Shown here: positions 1 to 48,097 of the stretch, one piece after another | Layout of the letters: each line of letters opens with the position of its first letter | Numbering within the stretch: the first letter of the stretch is position 1 | NCBI GenBank assembly: GCA_034189755.1 | Contig: JAXIHJ010000013.1 | Coordinates: forward strand, 1 to 48,097 | Reading direction: 5' to 3' | DNA: 48,097 nucleotides | Source: Planctomycetota bacterium | GTDB taxonomy: Bacteria > Planctomycetota > Phycisphaerae > SM23-33 | Made by a program: the position numbers and the translations under genes | Notes under the pieces: model-generated | Told to the model about the DNA's origin: nothing | Databases searched by the model: none | Seen by the model: the letters and a program-made list of their open reading frames with translations, nothing else

Positions 1-412
1 TGACCTCTACGGTTGCACCGGCTTCTTCCAGCACCTTTTTGGCTTCTTCGGCTTCTTCCTTCGATGCGCCTTCCTTGACAGGTTTAGGCACGCCTTCGAC
101 CAGGTCCTTGGCTTCTTTCAAGCCGAGGTTGGTTAGCGTTCGGACGGCTTTGATGACCTGGATTTTCTTGTCGCCAATGTCCTTGAGGATGACATCGAAG
201 GCGGTTTGCTCTTCTGCCTCGGCGGCATCGGCGGCGCCCGGCGCAGCCATCATGACAGCACCGCCGGCAGCCGGCTCGATACCATGCTCGGCCTTGAGAT
301 AGTCCGCCAGGTCCACAGCCTCCTTGAGCGTCAGCGATACGATCTTGTCGCCCAAAGTCTTGATTTCCTTGGAGAACCCCTTGGTTTCCACAACGGCTTC
401 TTCTTCCGACAT
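1..412 (-). CDS. rplL: 50S ribosomal protein L7/L12 (3' end cut by window edge)
   Basis: Not in the ORF track because the stop lies outside the window. My reverse-strand translation from the ATG at 412-410 reads [37 protein letters not shown]... and ends ...[25 protein letters not shown] at position 1, a typical L7/L12 C-terminus. It lies directly downstream of rplJ. Confidence 0.9.
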
Positions 413-557
413 TTTATGTACTCCACTTCTGCATCAGAGGTTTGCCGGCCTGATAGGCGAATACCCCGCTGGTATCCATTTAAGCCCTTAGGCCCAATCC
501 GCAGCCGGCTCGATTTTTACTTTTGTAACACCCAAATTGATGGACTTTGACGGCAAC

Positions 558-584
558 ATCCCGCTCGCTTCCGCTCGCGGCTAG
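558..584. repeat. Mosaic palindromic intergenic repeat, short copy A (modules a+c)
   Basis: ATCCCGCTCGCTTCCGCTCGCGGCTAG in the rplJ-rplL spacer. The same module pair recurs at 16727-16751 and 24101-24126. Related modules occur at 9691-9739 and 47087-47135. Confidence 0.7.
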
Positions 585-601
585 CTTTTTATTGTTTTCC
601 G

Positions 602-1147
602 TTACAAAGCACCGGAACTTTCGCTTTGTTTTTCCTCGATTGCCTTGAGCAGTGAAGCAATCTTCCCGCCGGGGGTGATTATGCAGGCAGCGAGTTTACT
701 GCCGGCGCTCAACGCACATGAAACCAACTGGCTCAGCGATTCCTGATGCGTGGGAAACTTACTCAGCCGGTCAATCTGCTCCGGGCCGAATTTCTCGCCT
801 TCCAGCAGCGCCGCCTTGACGGTCAGGGTTGGGACATCTTTGCCGATGTCCAGCAGTTCCCGGACGATGGTAACCACCTCGACCTGATCCGGGCCGACAC
901 CGTAGGCCAAAGCGCACGGCCCGTCCAGAAGGTCCGCAGCGGCGGGCAGGCCCATATCATTGAAGGTCTGCCGGGCCAACGAGTTCTTGACCACCGTTAT
1001 GCGGATGTTCTTCTCGAGGAGGCGCCCGCGAATGTTATTGTTCATAACGGCGCTGACGCCAGTCAAGCCTACAACCGCCAGAGACGTCACGCCCTCAAAC
1101 CGACGAGCCAGTTCTTTTCTGACAAGTTCCTTGACCTGTTTACTCAT
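602..1147 (-). CDS. rplJ: 50S ribosomal protein L10
   Basis: 181-aa ORF MSKQVKELVRKELARRFEGVTSLAVVGLTGVSAVMNNNIRGRLLEKNIRITVVKNSLARQ, typical of L10. Position between rplA and rplL matches the conserved operon. Confidence 0.93.
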   Translation of the reverse strand: MSKQVKELVRKELARRFEGVTSLAVVGLTGVSAVMNNNIRGRLLEKNIRITVVKNSLARQTFNDMGLPAAADLLDGPCALAYGVGPDQVEVVTIVRELLDIGKDVPTLTVKAALLEGEKFGPEQIDRLSKFPTHQESLSQLVSCALSAGSKLAACIITPGGKIASLLKAIEEKQSESSGAL

Positions 1148-1163
1148 GCAACACCTTCCATCT

Positions 1164-1847
1164 TCATGCTACGTCAACTTGAACCGCCGGAGACATCGTC
1201 GCCGAGAGGCTGACTTTTTTGATATACGTTCCCTTCGCCGTCGCAGGCCTTAAACGCTTTATATGAGCGATAAACGCCTCGGCGTTTTCGACCAGGTGAG
1301 TGTTGTCGAAGCTGACTTTGCCCACCACCACGTGCATATTGCCGCCGTCGTCATTACGATACTCGACCTTCCCGGCGGCGAAGTCCTTGACCGCGGCGGA
1401 AATATCGTCAACAACCGTGTCGGCCTTGGGAGACGGCATCTTGCCTTGCGGGCCGAGAATACGGCCCAAGCGAGAGACATTCTTCATCATAGCCGTCGTG
1501 GAAATCGCCACGTCGAAGTCCATCCAGCCGTCCTGGATTTTCTTAATCAGCTCATCCGAGCCGGCCTCTATCGCTCCGGCGGCCTTGGCCTTGGCTACGT
1601 CATCGCCTTCACAGAAGGCAATTACCTTTCGAGTGGCGCCTATCCCGTGAGGCAACGAGATCGAACCGCGAATCGCCTGGTCGGCTTGTTTGGGATCAAT
1701 ACCCAAATGCATCACCAGCTCAACCGATTCATCGAACTTGGTAGAGGCAAAACCCTTGACGGCCGCCATGGCCTCGGCCAGCGGAACCCTCTCCGCCGGC
1801 ACCTTGGCCTGACAGTCCTTGTAGCGCTTGCTGATCTTCTTGCCCAT
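1164..1847 (-). CDS. rplA: 50S ribosomal protein L1
   Basis: 227-aa ORF MGKKISKRYKDCQAKVPAERVPLAEAMAAVKGFASTKFDESVELVMHLGIDPKQADQAIRGSISLPHG, typical of L1. Conserved rplK-rplA order. Confidence 0.95.
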   Translation of the reverse strand: MGKKISKRYKDCQAKVPAERVPLAEAMAAVKGFASTKFDESVELVMHLGIDPKQADQAIRGSISLPHGIGATRKVIAFCEGDDVAKAKAAGAIEAGSDELIKKIQDGWMDFDVAISTTAMMKNVSRLGRILGPQGKMPSPKADTVVDDISAAVKDFAAGKVEYRNDDGGNMHVVVGKVSFDNTHLVENAEAFIAHIKRLRPATAKGTYIKKVSLSATMSPAVQVDVA

Positions 1848-1917
1848 TCGGCGATCCCTAACGTCCTTTCAGGACTCCCACAAACCATGCCCGTGGTCAG
1901 GCATATACAATTGACAA

Positions 1918-2343
1918 TTATTTTTCGACGGTTATTCCCATGCTGCGGGCTGTGCCCGCGACAATGGCGCACGCGGTGTCCAAATCGAAGGCGCTCAAAT
2001 CCTCTATCTTCCGCTCGGCGATCCGGCGAACCTGTTCAGCCGTCACCGAGCCGACCTTTTCCTTGTTGGGCACACCGGAACCCTTGGCAACCTGTGCCGC
2101 CTCCTTCAACAACGCCGCAGCCGGAGGGCTTTTGACAATAAACGTAAAGCTCCGGTCGGCGTAGACAGAGATATCCACCGTAACGGGCATTCCGTTGTGT
2201 TCGCGGGTCCGCTCGTTGAACTGCGAGACGAACTGTCCGATGTTCACATTGTGCTGGCCCAGGGCCGGCCCGATAGGCGGAGCGGGGGTTGCCTGCCCGC
2301 TAGGCGCCTGCAACTTGATCTTTGCCACTACTTCCTTCGCCAT
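1918..2343 (-). CDS. rplK: 50S ribosomal protein L11
   Basis: 141-aa [49 protein letters not shown], the L11 N-terminal signature. Confidence 0.95.
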
Positions 2344-2408
2344 TACCTTCTTCCGTTACTCGTTTTTACACTAACTCATTGACCTGCGAGTTCCCGAACT
2401 CGCGCCGG

Positions 2409-2972
2409 CTAAGCCTTCTCTACCTGCCAGTATTCCAGCTCGACTGGCGTAGCCCGGCCGAAAATGGTTACTATCACCCGGATCAGCCCCTTATCGGGCA
2501 GGACCTCATCGACGATACCCTCGAAGTTTTCAAACGCGCCTTCCTTGATCTTGACCTGATCGTCTTTAGCGAAATCTACGCTCAGCGGCGCGCCTTCTTC
2601 GGCCTTTTCGACCTGCATGAGCATCTTGTCCACGTCGCCCTGCTGCATCAAGGTCGGCTTGCCGGGTGCGCCTATGAAGTCGCCAACGCCGGTCGTCTCG
2701 CGGATCAGGAACCATGCCTTCTCGCCTATGGAGCCGTCTTCTTCCAGCTCCATCTCGATAAAGACATAGCCTGGATACATCTTTCGTTCGACGTACTTCT
2801 TTCCGCCGCTCCGCCCGCGCGGACTTGGCCGGCGCTCCGTCGGGACAAGGATACGACCAATCTTGTCCTCCAGGGCTTCGATCTTCACCTTGCGTACCAA
2901 GGCGTCGCGCACCGACTCTTCCTTGTTCGAAGCAACCCGCAAGACGTACCAGTGCTTGGCCATTTCGCCCAT
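2409..2972 (-). CDS. nusG: Transcription termination/antitermination factor NusG
   Basis: The ORF contains ...MAKHWYVLRVASNKEESVRDAL... (NGN domain) and a C-terminal KOW-like FAKDDQVKIKEGAFENFEGIVDEV. The ORF-track start at 3023 would overlap secE, so I prefer the ATG at 2972 (MGEMAKHWY) or 2963 (MAKHWY). Confidence 0.9.
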   Translation of the reverse strand: MGEMAKHWYVLRVASNKEESVRDALVRKVKIEALEDKIGRILVPTERRPSPRGRSGGKKYVERKMYPGYVFIEMELEEDGSIGEKAWFLIRETTGVGDFIGAPGKPTLMQQGDVDKMLMQVEKAEEGAPLSVDFAKDDQVKIKEGAFENFEGIVDEVLPDKGLIRVIVTIFGRATPVELEYWQVEKA

Positions 2973-2991
2973 ACTAAGACTCACTTTCAGC

Positions 2992-3390
2992 CTAGCTGCC
3001 ACCCATGATGCCGAGCTTGCCAAACAGCCACGTGAACATCATGTCCACACCGAACAGAATGCTTGCCAGGATGAACGTGGTTATAATCACGACCTTGGTC
3101 GATCCGCTGATTTCCTTCCTGCTGGACCAGGAGACCTTCTTCATCTCTCCTTCGGTGGCGATAAGAAAGTCGGCGGACTTCGGCCGGTTGACCATCCAGA
3201 ACATAAAAATTCCCAGGCCGATCAGCACCAACAGCGGCAGGCCGAAACGCATCACCGTCACCTGGGTCGATACGTAGGCGCCCAGTTTTTCGCTCAGCGC
3301 ATACGCGCCAATAACGCCAATCAGCATCACGCCGATAAAAGTGGCGATCCGTGTGTATTTGCCTTGCCCTCGTTTATAAATCCCGAGCAT
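2992..3390 (-). CDS. secE: Preprotein translocase subunit SecE (long, about 3-TM form)
   Basis: 132-aa hydrophobic ORF between tRNA-Trp and nusG, the conserved secE position. C-terminal part ADFLIATEGEMKKVSWSSRKEISGSTKVVIITTFILASILFGVD matches the SecE core helix region. Confidence 0.85.
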   Translation of the reverse strand: MLGIYKRGQGKYTRIATFIGVMLIGVIGAYALSEKLGAYVSTQVTVMRFGLPLLVLIGLGIFMFWMVNRPKSADFLIATEGEMKKVSWSSRKEISGSTKVVIITTFILASILFGVDMMFTWLFGKLGIMGGS

Positions 3391-3590
3391 TGTCCCATCG
3401 TCCGCGCTGTTGTAATGTTTTGTATGCTCTCACGTTATACCTTGTAAGCATCGGCTTCAGTGCCGTTACGGTCAGCCGCATGTCGCTTTCGGCCTGATTG
3501 AGTCTTTTCGGCTTCCCGGCCTCGCGAGGCAACCCGACTCCGACCGGCCGGGCCTGTTACCGAACCTTTATTGTTTGGTACTCCCTATCA

Positions 3591-3666
<76 letters not shown>

Positions 3667-3780
3667 TGAGGCACAGGCCTGAAATCAGGACGGAACCTCC
3701 GCCCACAAACCCGCCTGCCTACAGCAAGTGAACAGGCCGCTGTCAGCGGGCTGTTGGTTAGGTCCGTTGAACTCAGCGGT

Positions 3781-3948
3781 CTATCTCCTCTTTATCTTGT
3801 GGTCCGTGTGCTTTCGGCTTTGGGGGCAGTACCTTTTCAGCGTCAGTTTCGGCACGCCGCCCTGCGTGCGGACCTGTGTACGGTAGTTAAGGTTTCCGCA
3901 CTCCGAGCATTGAAGCCACACGTATTCTCGAGCCTTCGCCTTCGCCAT
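3781..3948 (-). CDS. rpmG: 50S ribosomal protein L33
   Basis: Too short (55 aa) for the ORF track. My translation is MAKAKAREYVWLQCSECGNLNYRTQVRTQGGVPKLTLKRYCPQSRKHTDHKIKRR with stop TAG at 3783-3781. This fits the L33 pattern (CxxC...YC..-KH-HKE/I-K), and the gene starts 7 nt after the tuf stop. Confidence 0.85.
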   Translation of the reverse strand: MAKAKAREYVWLQCSECGNLNYRTQVRTQGGVPKLTLKRYCPQSRKHTDHKIKRR

Positions 3949-3954
3949 GAACGA

Positions 3955-5163
3955 CTACTCCAAAATCTTCGTCACAACGCCGGCGCCGACTGTCCTGCCG
4001 CCCTCTCGAATCGCAAATCGCAGGCTCTCTTCCATGGCGATGGCCGTGTTAAGTAAATCAACTTCTATAGTTACATTGTCGCCTGGCATGCACATCTCGG
4101 CGCCGCCGAGCAGTTTGATCGTGCCGGTAACGTCGGTCGTGCGGAAGTAGAACTGAGGCCGATAACCGGTAAAGAACGGGCTGTGGCGGCCGCCCTCTTC
4201 TTTCGTCAACACGTACACCTCGCCCTCGAACTTGTGGTGCGGGGTTATACTGCCGGGTGCAGCCAGTACCTGGCCTCGCTCCAGGTCGTCCTTTTCGATT
4301 CCGCGAAGCAGGCAGCCCACGTTGTCGCCGGCCTGGCCGTCTTCCATCGTCTTGTTGAACATCTCAACGCCCGTAATGGTCGTCTCGCGGGTCTCGCCCA
4401 AGCCGACAACTTGAATCTTGTCGCCGATCTTGACCTTGCCACGCTCGATTCGGCCCGTGCCAACAGTGCCGCGGCCCTTAATCGAGAAGACGTCCTCGAC
4501 CGGCATCAGGAACGGCTTATCCACTTCGCGCACCGGCTCAGGGATGTAATCATCCAGCGCCTGGATCAAGTCCATAATCGGCTTGGCCGCTGCTTCGTCT
4601 TCCGGGTTTTCCAGCGCCTTGGTGGCCGAGCCTTTAATCACCGGCACGTTGTCGCCGTCGAACTCATACTTGCTCAGCAGCTCGCGGACTTCCAGCTCGA
4701 CCAGCTCAAGCAACTCCGGATCGTCCACGAGGTCCACCTTGTTCAGGAAGACCACCAATTGCGGCACGTTGACCTGACGGGCCAGAAGCACGTGTTCACG
4801 TGTCTGCGGCATCGGGCCGTCGGCCGCCGAGACCACCAGGATCGACCCGTCCATTTGGGCGGCGCCGGTGATCATATTCTTGACGTAGTCGGCATGGCCC
4901 GGACAGTCCACGTGGGCGTAGTGGCGACTGGTCGATTCGTACTCCACGTGGGCGGTGGCAATGGTCAGAATCTTTGTCGCGTCGCGCCGGCCTTGCGACT
5001 CCGAAGCCTTGGCGATCTCGTCGTAGCTCTTGTACTTCGAGAGACCCTGCTTCTCCAGCACCAACGTCATTGCCGCGGTCAGCGTTGTCTTGCCATGGTC
5101 AACGTGCCCAATCGTCCCAACGTTGATGTGCGGCTTCGTCCTCTGAAATACGTCCTTGGCCAT
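3955..5163 (-). CDS. tuf: Elongation factor Tu
   Basis: 402-aa [34 protein letters not shown]...[21 protein letters not shown]...NKVDLV, showing the G1/G3/G4 motifs of EF-Tu. Confidence 0.98.
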
Positions 5164-5389
5164 TACTTGTGCTCCTCTTGACTAGGTATTCTTCTTGTGA
5201 TCTGCGACCTTGTCGGAAAAACGCTCAGCTTCTTTTACAAACAACTACAAACAATGCCTCCGGCGTTCTCATTACGAGAGCCTGGAACCGCCGCTTTCCA
5301 GCCCGCAGATCCCAGGCGAACATGATCTGCCTACACAAATTCTCACAAATTCCCATACAGCCCTTTACACCCCACAACCTTCGGGACAA

Positions 5390-5461
<72 letters not shown>

Positions 5462-5549
5462 ATCGTTCCGCGCGTCCGGCGCACGGACACACCGCATTCT
5501 GCGCTTGGTTATGGGCACACTACCACCACCGCCGCAAAGTAAACCTCAT

Positions 5550-5577
5550 AATATACATCAGTTAAAAAACGTGTCAA
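5550..5577 (-). promoter_or_regulatory. Sigma70-type promoter for the tRNA-Thr/tuf transcription unit
   Basis: Reverse strand reads TTGACA (5577-5572), a 16-nt spacer, then TATATT (5555-5550). An A/T-rich UP-like tract AAAATTTTTCTAAAAAAATCC lies upstream, in an otherwise GC-rich genome. The site is about 90 nt upstream of the tRNA-Thr 5' end. Confidence 0.5.
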
Positions 5578-5625
5578 ATGGATTTTTTTAGAAAAATTTT
5601 CCCCTGACCGGCCTGTGCAGGTCAA

Positions 5626-7467
5626 TTATTCCACCGTGACACTTTTGGCGAGGTTTCGGGGCTTGTCCACGTTGCAGCCGCGGGCGACGGCAGCGTGATA
5701 GGCCAACAGTTGCAGGGGAACCACCGTCAGAATTGGCTGGAGTGGTGCGGGGCAGTCCGGCACATAGATGACATGGTCGGCATGCTTGCCGATTTGATCG
5801 TCGCCCTCGGTGGCTATGGCAACGACACGGCCCTTGCGGGCGCGGACTTCTTCGATGTTGCCTATGATCTTATCATACGTGCCGCACCGTGGCGCGACAA
5901 ACACAACGGGCATGTGTTCATGGATCAAGGCGATAGGTCCGTGTTTCATCTCGGCGGCAGGCAGGCCTTCGGCGTGAATGTAACTGATTTCCTTCAGCTT
6001 CAACGCCCCCTCAAGGGCGACGGGATAATTATAGCCTCGACCCAGGAACAACCAGTTATTGAAACCGATGCACTCATCTACGATTTTTTTGACTTCGCCG
6101 GATTGCTCCAGGATGCGAGCGATCTTGTCCGGAATCTCCACCAGGGCATCAAGGTACATCTCCATGCTCGATTGCGGCATAAATCTGCGCCGGCCCAGCA
6201 TCAGCGCCATCAAAGTCTGGACTACGAGTTGGGCGGTGAACGCCTTGGTCGAGGCGACGCCGATTTCCGGCCCGGCGTGGAGGTAAACGCCGGCGTCGGT
6301 CTCACGTGCAATCGTCGAGCCGACAACGTTAACGATGCCCATCGCCAGGGCGCCTTTTTCTTTTGCCTCCCGCAGGGCCGCCAGCGTGTCGGCCGTCTCG
6401 CCCGACTGGCTGATCGCAATGACAACGGTGCGATCCTCAATAATCGGGTTCCGATAGCGGAACTCGCTTGCATACTCGACTTCCGTGGGGATGCGGGCCA
6501 GGTCTTCAAAAAGGAACTCGCCCACCAGCCCCGCGTGCCAGGCCGTGCCGCACGCGGTTAGAAAAATCTTTCGCGTCTTGACCAGCTCTCGCGCCACGTC
6601 GCTCAACCCGCCAAGCTTGATGCGCGATTCGGTCAGGTCCAGCCGCCCGCTGAGGCAGGTTCGAATCGAGACCGGCTGCTCCATGATCTCCTTGAGCATA
6701 AAATGCTCGTAACCGCCCTTGGCAATCTGCTTCAGCGACAATTCCACCTGCTGGACCTCTTTGGTAACGGGCACGTTGTCCACGGTTACTGTCCGCATGT
6801 CGTCGCGGGTTAGAACGGCCATTTCGTTGTCGTTGAGATAGACCACGTTGGTGGTATGTTCGATGATGGCCGATGCATCGGAGGCCACGACGTACTCGTC
6901 GGTGCCTACGCCGATGATGAGCGGGCTGCCCCTGCGGGCTGCAACGAGCTTGTCCGGCTCGTCGCGGCATATGACCGTGATGCCGTACGTGCCCGTAACC
7001 TCATGAAGCGCAGCCTGCACGGCGGCTTCCAGCGATCCGGCGCCGCTGGAATAGAACTCGCCCACCAGATTCGCAAGCACCTCGGTGTCGGTCTCGCTCT
7101 TGAAGGTATGGCCTTTGCCCTCCAAGAACTGCTTGAGCGTGGTGTAGTTTTCAATGATGCCGTTGTGCACCAGCGCGATGCGCCCGCTGTCGTCATAATG
7201 TGGATGTGCGTTGGCTTCGTTCGGCGCGCCGTGGGTGGCCCAGCGAGTGTGGGCGATGCCGACGGTCCCGGCCTGGATGCCTGCGTCGGCGTTCGCCAGC
7301 TCTTCCATAACTGCGACGCGCCCTGGCGTCTTTGCCAGGTGCAGCGCGCCGTTACCACAGACACAAACGCCGGCCGAGTCATACCCGCGATATTCCAGGC
7401 GTTTAAGCCCCTCAATCAGGACGCCGCAGGCCTTCTTGCTTCCGATATATCCGACAATTCCGCACAT
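5626..7467 (-). CDS. glmS: Glutamine--fructose-6-phosphate aminotransferase (isomerizing)
   Basis: 613-aa ORF starting MCGIVGYIG (N-terminal nucleophile Cys2). It has two SIS domains and ends ...DKPRNLAKSVTVE, the conserved GlmS C-terminus. Confidence 0.97.
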   Translation of the reverse strand: MCGIVGYIGSKKACGVLIEGLKRLEYRGYDSAGVCVCGNGALHLAKTPGRVAVMEELANADAGIQAGTVGIAHTRWATHGAPNEANAHPHYDDSGRIALVHNGIIENYTTLKQFLEGKGHTFKSETDTEVLANLVGEFYSSGAGSLEAAVQAALHEVTGTYGITVICRDEPDKLVAARRGSPLIIGVGTDEYVVASDASAIIEHTTNVVYLNDNEMAVLTRDDMRTVTVDNVPVTKEVQQVELSLKQIAKGGYEHFMLKEIMEQPVSIRTCLSGRLDLTESRIKLGGLSDVARELVKTRKIFLTACGTAWHAGLVGEFLFEDLARIPTEVEYASEFRYRNPIIEDRTVVIAISQSGETADTLAALREAKEKGALAMGIVNVVGSTIARETDAGVYLHAGPEIGVASTKAFTAQLVVQTLMALMLGRRRFMPQSSMEMYLDALVEIPDKIARILEQSGEVKKIVDECIGFNNWLFLGRGYNYPVALEGALKLKEISYIHAEGLPAAEMKHGPIALIHEHMPVVFVAPRCGTYDKIIGNIEEVRARKGRVVAIATEGDDQIGKHADHVIYVPDCPAPLQPILTVVPLQLLAYHAAVARGCNVDKPRNLAKSVTVE

Positions 7468-7635
7468 AGATTGGTTCCGGCTACAGCAGGCTTGGCTACC
7501 GTAGCATCATCGGCTGTTTTTTACGACCACTTTGAGCGGTTATTATATCTGAAGCATTCGATCAACCGCACTGATTTGTACCGCACCTTCCTTTACTGCA
7601 TACAGAGCGCCTCTTGACAGTATAATGGGTTATTC

Positions 7636-8979
7636 ATGGACCTCTTCAAGGAATCCGAAGACGCCGCCATTGGCGCCAACGCCCCGCTGGCTGTGCGTAT
7701 CAGGCCGACGACAATCAACGAGATGCTCGGCCAGGAGCACTTTCTGGCGCCCGGCAAGATGCTGCGTCGGATGCTGGAGGCCGACACCCTGTCGAGCCTG
7801 GTCTTCACCGGCCCGCCGGGCAGCGGCAAGACGACACTGGCGCACGTCATAGCCCGGCACTGCTCGGCCAGGTTTTACATGCTCAACGGCGCATCGGTGT
7901 CAGTCAAAGACGTTCGGGAAATAATCGACCTGGCCCGCGGCCTGCTGGCCAGCAGCGGCAAGCGGACCGTCCTGTTCATAGACGAGCTGCACCGCTTCAA
8001 CCGCGCCCAGCAGGACGTGCTGTTAAATGACGTGGAGAATGGTACTATCATACTTGTCGGCGCGACGACGGAGAATCCGTTCTTCACCATCAACTCGCCG
8101 CTGCTGAGCCGCTCGACGATTTTTCGGTTCGAGCCGCTCGGCGAGGCCGACATCATCACACTGCTTCGCCGGGCGATGGCCGACACGCAGAACGGGCTGG
8201 GTGCGATTAACATCGATGCCGACGATGAGGCGCTGGAGCACCTGGCGAAAATTTCCGACGGCGACGCACGCAGGGCGCTGACCGCACTGGAAATCGGCGT
8301 TCGAAGCCAAACCAAGGCCGCAGGCGATGCTAAGGACGCGCCTGTACGCTTCGACCTGGCCGTCGCGCAGGAGTCCATCCAGCAAAAGGCAATCCAGTAC
8401 GACGCAGCCGGCGACATGCACTACGACGCAGCCAGCGCATTTATCAAGTCGATGCGAGGCAGCGATCCCGACGCCACGGTGTACTGGCTGGCGAGGATGC
8501 TGGCCGCAGGCGAAGACCCACGCTTCATCGCCCGGCGGATTGCGATATTGGCCAGCGAAGACGTCGGCAACGCCGACCCGCGAGCAATCTCCGTAGCCGC
8601 CGCTGCGTTCGACATCACCGAGAAAATCGGCATGCCCGAATGTCGGATCACGCTTGCCCAGGCGGCTATCTACATGGCCTGCGCGCCGAAGTCGAACGCC
8701 TCTTACAGCGCCATCGGCGACGCCATGAACGACGTCGAAAACAACCGCACCATCCCCGTGCCGAAACACCTCCGCAACGCGCCGCATCCCTGTATGAAAG
8801 AACAGTTCGGCTATTCCAAGGGATACCAGTACAGCCACAACCATCCTGGCGGCGTCAGCCCGGACCAGGACTACCTCGGCGTGGACAAGACGTATTACAG
8901 CCCCACCGACCGCGGCTACGAAAAACACATCGCCGCATACCTTCAGTGGGCGAAGAAGCTGCGGGAAAGTGGAAAGTAG
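7636..8979 (+). CDS. rarA: Replication-associated recombination protein A (AAA+ ATPase)
   Basis: 447-aa ORF with Walker A GPPGSGKTTLA, Walker B LFIDELHRFN and the MgsA/RarA C-terminal region YDAASAFIKSMRGSDPDATVYWLARML...HLRNAP. Confidence 0.92.
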   Translation: MDLFKESEDAAIGANAPLAVRIRPTTINEMLGQEHFLAPGKMLRRMLEADTLSSLVFTGPPGSGKTTLAHVIARHCSARFYMLNGASVSVKDVREIIDLARGLLASSGKRTVLFIDELHRFNRAQQDVLLNDVENGTIILVGATTENPFFTINSPLLSRSTIFRFEPLGEADIITLLRRAMADTQNGLGAINIDADDEALEHLAKISDGDARRALTALEIGVRSQTKAAGDAKDAPVRFDLAVAQESIQQKAIQYDAAGDMHYDAASAFIKSMRGSDPDATVYWLARMLAAGEDPRFIARRIAILASEDVGNADPRAISVAAAAFDITEKIGMPECRITLAQAAIYMACAPKSNASYSAIGDAMNDVENNRTIPVPKHLRNAPHPCMKEQFGYSKGYQYSHNHPGGVSPDQDYLGVDKTYYSPTDRGYEKHIAAYLQWAKKLRESGK

Positions 8980-9041
8980 GCCGACTCAACATCCGCTATT
9001 GTTTCCCGGGTGTTGTTTGCATAGAGTATCTGCCGATTGCA

Positions 9042-9626
9042 ATGAAATGCAGCCTGCGCAAACAGATGAAGGCTACTCTCGCGTCGATGCCGGCGGCGGC
9101 GGTGGCCGCGAAGTCCGGCGCCGCCTGTAACGCACTGATGGCGCTGCCGGAATTCCGCCGGGCCGGCGTCGTAATGCTATACCTTTCCATCTGCGGCGAG
9201 GTGGACACCGCACCCATCGCCCTCGGCGCATGGCAGGCCGGCAAGACCGTGCTGGCGCCCAAGATGCTCTGGCAAAGCCGCCGCATGCTGGCTGTGGAAA
9301 TCCACTCGCTTGAAACGAACCTGGTAACGGCGGATTTCGGCCTGCGCGAGCCTGCTGAAGGTCAGCCGCGCCCGGCAAGCGAGATTGACTTTATCGTCGT
9401 GCCGGCGCTGGCCTACGACCGTAAGGGCAACCGCCTGGGCCGGGGCGGCGGCATATATGACCGGTTCCTCGCCTCGCCCGGCCTACGCGCAGTCACCTGC
9501 GGACTGGCGTTCGCAGAGCAGGTCGGCGTTGAAGTGCCCGTCTGCGACCACGACCGGCCTGTGGATTTGCTCGTCAGCGACGCCGAGGTCCTGCGGTTCA
9601 GGAACGCAGAACCAACCGATTTATAA
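9042..9626 (+). CDS. 5-formyltetrahydrofolate cyclo-ligase
   Basis: In-frame ATG at 9042 gives MKCSLRKQMKATLASM...VVMLYLSICGEVDT...FIVVPALAYDRKGNRLGRGGGIYDRFL, the MTHFS motif. The ORF-track start at 8640 would overlap rarA and is rejected. Confidence 0.85.
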   Translation: MKCSLRKQMKATLASMPAAAVAAKSGAACNALMALPEFRRAGVVMLYLSICGEVDTAPIALGAWQAGKTVLAPKMLWQSRRMLAVEIHSLETNLVTADFGLREPAEGQPRPASEIDFIVVPALAYDRKGNRLGRGGGIYDRFLASPGLRAVTCGLAFAEQVGVEVPVCDHDRPVDLLVSDAEVLRFRNAEPTDL

Positions 9627-9642
9627 AGGTTAAGAAAGAGTA

Positions 9643-9739
9643 CTAGCCGCGACCGGAAGGGAGCGGACAAATGCCGATAACCGGCGGAATCCCGCTCCCT
9701 GCCGTCCTGTGGTGAGCTTTGTCGAACCATCGCGGCTAG
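9643..9739. repeat. Mosaic palindromic intergenic repeat, copy B (c'-a' then a-b-c; long hairpin)
   Basis: The left half is CTAGCCGCGACCGGAAGGGAGCGG (9643-9666). After a 24-nt spacer comes CCCGCTCCCTGCCG TCCTGTGGTGAGCTTTGTCGAACCAT CGCGGCTAG (9691-9739). The a-b-c part is near-identical to 47087-47135. Confidence 0.8.
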
Positions 9740-9804
9740 CAGGAGATGAACCGGGTACTATTGACTGAGAGTCGGTATAATGCCGCGTAACAGGAGTCGT
9801 TAAA

Positions 9805-10806
9805 ATGGAACGAAATACAAAACGCTGGGTTTTAGGGGTTGTCGTTGTCATCGCTGTCCTGCTGGTATGGTACTTCTGGCCGGGCGGCGGCCAGACGCCG
9901 GGCGACGGCAAAACCGCCGCAACCCGGTCCGCCCCCCCTGGCGGCGCAGCCGGCCCGGCCGTCAAACCCGCCGAGACGCAACCGGTCGAAGCCAGCCCAC
10001 AAACCGAAGCCGTCAATACATACCGGCAGGGACTTACGCTCCTGGTGAAAGCGAATAAACCCATCGACGGGCGAACGAAACTTTCAGAGGCGATGTTGAG
10101 CGGCGAACTGGACCCTGACCGGGTCGAGAGGGCAAGATTGCTGCTGCAAGACCTGGCCGACCGGATGATTCTCTCGGGGCGTCTCTACGACGCCGACCCG
10201 TATACGTTCGCTTACACGTTCCAGGCCCGCGAGGTGCTGGCCGGCAGGAACGGCGTCGAGCGAAGGCTGGGCCTGCACGTCCCGGCGCAGCTTATCCTGA
10301 AGGTCAACGGCATCGCCGACGCGACGAAGATCCGTGCCGGCCAAACCCTAAAGATGATCCGCGGGCCGTTCCACGCCGTCGTCACAAAGAAAGACTTCAC
10401 GCTCGATTTATACCTGCATCGCGGCGAGCTGCCGAAAATTTTCATCAGGCGGTTGAAGGTGGGCCTGGGCAAAAACGGCTCGACGCCGGTGGGCATGTGG
10501 CGAGTGGCGCTGGGCAAGAAGATGGTCCGCGCGCCGTGGAATCCGCCGCCGAACTCGCCAATCAAACGCAAGATGCTATGGGGCGAGCCGGACTACCCGC
10601 TTGGGAAGATGGGCTACTGGATCAGCATGGAGGGCATCGACGACAATACGCGCGGGCAGGAAGGCTACGGCATACACGGCACGAACTCGCCTGAAAGCAT
10701 AGGGCGGGCCGAGTCGCTGGGCTGCATCCGCCTGGCCGACGACGACATCGAACTTGTCTACTCCACGCTCTACGAAAAATGGAGCACCGTTGAGATCAGG
10801 CCGTAA
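9805..10806 (+). CDS. L,D-transpeptidase with LysM domain (YkuD family)
   Basis: 333-aa ORF with N-terminal TM/signal anchor (WVLGVVVVIAVLLVWYFW) and a LysM-like LILKVNGIADATKIRAGQTLKMI. The YkuD catalytic motif GIHGTNSPESIGRAESLGCIRLADDD (His/Cys) is present. AGGAG RBS lies upstream. Confidence 0.85.
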   Translation: MERNTKRWVLGVVVVIAVLLVWYFWPGGGQTPGDGKTAATRSAPPGGAAGPAVKPAETQPVEASPQTEAVNTYRQGLTLLVKANKPIDGRTKLSEAMLSGELDPDRVERARLLLQDLADRMILSGRLYDADPYTFAYTFQAREVLAGRNGVERRLGLHVPAQLILKVNGIADATKIRAGQTLKMIRGPFHAVVTKKDFTLDLYLHRGELPKIFIRRLKVGLGKNGSTPVGMWRVALGKKMVRAPWNPPPNSPIKRKMLWGEPDYPLGKMGYWISMEGIDDNTRGQEGYGIHGTNSPESIGRAESLGCIRLADDDIELVYSTLYEKWSTVEIRP

Positions 10807-10830
10807 GCATCGCCGATTGCGAACCCGAAA

Positions 10831-13800
10831 TTAATTTTTCCTGCTTCCGCCGAGCAGGCTGAGCCGCCCGCCGCCGACGCGGACTTCGGGGATGCCCTCC
10901 GGCCAGAACGTCAGCAGCATCGTCAGCTCGTCGTCCGTCGCATCGTACTCAAAGGTAAAGGCGACGTACCATCGCGGCAGCTTACGGGTAAGCGTGATAG
11001 AAGTAGCGAGGTTCCGCCCGCCGTCGTAGTCGAAATCATACTGCTCGAAGACGCTCAGCGAGTATTTTCGGCTGATCTTGTAATTGAAGCCCACAGTGTT
11101 GATTAGTGAATCAGGCTTGTCGTATCGAAAACCGGTAGGCGAGAACCTGTCGCGGACCAACACCCTGCCGAATCGAAGGTATCGCATGCCGAGATAGTAT
11201 CTCAGTCGCGGGTCGCGCCGGACGGCCAGGCCTATATTCGCCCGTGTCAGCTCGCCCCGGCCGAAGTCGTAGTTGCCGTCGGTCATCAGCGTCGTGGAGT
11301 CTGAAATGTTCCAGGTGTACTCGAGGTTAAGGTAGTCCCGGCCCGTGCCGTACTCCGGCCTGGAGGAGAAAGACCGCCCCAGTCTCGGCCGCATAAAGAA
11401 CAGCTCGTTCGCTCCGGGAATGTGGAAGGGAACTATCTGCCCCGGCACCTTACCCATCGGGTCGGCCCCGCTGTCGGATATGCCAAGCACCATGTTCAGA
11501 CGCATCCAGTCCACCGTGTGCTGTTTGCCGGGTTGGCCCCGTTTGGTCTGCAACCGCTGATAAATGGCGAAGGTCGCGGCATTCTGGCGGCGCAGGTGTG
11601 TTTCAATACCAGGTTCCAACGGGTAGATCTCCAGCGCCTGAACGCCGCCCGTATCGGACATAAACGCCGTTATTTCGGGCGTAATGATGTGTTTGAGACG
11701 ATGGATGTTCCACAGCCGGCTCTGGACATTGTTGTACAGTCGCCAGAAATGGGTGTTCGCCTTGATACCGATCTGCCCATATGGCCGGCACCTCTGGCCG
11801 TTGCTGGATATCGACCGTGGCGGATCGATAGTGCTAAAGCGCCGGTCGTAAGTGTCGCACCAGTAGGTGGCCCGGCCTACGACGAACGGCACGAGGTTGA
11901 CCGGCCCGGCGTGAATCGGCCAGTTAAGCTCATTTCGGGTATCCAGCCTGCCGAACACCTCGCTGGTCGGATCCAGCCAGGGAGCTACCCGCCTGGCGCC
12001 GGAGGCAAGCACATCATCCGGCCGCCATCGCTTCAGGCCCGCATGCGATTCCTGGAAGAACATCAGCCGGTCCGCCCACAGAGGTTCGCCGAGAAGATGG
12101 AAACCAAAATCAGGCAACGATTCGGTCTGCGTCATGAAGCGGTTGATGCGGTACTGCAATAACGTGGTGAAGGCCCAGTTGTCCCGCTGCTTCTTGGCGT
12201 AAACAAGCGTTTCCTGCTCCTTGCCGGCGAAGAATTCGTTGCGGAAGTACTCTTCCAGGAAGTTGCGGTCGCAGACGTAGCTCAACTCAAACTGCAACTG
12301 CCAGTCGTTGGGCAGAAAGTGCTTGTGCCTCGCAAGTATGCGTCCGCGGGTGTCGGGCGCGGGAACGTTCTCCCGCTCGTCGCCGAAGTCGTCGCTGCGG
12401 GCGCGGTCCAGCACGCCGTAGGCCAGAAAGTAGCCGGTGTAGTCGTTGCCCCGAAGGTCGCGCCTGGCGTAATTAATGTCCACGCCGGCCATGACCCGCT
12501 TCTCGTAGTAATTCATGTCAAAGATGCCGCGGACACCTTCAGGCTTCAACAGCCCCAGCAGGCGGAACAAGTGCCACTCGGTCTCCACGCCCCAGCCGAA
12601 CCGTCCATGCTTGCCGGCCTGCACTCTTCGAATGGCCGTGTGCTCCCGAGTGAAGTCCTCCTGGGTCCGAGGCCAGTAGAAAATCGGCAGCCCGCGAACG
12701 TTGAAGGTGGTATGCTTCATCTTCGCGTGCCAGGTCTGTCGGCCTATGCGAACTTCCCTCTCATCATAAGGGGTTCTGTCCTCCAGGTGGACCTGCTTGG
12801 ACCCGAAATGGTAGCTGGGTGTATAAAAATCGCTCGTGGAGACCTTTGCGTCCTTGAACCACATCTCGCTGGCCGACAGTGTCCGGGCCTGTCTGGCCCG
12901 GATGTAGATGGGAATGTTGCGATGCTGTTGAACGGTGCGGAAGACCGCCTCGACCATGATGGCCCGGTCGGTGGTAAAATCGTAGTAGCAGCTCGGACCA
13001 CGCATGTACCGCTCGCCCCGGGCCAAGACCACGTCCCCCTCGAGATAGACACCGACAATCGTCTCGCGCTGGCCCGATGCCAACGGGATCGAAGCCTGGC
13101 GAGCCTTCGGCGCCAGCGGGAAGCGAGTTTTCTTTTCCGCAATGCCTTTCTCGCTGAATACCACAGCCGACTGGCTGCGGAGTTCCAGGAACAGGTCGCT
13201 GTCCGGCGAACCCTGGGAAAGATACACATTGCCGCGTGCGATGGTGATGCGGCGTGTCTTGCTGAGTTCCTGCGATACGAAGCGGTCCGCCCGGAACGTT
13301 ACAGTGCGGACGGTCGGCTGTACTGGCCGCTTGGCCCGAGGCTTGGCTGCCGGCTTGGCCGGTGATGCCTCGGCGGGCGTTTTTTTCACCGTGGCCGCAG
13401 GCTTACGCGGCGCCGGCACAGGACGCTTTACAGGCGCGGCTTCCTTCGCCTTGGCGGGCCGGCTGACGATTACCAGCGGCGGTGCGGGGTGTCGAACCGG
13501 TTGCTTGCCGGCTGAGGACCGGCCCGAAGCCTTCCGCCGGGCAGCCAACGCGCGCTTATACAGCGGGAAATCACTCAGCGGTCGTTTGGATACGGCCCCG
13601 GCGACAGTCAGGCGGCCGGCCTGACGCAACGTAACCAGCATAACGTGGTCCTGCGTGGTCTGGCCGCCGGGTTCGACGACCTTCGCCCGGCCTTCGACGT
13701 ACACGGTCAAATCGTGGCGGACGGTTTGGCCTACCTTGGAGGCCCGAACCCAAATGACGGCGTCCCGGCCGAACACAACGCGGTCGCCGGCTGTCAGCTT

Positions 13801-13998
13801 GAAGTCCCCCAGAACCAACGTAACCTGCCTGCCGGCGTCGGAGAAAAAATATATCGCCTTTCCTGTAATCTTGGCGTCGTCGAGTATGGCTTCCGCGTCG
13901 GCGGCATGCGCGCACGGCAAGGCCAGAAACGCACACGCCATGACTGCCGCAATCAGGCTGTCTGTACGACACGGTCTGCCGTCCAAAGTTTCTTTCAT
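10831..13998 (-). CDS. lptD: LPS-assembly outer-membrane protein LptD-like (long form)
   Basis: Start chosen at ATG 13998 (MKETLDGRPCRTDSLIAAVMACAFLALPCAHAADA, a signal peptide). It has OstA-like strands (ITIARGNVYLSQG, YLEGDVVLARGERYMRGPSCYYDFTTDRAIM). The LptD-type junction TSDFYTPSYHFGSKQVHL...VRGLPIFYWP is followed by a long aromatic-rich beta-barrel-like C-terminus. Confidence 0.7.
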   Translation of the reverse strand: MKETLDGRPCRTDSLIAAVMACAFLALPCAHAADAEAILDDAKITGKAIYFFSDAGRQVTLVLGDFKLTAGDRVVFGRDAVIWVRASKVGQTVRHDLTVYVEGRAKVVEPGGQTTQDHVMLVTLRQAGRLTVAGAVSKRPLSDFPLYKRALAARRKASGRSSAGKQPVRHPAPPLVIVSRPAKAKEAAPVKRPVPAPRKPAATVKKTPAEASPAKPAAKPRAKRPVQPTVRTVTFRADRFVSQELSKTRRITIARGNVYLSQGSPDSDLFLELRSQSAVVFSEKGIAEKKTRFPLAPKARQASIPLASGQRETIVGVYLEGDVVLARGERYMRGPSCYYDFTTDRAIMVEAVFRTVQQHRNIPIYIRARQARTLSASEMWFKDAKVSTSDFYTPSYHFGSKQVHLEDRTPYDEREVRIGRQTWHAKMKHTTFNVRGLPIFYWPRTQEDFTREHTAIRRVQAGKHGRFGWGVETEWHLFRLLGLLKPEGVRGIFDMNYYEKRVMAGVDINYARRDLRGNDYTGYFLAYGVLDRARSDDFGDERENVPAPDTRGRILARHKHFLPNDWQLQFELSYVCDRNFLEEYFRNEFFAGKEQETLVYAKKQRDNWAFTTLLQYRINRFMTQTESLPDFGFHLLGEPLWADRLMFFQESHAGLKRWRPDDVLASGARRVAPWLDPTSEVFGRLDTRNELNWPIHAGPVNLVPFVVGRATYWCDTYDRRFSTIDPPRSISSNGQRCRPYGQIGIKANTHFWRLYNNVQSRLWNIHRLKHIITPEITAFMSDTGGVQALEIYPLEPGIETHLRRQNAATFAIYQRLQTKRGQPGKQHTVDWMRLNMVLGISDSGADPMGKVPGQIVPFHIPGANELFFMRPRLGRSFSSRPEYGTGRDYLNLEYTWNISDSTTLMTDGNYDFGRGELTRANIGLAVRRDPRLRYYLGMRYLRFGRVLVRDRFSPTGFRYDKPDSLINTVGFNYKISRKYSLSVFEQYDFDYDGGRNLATSITLTRKLPRWYVAFTFEYDATDDELTMLLTFWPEGIPEVRVGGGRLSLLGGSRKN

Positions 13999-14183
13999 CA
14001 CCGATCCCACAGGGGTTTCATGCCGCTCCAACGCGGGCGCGATTATAAGAGTCCGGCAAACCAAGTCAAACGTCCATTTTGGCGCCGCCCACCGAAGCTT
14101 ACCTTGCCGTGGTGGTAAGCCGTTCAGCCTCAAGGGGCACATCCGCGGCGGTGCGGAGCGGGCGGCCGGTGTTGAGGCTTGTT

Positions 14184-16604
14184 CTACTGCCCTTTCAGCC
14201 AAGTTTCGATCTGCTTGATGCGGTCGGCCCTGGCCGAAGCAGGGTCGTAACCGGTGAGGTTGGGAGCGAGCTGGCTGAGCAAGGCGAGGATGGCCTTTTC
14301 GGCCTTTTCCGTATCGGCATCAGGCTTTTCTTCGTCGGCCAAGAGTTTTTTCATCTCTTCCAGCAGCGGGACGACGGCACGGTCGGACATGGCCTGCAAT
14401 TGCTTTTCGGCGGCATCACGTGCGGATTCCTCAGCGCCCAGGAGTTGCCCGACAAGGCCTGCGACCTTCCGGCGGTCGGCAGCCGCCTGCTCCGAGCGGC
14501 TGTGGGCCAGCAGCTTCTCCAGCTCAGTGCGATGCCGGACGGTAAGCCGCTGCGACAACTGATCGATCGCAGCCTGCGCCAGCAGAATCACGGGCGAGAA
14601 CTTTAACTCGCCGGCCAGGACCTTCAGCCGGGCATTGAGCCGTTTCAGCGCCTCGACAAAAAGCTCGTCGGTAACATTCTCATCGGCCATGGCCTTGACC
14701 GCGGCGGGATCGGCGGCAGCCAGAAGCGCATCGATCCATTCAATCCACGCACGGTCGGCCCGGATGCTTTTGGCCGCCGCCAGCAGTTTATGGGCCTCTG
14801 CAAGGTACGGCGCTGCCTCTGCGGGCCTGCCCGCCTTCACCAGCGCCCGGCCGAGGGCTTGCTGTCTGGCCGGCAGGTCGGCTGACTTCTCGGTCTTCAG
14901 CAATTCCACAAGCATCTGCAAAACTTTGATTCGCTGCGCGTCGGCGTCGGCGCGATCGGCCAGGCTGTCGGCCACAGAACCAAGCGTCCCGGCGTCGGCC
15001 TTGGCAAGGACGTCCATGGCCACGTCCCATGCCTGCTGACGCACGGCGGCGTCGCGCTCCATCGCCGGGTCGGTACGCTGAAGGATGCTCTGCAAATGTT
15101 CCTGGCCGTCAAGTGTGCCCAGCGCCGCTATGGCCGCCTGCCTGACGCCGCGGTCCGGGTCGGCCACCAGAGGCCGGATGATCGCCGCCGACCGGGCCTG
15201 CCCAATCCTGGCCAGGGCGTTTACCGCAGCCAGGCGGACCGTCGCTGAAGGCTTTTTTGCGGCGCCTTCCAGCGCGGCGATAAAGTCCTTGTCGCCGACA
15301 ACGCCCATGGCGGTCAGAAGCGCCTCCCGCAGCGCTGCGACCGGGTCGGGTTCCGCCACCTGGCCGGCCCGGGCGTACCTGCCCAGCAGGGCCTTGACGG
15401 CTGAATCATGCTGGTCGTCGTCAAGCGGCTGGGCGGCGGCGATGCGCGACAGGGCGGCGGCAGCGGCGGCGGCTACGATTTCAGAGTCCGATTCTATCTC
15501 CGCCAGCACCGACGGCAGTGCCAGCGGGTCGTGCAACTGCCCCAGCGCCCTCAACAGCTCGGCCCGCACCTCGGGCGACTTCTCAACTTTCAGCCGGCCC
15601 AGCAGTTCCACGGCGGCCTCGGCGTAGCCCAGATTTGCAACTAAAAGCGCCGCCTGGCTGCGCACGGAAGCGTTGCCGTCGCGGAGCATCGCGACAATCT
15701 GTTTCCTCATTTCGGCAGGAATCTCATCGCCGCCGGCGATCATGCGGTCAGCCAGTTTAGCGCCGACCAGGCGCACGTCGGCCAGCGGGTCTTTCAAAAA
15801 TGTAATCACCATCGCCTCGCGCTGGTCGGCGGGCGTGGCGGCGTACAGGTCGCGCATGGCCTGGGCCAGGCGATCACGCAGCCGAATGTTGTCGGTTTCC
15901 AGCCCGGCCTTGGCGCGCGCGAGGTTGTCGGCAAGATCGGCCAGCCATTCGGAGCGGTCCTTGTTCTTGTTCCGCTGCCACCATCGCTTCCACCTCATGC
16001 GGTCGACGCCGAAGGCGCGAATATTCGTGAGCTTCGCCAGGGCCTGGCAGGATGTGTTTTGAACGACCCGGTCGGGATCGTCAAGCAGGCGCACCAGGGC
16101 ATCCACCACGCGCTTATCCAGTATGCGATGCAGCGACTCTATTGTTACAAGACGAACCGCCCGTTCGTGCCAGCGGTCACAGGCGATAGCAATAAGCTTC
16201 TTGGTTACGCCGTGGTCCTTATAAGTTGCCAATGCCCTGCCGGCCGGTGCGCGAACGGAATCTTCCCGCCCCGTAAGCATTGCCGTCAGCGGCTCGATGA
16301 AGATAGGTCCGCCGCCATGAAGAGTGATAGCATCGGCGACAGCCACCTGGGCCTGGCGGTTGGATGAATCTTCCAGGAAACCCCTCAGCACCTTGGCGGC
16401 TTCGGGATAGCTGCGGCTCAACAGCAGTTCAGCCGCCTCGATTTTGGTCTTGGAGTCGCGGGCGGGGTCGGCAAGCTGGCCGATGAGCGTTTTAAGCTCC
16501 ATTTCTTCGGCAGGCATCAGTGGCGGCGGCTTAGGCCTGCATCCACCAATGCACGCCAAAAAGCACATAACGATCGCCGGAATTGCTCGTCTCAGGGTCT
16601 TCAC
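14184..16604 (-). CDS. HEAT-repeat protein, probable lipoprotein
   Basis: 806-aa ORF with a GTG start. The N-terminus KTLRRAIPAIVMCFLACIGGC is a signal peptide with a lipobox-like Cys. The body is Ala/Leu-rich with recurring HEAT-type units (D.DR.VR..A..ALG, e.g. DPDRGVRQAAIAALGTL, DPDRVVQNTSCQALAKL). Confidence 0.7.
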   Translation of the reverse strand: MKTLRRAIPAIVMCFLACIGGCRPKPPPLMPAEEMELKTLIGQLADPARDSKTKIEAAELLLSRSYPEAAKVLRGFLEDSSNRQAQVAVADAITLHGGGPIFIEPLTAMLTGREDSVRAPAGRALATYKDHGVTKKLIAIACDRWHERAVRLVTIESLHRILDKRVVDALVRLLDDPDRVVQNTSCQALAKLTNIRAFGVDRMRWKRWWQRNKNKDRSEWLADLADNLARAKAGLETDNIRLRDRLAQAMRDLYAATPADQREAMVITFLKDPLADVRLVGAKLADRMIAGGDEIPAEMRKQIVAMLRDGNASVRSQAALLVANLGYAEAAVELLGRLKVEKSPEVRAELLRALGQLHDPLALPSVLAEIESDSEIVAAAAAAALSRIAAAQPLDDDQHDSAVKALLGRYARAGQVAEPDPVAALREALLTAMGVVGDKDFIAALEGAAKKPSATVRLAAVNALARIGQARSAAIIRPLVADPDRGVRQAAIAALGTLDGQEHLQSILQRTDPAMERDAAVRQQAWDVAMDVLAKADAGTLGSVADSLADRADADAQRIKVLQMLVELLKTEKSADLPARQQALGRALVKAGRPAEAAPYLAEAHKLLAAAKSIRADRAWIEWIDALLAAADPAAVKAMADENVTDELFVEALKRLNARLKVLAGELKFSPVILLAQAAIDQLSQRLTVRHRTELEKLLAHSRSEQAAADRRKVAGLVGQLLGAEESARDAAEKQLQAMSDRAVVPLLEEMKKLLADEEKPDADTEKAEKAILALLSQLAPNLTGYDPASARADRIKQIETWLKGQ

Positions 16605-16726
16605 CTTGCCGTCTTTACCTGTTTAGCCATAACCTACCGACTGTCGCCCTGCCGGTCAAGTGCGCCGCGCGGTTTAGGTGTATTAAAACTTTGGTAAACA
16701 GGACACGCCGTCGAAGTAAACGGCGA

Positions 16727-16805
16727 CCGCTCGCTTTGCGCTCGCGGCTAGTACCGTTGATCGTACGTGGCGCATCCATACTAGCCGCGAGTGGAAGGGA
16801 GCGGG
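16727..16805. repeat. Mosaic palindromic intergenic repeat, copy C (a-c-d-c'-a')
   Basis: CCGCTCGCTTTGCG CTCGCGGCTAGTACCGTTGA-N21-ACTAGCCGCGAG TGGAAGGGAGCGGG. The CGCGGCTAGTACCGTTGA...ACTAGCCGCGAG core matches 47127-47175. Confidence 0.8.
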
Positions 16806-16886
16806 CGGGTTCATCGTCCCCACACCGGCACAAAAGGGCGGCAGTACCCCGTTGCATTGTGCCGGCGCATTGGTAGGATACCTCAC

Positions 16887-17969
16887 ATGGCGGACAAATC
16901 CTCCGGCAAGCCGATTACGTACAAAGACGCCGGCGTTGACATCGAAGCCGGCGAAAAACTGGTATCGCAAATCAAGCCGCTGGTAAAGCGGACGTTTACA
17001 CCTCGCGTGGTCGAGTCCTACGGCGGTTTCGCCGGATTGTTTCAGTTGGACTACGACCAGAAGCTGCTCAAGCGCAACTACCGCAAGCCTGTCCTTGTCG
17101 GCTGCACCGACGGCGTCGGCACGAAACTAAAGGTCGCCTTTGCCACCGGCCAGCTGGAGACGATCGGCATCGACCTGGTCGCGATGAACGTCAACGATCT
17201 GGTCTGCTGCGGCGCTGAGCCGCTGTTCTTTTTGGACTATCTCGCCGTCGGCAAGCTCCGGCCTGATCGGATGGCTCAGATCATAAAGGGCATATCAGAC
17301 GGCTGCCTTCAGGCCGGTTGCGCGCTGCTTGGCGGCGAGACGGCCGAGATGCCCGATTTTTACAAGCCAAGGGAGTTCGACATGGCCGGCTTCGCCGTCG
17401 GCCTGGTCGAGCGGTCGCGTATAATCGACGGGTCAAACGCCCAGGCCGGAGACGTAGCCATCGCATTGGCCTGCGACGGGCTGCATTCCAACGGCTACGG
17501 CCTGGCGCGGCGGGTGCTGCTGGGGCCCAGGGGCTACCAACTCGGCGACCGCCCGCCCGAGCTGGAGGGCGCAAGCGTCGGCGAGGAACTGCTGAAGCCA
17601 ACGCGAATTTACGTCAGGCCTATTCTTCACGCCGTCGGGCAATACAAGGTCAAACGCGTCATAAGGGCGATGGCGCACATCACCGGCGGCGGGCTTCCGG
17701 GCAATCTGCCGCGCGTCCTGCCGGAGGGGTTGACCGTCCGCATAAAGCGCGGCTCCTGGCCGGTGCCGCCTGTCTTCAAACTCATCGCCGCCAGGGGGCC
17801 GGTGGACGACATAGAGATGATGCGCGTCTTCAACATGGGCGTCGGCTTCGTGATGATTGTCGCGCCGGACTTCGCACAGGCGATCATTAACCGCCTGCGG
17901 AAGATGGGCGAGCGATGCTGGCGGCTTGGCAAGGTCTGCAAGGGCGGACCGGAAATCATGTGGGCCTAG
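16887..17969 (+). CDS. purM: Phosphoribosylformylglycinamidine cyclo-ligase (AIR synthetase)
   Basis: ATG at 16887 gives MADKSSGKPITYKDAGVDIEAGEKLV...GFAGLF...DGVGTKLK, typical of PurM. The upstream part of the ORF-track frame (16791-16886) overlaps a repeat and is rejected. Confidence 0.95.
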   Translation: MADKSSGKPITYKDAGVDIEAGEKLVSQIKPLVKRTFTPRVVESYGGFAGLFQLDYDQKLLKRNYRKPVLVGCTDGVGTKLKVAFATGQLETIGIDLVAMNVNDLVCCGAEPLFFLDYLAVGKLRPDRMAQIIKGISDGCLQAGCALLGGETAEMPDFYKPREFDMAGFAVGLVERSRIIDGSNAQAGDVAIALACDGLHSNGYGLARRVLLGPRGYQLGDRPPELEGASVGEELLKPTRIYVRPILHAVGQYKVKRVIRAMAHITGGGLPGNLPRVLPEGLTVRIKRGSWPVPPVFKLIAARGPVDDIEMMRVFNMGVGFVMIVAPDFAQAIINRLRKMGERCWRLGKVCKGGPEIMWA

Positions 17970-18370
17970 TGCCCAGTTACGGCCACAACGACCCGCCGCG
18001 TGCGCGGGCCGTCAAACTCGCAGAAGAATATCGCCTGCCACGTTCCAAGAGTCATCCGCCCGCCGCGAACGGGCACGGCCGCCGAACAGCCGACCATCGA
18101 ACTCTTGGTGTGCGCGGCGGAGTTGCCCTCCCCGTGCCGGTAGAACCCCTGCCGCCACGGCACGGCCTTATCAAGTGCAGCCAGCACGTCGTGCACGACG
18201 TCCGGGTCGGCGTTTTCGTTGATCGTCACGCCGGCTGTAGTGTGCGGAACGTACACGGTAACCACGCCGTCGCGGACGGCTGAATCGGTAACCGCCTCCT
18301 GCACGCGCACGGTTATGTCGATCATCTCATCACGATTGTGCGTTTTTACGTCAAATACAGTCGTGTACAT
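17966..18370 (-). CDS. yjbQ: YjbQ/UPF0047 family protein (secondary thiamine-phosphate synthase-like)
   Basis: ...DITVRVQEAV...GVVTVYVPHTTAGVTINENADPDVVHDV...EGNSAAHTKSSMVG...LGTWQAIFFCEFDGPR, the conserved YjbQ pattern. The start is uncertain: ATG at 18370, 18382 or 18406. Its stop overlaps the purM stop within CTAG (17966-17969). Confidence 0.8.
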   Translation of the reverse strand: MYTTVFDVKTHNRDEMIDITVRVQEAVTDSAVRDGVVTVYVPHTTAGVTINENADPDVVHDVLAALDKAVPWRQGFYRHGEGNSAAHTKSSMVGCSAAVPVRGGRMTLGTWQAIFFCEFDGPRTRRVVVAVTGH

Positions 18371-18434
18371 GGAGATATGCATACACGATTGAAAAGCCGC
18401 TTGCAACCGTTACACGCAACGCGCGATAATCGCC

Positions 18435-19295
18435 GTGAAAACTGCGAAAGGACCAACCGTGACCATCATCGAGCCGCACATTCACATGTACTCCCGGACG
18501 ACCGACGACTACCAGGCGATGTACGCCGCCGGCATTCGTGCGTGCGTGGAGCCTTCGTTCTGGCTGGGCGCCAATCGCCGCTACGCCGGGACGTTCTTCG
18601 ATTACTTCCGGCTCATACTCGAATTCGAGACCGTCCGCGCGCGGCGGTTCGGCATCGACCACTACGCGGCTATCTCCATGAACCCCAAGGAGGCCGAGGA
18701 CCGCCGCCTTGTCGATGAAGTGCTGGCCGGGATGGGCGAATATCTCGACCACCAGCGGTGCGTCGCGCTCGGCGAGATCGGCTTCAATAACATCACGGAC
18801 AACGAGGAATACACCTTCGGCCGCCAGCTCGAAATCGCCAAAGACCGCAACATGCCGGTGGTCATCCACCTGCCGCACTTCAACAAGCCCGAAGGCATCG
18901 AACGCACCATGAAGGTTGTCCACCAGGTCGGCTTCGACGAGAGCAAAATATACCTCGACCACAACACCGAGCAGACGATCGCCCGGGTAGTCGAGACCGG
19001 CTGCTACGCCGGGCTTACGGTGTATCCGATTTCCAAGCTCACGCCGGAGCGGGTAAGTAAAATCGTCCGCAGGTACGGCTGCGAGCGCATAATCGTCAGC
19101 GGCTCAGCCGACTGGGGCGTATCCGACCCGCTGGCACTGGTCAAGGTCGTCGATTACATGAAAAACGACGGGCACGGCGAGGATACAATCCGGCGGCTTG
19201 TATTCGGCAACGCCACGGCGTTTTACAGCCTGTCGCCGAACTGGAAGCCCGAGTTCGACATCAAGCCGATGGACCCACATGAATTCCAGCGATAA
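18435..19295 (+). CDS. eboB: TatD-family metal-dependent hydrolase, ebo-cluster type
   Basis: 286-aa ORF with a GTG start; an alternative GTG lies at 18459. It has the amidohydrolase HxH motif IIEPHIHMY and GEIGFNN...VVIHLPH. It is the first gene of a coupled operon with UbiA-, phosphodiesterase-, DHQS- and TIM-barrel-type genes. Confidence 0.65.
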   Translation: MKTAKGPTVTIIEPHIHMYSRTTDDYQAMYAAGIRACVEPSFWLGANRRYAGTFFDYFRLILEFETVRARRFGIDHYAAISMNPKEAEDRRLVDEVLAGMGEYLDHQRCVALGEIGFNNITDNEEYTFGRQLEIAKDRNMPVVIHLPHFNKPEGIERTMKVVHQVGFDESKIYLDHNTEQTIARVVETGCYAGLTVYPISKLTPERVSKIVRRYGCERIIVSGSADWGVSDPLALVKVVDYMKNDGHGEDTIRRLVFGNATAFYSLSPNWKPEFDIKPMDPHEFQR

Positions 19296-20193
19296 TGATT
19301 ACCGCCGGCACGGCCCGGCCGCCTGGACGCAGCTTCTTCGCGTGCCGAACCTGCTGACAGTGCCGGGCGATCCGCTGGCGGGTTTCGTGCTGGGCTGCCT
19401 GGCCGTCGGAGGCGCAAGTCTCAGCCGCGCCGTCGCCCCTGCGGCTACGGGGCTGCTGCTGTATTGTGCGGGGCTGATCCAGAACGACCTGGCCGACCTG
19501 GCCGAGGACCGCCGGAATCGGCCCGGCAGGCCGCTGGCGAGCGGGCAGATTCGTCCGCTCGCGGCGGTGGCAGCGCTTCTGGCATGCGTAATCCTGGCCG
19601 CTGCCGCAGCAATTTCAGCGGGCACGGCGTCATTGCTCGTCGCGGCGGTGCTGCTGGCGGCTATCTCCGCGTACAATTTCATCACCAAGCGTATCGCCGT
19701 CATCGGCCCGCTCAACATGGGCCTCTGCCGGGGCATGAGCTTGATGCTCGGCGCATCGGCACTGGGTTGGGACGCCCTAGCCGGACCCGCTGTTTGGATA
19801 CCGGCCTGCCTTTTGGCGTTCTACGTTGCAGGCGTTACCGCTATCGCCGCCGGTGAAACGCAAAGGCGCAGCCTCCGCGTCCTGCGCTGGCTGCCCGCTG
19901 TAACAATGCTGACATGGGCATCGGTGCTGCTGGTAATCCTGGCGTTCCGGGCGCCTTCCGTGGTGTGTCTTATTCTCGCTGCCGGTTGGACTGCTTCGCG
20001 CAGCCGAAGCCTCGCCGGCAGGCCTGAACCGGAAAAGGTCCAGCGGACCGTCGGCGAACTGCTTCGCGGGCTGCTGCTCGTCCAGGCTGCAATAGTCGTT
20101 ATCGTCCCCTGGACCGGGTGGTTTCTGGGCGGGTTTTTGCTGATGTGCTGGCCTGCCAACGCCCTGCTGGCGAGGAAGTTCCACGCCAGTTGA
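19279..20193 (+). CDS. eboC: UbiA-family membrane prenyltransferase, ebo-cluster type
   Basis: ATG at 19279 gives MNSSDNDYRRHGPAAWTQLLRVPNLLTVPGDPLAG. It is polytopic and hydrophobic, with the UbiA Asp-rich motif LIQNDLADLAEDRRNRPGRPLASG. It overlaps the eboB 3' end by 17 nt. Confidence 0.7.
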   Translation: MNSSDNDYRRHGPAAWTQLLRVPNLLTVPGDPLAGFVLGCLAVGGASLSRAVAPAATGLLLYCAGLIQNDLADLAEDRRNRPGRPLASGQIRPLAAVAALLACVILAAAAAISAGTASLLVAAVLLAAISAYNFITKRIAVIGPLNMGLCRGMSLMLGASALGWDALAGPAVWIPACLLAFYVAGVTAIAAGETQRRSLRVLRWLPAVTMLTWASVLLVILAFRAPSVVCLILAAGWTASRSRSLAGRPEPEKVQRTVGELLRGLLLVQAAIVVIVPWTGWFLGGFLLMCWPANALLARKFHAS

Positions 20194-20217
20194 ACGGGAT
20201 TCCCGGAATGGGTGTAT

Positions 20218-20291
20218 GTAGGTTTTGGTGATTCGTGTCCCGCTAATCCCGTTTGCTTCCGTCCTGTGGAAACAAATCCCGCTCGCTTCCG
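20218..20291. repeat. Mosaic palindromic intergenic repeat, copy D (L-a-a-partial b-a)
   Basis: GTAGGTTTTGGTG ATTCGTG TCCCGCTAATCCCGTTTGCTTCCG TCCTGTGG AAACAAATCCCGCTCGCTTCCG, in the eboC-eboF spacer. The L motif and TCCCGTT..CTTCCG are shared with 24078-24115. The AAACAAATCCCGCTCGCT part is the reverse complement of 47182-47199. Confidence 0.8.
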
Positions 20292-20351
20292 AAATTCGTA
20301 GATTTCTGCAACTTCACTTACTCGTCAGCGTCGAATATCCTATTGGACGCG

Positions 20352-21656
20352 ATGAAGAAACTTTTAATCATCGACGTGGCTGCATTGGGATACGAACTCT
20401 TGCGCGCCGGCGGCCGGCTGGAGTTCGACGGGCTGCGCTTCGCCCCGGCCGAGGGCGTCTTTCCCGCATTGACGTGCACGGTGCAGGCATCATTCCGCAC
20501 GGCCGGGCCGCCGGCCGGGCACGGCATGGTCGCCAACGGGCGGTTCTTTCGCAAGCTCGCCAGGGTGATGTTCTGGGAGCAGTCGGCCGGGTTGGTCGGC
20601 GGCCGGAGACTCTGGCACGGCTTCCGCAGCCGGGGCGGCCGCGTTGGCATGCTGTTCTGGCAGCAGAGCCTCGGCGAAGATGCAGACGTCCTGCTGTCGC
20701 CGGCGCCCATCCACAAGCATCATGGCGGGATGATCCAGGACTGTTATTCCGCCCCGGCCGGCCTGTATCAATCGCTCTGTGAGGCCGTCGGCGGCAGGTT
20801 CAACCTGATGCGATACTGGGGGCCGCTGGCCTCTGCGAAGGTCGGCGACTGGATCGCCGCCGCCACAGCCGCCCTGCTGCTCGACGGCAAGACGGCGCCT
20901 GAGCTGTGCCTGACGTACCTGCCGACGCTGGACTACGACTTGCAGAGATTCGGCCCCGCCCACAAGCGCAGCACGGCGACCCTCGCCAGGCTGTTCGACC
21001 AGCTTAGACTCATGCTCGCAGCGGCCAAGCGAAACGGCTACCAGGTGCTTATCTTCGGCGACTATGCCATGTCGGCCTGTGCCGGCGGGCCGGTCTTTCC
21101 CAACCGTGCATTGTGCGAGTCGGGCCTGCTCCGGACGCGCAGCATCAGTGGCATGTCGTATCTCGACCTGCACGCCAGCCGGGCGTTCGCACTGGCCGAC
21201 CACGAAATCGCCCACGTCTTCGTCCGCAACGCTCAAGACATCGCCCCGGCGCGACAGGTTCTTGCGAATCTGCCCGGCGTAGCGGAAATTCTGGACAAAG
21301 ACTCGCAGAAAGCAGCCGGCCTGGACCACCCCAACAGCGGTGAGCTGGTCATCACGGCCGACGGCGGCCGCTGGCTGGCATATCCGTGGTGGTCGAAAAA
21401 CAGCCAAGCCCCCGATTACGCCCGCCACGTGGACATTCATAACAAGCCGGGCTATGATCCGTGCGAGTTGTTTTTCGAGCGATTCGGCTGGCCTCCCATG
21501 TGCGTCAGCTCGGACGCCTCGCGCGTGCGAGGCAGTCATGGAACGGCAGGCCCCGGCAGGCAAGTCGCATGGGCGGCGACGTTTGACCTGGGTCAGCCGA
21601 CCGGCTCGCTTATCGAACTGGCCGAGGCGGTGCGAACCTGGCTGGACGCCCCATGA
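20352..21656 (+). CDS. eboF: Alkaline-phosphatase superfamily / nucleotide pyrophosphatase-phosphodiesterase, ebo-cluster type
   Basis: ATG at 20352 gives MKKLLIIDVAALGYELL...FPALTCTVQASFRTAGPPAGHGMV, typical of the type I phosphodiesterase/NPP N-terminus (metal-ligand Asp, nucleophile Thr region). Its stop overlaps the next start (ATGA, 21653-21656). Confidence 0.65.
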   Translation: MKKLLIIDVAALGYELLRAGGRLEFDGLRFAPAEGVFPALTCTVQASFRTAGPPAGHGMVANGRFFRKLARVMFWEQSAGLVGGRRLWHGFRSRGGRVGMLFWQQSLGEDADVLLSPAPIHKHHGGMIQDCYSAPAGLYQSLCEAVGGRFNLMRYWGPLASAKVGDWIAAATAALLLDGKTAPELCLTYLPTLDYDLQRFGPAHKRSTATLARLFDQLRLMLAAAKRNGYQVLIFGDYAMSACAGGPVFPNRALCESGLLRTRSISGMSYLDLHASRAFALADHEIAHVFVRNAQDIAPARQVLANLPGVAEILDKDSQKAAGLDHPNSGELVITADGGRWLAYPWWSKNSQAPDYARHVDIHNKPGYDPCELFFERFGWPPMCVSSDASRVRGSHGTAGPGRQVAWAATFDLGQPTGSLIELAEAVRTWLDAP

Positions 21657-22879
21657 CCGAAAATTCCCAAAACACGCCGACCGGCGAGAATGCAAATCTC
21701 CCGTTCGAGACATGCCGGCAGCGCTTCAGCGTGGAGTTCGACTACCCGGTCATCTTCACTCGCAACGTATTCGACGCCGGGAATCCGCTGCTGGCCGAGA
21801 CGCTGGGCCGACTCGAGCAGGACAGACGTCATCGGGTGGCGGTGTACATCGATCGCGGCGTAGCCGAGGCGCACAAGGACCTTATCGGGAACATCAAGGA
21901 ATACTTCCATGCCCGCCCGGAGCGGCTCGAACTGGCTGCGACGCCGGAAATCGTCCCCGGCGGCGAGCAGGCCAAGAACGATTGGCAGGCGGTCCGCGAG
22001 ATTATGTGGGCCATCGGCAACCTGCACATGGACCGCCAGAGCTTCGTTATCGCCGTCGGCGGCGGCAGCATGTTGGACATGGCCGGATTCGCGGTTTCAA
22101 TCGTCCATCGAGGTCTGAGGCTGCTTCGCATGCCGACCACGACGCTGGCACAGTCCGACGCCGGCATCGGCGTAAAAAACGGCATGGACGAGCACGGCAT
22201 GAAGAACTTCGTCGGCACGTTCGCGCCGCCGTTTGCGGTGATTAACGACTTTTCGTTCCTCGCGACGCTGCCGGAGCCGCACTGGCTGGGCGGGCCGGCC
22301 GAGGCGTTCAAGGTAGCCGTTATCAAGGACGCGGCGTTCTTCGATTTTCTGTGCGATAAGGCCGGCGACCTGCGGCGGCGCGACGCGGCGACTATGGAGC
22401 AGGCTATCCACCGCTGCGCGATGCTGCACCTGGCGCACACGCGAACCGGCGGCGATCCGTTTGAGTTCGGCTCGGCCAGGCCGCTGGACTTCGGGCACTG
22501 GGCGGCGCACAAGCTGGAGACACTCTCGGCCTACCGCATCGCACACGGGCAGGCCGTCGCCATCGGCATCGCCGTCGATTCATGCTACGCAATGCGCCAG
22601 GGACTGCTGAAAAAGGACCAGCTCGACCGCATACTCGCCGGCCTGACGAATTGCGGGCTGCCGATTTTTTCGGAGCTGCTCGAACAGCGAGAATCCGACG
22701 GCGTGCTGACCGTTCTCGACGGCTTGCAGCAGTTCCGCGAGCATCTCGGCGGCAGCCTGACCATCACGCTGCCGGACGGCATCGGAAACAAGGGCGAGGT
22801 TCACCAGATGAACGTACAGACAATCGAAGAGGTAATCCGATTTCTGAAAAACACTGCCGGCAACAGCCAGCAATCATGA
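21653..22879 (+). CDS. eboD: 3-dehydroquinate-synthase-like sugar phosphate cyclase, ebo-cluster type
   Basis: 408-aa ORF with DHQS-fold motifs: PGGEQAKN, VIAVGGGSMLDMAGFAVS, RMPTTTLAQSDAGIGVKNG and HGQAVAIG. ATGA overlaps occur on both sides. Confidence 0.7.
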   Translation: MTENSQNTPTGENANLPFETCRQRFSVEFDYPVIFTRNVFDAGNPLLAETLGRLEQDRRHRVAVYIDRGVAEAHKDLIGNIKEYFHARPERLELAATPEIVPGGEQAKNDWQAVREIMWAIGNLHMDRQSFVIAVGGGSMLDMAGFAVSIVHRGLRLLRMPTTTLAQSDAGIGVKNGMDEHGMKNFVGTFAPPFAVINDFSFLATLPEPHWLGGPAEAFKVAVIKDAAFFDFLCDKAGDLRRRDAATMEQAIHRCAMLHLAHTRTGGDPFEFGSARPLDFGHWAAHKLETLSAYRIAHGQAVAIGIAVDSCYAMRQGLLKKDQLDRILAGLTNCGLPIFSELLEQRESDGVLTVLDGLQQFREHLGGSLTITLPDGIGNKGEVHQMNVQTIEEVIRFLKNTAGNSQQS

Positions 22880-24081
22880 AAGTTCAACAGACCCCCGCCG
22901 TTGACCTGACGTACTGCCTGAACGCCCATCCCGGCGAAAGCTGGGCGGAGAACTTCGCGGCGATTCGCAACGAGGCCTTGCGGGTCCGCGATGCCGTCGC
23001 GCCCGAAAGGCCTTTCGCCCTGGGGCTGCGGCTAAGCCGCCAGGCCGCCGACGAACTGAGCGAACCGGTAGCTCTTTCCGCCTTTCGGGAGTTCCTGGAA
23101 GCGGAAAACCTGTACGTCTTCACGATCAACGGCTTTGCCTACGGCGTGTTCCACGGCACCGCCGTCAAGGACAACGTCTACCGCCCGGACTGGCGCACGG
23201 CCGAGCGGCTGGACTACACCATCGCACTGGCGGACATATTGGCGGCGCTGCTGCCTGAAGGCGCAGCGGGCAGCATCTCCACCGTGCCAGGCTCGTACAA
23301 ATCGTGGATTCACTGCGAGCAGGACGTACGGGACATGACCGATATGCTCGCCGACGCGGCGCTGCATCTGTCGATGACCAAAAGGCAAACGGGCAGACAC
23401 ATCTGCCTGGCGCTGGAGCCGGAGGCCGACTGCTATCTCGAAACAGCCGGCGAAACTGTAGCGTTCTTCGCCGGGCCGCTACGGAAACTCGGCACAAGGT
23501 ACCTGCGAAGCCGACATGGATTATCAAAGACCGAGTGCCGGAAGGTGCTAAGCGGCCACCTGGGCGTGTGCCTGGACACGGCCCACGCGGCGGTGCAGTT
23601 CGAGGGCCCAGCCGAGACGCTGGCAAGGCTCCGGGCGGCACGAATCGCCGTGCCAAAGGTGCAGCTCAGTGCGGCAATCCACCTGCGCACAAGCCCGGAA
23701 ACGCTCCAACGCCTGCGCGACTTTTGCGACGCGGTTTACCTTCACCAGGTCAAGGCCCGCACAGCCGACGGAAAAATAATCTCCTACCGCGACCTTCCCG
23801 ATGCCCTGGCCGCCGCCGAGCAGACCAAGCCGGACCAGCAATGGCGAGTACACTTTCACGTGCCGCTGTTCTTCGACGGGCATGAAGGGCTGCATTCCAC
23901 GGCTGACGAGCTGTGCGGCGAGTTCGCCGAGCAACTTGCCGGCGGCGCCGTCGGGCATCTCGAGATCGAGACCTACACCTTCAACGTCCTGCCGGAGTTC
24001 ATGCAGCCGGCCGACGTCGCCGACGGAATCGTGCGGGAATACGAGTGGGTGCTGCGGAAGCTCTTTGCCGGGTGTGCGTAG
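22876..24081 (+). CDS. eboE: Xylose-isomerase-like TIM-barrel protein, ebo-cluster type
   Basis: ATG at 22876 overlaps the eboD stop and gives MKVQQTPAVDLTYCLNAHPGESW...LYVFTINGFAYGVFHG...CLALEPEADCYLE...HFHVPLF, about 401 aa. The ORF-track start at 22582 lies inside eboD and is rejected. Confidence 0.65.
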   Translation: MKVQQTPAVDLTYCLNAHPGESWAENFAAIRNEALRVRDAVAPERPFALGLRLSRQAADELSEPVALSAFREFLEAENLYVFTINGFAYGVFHGTAVKDNVYRPDWRTAERLDYTIALADILAALLPEGAAGSISTVPGSYKSWIHCEQDVRDMTDMLADAALHLSMTKRQTGRHICLALEPEADCYLETAGETVAFFAGPLRKLGTRYLRSRHGLSKTECRKVLSGHLGVCLDTAHAAVQFEGPAETLARLRAARIAVPKVQLSAAIHLRTSPETLQRLRDFCDAVYLHQVKARTADGKIISYRDLPDALAAAEQTKPDQQWRVHFHVPLFFDGHEGLHSTADELCGEFAEQLAGGAVGHLEIETYTFNVLPEFMQPADVADGIVREYEWVLRKLFAGCA

Positions 24082-24126
24082 GTTTTGGTGAAAATATAAA
24101 TCCCGTTCACTTCCGCTCGCGGCTAG
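24078..24126. repeat. Mosaic palindromic intergenic repeat, copy E (L-a-c)
   Basis: GTAGGTTTTGGTG AAAATATAAA TCCCGTTCACTTCCG CTCGCGGCTAG. The TAG of the L motif (24079-24081) is the eboE stop codon. The preceding GGGTGTGC resembles GGGTGTAT before copy D. Confidence 0.8.
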
Positions 24127-24157
24127 CCTTATCACAACATCGCAGGATATTTGCAGC

Positions 24158-24195
24158 ACAACGCCGAAAGGCAAAAACTTGCCCTTCGGCGTTGT
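24158..24195. terminator. Long hairpin between convergent eboE and groEL (probable bidirectional terminator)
   Basis: ACAACGCCGAAAGGCAA (24158-24174), loop AAAC, TTGCCCTTCGGCGTTGT (24179-24195). That is a 17-bp stem with one mismatch, followed by TTGTT on the plus strand. Confidence 0.55.
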
Positions 24196-24235
24196 TTGTT
24201 CCTACTGCCTATTACCTACGCCCTATCCCCTGCCG

Positions 24236-25864
24236 TTAATACATCCCTTCCATGCCGGCGCCGGGTGCGGCGGGCGCCTTCTTTTCCGGAATCTCGGAGA
24301 CGACCGCGTCGGTCGTCAGCAGCAGGCCGGCTACGGACGCGGCGTTCTGAAGCGCGATGCGCTCAACCTTCGTCGGCACAATCACGCCGGCGGCAACCAG
24401 GTTGCAGTACTTCGCCTGCATAGCGTCATAGCCGAAGTTGGCCTCTTTGCTCTCGGCGACCTTCGCGGCGACGATGCTGCCGTCTAAGCCTGAGTTTTCC
24501 GCGATCTGCCGAATCGGGCTGACCAAGGCCCGGCGGACGATATCCACGCCCGTCTTCTCGTCGTCGTTGTCGCAGGCGACCTTGTCCAGCGTCTTGATTG
24601 CCTGGATCACGGCTACGCCGCCGCCGGGCAGGATGCCTTCTTCGACGGCGGCCCGGCAGGCGTGCAGTGCGTCCTCGACGCGGGCCTTCTTCTCTTTCAT
24701 CTCCACCTCGGTCGCAGCGCCGACGTTGATCTGCGCCACGCCGCCGGCCAGTTTCGCCAGGCGCTCTTCCAGCTTCTCGCGGTCGTAGTCGGAGGTGGTC
24801 GCCTCGACCTCGTGCTTAATCTGATCGATGCGCCCTTTGATGTCCGCCGTCTTGCCGGCGCCTTCGATAATCGTGGTGTTGTCCTTGTCGATGCGGACCT
24901 GCTTGGCCGAACCGAGGTCGGACATCTGGATGCTCTCCAGCGAGATGCCCATGTCTTCCATGATCGCCTTGCCGCCGGTGAGCACCGCGATGTCACGGAG
25001 CATCTCCTTGCGGCGGTCGCCGAAGCCCGGAGCCTTGACGGCTACGCACTGAAGCGTGCCGCGAAGCTTGTTGACCACCAGTGTCGCCAGGGCTTCACCC
25101 TCGATGTCCTCGGCGATAATCAACAGAGGCCTGCCCGACTGGGCGATTTTCTCCAAAAGACCGACCAGGTCCTTGATGGCTGAAATCTTCTTCTCGTGAA
25201 TCAGGATGAAGGGCTTTTCCATGTCGGCTTCCATCGCCTCGACGTTGTTGACGAAGTGCGGGGAGATGTAGCCCTTGTCGAACTGCATGCCCTCGACCAG
25301 GTCAACGGAGGTCTCCAGGCCCTTGCCCTCTTCGACGGTGATGACGCCGTCCTTGCCGACCTTGTCCATAGCCTCGGCGATCATCTGTCCCACCTCGGCG
25401 TCCTGGTTGGCGGCGCAGGTTCCTACCTGTGCGATTTCCTTGGAACTTTTAATCGGCTTGGAAAACTTCTCCAGGCCCGCGACGACCGAATCGACGGCCT
25501 TGTCGATGCCTCGCTTCAGTTGCATCGCCTTGGCGCCGGCGGCGACGTTCTTGAGGCCCTCGTCGAAAATAGCTTCGGCATATATCGTAGCCGTGGTTGT
25601 GCCGTCTCCGGCTACATTGGAGGTCTTGGAGGCCACCTCCTTGACCATCTGGGCGCCCATATTTTCGTTGGCGTCCTCAAGCTCGATTTCCTTGGCGACC
25701 GTAACGCCGTCCTTCGTGACGGTCGGCGCGCCGAATGATTTTTCGAGCACCACCACCCGCCCGGTAGGCCCGAGGGTTACCTTGACCGCCCTGGCTAACT
25801 GCTTGATGCCGCGGCGAATGCCCTCGCGGGCTTCCGTGTCGAATACAATCTTCTTCTTAGCCAT
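24236..25864 (-). CDS. groEL: Chaperonin GroEL (Cpn60)
   Basis: 542-aa [65 protein letters not shown]...GDGTTTAT, ending in a Gly/Met-rich tail GAGMEGMY. Confidence 0.98.
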
Positions 25865-25988
25865 GTTTCTACTCCTGTTTCAGTCAGTGTGCTTGTTCTT
25901 TGAGCCGCGAACTGCGCAAACCAAATTGCTTATTCCTTTTCTTTGCAATTCTTCTCGTTCGCGGCGTTCGCGGCAGAATCCTATGAGT

Positions 25989-26309
25989 TCAGTCCAGTAT
26001 CGCCAGGATGTCCGACTCGTCCATAAGCAGATACTCTTCGCCGTCGACCTTGATCTCGGTGCCGCCGTAGCTGGCGAACAGGACCTTGTCGCCTGCGGCC
26101 ACCTGGAACTTGGCCCGGCTGCCGTCGTCGAGCTGCTTGCCGTCGCCGACTGCCAGGACGGTGCCCTTGGCGGGCTTTTCCTTGGCGGTGTCGGGCAGAA
26201 CGATGCCGCCGGCGGTCCTTTCCTCGGCATCAAGACGCTTGATGAGCACCTTCTCGCCAAGGGGACGGATCTTCGGCTTCTTTGTCTTCTTCGATGCGGC
26301 TTTGGCCAT
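25989..26309 (-). CDS. groES: Co-chaperonin GroES (Cpn10)
   Basis: 106-aa ORF ...IRPLGEKVLIKRLDAEERTAGGIVLPDTAKEKPAKGTVLAVGDG, directly upstream of groEL. AAGGAG RBS lies upstream. Confidence 0.95.
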   Translation of the reverse strand: MAKAASKKTKKPKIRPLGEKVLIKRLDAEERTAGGIVLPDTAKEKPAKGTVLAVGDGKQLDDGSRAKFQVAAGDKVLFASYGGTEIKVDGEEYLLMDESDILAILD

Positions 26310-26337
26310 CTTTTGCTCCTTTACGTTTCCTTACTCG

Positions 26338-26366
26338 GATTTATCTAAGCAGCTTTCAATTTTCAA
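26338..26366 (-). promoter_or_regulatory. Candidate sigma70-like promoter of groES-groEL
   Basis: Reverse strand reads TTGAAA (26366-26361), a 17-nt spacer, then TAAATC (26343-26338), about 29 nt upstream of the groES ATG. No CIRCE inverted repeat was seen. Confidence 0.35.
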
Positions 26367-26425
26367 TAATGTCTGCACAGTCTGCCGCAACGCAGCGGCC
26401 TGCGGCGAGTGAAAGAAATTAGCGA

Positions 26426-26466
26426 GATTACACGCCTGCCTACCTGCCGGAGGCAGGTGTGTAATC
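26426..26466. repeat. Conserved GC hairpin element, copy 1 (CACGCCTGCCTACCTGCCG..AGGCAGG.GTG family)
   Basis: GATTACACGCCTGCC (26426-26440), 11-nt loop TACCTGCCGGA, GGCAGGTGTGTAATC (26452-26466). This is a 15-bp stem with one G-T pair. The core is shared with 34525-34566. It lies downstream of the receiver-like gene and upstream of groES. Confidence 0.7.
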
Positions 26467-26534
26467 CTGCTCCCTCGCATCATTCACTCATCGGTCTTCA
26501 TCTTTGCCAAGCACTGTTCAACCTTTAAGTAGCG

Positions 26535-27011
26535 TTAGTATGGTTCGTTGCGCAGTACGTCATCCAGCCGCGTCATCATCCGCTGAATCTGTCGCAGCAG
26601 CGTCTCCAGCTCCACCGGCTTGGCAAGGACGCTGAAGGCCGTCAGGCGAAGTGCGCCCTCAAGCCAGCGGCGGTCGGTCCGGCTGGCGACGACCACTACC
26701 GGCAGCAAGGCGTCAAGCCGACGAATCATCCGCAACAGATGCAGCACGTCCAGTCGCCAGTCGGCGCTTTCATCAATCACCGCGGCGTCGGCCAGGCCCG
26801 CCTCGACAAGCTCCAACAACTCCTGGTCACCGTGCACCAGATAAGTCGTCAGCCACTGCGAGCCGACGATCTGCTCCAGCGCCGCCTGCCAGACCTCGGC
26901 CTCGCCGCTGACCACCAGGCCGAATGGGCCTCTACACTCATGTAGCGTCGTAACCATCATGCCATAACCATTTTGCACCGCCCCTGGGCAGTTGCGATCC
27001 GCCACGAGCAT
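26535..27011 (-). CDS. Stand-alone receiver (REC)-like domain protein, atypical acidic pocket
   Basis: 158-aa ORF with a CheY-like pattern: LVVSGEAEV (beta1, SG where DD is expected), AAVIDESADW (beta3 Asp), VVVVASRTD (beta4 Ser/Thr) and SVLAKPVELETL (beta5 Lys-Pro). The start could instead be the Met at 26963. Confidence 0.5.
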   Translation of the reverse strand: MLVADRNCPGAVQNGYGMMVTTLHECRGPFGLVVSGEAEVWQAALEQIVGSQWLTTYLVHGDQELLELVEAGLADAAVIDESADWRLDVLHLLRMIRRLDALLPVVVVASRTDRRWLEGALRLTAFSVLAKPVELETLLRQIQRMMTRLDDVLRNEPY

Positions 27012-27474
27012 ATACTTTAACCGTTCAAAGGCAGTGCAACCCTAGTGCCAGGATTAGTATCGCTTTATCGCACAATTGGTTACGAAGATGTAGCCGCCAG
27101 GCCAAAGCACAACGCTCTGCCGGATATGGCTACCTGATCCGAGCCGACTGCTGTATTGGCAGATGTACAAGAGGCAAATCTTAAGCGAAAAATCCAGCAT
27201 CCAAACAATTCCGGATTCCAACGGTGATAGAGCAGCCGAAACAGTAACAGATAAACGGGCTTGTTGTCCGAAAACCCGCCTGCCCGCCTGGCGGCAGCTA
27301 GGTAGGCAGGTCAAAAATGTTAGAATGCCTCTTGACCGCGACGGGGTATAAAGGTTAGCCTACTTCGCTTTACACGGCGGGCGGGTAGAGTGTATCTTCA
27401 CCGCCACGCAACGCCGTGGTTAACAAAACGTTTTAAAGTTAAAGGTTTGCACAGGCAACCTCAGGCCCGGATGC

Positions 27475-27495
27475 CCCGCCATGGGCGGGTTTTTT
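27475..27495 (+). terminator. Intrinsic terminator-like hairpin upstream of rpsB
   Basis: CCCGCC ATG GGCGGG followed by TTTTTT (27490-27495). No annotated plus-strand gene lies upstream of it. It sits 55 nt before the rpsB start. Confidence 0.5.
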
Positions 27496-27511
27496 GATAT
27501 CTTTTGATATC
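27492..27511 (+). repeat. Perfect tandem 10-mer x2 (TTTTGATATC TTTTGATATC)
   Basis: Read directly. It immediately follows and overlaps the T-tract of the hairpin at 27475-27495. Each unit contains the palindrome GATATC and a TTGATA hexamer. Confidence 0.8.
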
Positions 27512-27550
27512 CTGTACACCAATCCGGGACACGCACGTGGAGGTGCATAT

Positions 27551-28411
27551 TTGGCTGCAGAGTTAGTGAAACAGTTGATCGACGCGGGAATCCACTTCGG
27601 ACATCGCGCAAGCCGCTGGAATCCGAAGATGAAGCCTTACATCTTCAGCAAGCGGAACCTGATTCATGTCATCGACCTTAAAGAAACGCTCAAGGGTGTT
27701 CTTCTGGCCAAGAGGTTTCTCACGCAACTCGTCGCCCGTGGCCAGGACGTCCTGCTGGTGGGTACGAAGCGTCAGGCCCGCAAGGCGACCCGTGAAAACG
27801 CCTCTCGCGTCAAGATGCACTGGGTCAATGACCGCTGGCTGGGCGGGACGCTTACAAACTTTCGCGAGATTCGCAAGCGCATCGGCCGACTGGAAGAGCT
27901 GGAAGCACTTGATGCCAAAGGACTGCTCGATCAATATTCCAAGAAGGAAGGCGCTTCGCTTCGACGCCAGATGCGGAAGATTCAGAGGAACCTGGGCGGC
28001 CTCCGCAATATGACCAAACTGCCCGGGGCAATAGTGGTAGTCGACCAGCACCGGGAAATTATCGCCGTCCGCGAGGCCAACAAGCTTAACATCCCCGTCA
28101 TCTGCCTGCTGGACACCGACTGCGACCCGGACCTGGTGGATATTCCCATACCGGGCAACGACGATGCGATGCGCGTGATCGAACTGATTATGAAGGAGCT
28201 GTGCGACGCCATCCATGAAGGTTTAGGCGCCCGCAAGGATCAGGTCTCCAAGCCAGACGACCAGCCGCCCCGCCGCAGGAGCCGGCGACGCACCACGGCC
28301 TGCGCGACCGACAAGCAGGCTGAATCCGACCAGCCGGATGAAGCCCCGTCGCAGCCGGCGCCGCCTGAACCGACGCCGGAAAAACCAGCGGCCGAACCCG
28401 AACAAGTCTAG
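27551..28411 (+). CDS. rpsB: 30S ribosomal protein S2
   Basis: Conserved S2 N-terminus ...ELVKQLIDAGIHFGHRASRWNPKMKPYIF... The probable start is TTG at 27551, 7 nt after GGAGG (27539-27543). The ORF-track start at 27494 lies in the terminator T-tract. There is a Pro/Glu/Arg-rich C-terminal extension. Confidence 0.9.
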   Translation: MAAELVKQLIDAGIHFGHRASRWNPKMKPYIFSKRNLIHVIDLKETLKGVLLAKRFLTQLVARGQDVLLVGTKRQARKATRENASRVKMHWVNDRWLGGTLTNFREIRKRIGRLEELEALDAKGLLDQYSKKEGASLRRQMRKIQRNLGGLRNMTKLPGAIVVVDQHREIIAVREANKLNIPVICLLDTDCDPDLVDIPIPGNDDAMRVIELIMKELCDAIHEGLGARKDQVSKPDDQPPRRRSRRRTTACATDKQAESDQPDEAPSQPAPPEPTPEKPAAEPEQV

Positions 28412-28495
28412 TGTACAAAACTTCGTGAATTCGTTAACTCGTCACGGGTTCACGCGTTCACGGTTTTCCGTTTCAGTATTAAATCAGGAGTCAAC

Positions 28496-29290
28496 ATGGC
28501 TGAAATTACAGCAGCAATAGTCAAGGCCCTTCGTCAAGAGACGCAGCAGGGCATGATGGAGTGCAAAAAGGCACTGACCGAGGCTAACGGCGACCTGGCC
28601 GTCGCCCGCGACATCCTTCGCAAGAAGGGCCTGGCCACGGCTGAGAAAAAAGCGGCCCGCGCCACCGGCGAGGGGCTGATCGCCATAAAGTCGGCCGACG
28701 ATCGCACCTCAGCCGCCATGGTCGAGGTCTGCTGCGAGACCGATTTCTGCGCCCGCAACGAAGTATTCAGGGAAATGGTCGCATCGCTGGCGGAGATGGC
28801 CGCCGAAACAAACGACGGGCCGGTCGAGCCGACCGACGCCATGAAGGAAACACTCCAGGCTGCCCTGACCAAGATCGGCGAGAACATGAACTACGCCCAC
28901 GGCGTCAAGATTTCCGCCGCCAGGGTCGGCACGTACGTGCACCACAACGGCAAAGTCGGCGTCCTCGTCGGCGTGGACGGCGAGACCTGCGACGAAACGC
29001 TGAGTGATTTGTGCATGCACATCGCATTCGCCGACCCGGTCGGCATAACGCCGCAGGATATTCCGGCCGACCTGGTCGAAAAGGAAAAAAAGTTCGCCAC
29101 TCAGCAGGCGATCGATTCCGGCAAGCCGGCCGACATAGCCGAAAAAATCGTCGCCGGCAAGATGCAGAAGTTCCTGGCGGCCAACGCACTGCTGGAGCAG
29201 CCCTTCGTCCGTGACGACAAGAAGAAGGTCAAGGACATTCTTGGCGGCGCGACGGTAACAGCCTTCGCACGCTTCGCCGTCGGGACCTAG
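28496..29290 (+). CDS. tsf: Elongation factor Ts
   Basis: 264-aa ORF MAEITAAIVKALRQETQQGMMECKKALTEANGDLAVARDILRKKG (UBA-like N-terminus of EF-Ts), downstream of rpsB. AGGAG RBS. Confidence 0.95.
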   Translation: MAEITAAIVKALRQETQQGMMECKKALTEANGDLAVARDILRKKGLATAEKKAARATGEGLIAIKSADDRTSAAMVEVCCETDFCARNEVFREMVASLAEMAAETNDGPVEPTDAMKETLQAALTKIGENMNYAHGVKISAARVGTYVHHNGKVGVLVGVDGETCDETLSDLCMHIAFADPVGITPQDIPADLVEKEKKFATQQAIDSGKPADIAEKIVAGKMQKFLAANALLEQPFVRDDKKKVKDILGGATVTAFARFAVGT

Positions 29291-29303
29291 TGGATCAAAG
29301 ACG

Positions 29304-30026
29304 ATGAAGAAAAAGCTCCGATATCATCGCGTACTGGTGAAGCTTTCCGGCGAGAGTTTATGCTCACCCGGCGGACATGGTATCGAAGCGGCGCCCGTGG
29401 CGCAGATGGTCAAAGACTTCTTGGCCGTGGCGGAAACCGGCGTACAGTTGGCCGTGGTCGTCGGCGGGGGCAATATCATCCGCGGACAACAACTCGCCGA
29501 GAAGCTGCCCATCGATCGTGCGACGGCCGACGGCATGGGCATGTTGGGAACGGTGATTAACGCACTGGCGCTGGCCGACGCAATGGCAGGCGGCGGACTT
29601 TCCGTCCGGACAATGAGCGCAATCGCCATGGGCGACGTTTGCGAGCCTTTCGCTCGCCGCCGGGCTGCGAGGCATCTGGAAAAGGGCCGGGTGGTCATAC
29701 TCGCCGGCGGTACGGGCAACCCGTTTTTCACCACCGACACATGCGCCGCCCTGCGGGCCTGCCAGATCGGAGCCGACGCGCTGTTCAAGGCCACCAAGGT
29801 CAACGGCGTGTTCGACGCCGACCCCGTTACCAACAAAAATGCCAAACGATACAGCCGCCTGAGCTACCAGAAGGTGCTGGACGACAAGCTCGGCGTGATG
29901 GACTTGACAGCCGTATTGATGTGCATGCAGAATCAAATTCCTATTGTGGTTTTCAAAATGTCCGAGCCGGGCAACTTCGCGGCGGTGATACGCGGAGACG
30001 ACATAGGAACAACCATAACCCGATAG
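29304..30026 (+). CDS. pyrH: UMP kinase
   Basis: 240-aa ORF ...YHRVLVKLSGESL...VVVGGGNIIRG...DGMGMLGTVINALAL...ILAGGTGNPFFTTDT, typical of PyrH. Confidence 0.95.
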   Translation: MKKKLRYHRVLVKLSGESLCSPGGHGIEAAPVAQMVKDFLAVAETGVQLAVVVGGGNIIRGQQLAEKLPIDRATADGMGMLGTVINALALADAMAGGGLSVRTMSAIAMGDVCEPFARRRAARHLEKGRVVILAGGTGNPFFTTDTCAALRACQIGADALFKATKVNGVFDADPVTNKNAKRYSRLSYQKVLDDKLGVMDLTAVLMCMQNQIPIVVFKMSEPGNFAAVIRGDDIGTTITR

Positions 30027-30043
30027 AGGCCGGAGATTCCGCC

Positions 30044-30604
30044 ATGGCAATGGACGATATCCTGCTAGACGTCGAGGAGAAGATGGAAGCCGCGATTGGC
30101 TACCTCAAGAATGAGTTTCGCGGCATCAGGACCGGGCGGGCGTCGGTTGGCCTGGTGGACCACCTCAAGGTTGACTACTACGGCTCGCCGACCGACCTGC
30201 GGCAACTGGCGACCATCTCCACGCCGGAGGCGACGCTTATCCTGATTAAGCCGTTCGACCCCGCCAGCCTGAAGGAAATCGAGCGCGCCATTCAGGCCAG
30301 CAGCCTGGGCATCACCCCGAATTCCGACGGCAAGGTTATCCGCCTTTCCGTGCCGTCGCTCTCAACCGAGAGGCGCCACCAGATTACGACGCAACTGAAG
30401 AAGATGGCCGAAGCCGAACGCATTGTCATCCGAAACGCACGAAGGGACGGAAACAAACACATCGACAAGGAGCAAAAGGCCTCGGAACTGACCGAAGACC
30501 AGTCGCATACGGGCAAAGAAAAAATCCAGAAACTAACCAAGCAATACGAAAAAAAAGTCAGCGAAATCCTTGATGCCAAGATTAAGGAAATTGAAGCGAT
30601 TTAG
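30044..30604 (+). CDS. frr: Ribosome recycling factor
   Basis: ATG at 30044 gives [56 protein letters not shown]-like sequence, 186 aa. Canonical tsf-pyrH-frr order. Confidence 0.95.
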   Translation: [186 protein letters not shown]

Positions 30605-30652
30605 TGAATGGGAGAATCAGTTGTTCGTCGATTCGCTTATAATCTGTCGGCC

Positions 30653-30726
30653 GGGGGAGTAGCTCAGTTTGGTAGAGCAACGGCCTTTTAAGCCGTAGGT
30701 CCTGGGTTCGAGCCCCAGCTCCCTCA
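30653..30726 (+). tRNA. tRNA-Lys (anticodon TTT)
   Basis: GGGGGAGTAGCTCAGTTTGGTAGAGCAACGGCCTTTTAAGCCGTAGGTCCTGGGTTCGAGCCCCAGCTCCCTCA folds as a cloverleaf by hand. The acceptor is GGGGGAG/CTCCCTC with one G-T pair, the anticodon loop is CTTTTAA and the T-loop is TTCGAGC. A TATAAT hexamer lies at 30638-30643, just upstream. Confidence 0.9.
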
Positions 30727-30855
30727 TTCGAGAGAGGTTAGAGGCGAGGCTTCGCGATGTCGTGTCGTTTGTGGTTACTCTAACCTCTCACCTCTAACCT
30801 GTAAGAGAAGAATCTCTAACGGGTCGATACAACATTATTATAATTGAGCAGGGTT

Positions 30856-30928
30856 GGCCCCATCGTCTAGTGGCCTAGGACACCGGGTTTTCATCCCGGC
30901 AACCGGGGTTCGAGTCCCCGTGGGGTCA
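30856..30928 (+). tRNA. tRNA-Glu (anticodon TTC)
   Basis: GGCCCCATCGTCTAGTGGCCTAGGACACCGGGTTTTCATCCCGGCAACCGGGGTTCGAGTCCCCGTGGGGTCA. The anticodon stem is CCGGG/CCCGG with loop TTTTCAT, and the T-arm is CGGGG TTCGAGT CCCCG. Confidence 0.9.
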
Positions 30929-30930
30929 TT

Positions 30931-30967
30931 AAAAAAGCCATGCGTTCATCGCGTGGCTTTTTTATTT
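30931..30967 (+). terminator. Rho-independent terminator after tRNA-Glu
   Basis: AAAAAAGCCATGCG TTCAT CGCGTGGCTTTTTTATTT. The stem is 8-9 bp with one G-T pair and a 5-nt loop. An A-tract lies upstream and a T-tract downstream, so it could work in both directions. Confidence 0.75.
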
Positions 30968-31064
30968 CAGACTCTGCTCTGCGTAGCGAAGCGGATGCTT
31001 CACTACGCTTCGCAGAGCAAAGTTGCGGATTTTAACAGCCTCTGCCGATACAATCGTTCATGCA

Positions 31065-33236
31065 ATGGAAGACTCCGGTGGTCTTAATTCGCCTTTGCCC
31101 CGACGGTTCAGCGGAATCCATCGCATTTTAATATTTTTAACATTATGCGCGGTTCTGCTGGCCTGCGGTTTTGCGACACTGCTGGGCGTCCGCAGGCTTC
31201 TCAGCCCGGACCTGGGCTACCACTTGGCCTACGGTGAGCATTTTCTCGACACCGGCCAAATCGTCGATTCCAGCCGGAACGTTTACACGGTCGCCGCTTT
31301 GCGTAACGCGGGCCGGCAGCTCAAGCCCGGCCCGGGCTGCTGGTACGATTCCTCCGGGCGATACCGCTTCCCCAACGCCAACTGGCTCAGCCAGGTAGCG
31401 ATGGCGGCTGTTCATCGCCTGGGCGGAGCGAACGGCCTTTGCCTGCTTCAGGCGATTCTAGCGGCCGGTATCGCGGCGGCTGCGCTGGCGACGATGCTGC
31501 GGATGGGAACGGGACCTGTCCTCGCCGCCGGCGGCGTGCTGCTGATAGCACTGACCGCATATGAGCGGTTCAGCCTTCGACCGGAACTGTTCGGATACCT
31601 CCTGCTCGCGGCGGAACTATACGTGTTAGTCCAGTGGGGTGCGCCCCGGGGTATAAACAGCAGCCCACGGAAAGCTTCCCGTGGACTTTGGGTGCGGGAG
31701 GTTTTGCGCGTGGTGTCGCTTGTGCTTCTTCAACTATTACTGGTGAACCTGCACAGTTATTTTCTATTGGGTCTGGCGATGACGGGTGCGTTCCTGGCCG
31801 ACGGGTTGCTGCGGATGGGCTGGCATCAACTCAGGGGCGAACGGCAACTGTCGGCCGAGCCACGTCGCCGCTCGGCGTTTCTGGCGGCTGTGCTGGCGGG
31901 CCAGGCGGCGGTATGCTTCGTGAACCCATGGACGTGGCGGCTGGCGGCGATGCCGATCCAGACGCTATGGTTCATTCACCACAACAACATCGCCGGCGGC
32001 AGCGTGTCGCCCGGCGGGCATCCGTGGTCGCACATCGGCGAGTTCTTCCGCCCGTTCGGGGCTGAAAGCTTCTGGCAGATGAAGGCCACCTGCGGCTACA
32101 TCGTTCTCCTGTCGCTGGCGGGGCTGGGCGGCCTGGCCGCGGCTATTAAACGACGATGGGCTTGCCTGTTCCTTATCGCCGGCTTCACGGTCATCTCGCT
32201 GTCAATGAGGCGAAACATCGCCCCGGCCGCCGTAATAATCGCGCCGCTCGCACTGGGCGCATTGTGCCTGCTGCTAAAAAAGATCACCCTATACCTCGGC
32301 GAGCGAAAGACACTTGCCGTCTCAGGGGCTTTTTCACTTCTGGCGGTGCTGGCGAGCGTGTATCTGGGCTTCACCGTCATTACGCAGCGGTTCTACTTCA
32401 ATGACCGCTCGCCGGTGCGGTTCGGCCTGGGAGGCTCGGAGCTTAACCTGCCGCTCCGTGCCGCCAAGTGGCTGAACAATCACAAACCGGCCGGCAGGTT
32501 ATGGACAGGTTATACAGGCTCTTCAAACCTGCACTATTTCACGCAGCCGCACCGCAGCGTACCCATACTGACCAATACGTGGGCCTATCCGCCGGCGGTC
32601 ATGCAGGAGTTGCTGGAGGTCAACGCCGGCGGCCGGCCGTTCGACGAGGCGGCGGAAAAGTACGGCCTGCAAATCGTCTGTCTCCGCGTGGACCGCTCCA
32701 GCACTCTGCTGGCCCGCCGGCTTGTCGACTCGCCGGCCTGGGCACTGGTGCACCTCGACGCGATGCACGCCGTATTCGTCCGCAATGCAGGGGCGAACGC
32801 CGAACTGGCCGAGAAGCATAAGCTGACGGCGGCGGATTTTGACACGGCCGGCTACAAGCAGAACATCCTGCGGCTCGACCCGGTGCCGGCATACGCATAT
32901 CACGTCGGCGGCGTAACGCTCCTGCGGCTGGGGTGGAACGATGCGGCGGCGGACCTTTTCCGCGCCGCCGTCGAGGCCGACGCGGACTACCACGAGGCAT
33001 GGAACAATCTGGGAACGTGCCTGGCCAGTCGCGGCGCACAGCGAATATCGAAGATGGACATACAGGCCGGGCGAACCGATTGGCGCGAAGCGCGCAATTG
33101 TTTCCGCCGCGCAGTGGACATAAAGCCGAACTATCGGCCGGCAAAAGAAAATCTTGATCTCGTGCAGCAACAACTGGCGGCGTTGGCACGCGGCGTGATT
33201 CTCCTGCCGAGAGCGCCGAAAGTACCGAAAGAATAG
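31065..33236 (+). CDS. Polytopic membrane protein with C-terminal TPR repeats (possible PMT/ArnT-like glycosyltransferase)
   Basis: Long ORF. The ATG at 31065 (MEDSGGLNSPLPRRFSGIHRILIFLTLCAVLLACGF) is preferred over the TTG at 31023. Many hydrophobic segments span about 450 aa. The C-terminal TPR-like part reads LGWNDAAADLFRAAVEADADYHEAWNNLGTCLASRG...ARNCFRRAVDIKPNY. The function is guessed from architecture only. Confidence 0.6.
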   Translation: MEDSGGLNSPLPRRFSGIHRILIFLTLCAVLLACGFATLLGVRRLLSPDLGYHLAYGEHFLDTGQIVDSSRNVYTVAALRNAGRQLKPGPGCWYDSSGRYRFPNANWLSQVAMAAVHRLGGANGLCLLQAILAAGIAAAALATMLRMGTGPVLAAGGVLLIALTAYERFSLRPELFGYLLLAAELYVLVQWGAPRGINSSPRKASRGLWVREVLRVVSLVLLQLLLVNLHSYFLLGLAMTGAFLADGLLRMGWHQLRGERQLSAEPRRRSAFLAAVLAGQAAVCFVNPWTWRLAAMPIQTLWFIHHNNIAGGSVSPGGHPWSHIGEFFRPFGAESFWQMKATCGYIVLLSLAGLGGLAAAIKRRWACLFLIAGFTVISLSMRRNIAPAAVIIAPLALGALCLLLKKITLYLGERKTLAVSGAFSLLAVLASVYLGFTVITQRFYFNDRSPVRFGLGGSELNLPLRAAKWLNNHKPAGRLWTGYTGSSNLHYFTQPHRSVPILTNTWAYPPAVMQELLEVNAGGRPFDEAAEKYGLQIVCLRVDRSSTLLARRLVDSPAWALVHLDAMHAVFVRNAGANAELAEKHKLTAADFDTAGYKQNILRLDPVPAYAYHVGGVTLLRLGWNDAAADLFRAAVEADADYHEAWNNLGTCLASRGAQRISKMDIQAGRTDWREARNCFRRAVDIKPNYRPAKENLDLVQQQLAALARGVILLPRAPKVPKE

Positions 33237-33309
33237 TTTTTATCCGTGCAATCCGCTAATCTGTGTAATCCGGCTCGTTTTTCGACACAAACCAGAAGGG
33301 CTTGAGAAG

Positions 33310-34524
33310 ATGGAAGACACTTACGGTAATCTGATTGCTTCGCTGGCGGTTGCGAACGAGAAGCGAATTGTGCTGCTGGTGATGGATGGCGTGGGCGACT
33401 GCGACAACGCCGGCCGAGGCACTGCGCTGCAACTGGCCAAGACGCCCAACTTCGACAAACTGGCCCGCCAAAGCGCGCTGGGCCTGATCATGCCGGTCGC
33501 GGTGGGCGTTACGCCCGGCAGCGGGCCGGGGCATCTGGGACTGTTCGGCTACGACCCGCTTGTCTACAAAGTAGGCCGCGGCGTGCTGAGCGCGCTTGGC
33601 ATCGAGTTCCCGCTGACCGGCCGCGACATGGCGGCGAGGCTGAACTTCTGCACCATCGACGCCGACGGCAACGTTGCCGACCGCCGGGCCGGGCGAATAT
33701 CCGATGATGAAAACCGCCGCGTCCTGGCAAAAATCAAGGCCGGCCTGACCCCGCCCGCCGGCATCGAGGTCCTGCTGGAGACCGTCGCCGAGCACCGCGC
33801 GCTGATGGTGCTGCGAGGCGACGGGCTGGACGACGATATCGGCGATACCGACCCGCAGGCCGTCGGCACGCCGCCGCTGCCGCCGACACGACCGCCGCAC
33901 GAAAATTCCACCACCGCAAAGACCGTCGCCAAAATTATCGAGCAGGTCGGACGGATTCTCGCCGACGAGCCGAAGGCGAACATGATACTCGCCCGCGGCT
34001 TCGCCAAACTGCCCGACTGGCCGACGTTCGCCGAGCGGTATAAGCTGCGCCCGGCGGCCGTGGCGGGCTATCCGATGTACCGCGGCGTAGCGAGGCTGGT
34101 CGGCATCGACGTGGCGGCCAGGCCGACCACCGCGAAGGATATTTGCGCCGAGGCCGCTAAGGTGATGGCGGACCATACGTTCGTCTTCGCGCATTTCAAG
34201 TACACCGACAAGACCGGCGAGGACGGCGACCTGGATGGGAAAATCGCAAGAACCGAGGAGATGGACGCCGCCCTGCCGTCGCTGCTGGCCGCCGAGCCGG
34301 ACGTGCTGCTGGTTACGGGCGACCACTCCACGCCGCCGAGTCTGAAGGCGCATTCCTGGCATCCCGTGCCGGTATTGATGAAGGCTCCGCACCTCCGCGG
34401 CGGCGACGGCGGACGCTTCGAGGAAGTCGCCTGCCGAGCCGGGCAGATAGGAACAATCCCCGCCAGGCAGCTCCTGCCGCTGGCGATGGCACACGCCGGC
34501 AAACTCGAAAAATACGGGGCGTAG
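33310..34524 (+). CDS. apgM: 2,3-bisphosphoglycerate-independent phosphoglycerate mutase, archaeal (ApgM) type
   Basis: 404-aa ORF ...RIVLLVMDGVGD...LAKTPNFDKLA...GSGPGHLGLFGYDP...FAHFKYTDKTGEDGD...LLVTGDHSTP, the metalloenzyme-superfamily motifs of ApgM-type iPGM. Confidence 0.85.
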   Translation: MEDTYGNLIASLAVANEKRIVLLVMDGVGDCDNAGRGTALQLAKTPNFDKLARQSALGLIMPVAVGVTPGSGPGHLGLFGYDPLVYKVGRGVLSALGIEFPLTGRDMAARLNFCTIDADGNVADRRAGRISDDENRRVLAKIKAGLTPPAGIEVLLETVAEHRALMVLRGDGLDDDIGDTDPQAVGTPPLPPTRPPHENSTTAKTVAKIIEQVGRILADEPKANMILARGFAKLPDWPTFAERYKLRPAAVAGYPMYRGVARLVGIDVAARPTTAKDICAEAAKVMADHTFVFAHFKYTDKTGEDGDLDGKIARTEEMDAALPSLLAAEPDVLLVTGDHSTPPSLKAHSWHPVPVLMKAPHLRGGDGGRFEEVACRAGQIGTIPARQLLPLAMAHAGKLEKYGA

Positions 34525-34566
34525 TAGTCCACGCCTGCCTACCTGCCGCTAGGCAGGCGTGGACTA
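34525..34566. repeat. Conserved GC hairpin element, copy 2 (fills the gap between convergent apgM and pfp)
   Basis: TAGTCCACGCCTGCC (34525-34539), 12-nt loop TACCTGCCGCTA, GGCAGGCGTGGACTA (34552-34566). The 15-bp stem is perfect. The core CACGCCTGCCTACCTGCCG..AGGCAGG.GTG is shared with 26431-26461. Confidence 0.75.
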
Positions 34567-34570
34567 TTCG

Positions 34571-35785
34571 TTACACAAGCTTGCCGATGGTCGGCAGTGT
34601 GCCGGCCAGCGGCGAGGCGTATTTGATGAAGCTGCGTGTAACGCCGTTGCCGGCCTTGTTGATGAAGCTTCTCGGCATGTCCTTTGTTCGGCGTGCGACG
34701 TCCTTCAGTTCGGCCCTAAAGAAGCTCGCGGTGTAGTGTGCGCCCTTGCCGCGTCGGATGGCCACCGAGCCGTCGGCATCGCCGGCCATCGCGTATTCGG
34801 TCGCTTTTCGCCCGCATGCGCGGGCCTCGGCGGCGTCAACGGCCGAGGCGAAGCCGGGAAAACTCCGCTGCAAATACCCGAACGTATCGGCGCGGACGCG
34901 GAGTTTCTTCCTGCCGGCCTGGGTTTTTATATATTGGGCGAGAAAATCGCCCAGCGCGCCGGAGCCGGAAAGCTGCACGTTGCCGTGGCTGTCGCGTTCG
35001 ACCTTTGCGCCGAGCTTCTCAGCCAGCGCCACGGTTACGGGTTTGCCTCCCCGTTCGACTATGCCTTCGGAGACGGCGATCTGGCAGCGGCCCAGCCGAT
35101 CGTACACCCGGCGGACGTCATCAAGGAACCGCCTGGTCGAGAACGGCGCCTCCGGCGTGTACAGCAGGTGCGGGCCATCTTTGCTGCCGGCCCGGCCCAG
35201 CGCTGCTGCGGCCGTCAGCCAGCCGGCGTTCCTGCCCATCACCACGTTGATCTTGATGCCCGGAAGCGACGTTACGTCCCTGTCGTCGCCCATAAACGCC
35301 GACGCCACAAACCGGGCCGCCGAGCCGTAGCCGGGGCAGTGGTCCGTTACGCACAGGTCGTTGTCGATTGTCTTGGGAATATGGAAAACACGCAGCTCGT
35401 AGTCGGATGCGGCGGCCATCTCGTTGACAATCCTGGCCGTGTCGGCCGAGTCGTTGCCGCCGATATAGAAAAAGTAGCGAACGTCGTACCTGGCGAAGAC
35501 CTTGAAAATTTTCCGGCAGTAGGCCTCGTCCGGCTTGTCGCGGCTGGAGCCTAGCGCCGCAGCCGGCGTAACGGCTATGCGATCCAGCAGGGGCTTTTTC
35601 AGGCCCTTCAAGTCCATGAACTTTTGCTCGATGATTCCCCTAACCCCGTGACGAGCGCCGAGCAGACGCTTTATCGACCTGCACCTGCCGACGGTCTCAA
35701 TCACGCCCACCAGGGACTGATTAATAACGGCGGTCGGGCCGCCGGATTGTCCGATAACTGCATTACCCTTGATCATATTCGCCAT
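34571..35785 (-). CDS. pfp: Phosphofructokinase, probably pyrophosphate-dependent
   Basis: 404-aa ORF MANMIKGNAVIGQSGGPTAVINQSL...FFYIGGNDSADTA...HIPKTIDNDL...MGRNAGWL. The Asp in GGNDS and the Lys in PKTIDND sit where ATP-PFKs have Gly (E. coli G104 and G124). This pairing is typical of PPi-PFKs. Confidence 0.8.
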   Translation of the reverse strand: MANMIKGNAVIGQSGGPTAVINQSLVGVIETVGRCRSIKRLLGARHGVRGIIEQKFMDLKGLKKPLLDRIAVTPAAALGSSRDKPDEAYCRKIFKVFARYDVRYFFYIGGNDSADTARIVNEMAAASDYELRVFHIPKTIDNDLCVTDHCPGYGSAARFVASAFMGDDRDVTSLPGIKINVVMGRNAGWLTAAAALGRAGSKDGPHLLYTPEAPFSTRRFLDDVRRVYDRLGRCQIAVSEGIVERGGKPVTVALAEKLGAKVERDSHGNVQLSGSGALGDFLAQYIKTQAGRKKLRVRADTFGYLQRSFPGFASAVDAAEARACGRKATEYAMAGDADGSVAIRRGKGAHYTASFFRAELKDVARRTKDMPRSFINKAGNGVTRSFIKYASPLAGTLPTIGKLV

Positions 35786-35811
35786 CTACATCTTCTCCAG
35801 TTTTTACAGGG

Positions 35812-37158
35812 TCAGCCGCTCAGCATCTCTCGTTCGACAAAGGTCGTGTCCCACTCGCCTCTAACGAACCGTTCGTGGTCCAGGATCTCGCGGCACAGCG
35901 GGATGGTCGTTTTGGTCGGATAGATTACAAACTCGTCGATGGCACGTTTTGCCGTTGCGATAGCCTCGCGTCGCGTCGGGCAGTGGACAATCAGCTTGCC
36001 GATGAGGCTGTCGTAGGTCGGCGGAATGACGTAGCCCTGGTAGACGTGCGAATCCCACCGCACGCCAGGCCCGCCGGGTGCGACAAACGCATCCACCCGG
36101 CCGGGGCTTGGGCGAAAGTCATGGGCCGGGTCTTCGGCGTTTATCCGGCATTCGATGCTCGAACCGCGATGGTGGATGTCGGCCTGTTTGAGCGTGAGCT
36201 TTTGGCCCGAGGCCAGCTTAAGCTGCCACTTGAGCAGGTCTTGGCCGGTAACCATCTCGGTAACCGGGTGCTCGACCTGGATTCGCGTGTTGACCTCAAG
36301 GAAGTAAAAATGCCCGTCCGAGTTGAGCATAAATTCGACCGTGCCGGCGTTGTAGTAGCCGGCCTTTTCGGCCAGGCGAACCGCAGCGCCGCATATCGCC
36401 TCGCGGAGTTCCGGGCTGAGCTTCGGTGCGGGTGTTTCTTCGATAATCTTCTGGCGGCGCCGCTGCACGGAGCACTCGCGTTCAAGCAGGTGCACGATGT
36501 TCCCGGCCGTGTCGCCCAGAATCTGCACCTCGATGTGGCGGAAGTTCTCGATGCACTTCTCCATGTAAAGCCGGCCGTCCTTGAAGGCTATTTCCGCCTC
36601 GGACTGCGCCTGCTTGAAGACACTCTTGAGGGTAGCCTCGTTGTGGGCGAAGCGAATGCCCCGCCCGCCTCCGCCTGCGGCGGCCTTCAGCGCGACGGGA
36701 TAACCGATTTCCCCGGCTACGCGGACGGCGTCTTCGACCGTTTCCACCGGCCCGTCGCTGTCCGGAGCGGTCGGGACGCCGGCGGCCTTGGCAAGCTGCT
36801 TGGCCTGAATCTTGTCGCCCAGCAGTTGCATGCTCTCGACGCTCGGGCCTATGAACTCGATCTTGCAGTCGCGGCAGACCTCGGCGAAGTGAGAGTTTTC
36901 CGCGAGAAATCCGTAGCCGGGGTGGATAGCCTCAACGTCGGCTATCTCTGCGGCTGCGATAATACGAGGTATGTTCAGGTAACTGTCAGCCGACGGCGCA
37001 GCGCCTATGCAGATACGTTCGTCGGCCAGGTGCAGGTAGCTGGCGTCGCGGTCGGCCTCGGAGAACACCGCCACCGTCTCGACGCCAAGCTCACGGCAGG
37101 CCCGGATAATCCTGAGCGCTACCTCGCCACGATTGGCCACCAGAATGCGGGAAAACAT
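35812..37158 (-). CDS. accC: Acetyl-CoA carboxylase, biotin carboxylase subunit
   Basis: 448-aa [40 protein letters not shown]...GGGGRGIR...[14 protein letters not shown], typical of AccC. Confidence 0.96.
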
Positions 37159-37181
37159 CTAGGAGCACCTCTTAATCAACC

Positions 37182-37625
37182 TCAGGCCGGCCTGACACGG
37201 AACAGCACCTGCCCGAATTCAACGGGCTGGGCGTTCTTGACGCAGATTTCGGCGACGTCGCCGACGCACTCAGCCTTGATTTCGTTCATTACCTTCATGG
37301 CCTCGACGATGCAGACGACGCTGTCCTCGGCGACCTCGGCCCCCCGGCTGACGTAGGCGTCGCTGTCCGGGCTGGACGCGGCGAAGAACGTGCCGACCAT
37401 GGGGCTTTTTATCTCGATGAGTTCTTCGCCCTCCGGCTCGGCGGGTTTTTGCTCAGCAGGCGTGGCCGCCGCCTCAGATGCCGGAACGCTCGGCGCCGAA
37501 ACCGCCGGCGCCTCGCCGCCGGCGCGCTTTAAGTGAACACGGTTCTCGCCTTCGGTAACGTCCAGCTCGCTCAGGTCATTGTCCACCATGAGCTTGATAA
37601 GACGTCTGATTTCTTTTTTGTCCAT
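37182..37625 (-). CDS. accB: Acetyl-CoA carboxylase, biotin carboxyl carrier protein
   Basis: 147-aa ORF with an Ala/Pro-rich linker and the biotinyl-lysine motif VCIVEAMKVMNEIKAE. It lies upstream of accC. Confidence 0.93.
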   Translation of the reverse strand: MDKKEIRRLIKLMVDNDLSELDVTEGENRVHLKRAGGEAPAVSAPSVPASEAAATPAEQKPAEPEGEELIEIKSPMVGTFFAASSPDSDAYVSRGAEVAEDSVVCIVEAMKVMNEIKAECVGDVAEICVKNAQPVEFGQVLFRVRPA

Positions 37626-37648
37626 TGCAAGTTCCCGTTTCTCGGCCT

Positions 37649-38791
37649 TTACGCAAGGGTTACAGCCGCGAGTTTCCTGGGCAGCGAACTCAGCCGGCGC
37701 CGCCCGCGCGGTGTTACCAGTATATTGTCCTCGATTCGCACGCCGCCGAAGCCCGGCAGATAGAGGCCAGGCTCGACTGTTACCACTTCACCGGCACGGA
37801 GCCGCAACCTGCCCGTTCGGCCCATCGCAGGCGCCTCATGCACCTGCCGGCCGATACCATGGCCCACACCGTGCAAAAATCGATCGCCGTACCCGGCTGC
37901 GGCGATAACTTCTCTCGCCGCCGCATCGACCGATCGGCAAGTCGCACCGGGTCGAATCGCCGCGATACCCGCGGCCTGCGCTCGGCGAACCAGTTCGTAA
38001 ATCTCAACCAGTTTCGGCGGGATTTTACCCGTGAACACCACCCGCGTCAAGTCGCTGCAATAGCCGCCCACCACCGCGCCGAAGTCCAGCAGTACGCATT
38101 CGCCGCGGCGAATTTTCCTTGCGCCGGGCCTATGGTGCGGCAGCGAGCTGTTTGGCCCGGCGGCGACGATCGTCTGGAACGCCGCACCGTCCGAACCCGC
38201 CAGCCTCATCCGATATTCCAGCTCAGCCGCCACGCGGCGTTCCGTCCGGCCGATTAGCGCGGATTTGCCGCCGGCGATGAGTTGCCTGAACGCCCGCTCT
38301 GCTACGCGCACCGCCCTGGAGATGGCGGCAATCTCGCCGGCGTCCTTGACCCGCCGCAGCGGCGCAATCACGTCGCAGACAGGCTTAAGCCGTTTTTCGC
38401 CCACGGTCGAGGCCAGTGTCCGCCGGAACCGGATGGTCATGTCGTCGGCCTGGCAGCCCAGCCGGCGAACGCCCCGGCCCTTCAATGCCTCAGCCACAGC
38501 CGCCGCCACAGAACCGCTGCGGATATGGATTTCCACGCCGTCGCATTCGGCGCCGGCCTGCTCTTCATACCGCCCGTCGGTAATCAGCACCGCCCAGCCT
38601 GCCGATCGGCCTGCGCCCCCGCCCATCAGCAACAAGCCGTCGCCGCCGGTAAAGCCGGTCAGGTAGCCCACGTCCTCAGGCCGGCTGATGAGCATCGCGC
38701 CGACCCGGCCCGCCGACCTGGCCCTGCTCATCGCCGCTAAACGCCGAGAAGCGTGCGGACACCCCTTTGAGATTTTCGATCCTCGCGCCAT
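37649..38791 (-). CDS. pepP: Xaa-Pro aminopeptidase / M24B family metallopeptidase
   Basis: M24 motifs are present: VLLDFGAVVGGYCSDLTR, HGVGHGIGRQVHE, VVTVEPGLYLPGFGGVRIEDNILV. The start is taken at ATG 38791 (MARGSK...), with an alternative at 38731. The ORF-track start at 39214 would run through the divergent larE-like gene start. Confidence 0.8.
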   Translation of the reverse strand: MARGSKISKGCPHASRRLAAMSRARSAGRVGAMLISRPEDVGYLTGFTGGDGLLLMGGGAGRSAGWAVLITDGRYEEQAGAECDGVEIHIRSGSVAAAVAEALKGRGVRRLGCQADDMTIRFRRTLASTVGEKRLKPVCDVIAPLRRVKDAGEIAAISRAVRVAERAFRQLIAGGKSALIGRTERRVAAELEYRMRLAGSDGAAFQTIVAAGPNSSLPHHRPGARKIRRGECVLLDFGAVVGGYCSDLTRVVFTGKIPPKLVEIYELVRRAQAAGIAAIRPGATCRSVDAAAREVIAAAGYGDRFLHGVGHGIGRQVHEAPAMGRTGRLRLRAGEVVTVEPGLYLPGFGGVRIEDNILVTPRGRRRLSSLPRKLAAVTLA

Positions 38792-38878
38792 AGACCATCC
38801 AGCATAAAAACTCGGCGGGTCGCTTACAAGCACGTTCGGTTGCACATGCAGGCGGGTCGATGCTGTACAATAATAGGC

Positions 38879-39718
38879 ATGACGGACAAAACGCAAACCT
38901 GCCGCACTGCCGGCATGGACGCATCGCTTTGCCGGAAGCTCGACGCCTGCCGGTCTATTCTTCGCCGGCTCGGCGGAGTGGTGGTGGCCTTTTCCGGCGG
39001 CGTCGACAGCTCGCTTCTGCTGGCGCTGGCTGCCGAGACGCTCGGGGTCAAAAAGGTCCTGGCGGTAACGGCCGTCTCGCCGATATTCCCGCAGAGCGAA
39101 CGCCGGGCGGCCCGTAAAATCGCAGGCCGGATCGGCGCCGAGTATCTCGAGATACAGACGCGGCAGCTTTCCGACCCGAACTTCACCTCCAACCCGGCCG
39201 ACCGCTGCTTCCACTGCAAGAGCCGGCTGCTGGGCCGGCTAAAACAACTCGCCGAGCAACGCGGCCTGGCCGTCGTTACCGGAACCAACGCCGACGACCC
39301 GAGCGACTACCGCCCCGGCCTGGACGCCGAGCGGCAGATGCAGGTCTGCCGTCCGCTGGCCGAGGCCGGCCTGAAAAAAGCCGATATCCGCGCCGCAGCC
39401 GGCGCTATGGGCCTGGCAAACCGGGACCGGCCGTCTTCAGCCTGCCTGGCCAGCCGTGTTCCGTACGGCCGGGAGATTACCGCCCCGCTGCTGCGGCGCA
39501 TCGAGCAGGCCGAGGCTGCGCTTGGAGATATGGGCTTCGCCGCCTGCCGCGTCCGCGATTACGAGCCGGTCGCCCGGATCGAGGTGCCGGGCGACAAAAT
39601 CACACAGGCCATCCGCCAGCGGCAAGCCATCGTCAAAAAGCTCAAGGGCCTGGGCTACACCTACGTAACGCTGGACCTGGAGGGTTTCCGCAGCGGCTCA
39701 ATGAACGAATCACTTTAA
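38879..39718 (+). CDS. larE: PP-loop ATP pyrophosphatase, LarE-like sulfur transferase family
   Basis: PP-loop VVAFSGGVDSSLL, then ...NPADRCFHCKSRL...TGTNADD...RPLAEAGLKKADIR...PSSACLASRVPYG (Cys in SACLASR, as for the LarE sacrificial Cys). The start is ATG 38879 or 38915. Confidence 0.6.
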   Translation: MTDKTQTCRTAGMDASLCRKLDACRSILRRLGGVVVAFSGGVDSSLLLALAAETLGVKKVLAVTAVSPIFPQSERRAARKIAGRIGAEYLEIQTRQLSDPNFTSNPADRCFHCKSRLLGRLKQLAEQRGLAVVTGTNADDPSDYRPGLDAERQMQVCRPLAEAGLKKADIRAAAGAMGLANRDRPSSACLASRVPYGREITAPLLRRIEQAEAALGDMGFAACRVRDYEPVARIEVPGDKITQAIRQRQAIVKKLKGLGYTYVTLDLEGFRSGSMNESL

Positions 39719-39723
39719 TGTCG

Positions 39724-42426
39724 CTACCGCCGGCAGCAAATTTTCACGGTGATTATCTCGTTGGCGCCGTACTGGAACGTTACCGAACCGTCCGGTCCGA
39801 CGGGCAGCGGCTGAAGTTCCTCTTCGGCCAGGCTGACCCTGGCGGCGGATTCGACCTTGCCGTAAATACCCAGCGTGGCCTGGCCCGCCTTGTCCGTCAA
39901 GTTCACCAGCCGCACAATCAGCCCCGAGCCGTCCTCCGAGAGCTTCATGGCGCTTAGTTCCAGACAGTTCGGCTGGATTTGCAGGAAGCCGCCCTCGGCC
40001 GGCAACGGGCCGCCGGTATTGCCCCGGCACGTAACGCCGCGGCACGGCAGGCGGTAGGCTTCAGCTTCCTGAGCCACGCCGCCGCCGGACCAGTCGCCGG
40101 CATGTGGGAAAACGGAATAGTGAAACACGCAATCGCCCGGACACTGTCCGCCCGGCGAAGGTTGCCAGGGCGGGTCGCTCTGATTGCGATTGGTGGTAGC
40201 CAGGCCTCCGCGCGTAATCGCCTCGACGCATCGCATAAGCGTAATCGCCAGCGTAACGCCTTCGGCGGCGGGTATCGCCTCGCATTCCGGCAGCCCGCGA
40301 GTGAACACTGCCGTGCCCTGCCGCCCGTCGCTCACGTCCACAAAAGTTTCCTGCGGATACGTCGGCAGCGGTTCTTCAAACCAGTCGCCGGTCTCCTTGG
40401 CTCCGATCGGGCGGCTGACAACGTCCAACTGGCCGGCGGCGCAGGATTTTTCCGCATTGACGCCGGTCGGCAACAGCGTCCGCAGTCGATGGTCCTTTGC
40501 ATGGTTGTCGATCCGGATACAGACGTCCACCCGGCGCTGCCTCAGCGCAGCCGTAACCGACACCGGGCAGCAGACCTGCTCGGCTGTGCGGCTTTGCCTG
40601 TCCTGGCTGACGGACCCCGGCAGGTGCATCTCGCCGGTGACGAGTACCGCATTGCCACCGGCCGAGGTTACGCGCCCGTTCTTCAGGCCGCGGACAATCT
40701 CGTCATTTTTCGGCGGTGAATAATTGTAAAAGTCGCCGTTGTCCCCGCCGTCTTCCAGCAGGTTGCAGCCCTTGGCCAGCCGGCCGCTGCGCTTCTCCAA
40801 CAGGTCAAACGTGCCGTCAGGATGCACCTGAAGCCGCAGAAGTTCGTTTTCCAGCACGCCTTCGGCCGGTGCGGCCTCGGCGGCCGGGGCATCGGCCGGG
40901 CGAACGACGTAACAGCGATATCCCATAGCCGGCACGTCGGCAGCCCGGAAAGAGATGGTGAACCGGCTGGCCTTCTCGAAAAAAAGAACCTTTACCGGGT
41001 CTAAATCGAAGACGTACGGCTCATGGCGTAACACCGTTATGGGTATTTCCTCGCCTGCCGGTGAGTGGAGCGTCAGGCCCCGCACATTGGCGTCGGCCGG
41101 GAAGCTTACCGTCGTTTCCACCACTTCCGAGCGGCTTCGCAGGGCCGGATTGAACAGAACCAGTGTCTGCTCATCGTCACCTAAGTGCGAAAGGTCGATC
41201 CTGCCGACGATGTTCCTGAAGGCCTCGATGAGCAGTTCTTCGGTAATCTGCCGGCAGGAGGCGTATCGCGTCATCATTTCCTCGTGCACGGCGTCTACGC
41301 TGCAGCCGCAGATGGAATCGTGCGGATGGTTCTTCAAGAGGAACTTCCAGGCCAGGTCGAAATACTTCCGCTGGTAGTCTGCGCCGAGCGACCATGCGGC
41401 GGCTGCAAACGGCTCGGACCATCGCTCCAGTTGAGTCTGGGCCGCTTCATTCGCCTGTTTGAGAAATGGCCTTGTCGAAAGCGTTCCAAAAAGGATATCG
41501 CCCTCGCGGCGGCGGCGGAATTCTCCTGGCACTGCGCTTAGCTTCGGGGTTTCGGACCGGATGGCCTCGAACAGCAGCGGCAGCGTGGAGTGCACGATTT
41601 GGGCGCCGTTCAGCAGGCCGTTCGCACCGGCGATAATTTCCGGCAGCTCTGGCTGCGGGCGGGCGTGGTCCACGCCGTTCATCAGCAGCAGATGCCTCGT
41701 GCCGGCGTATTGTTCCAGTTTTTGGGCCAGCACCCCTATCCGTTCGGCAGCGGCCTTGGGCTCGGCGGGCAGCCTGGCGGCGTTGAAGTAGCCGTCGTTG
41801 TCGTAGACCGAAACCTCGGCCTGGGCGGGCAGGTTGTCGTTCTTGTCTCGTGGCCGGTCGGCCGGCAGCCTGAGCGTCAGGACCTGCGAACCGTCGGGCG
41901 ATTCCCAGAGAAACTCGCTGTCCAGCTCCCCGCCGTCCGAATCGCCCACGCCGCGCCATATAACGGCGCTGTTCATCCCGAAGCCCTTCAGTATCTGCGG
42001 CATCTGGGAGATGTGCCCGAACTGGTCGGGCAGGTAGCCGACGTTCATAACAGGCCCGAAGCCCTCGGCCGCCTTCTTGCCGTAGATGAGGTTGCGGATC
42101 AGCGATTCGCCGCTGACCAGGAACTCATCCGGCAGGACGTACCACGGGCCTATCTGGATGCGGCCCTGGGCTATCAGCCTGCGCAGGCGGTCGGCGTTTT
42201 CGGGACGAATTTCCAGGTAATCCTCCAGCAGGATAGTCTGGCCGTCGAGCATGAAGTACTTGTAACCAGAAACGTTCTCCAGAATATCGAGCAGCTCGTC
42301 CACCAGCATCACCAGCCGCATCCGGAACTGTTGAAAGGTCAGATACCATTCCCGGTCCCAGTGCGTATGTGAAATCAGGTGAAGCACATTTTTATCTTCC
42401 GACTGCCTCTTGCGTCCTTGAACCAT
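39724..42426 (-). CDS. Glycoside hydrolase family 38 alpha-mannosidase
   Basis: 900-aa ORF with the N-terminal GH38 signature LHLISHTHWDREWY, then ...DGQTILLEDY...WYVLPDEFLVSGESLIRN and ...NHPHDSICGCS. No signal peptide, so probably cytoplasmic. Confidence 0.85.
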   Translation of the reverse strand: MVQGRKRQSEDKNVLHLISHTHWDREWYLTFQQFRMRLVMLVDELLDILENVSGYKYFMLDGQTILLEDYLEIRPENADRLRRLIAQGRIQIGPWYVLPDEFLVSGESLIRNLIYGKKAAEGFGPVMNVGYLPDQFGHISQMPQILKGFGMNSAVIWRGVGDSDGGELDSEFLWESPDGSQVLTLRLPADRPRDKNDNLPAQAEVSVYDNDGYFNAARLPAEPKAAAERIGVLAQKLEQYAGTRHLLLMNGVDHARPQPELPEIIAGANGLLNGAQIVHSTLPLLFEAIRSETPKLSAVPGEFRRRREGDILFGTLSTRPFLKQANEAAQTQLERWSEPFAAAAWSLGADYQRKYFDLAWKFLLKNHPHDSICGCSVDAVHEEMMTRYASCRQITEELLIEAFRNIVGRIDLSHLGDDEQTLVLFNPALRSRSEVVETTVSFPADANVRGLTLHSPAGEEIPITVLRHEPYVFDLDPVKVLFFEKASRFTISFRAADVPAMGYRCYVVRPADAPAAEAAPAEGVLENELLRLQVHPDGTFDLLEKRSGRLAKGCNLLEDGGDNGDFYNYSPPKNDEIVRGLKNGRVTSAGGNAVLVTGEMHLPGSVSQDRQSRTAEQVCCPVSVTAALRQRRVDVCIRIDNHAKDHRLRTLLPTGVNAEKSCAAGQLDVVSRPIGAKETGDWFEEPLPTYPQETFVDVSDGRQGTAVFTRGLPECEAIPAAEGVTLAITLMRCVEAITRGGLATTNRNQSDPPWQPSPGGQCPGDCVFHYSVFPHAGDWSGGGVAQEAEAYRLPCRGVTCRGNTGGPLPAEGGFLQIQPNCLELSAMKLSEDGSGLIVRLVNLTDKAGQATLGIYGKVESAARVSLAEEELQPLPVGPDGSVTFQYGANEIITVKICCRR

Positions 42427-42464
42427 CAGGAACTCCTTAGGGGTCTAATACATGTACGATTTAT

Positions 42465-45437
42465 TCAACTACCGCCGCCGGTAACTGATTCTGTAACTAT
42501 ACGGTTGTCCCGCCGGTACCAGATAATTTTCGGGCTGGACCATCGCTGGGACCGCTCTGATGCGGCGTCTTCATAGTACAGGTTCGCGTTGGCCGGCGGC
42601 CGGCCCTGGCCGAAGCCCCACACGATAGCCAGGTCGCGCAACCGGTCGTAGATGAGCCGCTGGCCCAACACTTGCCGCGGGCCGTCTTTGAGGTTCACCT
42701 GTTCGGTGGCGGTGAACAAATCGAGCGGTCCGAGCCTCGGGCCTGCCTGCCAGGCGTCGGCGACCGGCTGCGTGGAGGTGCGGGCGTCCGGCGTGCCGAA
42801 TTTGGTCATGAGCCGCCGGCAGGTCAGCACCGTCTCCCGGCCGGCGCCGATTTCGCCCCAGGGCCTGACGTTGAGCCGCTTGGTCAGCACAACCTTCCGG
42901 CCGCTGCGATGGACCATCACCACGTCGCCTTCCATAACGCCGAGGCGCTTCTCCTGTGAAAGCTGGAGCGACTTTTGCCACTCGAACGCCGTCTGCGAGG
43001 GACGTTCTATGTTGGTGGTGGACTGGTCTGAATCGCCGTGGCGGGTTTCCGGCTGGCGGTAGTCCTCGACCAGCAGCGTGCCGGCGCCAGTTACATTCAG
43101 CTCGCTGAGGCGGGCGTCGTAAGTCAGGTGCTGGCCCGAAAGTTGAAGGCGGCGAAGCAGATGTCCGGCTTCGTCTTCCTTGTGGCTTCGCAGCTTGACG
43201 CGATTTTCAGCCAGGATCATCGCCACGCGCCGCCGGCTGTAGCGGTCCATGCCGACGAGGCGACTGCGTTTTTTTTCGGCCGCCGGGGCGGGTTCATCTG
43301 CCTGCAACTTTTCAAACCAAACCCGCATCGCCTGGCATTCCAAGTGGTCGTTGCCGCTGTCGAGCGTAACGTCGCCGGCGAATTCCGCTATGCCGGGCCG
43401 GCCGTTGTAGTCCATCCGTCTGGCGAAGGCGATTTCAACCGGTCGAGGCCGGCTCAGCTTGGCGCCGTTGAGGTCCTTGCCGGTGTTGAACCGCAACACG
43501 CCGCCGCCGCGGACGGAGACCGACTCGTCGGCCTCTTTCAAGTTGATGCGTTTGCCGCTGAGGCTGTTCGGCCCCTGCTTGATGCGCGCCGGGGCGCCCA
43601 GCAGGACGGCTTCACGGCGGATCAGGTCGCTGCTGAGCCGGTCGGCGACGGCGTGCATCGGCTCGTCCTGGTCGCGCCGGTCGGTTACCACAACGTCGTG
43701 CTCGGCCAACATGCTCACCGCCCGTACGCGCATCGACTCGTCGCCGGAGCCGGCCCGGCCGGGGCGTTCGGCGAACTCAACGGTAACCTTGCCGGCACGA
43801 ATATCGCTGCCTTCCTGGCGGGCCAATACGTCGCCGGTGGCGACCGCCATGTGAGGATACCTTCGCCCGCTCGCGCCGTCAGCCATCCAGACCTGAAGGT
43901 GCTCGCATCGCACAAAGTCGCCCGTCGCGGCCTGTTGAAGCCTAACCCGGCCACGGAAGGCGGCCTCTTCGATGACCTGGCGGGTACGTTCGGTTCCGTC
44001 ATTGCGGCGGACGGTCTGCCCGGCGAACTTAACCTGCACCGAGTCGCGCCAGTGGATGTAATCGGCCTTGGTTTTTTCGGCCTCAGGCCCGGAGGCCGCG
44101 CCGCGAACAATAGAACCCTCACCGAGCAGATTAGCCATGCCCGTCCGCCGGTCGAAACGAATCTTCCGGCAGGTAACCCTGTCGCCGGCGGCGAGGTTCA
44201 GTTCGGCGGGCTTTTGCCCGGCCCCAATCAGTTCGCCGACCTGGCCGGGGCTGACGAACGAGAACTCGCCGCAGACGGCGGTGGTCTGCGAATCCGTCAG
44301 CACGACCCGCTCGCCGGCGGCTGAAACCCGCCAACGCTCGTCGGACGGCTCGGCCACGTGCCCGATGGGCTTGAGCACCAGCGGGCCAGACCACCGGATG
44401 CGCATCGGCTGGCCTGCGGGCTTCTCGGCCGGCTGCGTCTCGGCATCGCCGGCGGGGGCGGTTGCCGGCCGGCTGGAGGCCCTGCGCGAACGGCGGCTGG
44501 AACGCTGCCACTCAAAGACCAGCGAGAGCCTCTCGGCACCTCGCACTCGACGATCGCCGCTGTCGACGCGCACGTCCTGGCCGTCGGCGGCGAAGAAGTC
44601 CGCCCGATAGACATTCTTGGCCGGCGGCTCGGCTGGAGTGTCCTCGTCCAGACCGGTAATCTGCGTGGCGGGCATGCTTGCAGGCGTCTGGGGCACGGAT
44701 GCCCCGGCCCCGGCCCGGCCAGGCCCGGCAGACGCGCCGCCGGGCAGCAGGACCGCATTCGCACGGGACGGCATGCTGTAGATGAGCATAGTCTTACCCT
44801 GCTCGATGCGAAGCTCTCGCAGCTCGCGCGGCACCTCGTTCCATCGCAGCAGAAGCCCCCTGCCGTGGATGTCGGCCTCGGCGGAAAGCAGCTTTACCGG
44901 GCCGGCGGTGGTTATCTCCTGAAGGTCGCTGTTGAAATACAGGTCATCGGTGAATATCCGGACGACGTCCCCCGGGCGCTGCTCCGGCGGCGTGCGGTCG
45001 GCCTTGGTTGAGCGGTCGAAGAAAATTCTCACGTTGCCGCGCAGGCTGCCTTTGCGGATGTTCCAGTCGCCGCCGGCCAGTTCTTCGGCGTAGACCGTGC
45101 CCTCATCGGCCCGAATGGTGATAACCTGGCCGCCCCGCTGGTACAATTCGATATCGGGGTCGGTCAGCAGGTAGCTTTCATCGTCCCGCTTGGTCCACCG
45201 CCTGGCCCCGTAGACGCCTTCGAGCCGGCCATGCCTGTCGCGGGTGATGGTGTGGAGGTCCTGGCCCTCGCCGGCGTCGGTTCGGCCCTGGACGGCGGTC
45301 GGCCTAGGGTGCCCGGCAGGCAGGTTAGGCCGGTCGGGTTCTTCGTCCTTCCAGCTATGGGTAACGATGTGATAAAGCCCGACCGTCACCAGCAGGGCCG
45401 CAAACGTACCGGCCAGCATAATCGCTTTTCGTTTCAT
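42465..45437 (-). CDS. Giant membrane-anchored protein of repeated OstA/LptA/LptC-like modules
   Basis: 990-aa ORF with an N-terminal anchor KAIMLAGTFAALLVTVGLY. Jellyroll-type strand motifs recur along the whole length: GSLRGNVRIFFD, FRGRVRLQQ, ATGDVLARQEG, AEHDVVVTDR, FAGDVTLDSGN, AENRVKLRSH, MEGDVVMVHR, ATEQVNLKDG. Its start overlaps the kdsC stop (ATGA), which is the position lptC-lptA occupy after kdsD-kdsC in E. coli. Confidence 0.6.
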   Translation of the reverse strand: MKRKAIMLAGTFAALLVTVGLYHIVTHSWKDEEPDRPNLPAGHPRPTAVQGRTDAGEGQDLHTITRDRHGRLEGVYGARRWTKRDDESYLLTDPDIELYQRGGQVITIRADEGTVYAEELAGGDWNIRKGSLRGNVRIFFDRSTKADRTPPEQRPGDVVRIFTDDLYFNSDLQEITTAGPVKLLSAEADIHGRGLLLRWNEVPRELRELRIEQGKTMLIYSMPSRANAVLLPGGASAGPGRAGAGASVPQTPASMPATQITGLDEDTPAEPPAKNVYRADFFAADGQDVRVDSGDRRVRGAERLSLVFEWQRSSRRSRRASSRPATAPAGDAETQPAEKPAGQPMRIRWSGPLVLKPIGHVAEPSDERWRVSAAGERVVLTDSQTTAVCGEFSFVSPGQVGELIGAGQKPAELNLAAGDRVTCRKIRFDRRTGMANLLGEGSIVRGAASGPEAEKTKADYIHWRDSVQVKFAGQTVRRNDGTERTRQVIEEAAFRGRVRLQQAATGDFVRCEHLQVWMADGASGRRYPHMAVATGDVLARQEGSDIRAGKVTVEFAERPGRAGSGDESMRVRAVSMLAEHDVVVTDRRDQDEPMHAVADRLSSDLIRREAVLLGAPARIKQGPNSLSGKRINLKEADESVSVRGGGVLRFNTGKDLNGAKLSRPRPVEIAFARRMDYNGRPGIAEFAGDVTLDSGNDHLECQAMRVWFEKLQADEPAPAAEKKRSRLVGMDRYSRRRVAMILAENRVKLRSHKEDEAGHLLRRLQLSGQHLTYDARLSELNVTGAGTLLVEDYRQPETRHGDSDQSTTNIERPSQTAFEWQKSLQLSQEKRLGVMEGDVVMVHRSGRKVVLTKRLNVRPWGEIGAGRETVLTCRRLMTKFGTPDARTSTQPVADAWQAGPRLGPLDLFTATEQVNLKDGPRQVLGQRLIYDRLRDLAIVWGFGQGRPPANANLYYEDAASERSQRWSSPKIIWYRRDNRIVTESVTGGGS

Positions 45438-45973
45438 GCCGGCCGGCCTTCTTCAGCGGGAAGATACCTGGCGAGGATTTGGTCCCACCGGCCAGACCCT
45501 TTAAGGATCAGCTCGATGACCTCGCGGACGGCGCCGCCGCCACCGGGCGCCTCGGTTACGTAGGCCGCCGCACTGCGAACCTCCTGAACGGCGTCGGCGA
45601 CGGCTATCGGCAGGGCGCACCGCTGCATCATCGGCAGGTCGGCCAGGTCGTCGCCCACCACGGCGGTCTGCTCGTTGGTCATGCCAAGCTCGGCGAGAAC
45701 TTCTTCATAGACCGGCGCCTTCCTGCGGATGTCCAGGCGGCAGATGTCCACGTCCAGTTCCTCGGCCCGGCGGATAACCGCCTGCGAGCCGCGCCCGGAA
45801 ATTATCGCCAGCTTGCCGCCGACCCGCTTCCAGTACTTCATGCCCGACCCGTCGCGGGCGTTGAACGCCTTGATCTCCTGGCCGGTCGACGTAAGGACAA
45901 TCCGCCCGTCGGTCAGCACGCCGTCAACGTCCAGGACGAGCAGTTCGATCTTGTCGGTTTTAATCTGCGTCAT
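45434..45973 (-). CDS. kdsC: 3-deoxy-D-manno-octulosonate 8-phosphate phosphatase
   Basis: 179-aa ORF with the HAD motif I LLVLDVDGVLTDGRI, then ...FNARDGSGMKYW...VGDDLADLP. It lies downstream of and overlaps kdsD. Confidence 0.88.
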   Translation of the reverse strand: MTQIKTDKIELLVLDVDGVLTDGRIVLTSTGQEIKAFNARDGSGMKYWKRVGGKLAIISGRGSQAVIRRAEELDVDICRLDIRRKAPVYEEVLAELGMTNEQTAVVGDDLADLPMMQRCALPIAVADAVQEVRSAAAYVTEAPGGGGAVREVIELILKGSGRWDQILARYLPAEEGRPA

Positions 45974-46961
45974 GGCTCACCGTCTTGATGCCGAGCAGGT
46001 CCTGAACGTCGATCACGCCGACGGGCCGGCCGGCGTCGTCCAGCACCGGCAGCTCGTCGATGCGATATTTGTTGAGCGTAGCCATGGCTTCGCTGGCCAG
46101 CTCGCCGACGTGAATGTGCTTCGGGTCGCGTGTCATAAGTTCGGCGACCGGCTCGTTGAGAATTTTCTCGCCGCCGGTTATCAGCGCCCGCCTAAGGTCG
46201 GCGTCGGTCAGGATGCCGCTGAGCCGGCTTTGCGAGTCCACCAGCAGCATCGCGCCGGTGCGTCGCGGTGTTTTTTCCGCCTCGGCCAGGGCCGCCGCGA
46301 CGGTCAGCGAGTCGTCGACGACGCTGAGCCTCTCGCCGGCGCAGAAGCTCATTGCCTCTTCGACCTTCAGCAGCTTTCTGCCAAGCGCACCGGCCGGGTG
46401 AAACACGGCGAAGTCTTCAGGCTGAAAGTTGCGCATCTGCATCACGGTAAGCGCCAGCGCGTCGCCGAGCGCCAACATGCACGTCGTGGAAACCGTCGGC
46501 GCCAGTCCAAGCGGGCATGCCTCCTGTAGAGGCCCGTAGCAGACAACGACGTCGGCGTGGCGGCCCAGCGGAGAATCGGCCGAGCCGGTTACGGCGATAA
46601 GCTTCGCGCCGCGGGCCTTGATGTGGTCCGTCAGCCGGACAAGCTCCTCGGTCGCCCCGCTGTGTGAAAGCGCCACAACCACGTCCCTGTCCTGCAGCCT
46701 GCCCAGATCACCGTGCAGCGCCTCGACCGGATGCAGAAAGATGCTCTGCGTGCCGGTCGACGCCAGCGTGGCGGAGATTTTCTCGCCGACTATGCCGGCC
46801 TTGCCGATGCCCGTCAGCACCACCTTGCCGCAGCAGCCGAAAACCGCCTCAGCCGCCGCGACAAACGATTCGCCGATCGTCTCGGCCAGTGCTGCTACGG
46901 CCTGGCCCTCCAGCTTCAGCGTCTGGCGGGCAAGCTCCAAATTCACTTGCGTTCCGTCCAT
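45960..46961 (-). CDS. kdsD: Arabinose-5-phosphate isomerase (SIS + tandem CBS)
   Basis: The SIS domain reads GKVVLTGIGKAGIVGEKISATLASTGT...ALSHSGAT and is followed by a CBS pair. The ATG at 46961 (MDGTQVNLELARQ) is preferred over the TTG at 46976. Confidence 0.88.
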   Translation of the reverse strand: MDGTQVNLELARQTLKLEGQAVAALAETIGESFVAAAEAVFGCCGKVVLTGIGKAGIVGEKISATLASTGTQSIFLHPVEALHGDLGRLQDRDVVVALSHSGATEELVRLTDHIKARGAKLIAVTGSADSPLGRHADVVVCYGPLQEACPLGLAPTVSTTCMLALGDALALTVMQMRNFQPEDFAVFHPAGALGRKLLKVEEAMSFCAGERLSVVDDSLTVAAALAEAEKTPRRTGAMLLVDSQSRLSGILTDADLRRALITGGEKILNEPVAELMTRDPKHIHVGELASEAMATLNKYRIDELPVLDDAGRPVGVIDVQDLLGIKTVSHDAD

Positions 46962-47065
46962 CGGATTAATTTCCAAAAAGGTTCCAAAAACTTCCCGGAA
47001 AACCGCCGCGCATTATGATTGCTCAGGCCGCGGCGGTCAAGCACAAGGGCTTCTTGCGGGCGCAT

Positions 47066-47219
47066 GTAGGTTTTGGTGGTTTTTGTCCCGCTCCCTTCCG
47101 TCCTGTGGTGAGCTTTGTCGAACCATCGCGGCTAGTACCGTTGAGTGTGCCAGTCGCGTCCCTACTAGCCGCGAGCGCTAAGCGAGCGGGATTTGTTTCC
47201 GCGACCGGAAGGGAGCGGG
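47066..47219. repeat. Mosaic palindromic intergenic repeat, full-length copy F (L-a-b-c-d-c'-e-a')
   Basis: The L motif GTAGGTTTTGGTG opens the element. The outer 14-bp inverted repeat is CCCGCTCCCTTCCG (47087-47100) with CGGAAGGGAGCGGG (47206-47219). The inner 12-bp inverted repeat is TCGCGGCTAGTA (47126-47137) with TACTAGCCGCGA (47163-47174). Module e carries a reversed a-variant, GCGAGCGGGATTT. Confidence 0.85.
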
Positions 47220-47274
47220 TGTTTGGAGCTTATAATTTGGAACTTGGAATTTTCGCCCCTTCCGTGCCTCCCTG

Positions 47275-47832
47275 CTACTTCTTTTTTCGCCTCGCGGCGA
47301 GCAGTTCGGCGTACGTCGCCGTAATCGGCTCACCGGTCAGGGACAGCTTGCGGCGGACGGAGTGAATCTTCTTTTCGTCGGTCGCTTCAATCTCGATGAA
47401 CTGCCCGAGGCCGGGCAGCGTGTCCAGCGCAATCAGGCAGCCGGCCAGGCTGTACGTGGCGCGGCGCTTCTCGATGAGAAGCGTCTCGACCAGCCCGCAG
47501 GCCCGGAGAATCCGCCGTGCAGCCTCGGCGTCGTCGCATCGGGTCTGGAGTTCCTCGCGGACCTTGCATCCGGCATGTGGGCGGCGCGGGCCTTTGTAGG
47601 TCAGCAGCGCTCCCCCGGCCGGCGGCAGCGCAGGTCCGGCCAGGCGGCGCGACCGGCGCAGGCGCAGGCCGCAGTCCGACCGCCTAAGCGCGCCGTCGGG
47701 CGTATCGAAGTAGATGTCAATCTGCCGGACAGTGCCGAGATACTCCGCGGCGAGGTTACGAAGAACCTTGCGGACAGGCTCGAGACTGTCGACCTGAAAT
47801 TTCATTTCGATTTCGTCGGGCATGGTGTGCAT
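47275..47832 (-). CDS. CYTH-domain protein (class IV adenylyl cyclase / triphosphatase family)
   Basis: 185-aa ORF whose N-terminus MPDEIEMKFQV carries the CYTH ExExK signature. Later basic and acidic strands (RLRR, KVREELQ, FIEIE) fit the triphosphate tunnel fold. Confidence 0.75.
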   Translation of the reverse strand: MHTMPDEIEMKFQVDSLEPVRKVLRNLAAEYLGTVRQIDIYFDTPDGALRRSDCGLRLRRSRRLAGPALPPAGGALLTYKGPRRPHAGCKVREELQTRCDDAEAARRILRACGLVETLLIEKRRATYSLAGCLIALDTLPGLGQFIEIEATDEKKIHSVRRKLSLTGEPITATYAELLAARRKKK

Positions 47833-48054
47833 TGTATCGGCCGGCCGGCCGCGATGCCAACGGCCGTCAGTCTTTTAGCAACAGTCCTTAAAAATATTTC
47901 AAAAAATCTCTCTCCGATTGGCCCGGCTCAACAACGAATCGTAGCCTTCTTCTGTCGCCGCTCGATGCGGCAGATACCAATAAATGTCGTGTCGTCGGCG
48001 TAACCGAACTTGCGGCCGGAGGGGCCGCAAACATTGCCTAAAGGAGGCGAAAAA

Positions 48055-48097
48055 ATGAAAAGCATTACCCTCACACTCGCAACCGTCGTAACCGCAC
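48055..48097 (+). CDS. Start of an unidentified secreted/membrane protein (truncated by window end)
   Basis: AAAGGAGG lies 7 nt upstream of the ATG at 48055. The translation MKSITLTLATVVTA looks like a signal peptide. Only 14 codons are visible. Confidence 0.4.
   Translation, partial: MKSITLTLATVVTA

Follow-up and report, generated by a model that had tools for sequence, protein, structure and literature searches.

An intact PVC-type ebo operon with the gene order eboB-eboC-eboF-eboD-eboE in a Planctomycetota genome, and its probable saccharoquinoline/thallusin-type product

The window, which is the whole 48,097-nt stretch of Planctomycetota DNA analysed here (contig JAXIHJ010000013.1), contains five co-directional genes on the + strand between 18459 (18435 for the longest reading frame) and 24081 (Table 1). 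They form an intact PVC-type ebo operon, a genuine copy of the widespread bacterial ebo cluster. Direct reading of the DNA confirmed the gene set and the overlaps given in a preliminary description of the locus: the eboB stop codon (TAA, 19293-19295) lies behind the eboC ATG at 19279, resulting in a 17-nt overlap, and an ATGA is common to eboF and eboD (21653-21656) and to eboD and eboE (22876-22879). All peptide motifs quoted there are present in the translations. The starts given for eboC, eboF, eboD and eboE lead to proteins identical to NCBI entries MDY6913000-MDY6913003 (EboC: MDY6913000.1, EboF: MDY6913001.1, EboE: MDY6913003.1). For eboB, the GTG at 18459 is more likely than the originally proposed start at 18435. 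The former was also chosen by an independent gene call, EboB has 278 aa in relatives as well, a Shine-Dalgarno-like AAAGGA precedes this codon, and the position of the promoter candidate agrees with 18459 and disagrees with 18435.

Table 1. Coordinates of genes and predicted features of the ebo locus in the window
Feature	Position	Strand	Description
Sigma-70-like promoter candidate	18401..18430	+	TTGCAA-18 nt-GATAAT, a consensus match only (9 of 12); just upstream of eboB
eboB	18459..19295	+	TatD-like metal-dependent hydrolase, 278 aa; longest ORF from GTG 18435
eboC	19279..20193	+	EboC-type UbiA-family membrane prenyltransferase, 304 aa; 17-nt overlap with eboB
eboC-eboF spacer	20194..20351	+	158 nt; repeat modules
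eboF	20352..21656	+	Alkaline-phosphatase-fold phosphodiesterase / nucleotide pyrophosphatase family protein, 434 aa
eboD	21653..22879	+	Predicted sugar-phosphate cyclase (DHQS-like); ATGA overlap with eboF
eboE	22876..24081	+	Xylose-isomerase-like TIM-barrel protein, 401 aa; hallmark gene of the cluster; ATGA overlap with eboD
Second repeat copy	24078..24130	+	GTAGGTTTTGGTG ... ATCCCGTTCACTTCCG CTCGCGGCTAG; begins inside the eboE stop codon
Terminator-like strong hairpin	24158..24195	.	Followed by TTGTT; between convergent eboE and groEL

The predicted operon features are the overlapping stops and starts, the promoter-like site upstream and the terminator-like hairpin downstream, where the region 24082-24235 folds with a minimum free energy of -40.7 kcal/mol (z = -2.94). 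Translational coupling divides the genes into two blocks, B-C and F-D-E, linked by a variable spacer, and the eboC-eboF junction indeed varies among relatives. In the window, this spacer carries one GTAGGTTTTGGTG module (20218-20230) and the 16-mer ATCCCGYTYGCTTCCG twice (20246-20261 and 20276-20291). Both elements are enriched in the window, with nine matches of the 16-mer core against 1.34 expected and three of GTAGGTTTTGGTG against 0.04 expected. The repeat that had been described as interrupting the cluster is thus real and dispersed, but it lies between genes and breaks no ORF. It is genome-specific: no copy was found in the related loci or, using a 27-nt degenerate pattern, in JGI metagenomes. 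The spacer was also considered as a structured RNA, which was rejected (folding z = -1.16, no Rfam family), and no internal sigma-70-like promoter was found in it.

As previously noted, the cluster sits among core housekeeping genes, with purM and yjbQ upstream and groEL, groES, rpsB, tsf, pyrH and frr downstream. The GC3 of the ebo genes (0.80-0.82) is similar to that of the adjacent housekeeping genes. Horizontal acquisition was rejected, as GC and GC3 match the neighbours and give no compositional sign of it, and the cluster is native to its Planctomycetota genome.

The profile searches suggested in the preliminary description matched TatD_DNase, UbiA, Phosphodiest, DHQ_synthase with DHQS_C, and TIM_EboE. 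Two ebo clusters with independent annotations, in Azospirillum and Deinococcus, encode counterparts to all five proteins, at 31-48% identity. The strongest case is EboE, which reached 429.5 bits with NCBIfam NF035939 (TIM_EboE, cut-off 250) over profile positions 1-378 of 379 and is 41% identical to the annotated eboE of both references; the Pfam scan of the five proteins returned no family for it. Among 5.8 billion proteins, its closest match has no more than 63% identity, and the locus search of GTDB representatives with EboE gave best identities of 57% or less. EboB (Pfam TatD_DNase, 44.3 bits) shares 43% and 40% identity with the TatD genes of the Azospirillum and Deinococcus clusters and 61-75% with EboB of other B-C-F-D-E loci. 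EboF (Pfam Phosphodiest, PF01663, 110.2 bits) is 40% and 36% identical to the ebo-linked EboF proteins of these references. A TatD-like EboB and a PF01663-type EboF are both part of the co-directional gene set.

The class assignment of EboD rests on reciprocal HMM scores, for which positive and negative controls were included. The protein, which contains the Pfam domains DHQ_synthase and DHQS_C, scored 529.4 bits with NCBIfam PRK06203 (cut-off 333) versus 201.9 bits with the aroB equivalog TIGR01357 (cut-off 305). Very similar PRK06203/aroB values were obtained for the ebo-linked EboD controls of Azospirillum (571/200) and Deinococcus (561/212), and the relation was reversed for E. coli AroB (207/409). 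Against PDB structures of EEVS, DDGS, EVS and DOIS-type/DHQS enzymes, EboD reached 72-126 bits, with an ordinary DHQS as the best hit (about 126 bits); the PDB search found no solved EboD-type structure. No second DHQS homologue occurs in the 48-kb contig, a single contig of the genome. Judged by its profile scores, the DHQS-like protein classifies as an EboD-clade sugar-phosphate cyclase and not as AroB, as had been suggested earlier. PGAP and NCBIfam (PRK06203) label it '3-dehydroquinate synthase', very probably a wrong name for EboD that could inflate shikimate-pathway calls in metabolic reconstructions of MAGs. Taken at face value, this label, together with the surrounding housekeeping genes and a bioRxiv speculation that EboB-like TatD proteins serve DNA-damage resistance, would turn the gene into a plain genomic aroB that is adjacent by chance to unrelated housekeeping enzymes (a TatD nuclease, a quinone UbiA and a phosphatase). 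This explanation is highly improbable and already contradicted by the HMM scores (202 versus 305 bits for aroB, a pattern resembling ebo-linked EboD and reciprocal to E. coli AroB), by the recurrence of the five-gene unit in different genomic contexts and by the translational coupling of the genes.

EboC belongs to Pfam UbiA and is the most divergent of the five proteins, with 30-47% identity even among PVC clusters. Its top NCBIfam matches, SCO3242_trans (132.6 bits) and EboC (127.4 bits), are both full length and below the cut-offs, and the third-best family follows at 52 bits. The EboC equivalog NF035940 has a cut-off of 250 bits, which is too narrow to decide membership because the ebo-linked EboC controls from Azospirillum (89 bits), Deinococcus (107 bits) and one of the PVC loci (L004, 138 bits) fail too. 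In an alignment, EboC shows NDxxDxxxD, a Tyr at the position of the E. coli UbiA Arg and a conserved Arg in 'MGLCRG'. These residues agree with the signature of the G2/UbiA-297 subgroup, in which DxxDxxxD is combined with a Tyr in place of the cavity Arg and with a conserved Arg on the adjacent helix (PMC9235831). Along with the scores of EboE and EboD, they support the ebo assignment made in the preliminary description.

At least nine further PVC loci contain the B-C-F-D-E unit in colinear form (L004, L006, L032, L038, L039, L040, L049, L050 and L051, the copy in L039 ending at the contig edge), whereas the flanking genes differ between loci. The expected synteny with related genomes was thereby found. 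The relatives carry varying taxonomic labels (Phycisphaerae, Planctomycetaceae, Planctomycetota), and MAGs under the labels Brocadiaceae, Victivallales and Chthoniobacter have the cluster too. One further related MAG retains eboE alone, adjoining groEL. The absence of eboA, which had been listed as unusual, was confirmed for the 48-kb contig: the NCBIfam EboA model matched none of the approximately 35 window genes (control EboA: 150 bits), and tblastn, phmmer and HMM searches of all six frames gave nothing significant for eboA or eboG. Neither of these small accessory proteins was found within 10 kb of any B-C-F-D-E locus. In L049, a long UbiA gene (426 aa) was considered as a fusion with EboA or EboG and rejected, because a Pro/Glu-rich repeat at the N-terminus accounts for the additional length. 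However, eboA is reported to be absent from Planctomycetota and the 2026 definition does not count it among the core genes (10.64898/2026.05.21.724671), and ebo orders other than ABCDEF are typical outside Bacteroidota and Cyanobacteria (PMC5133447). The order B-C-F-D-E, likewise singled out before, is present but recurrent among the PVC relatives retrieved. Both features are normal for the phylum.

Compared with the eboABCDEF operon of Bacteroidota, Cyanobacteria and eustigmatophyte plastids (PMC5133447), the locus is also co-directional and clustered and has the same five enzyme families (TatD-like hydrolase, EboC-type UbiA, EboD-clade cyclase, EboE TIM barrel and PF01663 phosphodiesterase), but it lacks eboA, has another gene order and reaches only 127 bits with the 250-bit EboC model. 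Pirellulales such as Stieleria maiorica Mal15 and Rhodopirellula, members of the same phylum, have eboB, C, E and F plus eboD and no eboA (10.64898/2026.05.21.724671). Their genes are dispersed around the chromosome, in contrast to the single compact operon here and in the related PVC loci; the sequences are not close, and the EboE locus search retrieved no Pirellulales locus. The eboG-type clusters (Deinococcus, Chloroflexi, some Acidobacteria and the Opitutales locus L036) share the five enzymes, the lack of eboA and a non-ABCDEF order, but have a small EboG beside eboB, of which neither the window nor any B-C-F-D-E locus contains a similar ORF. The actinomycete SCO3242-type clusters, including the saccharoquinoline cluster of Saccharomonospora, have eboB, C, E and F in common with the locus, and EboC scores equally well with the SCO3242-family model. 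They use an ino1-3 inositol route instead of eboD, while eboD is present and ino genes are absent here. Finally, the EDB cluster of Pseudomonas fluorescens NZI7, known for nematode repellence, has a homologous six-gene core including eboA and three extra genes, none of which occur here, and its phenotype is exerted via indole/tryptophan catabolites (PMC12904256).

The earlier statement that the ebo product is not chemically defined is outdated. A preprint of May 2026 connected ebo genes, those of planctomycetes included, with two meroterpenoids of the farnesylated quinoline type, saccharoquinoline and the metal-chelating seaweed growth signal thallusin (10.64898/2026.05.21.724671); the chemistry of the pathway is also covered in PMC12904256. 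In the planctomycete Stieleria maiorica, deletion of eboB, C, E or F abolished thallusin, and ebo genes and thallusin production went together in the 35 strains tested and in three cyanobacteria (10.64898/2026.05.21.724671). L-aspartate was incorporated into the aromatic quinoline core, and EboC of three phyla preferred the same substrate with farnesyl pyrophosphate in vitro (10.64898/2026.05.21.724671). By the gene set of Kallscheuer et al. (2026), with eboB, C, E and F as core and a cluster defined as at least four of nine targets with at most six ORFs between hits, the five adjacent homologues represent both the core set and a cluster; homology was assessed here with the Azospirillum and Deinococcus references and NCBIfam models instead of the Maribacter stanieri queries of that paper.

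From what is observed here, namely which genes are present, the families they belong to, their operon layout and the conserved B-C-F-D-E unit, the operon probably encodes a conserved route to saccharoquinoline/thallusin-type meroterpenoids, with chemistry and product in this organism taken from homologues. In this route, the sugar-phosphate cyclase EboD would supply a cyclitol, as published for homologues. EboB, EboE and EboF, whose requirement for thallusin is genetic and comes from Stieleria (10.64898/2026.05.21.724671), would then convert the cyclitol and L-aspartate into a polyhydroxylated quinoline-2-carboxylate. The membrane enzyme EboC would farnesylate the quinoline, a reaction observed in vitro with three homologues, and might also catalyse cyclisation of the farnesyl chain, before oxidative ring opening by an activity encoded outside the cluster would yield a secreted metal-chelating signal. 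The organism is uncultured, its genome being a MAG, the thallusin link stems from a single preprint ahead of peer review, and the planctomycetes in which production has been validated are not closely related to it and carry their ebo genes in scattered form. Earlier genetic work also tied ebo to other phenotypes, the export of scytonemin precursors (PMC6282210) and nematode repellence by way of indoles (PMC12904256).

The prenylated, cyclitol-derived nature of the product had been predicted correctly in the preliminary description. In contrast, its proposal of a membrane-bound prenyl-cyclitol(-phosphate) carrier or lipid, taken here in the sense of Klicki et al. as moving metabolites over the inner membrane ('metabolite traffic'), appears improbable. 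This model draws on the cytoplasmic accumulation of scytonemin monomers in Nostoc ebo mutants, which pointed to export of scytonemin precursors (PMC6282210), on the NCBI name of EboE ('metabolite traffic protein EboE') and on EboC being an integral membrane enzyme. However, the scytonemin effect has been argued to be indirect, with Nostoc punctiforme itself a thallusin maker (10.64898/2026.05.21.724671), and scytonemin genes are absent from the window. Sugar-phosphate cyclases release phosphate and the cyclitol would therefore be unphosphorylated, while aspartate enters the aromatic quinoline core. The saccharoquinoline/thallusin link points to a secreted signal or chelator, and the evidence favours a farnesylated hydroxyquinoline that is secreted and whose cyclitol part is aromatised together with L-aspartate.

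The same enzymes could also lead to another end product. A proposal by Yurchenko et al. is that alternative products may depend on whether EboA or EboG is present (PMC5133447), and the B-C-F-D-E loci lack both. Due to the divergence of EboC, with its sub-cut-off scores, the prenyl donor or acceptor could differ. The relatives include MAGs of the anammox family Brocadiaceae, and one close EboE homologue is labelled marine sediment metagenome, settings in which macroalgae are presumably unlikely partners. A distinct prenylated cyclitol- or quinoline-derived compound, with another prenyl length or without ring opening, might then serve as an iron chelator, in line with the metal chelation noted for thallusin, or as an intraspecific signal rather than an algal morphogen. 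We consider this unlikely, as planctomycetes without eboA do produce thallusin, EboC of three phyla shares one preferred substrate with farnesyl pyrophosphate, and ebo genes and thallusin coincide throughout the strains of the preprint. For the thallusin-type route itself, we tentatively raise a somewhat doubtful scenario: the compact EboA/EboG-free unit might be the ancestral form of the PVC pathway, later scattered in Pirellulales, a history that the lone eboE next to groEL would fit. Lineages that probably do not associate with macroalgae might make a farnesyl-quinoline resembling thallusin, or a variant carrying another prenyl group, and use it to chelate metals or as a bacterial signal instead of an algal morphogen.

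What is mildly new is solely the clustering of the ebo genes here and in relatives, as opposed to the scattered genes of the literature on planctomycetes, where surveys of 2016 (PMC5133447) and 2026 (10.64898/2026.05.21.724671) found them unclustered. The value of the locus is mainly corrective: a planctomycetal lineage holds the whole pathway as a single translationally coupled unit of 5.6 kb. Its occurrence in Brocadiaceae, Victivallales and Chthoniobacter agrees with the report that ebo core genes are spread well beyond seaweed-associated bacteria (10.64898/2026.05.21.724671), and the compact operon is a handy cassette for heterologous expression, which could help in assigning the steps of EboB, EboE and EboF.

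The window is one complete contig (48,097 bp) from an NCBI MAG that bears the label 'Planctomycetota bacterium'. Reading the gene junctions directly, we found five co-directional ORFs with the overlaps that the preliminary description had reported, namely 17 nt between eboB and eboC and a shared ATGA at both eboF/eboD and eboD/eboE. It had also placed the start of eboB at 18435; the gene is present, but GTG 18459 is preferable as its start, because an independent gene call in the Logan assembly of run SRR24907504 uses this codon, the closest relatives also encode a 278-aa EboB, and an AAAGGA motif and a promoter-like site lie 5' of it. Four of the five cluster proteins and GroEL have deposited records (MDY6913000-MDY6913004), named in this order UbiA family prenyltransferase, alkaline phosphatase family protein, 3-dehydroquinate synthase, metabolite traffic protein EboE and chaperonin GroEL.

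Features of the ebo cluster and its surroundings in the window
Feature	Position	Strand	Remarks
LptD-domain protein	10831-14202	-	lipopolysaccharide-related, 1123 aa
HEAT-repeat protein	14184-16604	-	806 aa, sparse annotation
yjbQ-family gene	17966-18406	-	divergent upstream of eboB
Promoter-like site	end at 18430		TTGCAA-18-GATAAT, upstream of eboB
ebo cluster, five ORFs	18435-24081	+	
eboB start / stop	GTG 18459 / TAA 19293-19295	+	278 aa
eboC start	ATG 19279	+	
eboF/eboD junction	21653-21656	+	ATGA
eboD	21653-22879	+	
eboD/eboE junction	22876-22879	+	ATGA
Hairpin, then TTGTT	24158-24195		strong; between eboE and convergent groEL; folding z = -2.94
Protein of 737 aa	31023-33236	+	sparse annotation; marginal TPR match, else no family match
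LptC-like and LptA-like regions in one protein	42465-45437	-	lipopolysaccharide-related, 990 aa
Lipopolysaccharide-related genes	45434-46976	-	
Dispersed repeat copies	558-588, 9641-9739, 16727-16805, 20210-20291, 24078-24130, 47058-47221		20210-20291 in the eboC-eboF spacer

Profile searches bore out the Ebo-type gene set. In Pfam, four of the proteins matched TatD_DNase, UbiA, Phosphodiest and DHQ_synthase with DHQS_C. The fifth, which had no Pfam match, reached 429.5 bits against the NCBIfam EboE equivalog and so passed its cut-off of 250. For the DHQS-like protein, PRK06203 gave 529 bits (cut-off 333) and the aroB equivalog 202 bits, a failure at its cut-off of 305. As controls, we used E. 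coli AroB and the DHQS-like genes of two independently annotated plasmid ebo clusters, from Azospirillum B510 (order A-B-F-D-E-C) and Deinococcus (order D-G-B-E-C-F); each of the five window proteins shares 31-48% identity with its counterpart in either cluster. The PRK06203/aroB bits were 571/200 for Azospirillum and 561/212 for Deinococcus, in contrast to the reverse pattern of 207/409 for E. coli AroB. Since the window protein follows the ebo-linked controls, its profile scores identify it as EboD-type and, as initially proposed, place it outside bona fide AroB. In these controls PRK06203 gave 530-570 bits for EboD proteins linked to ebo clusters and left E. coli AroB under its cut-off; the model seems to represent EboD-type sugar-phosphate cyclases and not AroB. 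The equivalog name of this model (NF004852) is the source of the NCBI label '3-dehydroquinate synthase' on the window protein, which is likely a misnomer for EboD.

The best families of the UbiA protein were SCO3242-type (132.6 bits) and EboC (127.4 bits), both full-length and both under their cut-offs. These cut-offs are uninformative, because the ebo-linked prenyltransferases of Azospirillum, Deinococcus and a 'Planctomycetaceae' MAG (L004) miss them too (89-138 bits). In a sequence alignment, the protein shows NDxxDxxxD, a Tyr at the cavity-Arg position of E. coli UbiA and the conserved Arg within 'MGLCRG', which are the features described for this prenyltransferase group in PMC9235831.

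Loci gathered from GTDB representative genomes, guided by EboE, revealed colinear B-C-F-D-E in two 'Planctomycetaceae' MAGs (L004, L006), a Victivallales MAG (L032) and three Brocadiaceae-type MAGs (L038-L040). C-F-D-E or F-D-E occurs in numerous MAGs from Chthoniobacter and other Verrucomicrobiota. Each of the three nearest EboE homologues found on long contigs (59-63% identical) belongs to a TatD-UbiA-Phosphodiest-DHQS-EboE unit with unrelated flanks. The unit is therefore conserved independently of genomic context. The MAGs labelled Brocadiaceae, the anammox family, encode EboB proteins 61-63% identical to that of the window; the ebo literature examined does not mention ebo genes in anammox bacteria. 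In the closest relative (L049, 2644-3924), EboC carries a ~105-aa N-terminal extension with Pro/Glu-rich 'EEAPPEP'-like repeats, which may be either a genuine tail of low complexity or the result of a wrongly called start.

A related MAG (L003, GroEL 83% identical) has a solitary eboE beside groEL, with non-ebo genes upstream, so that clustered and scattered states both exist in the phylum. At this locus (9367-13742), eboE lies ~1.6 kb from convergent groEL, and genes for an M48 peptidase and a response regulator occupy the upstream place of eboB, C, F and D. The locus may capture an operon in the course of breaking up, with eboE left at the ancestral groEL-adjacent position.

The cluster indeed lacks eboA: the EboA-domain model, which gave 150 bits for Azospirillum EboA, matched none of the ~35 window genes, and when the window and 13 PVC loci were searched in six frames for EboA and EboG with phmmer and HMMs, the sole match was the EboG of an Opitutales locus. 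This absence, at first considered unusual, is reported to be general in Planctomycetota by a preprint that also describes the ebo genes of this phylum as scattered (10.64898/2026.05.21.724671).

The 158-nt eboC-eboF spacer contains modules of a dispersed intergenic repeat, built of GTAGGTTTTGGTG, ATCCCGCTCGCTTCCG and the near-palindrome CTCGCGGCTAG. Its 16-mer core has 9 matches in the window versus 1.34 expected, and GTAGGTTTTGGTG has 3 versus 0.04. Inverted pairs of copies (16727-16805; 47085-47221) would form long hairpins. The repeat was found neither in related loci nor in JGI metagenomes; the family is genome-specific and resembles REP or MITE elements. The preliminary description had the cluster interrupted by it; the repeat does occupy the spacer, but no ORF is broken. 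Elsewhere the eboC-eboF junction measures 38-90 nt (L006 and L004) or ~2 kb (locus L002), and in L032 (~3950-4630) a toxin-antitoxin pair is inserted in it: a PIN-domain toxin scoring 39.6 bits and a Phd/YefM-like antitoxin whose 25.8 bits miss the cut-off. The operon seems to tolerate insertions here, and given this variability we interpret the cluster as a pair of coupled blocks, B-C and F-D-E.

Both flanks are core housekeeping genes, as noted initially: rplJ, rplA, rplK, nusG, secE, tuf, glmS, purM and yjbQ upstream, and groEL, groES, rpsB, tsf, pyrH, frr, accC, accB, kdsC and kdsD downstream. The GC3 of the ebo genes (0.80-0.82) is in line with that of these neighbours. The yjbQ gene, likewise divergent upstream of eboB in L049 (842-1246, there with an intervening STAS gene), is the only flanking gene common to both loci, a weak linkage. 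kdsC and kdsD are also among the lipopolysaccharide-related genes of the window.

The ebo family is very large, with >5,000 EboE homologues at E <= 1e-20 and 3,403 clusters in a preprint survey (10.64898/2026.05.21.724671), which makes the window cluster one more example of a known system. Besides the EboD naming, two points are modestly new: a Planctomycetota genome carries the operon in compact form, and the order B-C-F-D-E recurs among PVC bacteria.

The earlier statement that the product is chemically undefined is out of date, as a bioRxiv preprint of May 2026 (10.64898/2026.05.21.724671) ties the ebo genes to thallusin, a seaweed growth signal. Among 35 strains and three cyanobacteria, spanning five phyla, it found ebo genes in all tested thallusin producers and in none of the non-producers. 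It further reports incorporation of L-aspartate into the quinoline core, farnesylation of 6,7,8-trihydroxyquinaldate by EboC from three phyla, and loss of thallusin in the planctomycete Stieleria maiorica upon deletion of eboB, C, E or F. Judged by homology, from this one preprint and from proteins distantly related to the validated ones, the product here would most likely be a secreted saccharoquinoline/thallusin-type meroterpenoid and not the membrane carrier lipid proposed before.

Follow-up and report, generated by a model that had tools for sequence, protein, structure and literature searches.

The window analyzed here is a stretch of 48,097 nt on contig JAXIHJ010000013.1 (GCA_034189755.1) from an uncultured member of the Phycisphaerae (Planctomycetota; SM23-33), whose genome is a MAG of 155 contigs with a completeness of 94.6%. 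On its reverse strand, kdsD is followed by kdsC and then by a very large open reading frame (Table 1). A sequence-only reading of the same DNA had proposed this order, and the profile scores agree with it. The KdsD/KpsF isomerase scores 281 bits against TIGR00393 (cut-off 203.7), with SIS and CBS domains matched by Pfam, and KdsC scores 160.9 bits against TIGR01670 (cut-off 106.95). An alternative start of kdsD is possible at the ATG at 46961. The large frame had been placed at 42465-45437 with 990 codons for amino acids, which we confirmed, and its ATG indeed overlaps the TGA of kdsC in the sequence ATGA when the letters are read directly. The next gene, 38 nt downstream and with its own AAGGAG site, is a GH38/mannosylglycerate-hydrolase-like ORF and not lptB, as had been stated. 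Because this GH38 gene is missing from all related loci, we rejected it as a component of the system.

The 990-aa chain consists of an N-terminal membrane anchor, an LptC-like beta-jellyroll and four mutually homologous OstA/LptA-like modules, in that order. The anchor is the sole 19-residue window of the protein with a mean Kyte-Doolittle hydropathy >1.6. It forms a helix at residues 2-26 of the AlphaFold model, and the hydrophobic segment is kept in homologues. The protein thus has the single N-terminal transmembrane helix that characterizes LptC, in line with the one anchor seen in the sequence-only reading.

Table 1. Features of the fusion gene, its upstream neighbours and lptD, in positions of the window.
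Feature	Residues	Position	Strand	Evidence
LptC-LptA(x4) fusion ORF, 990 aa, stop codon included		42465..45437	(-)	Pfam, NCBIfam, AlphaFold, Foldseek
N-terminal transmembrane anchor	4-26	45360..45428	(-)	Hydropathy and model helix
Module 1, LptC-like beta-jellyroll	55-222	44772..45275	(-)	Pfam LptC, TIGR04409, model, Foldseek
Ala/Pro/Gly-rich disordered connector, modules 1-2	223-274	44616..44771	(-)	pLDDT
Module 2, OstA/LptA-like	275-448	44094..44615	(-)	hhalign to modules 3 and 4
Module 3, OstA/LptA-like	457-656	43470..44069	(-)	Pfam LptD_N, TIGR03002, PDB profile search
Module 4, OstA/LptA-like	657-797	43047..43469	(-)	Pfam on homologues, hhalign
Module 5, C-terminal OstA/LptA-like	813-990	42468..43001	(-)	hhalign to modules 2-4
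kdsC, Kdo-8-phosphate phosphatase		45434..45973	(-)	TIGR01670
kdsD, KpsF/GutQ-type arabinose-5-phosphate isomerase (SIS + 2 CBS)		45960..46976	(-)	TIGR00393, Pfam SIS and CBS
lptD, outer-membrane LPS translocon, 1055 aa from ATG at 13998		10831..13998	(-)	Pfam LptD, model, Foldseek

Two of the modules are recognized directly by curated Pfam cut-offs. Module 1 matches LptC (PF06835) at residues 58-118 with 27.6 bits on the whole protein (cut-off 21), and with 32.2 bits (E 1e-7) as an isolated segment. Module 3 matches OstA/LptD_N (PF03968) at residues 527-635 with 43.1 bits (5.8e-11; cut-off 20.4), and its search against PDB profiles retrieved LptD N-terminal domains. Both NCBIfam equivalog cut-offs were missed: TIGR04409 (LptC) covers residues 56-195 but scores 31 bits against a cut-off of 38, and TIGR03002 (LptA) covers residues 520-645 but scores 41.1 bits against 71.7. 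Module 3 also carries an extra, duplicated N-terminal half-unit, in which residues 485-522 resemble residues 524-559.

The remaining modules were assigned through their relationship to module 3 and to one another. hhalign relates the four OstA/LptA-like modules to one another at 74-97% probability (E 1e-5 to 1e-10), while the maximum among 72 reversed-sequence control comparisons was 6.6%. Module 4 matches the two halves of module 3 at 97% and 91%, and Pfam LptD_N recognizes it in half of the homologues (9 of 18, best E 1.2e-4). The second half of module 2 matches the Pfam-positive module 3 at 96% and its first half matches module 4 at 88%; weak Pfam matches to this module occur in 2 of 18 homologues. 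Module 5 matches modules 2, 3 and 4 at 95%, 88% and 97%, respectively, and has the highest mean identity of all modules among homologues (0.48); Pfam gave no match to it among 18 relatives. PDB profile searches with modules 2 and 5 each returned no matches; these two modules were assigned by internal homology and by the structural model.

Outside the anchor helix, the AlphaFold (AF2) model of the protein (pLDDT 79.6, pTM 0.64) consists of beta structure throughout, with 11 strands in module 1. Its best PDB matches in Foldseek are LptD, LptC (6mjp_C, 6mit_C and 3my2), LptA (2r1a and 2r19) and LptH, all with a probability of 1.0; the TM-scores, for which the small LptA and LptC targets served as the reference length, are 0.55-0.70. 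The LptA matches have target-normalised TM-scores of 0.57-0.69 and rmsd values of 3.6-6 Å, with the aligned module left unspecified. The LptA-type beta-jellyroll fold is therefore present. Profiles and model together support the earlier proposal that LptC and several LptA-like units are fused in one polypeptide, and the structural comparison found the OstA/LptA-like folds that this proposal calls for. None of the units corresponds to a free soluble LptA (~160-185 aa with a cleavable signal peptide); all lie within the anchored chain. The protein has no match to the LptD barrel (PF04453) and lacks a C-terminal 26-stranded barrel.

Two details of the sequence-only reading required correction. 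It had counted at least eight G-[DN]-V-x-[ILV] strand motifs, yet the strict motif occurs only twice (residues 134 and 688), and we therefore discarded the motif count as evidence. The repetition as such is real, with five G-[DN]-V observed against 0.63 expected and six G-x-V-x-[ILVFM] against 1.5; it was the number that had been overstated. The Pro/Ala/Ser/Arg-rich stretches described as linkers also exist, one within residues 223-274 and the other at 312-343, and both are predicted to be disordered (pLDDT <50, over 235-268 in the connector between modules 1 and 2). Only the former separates modules. When the internal repeats are set in register, the inserts at 312-343 (Arg/Ser/Ala/Pro-rich, nt 44409-44504), 712-730 (a disordered loop of module 4) and 885-899 lie inside modules and not between them.

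In the genome, the 990-aa ORF is the single OstA match and the single LptC match. We searched 18,550 six-frame ORFs with clade-specific HMMs of each module, with filters off, and found no other ORF. The sequence-only reading had named separate lptC and lptA genes next to lptB as the finding that would speak against a fusion; we looked for them and found none in the genome or beside lptB. Other parts of the pathway that it had suggested locating are present on other contigs, namely lptB (330 bits, cut-off 240), lptF and lptG, and the genome also encodes lpxC. A large S26 signal-peptidase-like ORF adjoins lptB.

The outer-membrane component LptD is encoded within the window. Its model shows an N-terminal jellyroll (residues 42-137 and 234-407, parted by a disordered Pro/Ala/Lys insert) and a barrel (423-1033), and Foldseek matched it to full-length LptD with an E-value of 7e-27 over ~860 columns. 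hhalign detected no profile similarity between the LptD N-terminus and the fusion modules (≤4.9%). LptE was sought in the genome with Pfam and not found. We also considered, and rejected, a HEAT-repeat protein as an Lpt partner; here it adjoins lptD, and elsewhere it lies next to the fusion gene (two genomes), but in two further LptD loci it is not adjacent.

The fusion is widespread in the class. In a search for related loci built on the 13 closest sequences, the order kdsD-kdsC-fusion was conserved in ~20 Phycisphaerae loci, in which the fusion ORFs are full-length (1026-1233 aa) and start with N-terminal hydrophobic segments. Most related loci with a sufficiently long flank have kdsD ahead of the fusion. 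A homologue was detected in 72 of the 81 sampled genomes of the class, mostly as open frames of ~940-1430 aa, and the single-contig genomes among them show just this one locus. At E ≤1e-30, the protein has 317 cluster representatives. Among homologues, module lengths are near-constant while linker lengths vary 3- to 4-fold; the connector between modules 1 and 2, for instance, ranges from 33 to 137 aa.

Single chains with an anchor, an LptC domain and tandem OstA domains also occur in other Planctomycetota, where Pfam calls them cleanly: one of 869 aa comprises LptC and four OstA domains, and two of 657 and 660 aa comprise LptC and three or two OstA domains. In two of these three loci, kdsD precedes the fusion gene. 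The chains are shorter and their modules fewer or more compact, whereas the Phycisphaerae fusions are longer (~1000-1250 aa), more divergent and interrupted by large disordered inserts. Across the phylum, Pfam OstA matches only 19 of 61 sampled planctomycete genomes, which points to poor sensitivity of this profile.

In E. coli, LptC and LptA form the periplasmic part of the LptB2FGC-A-DE bridge, and the locus encodes them as separate small proteins, followed by LptB. The fusion shares folds and Pfam families with E. coli LptC (YrbK) and LptA (YhbN; PDB 3MY2, 6MIT and 2R19/2R1A), together with the LptC-type N-terminal anchor, the head-to-tail order of units, the position directly after kdsD-kdsC and the presence of the partners LptB, LptF/G and LptD. 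It differs in being one polypeptide instead of two or more, with the LptA-like units fixed at four and without a free periplasmic LptA bearing a signal peptide. Its modules carry disordered low-complexity loops, lptB is not adjacent, and the sequence is very divergent, falling under the NCBIfam equivalog cut-offs. The N-terminal jellyroll of LptD (PF03968; PDB 5IV9 and 4Q35) gave the best profile and structural matches to module 3. Unlike LptD, for which a true separate gene exists in the window, the fusion has no C-terminal beta-barrel and begins with a helix anchor, and we therefore assigned it to the inner membrane.

Judged by the domain composition, fold, conservation and synteny that we observed, and by the absence of any other detectable LptC or LptA, the gene probably codes for the periplasmic section of the Lpt LPS bridge in the form of one chain. 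The protein would replace separate LptC and LptA in this Phycisphaerae genome; that it bridges the envelope for LPS we infer from sequence and model. The module order is compatible with a head-to-tail arrangement from the LptC end to the LptD N-terminal end. In the proposed mechanism, the N-terminal helix would tether the chain to the inner membrane, like that of LptC, and the LptC-like module 1 would take LPS from the LptB2FG ABC transporter. LPS would then slide along the hydrophobic grooves of modules 2-5, presumably continuous with one another, and the well-conserved module 5, the presumed docking end for LptD, would pass it to the N-terminal jellyroll of its presumed partner in the outer membrane. 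Covalent linkage would thus take the place of the non-covalent head-to-tail assembly of LptC and free LptA, so that the number of units is fixed genetically. A rough strand count suggests a jellyroll length of ~20 nm. The chain may, however, be flexible and not a rod, given the 52 disordered residues that follow module 1.

We weighed this reading against three others. A separate, highly divergent LptA and LptC, missed by our searches, might form the main bridge, with the fusion serving as an accessory or alternative Lpt-like carrier. The poor sensitivity of Pfam OstA in the phylum would allow for this, LptE likewise went undetected, and in a MAG of 155 contigs a small divergent LptA could lie in the missing ~5%. 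We nevertheless find it unlikely, because the clade-specific module HMMs retrieved nothing else, single-contig genomes of the class show one locus only, and the gene sits at the canonical site behind kdsD-kdsC. A polyprotein-like precursor seems quite improbable as well. Here, periplasmic cuts at the low-complexity linkers would free a membrane-bound LptC and LptA-like units for a non-covalent assembly of the E. coli style. The length, variability and disorder of the stretches at 223-274 and 312-343 fit such processing, and the S26 ORF beside lptB is only suggestive of it. Most inserts, however, lie within modules at equivalent loop positions, so that cleavage would split a jellyroll, and the junction between modules 3 and 4 is a 5-residue turn with pLDDT >90. 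Furthermore, no conserved cleavage motif is evident in the poorly conserved linkers (identity 0.14-0.32), and other lineages have compact chains of LptC with two to four units.

TamB- and AsmA-like proteins are likewise built from an N-terminal anchor and a long, beta-rich groove behind it (~1000 aa), and the fusion shares with TamB and YhdP the concept of one anchored, periplasm-spanning lipid conduit. The same concept is found in the single-chain, long MlaD-type intermembrane lipid bridge of Veillonella (PMC10665443). These families and folds are unrelated to the fusion at the sequence level. A bridge of this kind for a phospholipid or another glycolipid, outside LPS export, is in our view highly improbable. 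The Pfam matches are to LptC and LptD_N, with none to AsmA or DUF490 even at E ≤10 on segments, and no MCE match was found. Lpt proteins account for every top structural match, and TamB is absent among the listed top 50 Foldseek matches. The gene is linked in a conserved manner to the Kdo-synthesis genes kdsD and kdsC, and lpxC, lptB, lptFG and lptD are present in a genome with no other LptC or LptA. We therefore retain the single-chain LPS bridge, with LPS as the probable cargo and LptFG and LptD as the probable contacts.

The fusion is a variant of the known Lpt system, and natural fusions of this kind were not found in the literature searched. This literature held nothing relevant on natural LptC-LptA fusions, planctomycete Lpt systems or long cyanobacterial LptC; the markers of Speth et al. 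2012 were LptD and BamA only. For the E. coli system, the number of LptA units per LPS bridge is an open question, as is the choice between a stable rod and an assembly that forms transiently. The bridge is termed transient in the title of a 2023 paper by Tork et al. A natural chain that is widely conserved and has its unit number fixed offers a well-defined target for structural studies and reconstitution.

The planctomycete periplasm can be greatly enlarged (PMC5394234) and can vary, and module number can be compared with envelope width across the Planctomycetota. The covalent bridge may, as the sequence-only reading suggested, be adapted to a wide or variable periplasm. It is possible, although we hold it doubtful, that one polypeptide without free LptA makes up the whole periplasmic span of the bridge and that its fixed module number (LptC+4 here, LptC+2-3 in other lineages) acts as a molecular ruler, setting or reporting how far apart the inner and outer membranes lie where LPS is exported. 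If so, this distance would be ~30 nm once the jellyrolls of LptFG and the extended jellyroll of LptD are counted in. The fusion also corrects genome surveys that, with Pfam OstA matching so few genomes, would record a missing or odd LptA and LptC in Planctomycetota.

The large ORF that follows kdsD and kdsC in the window had been read, from sequence only, as LptC and several LptA-like units in one polypeptide behind a single N-terminal membrane anchor. Pfam places LptC (PF06835) at residues 58-118 of its product and LptD_N/OstA (PF03968) at 527-635, both above the gathering score. The NCBIfam LptC and LptA models cover residues 56-195 and 520-645, both below their equivalog cut-offs. In agreement with the proposed single anchor, the only hydrophobic segment lies at residues 4-26. 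The AlphaFold2 model, made from 32 homologues (mean pLDDT 79.6, pTM 0.64), predicts one helix (residues 2-26) and five beta blocks (57-219; 276-309 with 345-445; 459-654; 660-792; 814-982), with low-confidence loops at 27-53, 235-268, 314-341, 712-728, 800-808 and 886-897. The top Foldseek matches of this model in the PDB are Lpt proteins, namely LptD, LptC (6mjp_C, 6mit_C, 3my2, 4b54), LptA (2r1a, 2r19) and LptH (4uu4), all with a probability of 1.0 and with TM-scores of 0.55-0.70 when normalised to the small LptA and LptC targets. The fusion protein would work like LptC plus LptA, to whose Pfam families its domains belong; it is not of the free periplasmic LptA class and falls outside both NCBIfam equivalogs, LptA and LptC. 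Literature searches turned up no account of a natural LptC-LptA fusion, and a 2012 survey of the planctomycete outer membrane used only LptD and BamA as markers (Speth et al. 2012).

We counted the modules by cutting the family alignment into segments and comparing these profile against profile with hhalign. The segments fall into two alternating types, "a" and "b" (see table). Same-type pairs reach probabilities of 74-97% (E 1e-5 to 1e-10), and the maximum among 72 reversed-target controls is 6.6%. Because of the register of the Pfam model on 527-635 and of the NCBIfam LptA model on 520-645, one a+b pair corresponds to one OstA-like module. The chain therefore consists of the membrane anchor, one LptC-like module (module 1) and four LptA-like modules (modules 2-5), of which module 3 carries an additional "a" half-unit (residues 485-522 are similar to 524-559). 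Direct Pfam support is clear for module 3; module 4 is matched in 9 of 18 relatives, module 2 weakly in two of the 18 and module 5 in none. PDB profile searches with modules 2 and 5 returned no match, and it is by internal homology and the predicted model that these two are assigned as OstA/LptA-like. The strand-motif repetition noted earlier is genuine for G-[DN]-V, which is found five times (0.63 expected from shuffled sequences), but the count had been overstated, as the longer G-[DN]-V-x-[ILV] occurs only twice.

Two low-complexity stretches quoted in the sequence-only reading as linkers both exist and are both predicted to be disordered. One lies in 223-274, an inter-module connector, but the other, 312-343, lies within a module, and together with 561-568, 712-730 and 885-899 it forms a set of inserts at equivalent a/b junctions. 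The other true connectors are 446-458 and 793-813, and only a turn of 5 residues separates module 3 from module 4. The modules hardly vary in length from one homologue to another, whereas connector and insert lengths differ several-fold (33-137 aa for connector 223-274). Processing of the fusion protein into separate units is disfavoured.

We also disfavour the possibility that the searches missed a divergent LptA. The source genome is a 2.1-Mb MAG of 155 contigs, 94.6% complete, in which the fusion ORF is the only Pfam OstA match and the only LptC match. Five HMMs, one per module, run with filters off against its 18,550 six-frame ORFs, retrieved no other ORF. Other pathway genes are present: lptB (330 bits, cut-off 240) is on another contig, where its neighbours are an S26-peptidase-like ORF and an AAA ATPase and neither lptC nor lptA, and lptF and lptG are on a third. 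The genome also encodes lpxC. A bridge for a non-LPS lipid is likewise a disfavoured reading. Immediately upstream of the fusion gene are kdsC (TIGR01670, 160.9 bits, cut-off 106.95) and a KpsF/GutQ/KdsD-type arabinose-5-phosphate isomerase gene (TIGR00393, 281 bits, cut-off 203.7); as described from the sequence, the fusion-gene ATG and the upstream TGA overlap as ATGA. The next gene downstream is, also as described, a GH38-like gene and not lptB. It starts 38 nt away with its own AAGGAG site, and we rejected it as a member of the Lpt locus because it is absent from all related fusion loci (28 loci from GTDB genomes).

The fusion is widely conserved. Metagenomes yielded 33 homologue clusters of 1000-1220 aa which, where the source gives a name, are labelled as Phycisphaerae proteins of the LptA/OstA family. 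When all 1.84 billion representatives were scanned, 317 relatives had E <= 1e-30 and 1286 had E <= 1e-3, the majority being 1000-1250 aa long. In the 28 GTDB loci, all from Phycisphaerae or Planctomycetota MAGs, kdsC or kdsD-kdsC directly precedes the fusion homologue wherever the flank is available, and complete ORFs are 1026-1233 aa long with an N-terminal hydrophobic segment. These features are kept even at 22-25% identity. A homologue occurs in 72 of 81 genomes sampled from the class, usually within an open frame of 940-1430 aa, and single-contig genomes of the class show one such locus only. Shorter fusions with clean Pfam calls occur elsewhere in the phylum: an 869-aa protein with LptC and four LptD_N domains and kdsD upstream, and proteins of 657 and 660 aa with LptC and three or two LptD_N domains. 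Thus the fusion is a trait of the phylum, with a lineage-specific number of modules.

If the E. coli homologues are a guide, the anchor helix and module 1 would associate with LptB2FG, and LPS would travel through the grooves of all five modules before being handed on to the N-terminal jellyroll of LptD. Module 5, at the C-terminus, is the best-conserved module (identity 0.48), which would fit a conserved docking surface. A rough estimate (DSSP strand counts multiplied by 4.8 A per strand position) is in line with a published estimate of 16 nm for four jellyrolls, or about 4 nm each (PMC5575297). We infer a chain of about 20 nm from the model, and a total of perhaps about 30 nm with LptFG and the extended LptD jellyrolls added. 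The periplasm of planctomycetes can be greatly enlarged and variable, as shown in Planctomycetia, not Phycisphaerae (PMC5394234).

The window also encodes LptD, unusually long at 1055 aa compared with 784 in E. coli. Since the ATG at 13998 precedes a signal-peptide-like segment, the first listed start, a TTG at 14202, probably lies too far upstream. The LptD model matches full-length LptD structures (E 7e-27, about 860 columns) and has an extended N-terminal jellyroll (residues 42-137 and 234-407) before the barrel, split by a predicted disordered Pro/Ala/Lys-rich insert of about 70 residues (161-230); Pfam LptD_N does not detect this jellyroll. A HEAT-repeat gene overlaps the lptD start region, and in two other planctomycete genomes the fusion gene is immediately followed by a HEAT-repeat ORF. 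This association may be due to chance, since no HEAT gene adjoins lptD in two more loci (L051, L052).

Locations of the Lpt-related features and of the fusion-protein segments
Feature	Location	Strand	Remarks
Fusion ORF	42465..45437	minus	990 codons
GH38 / mannosylglycerate-hydrolase-like gene	39724..42426	minus	NF007331 550 bits, under cut-off 1138
lptD	10831..14202; likely 10831..13998	minus	inside the window
HEAT-repeat protein	14184..16604	minus	806 aa
HEAT-repeat ORF, other planctomycete fusion locus L049	3..1247	minus	
HEAT-repeat ORF, other planctomycete fusion locus L050	301..2220	minus	
LptF/LptG-family ORFs, adjacent, source genome	contig C86, locus L019 4282..7402	minus	551 and 495 aa
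LpxC, source genome	contig C28:5469-6284	plus	272 bits
AAA ATPase ORF, source genome	contig C102, lptB locus L018 7650..9347	plus	565 aa
Type a segments of fusion protein	residues 270-312, 455-525, 655-712, 810-880		hhalign
Type b segments of fusion protein	residues 343-452, 520-650, 735-795, 895-985		hhalign

LptE (PF04390) was not detected in the source genome by Pfam, though LptD is present. LptE is poorly conserved; either its counterpart here has diverged beyond the reach of the model, or the role of the plug is filled in another way. The two LptF/LptG-family ORFs clearly exceed their E. coli counterparts (about 360 aa) in length and may have enlarged periplasmic domains. The LpxC match lies inside a 507-aa open frame, far longer than stand-alone LpxC, and may be fused to a further domain such as FabZ. 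Around lptB, the S26 signal-peptidase-like ORF upstream is unusually large (569 aa), and the ORF directly downstream combines an AAA_21/AAA_15 ATPase with DUF4435, an arrangement reminiscent of PARIS-type (AriA-AriB-like) anti-phage proteins.
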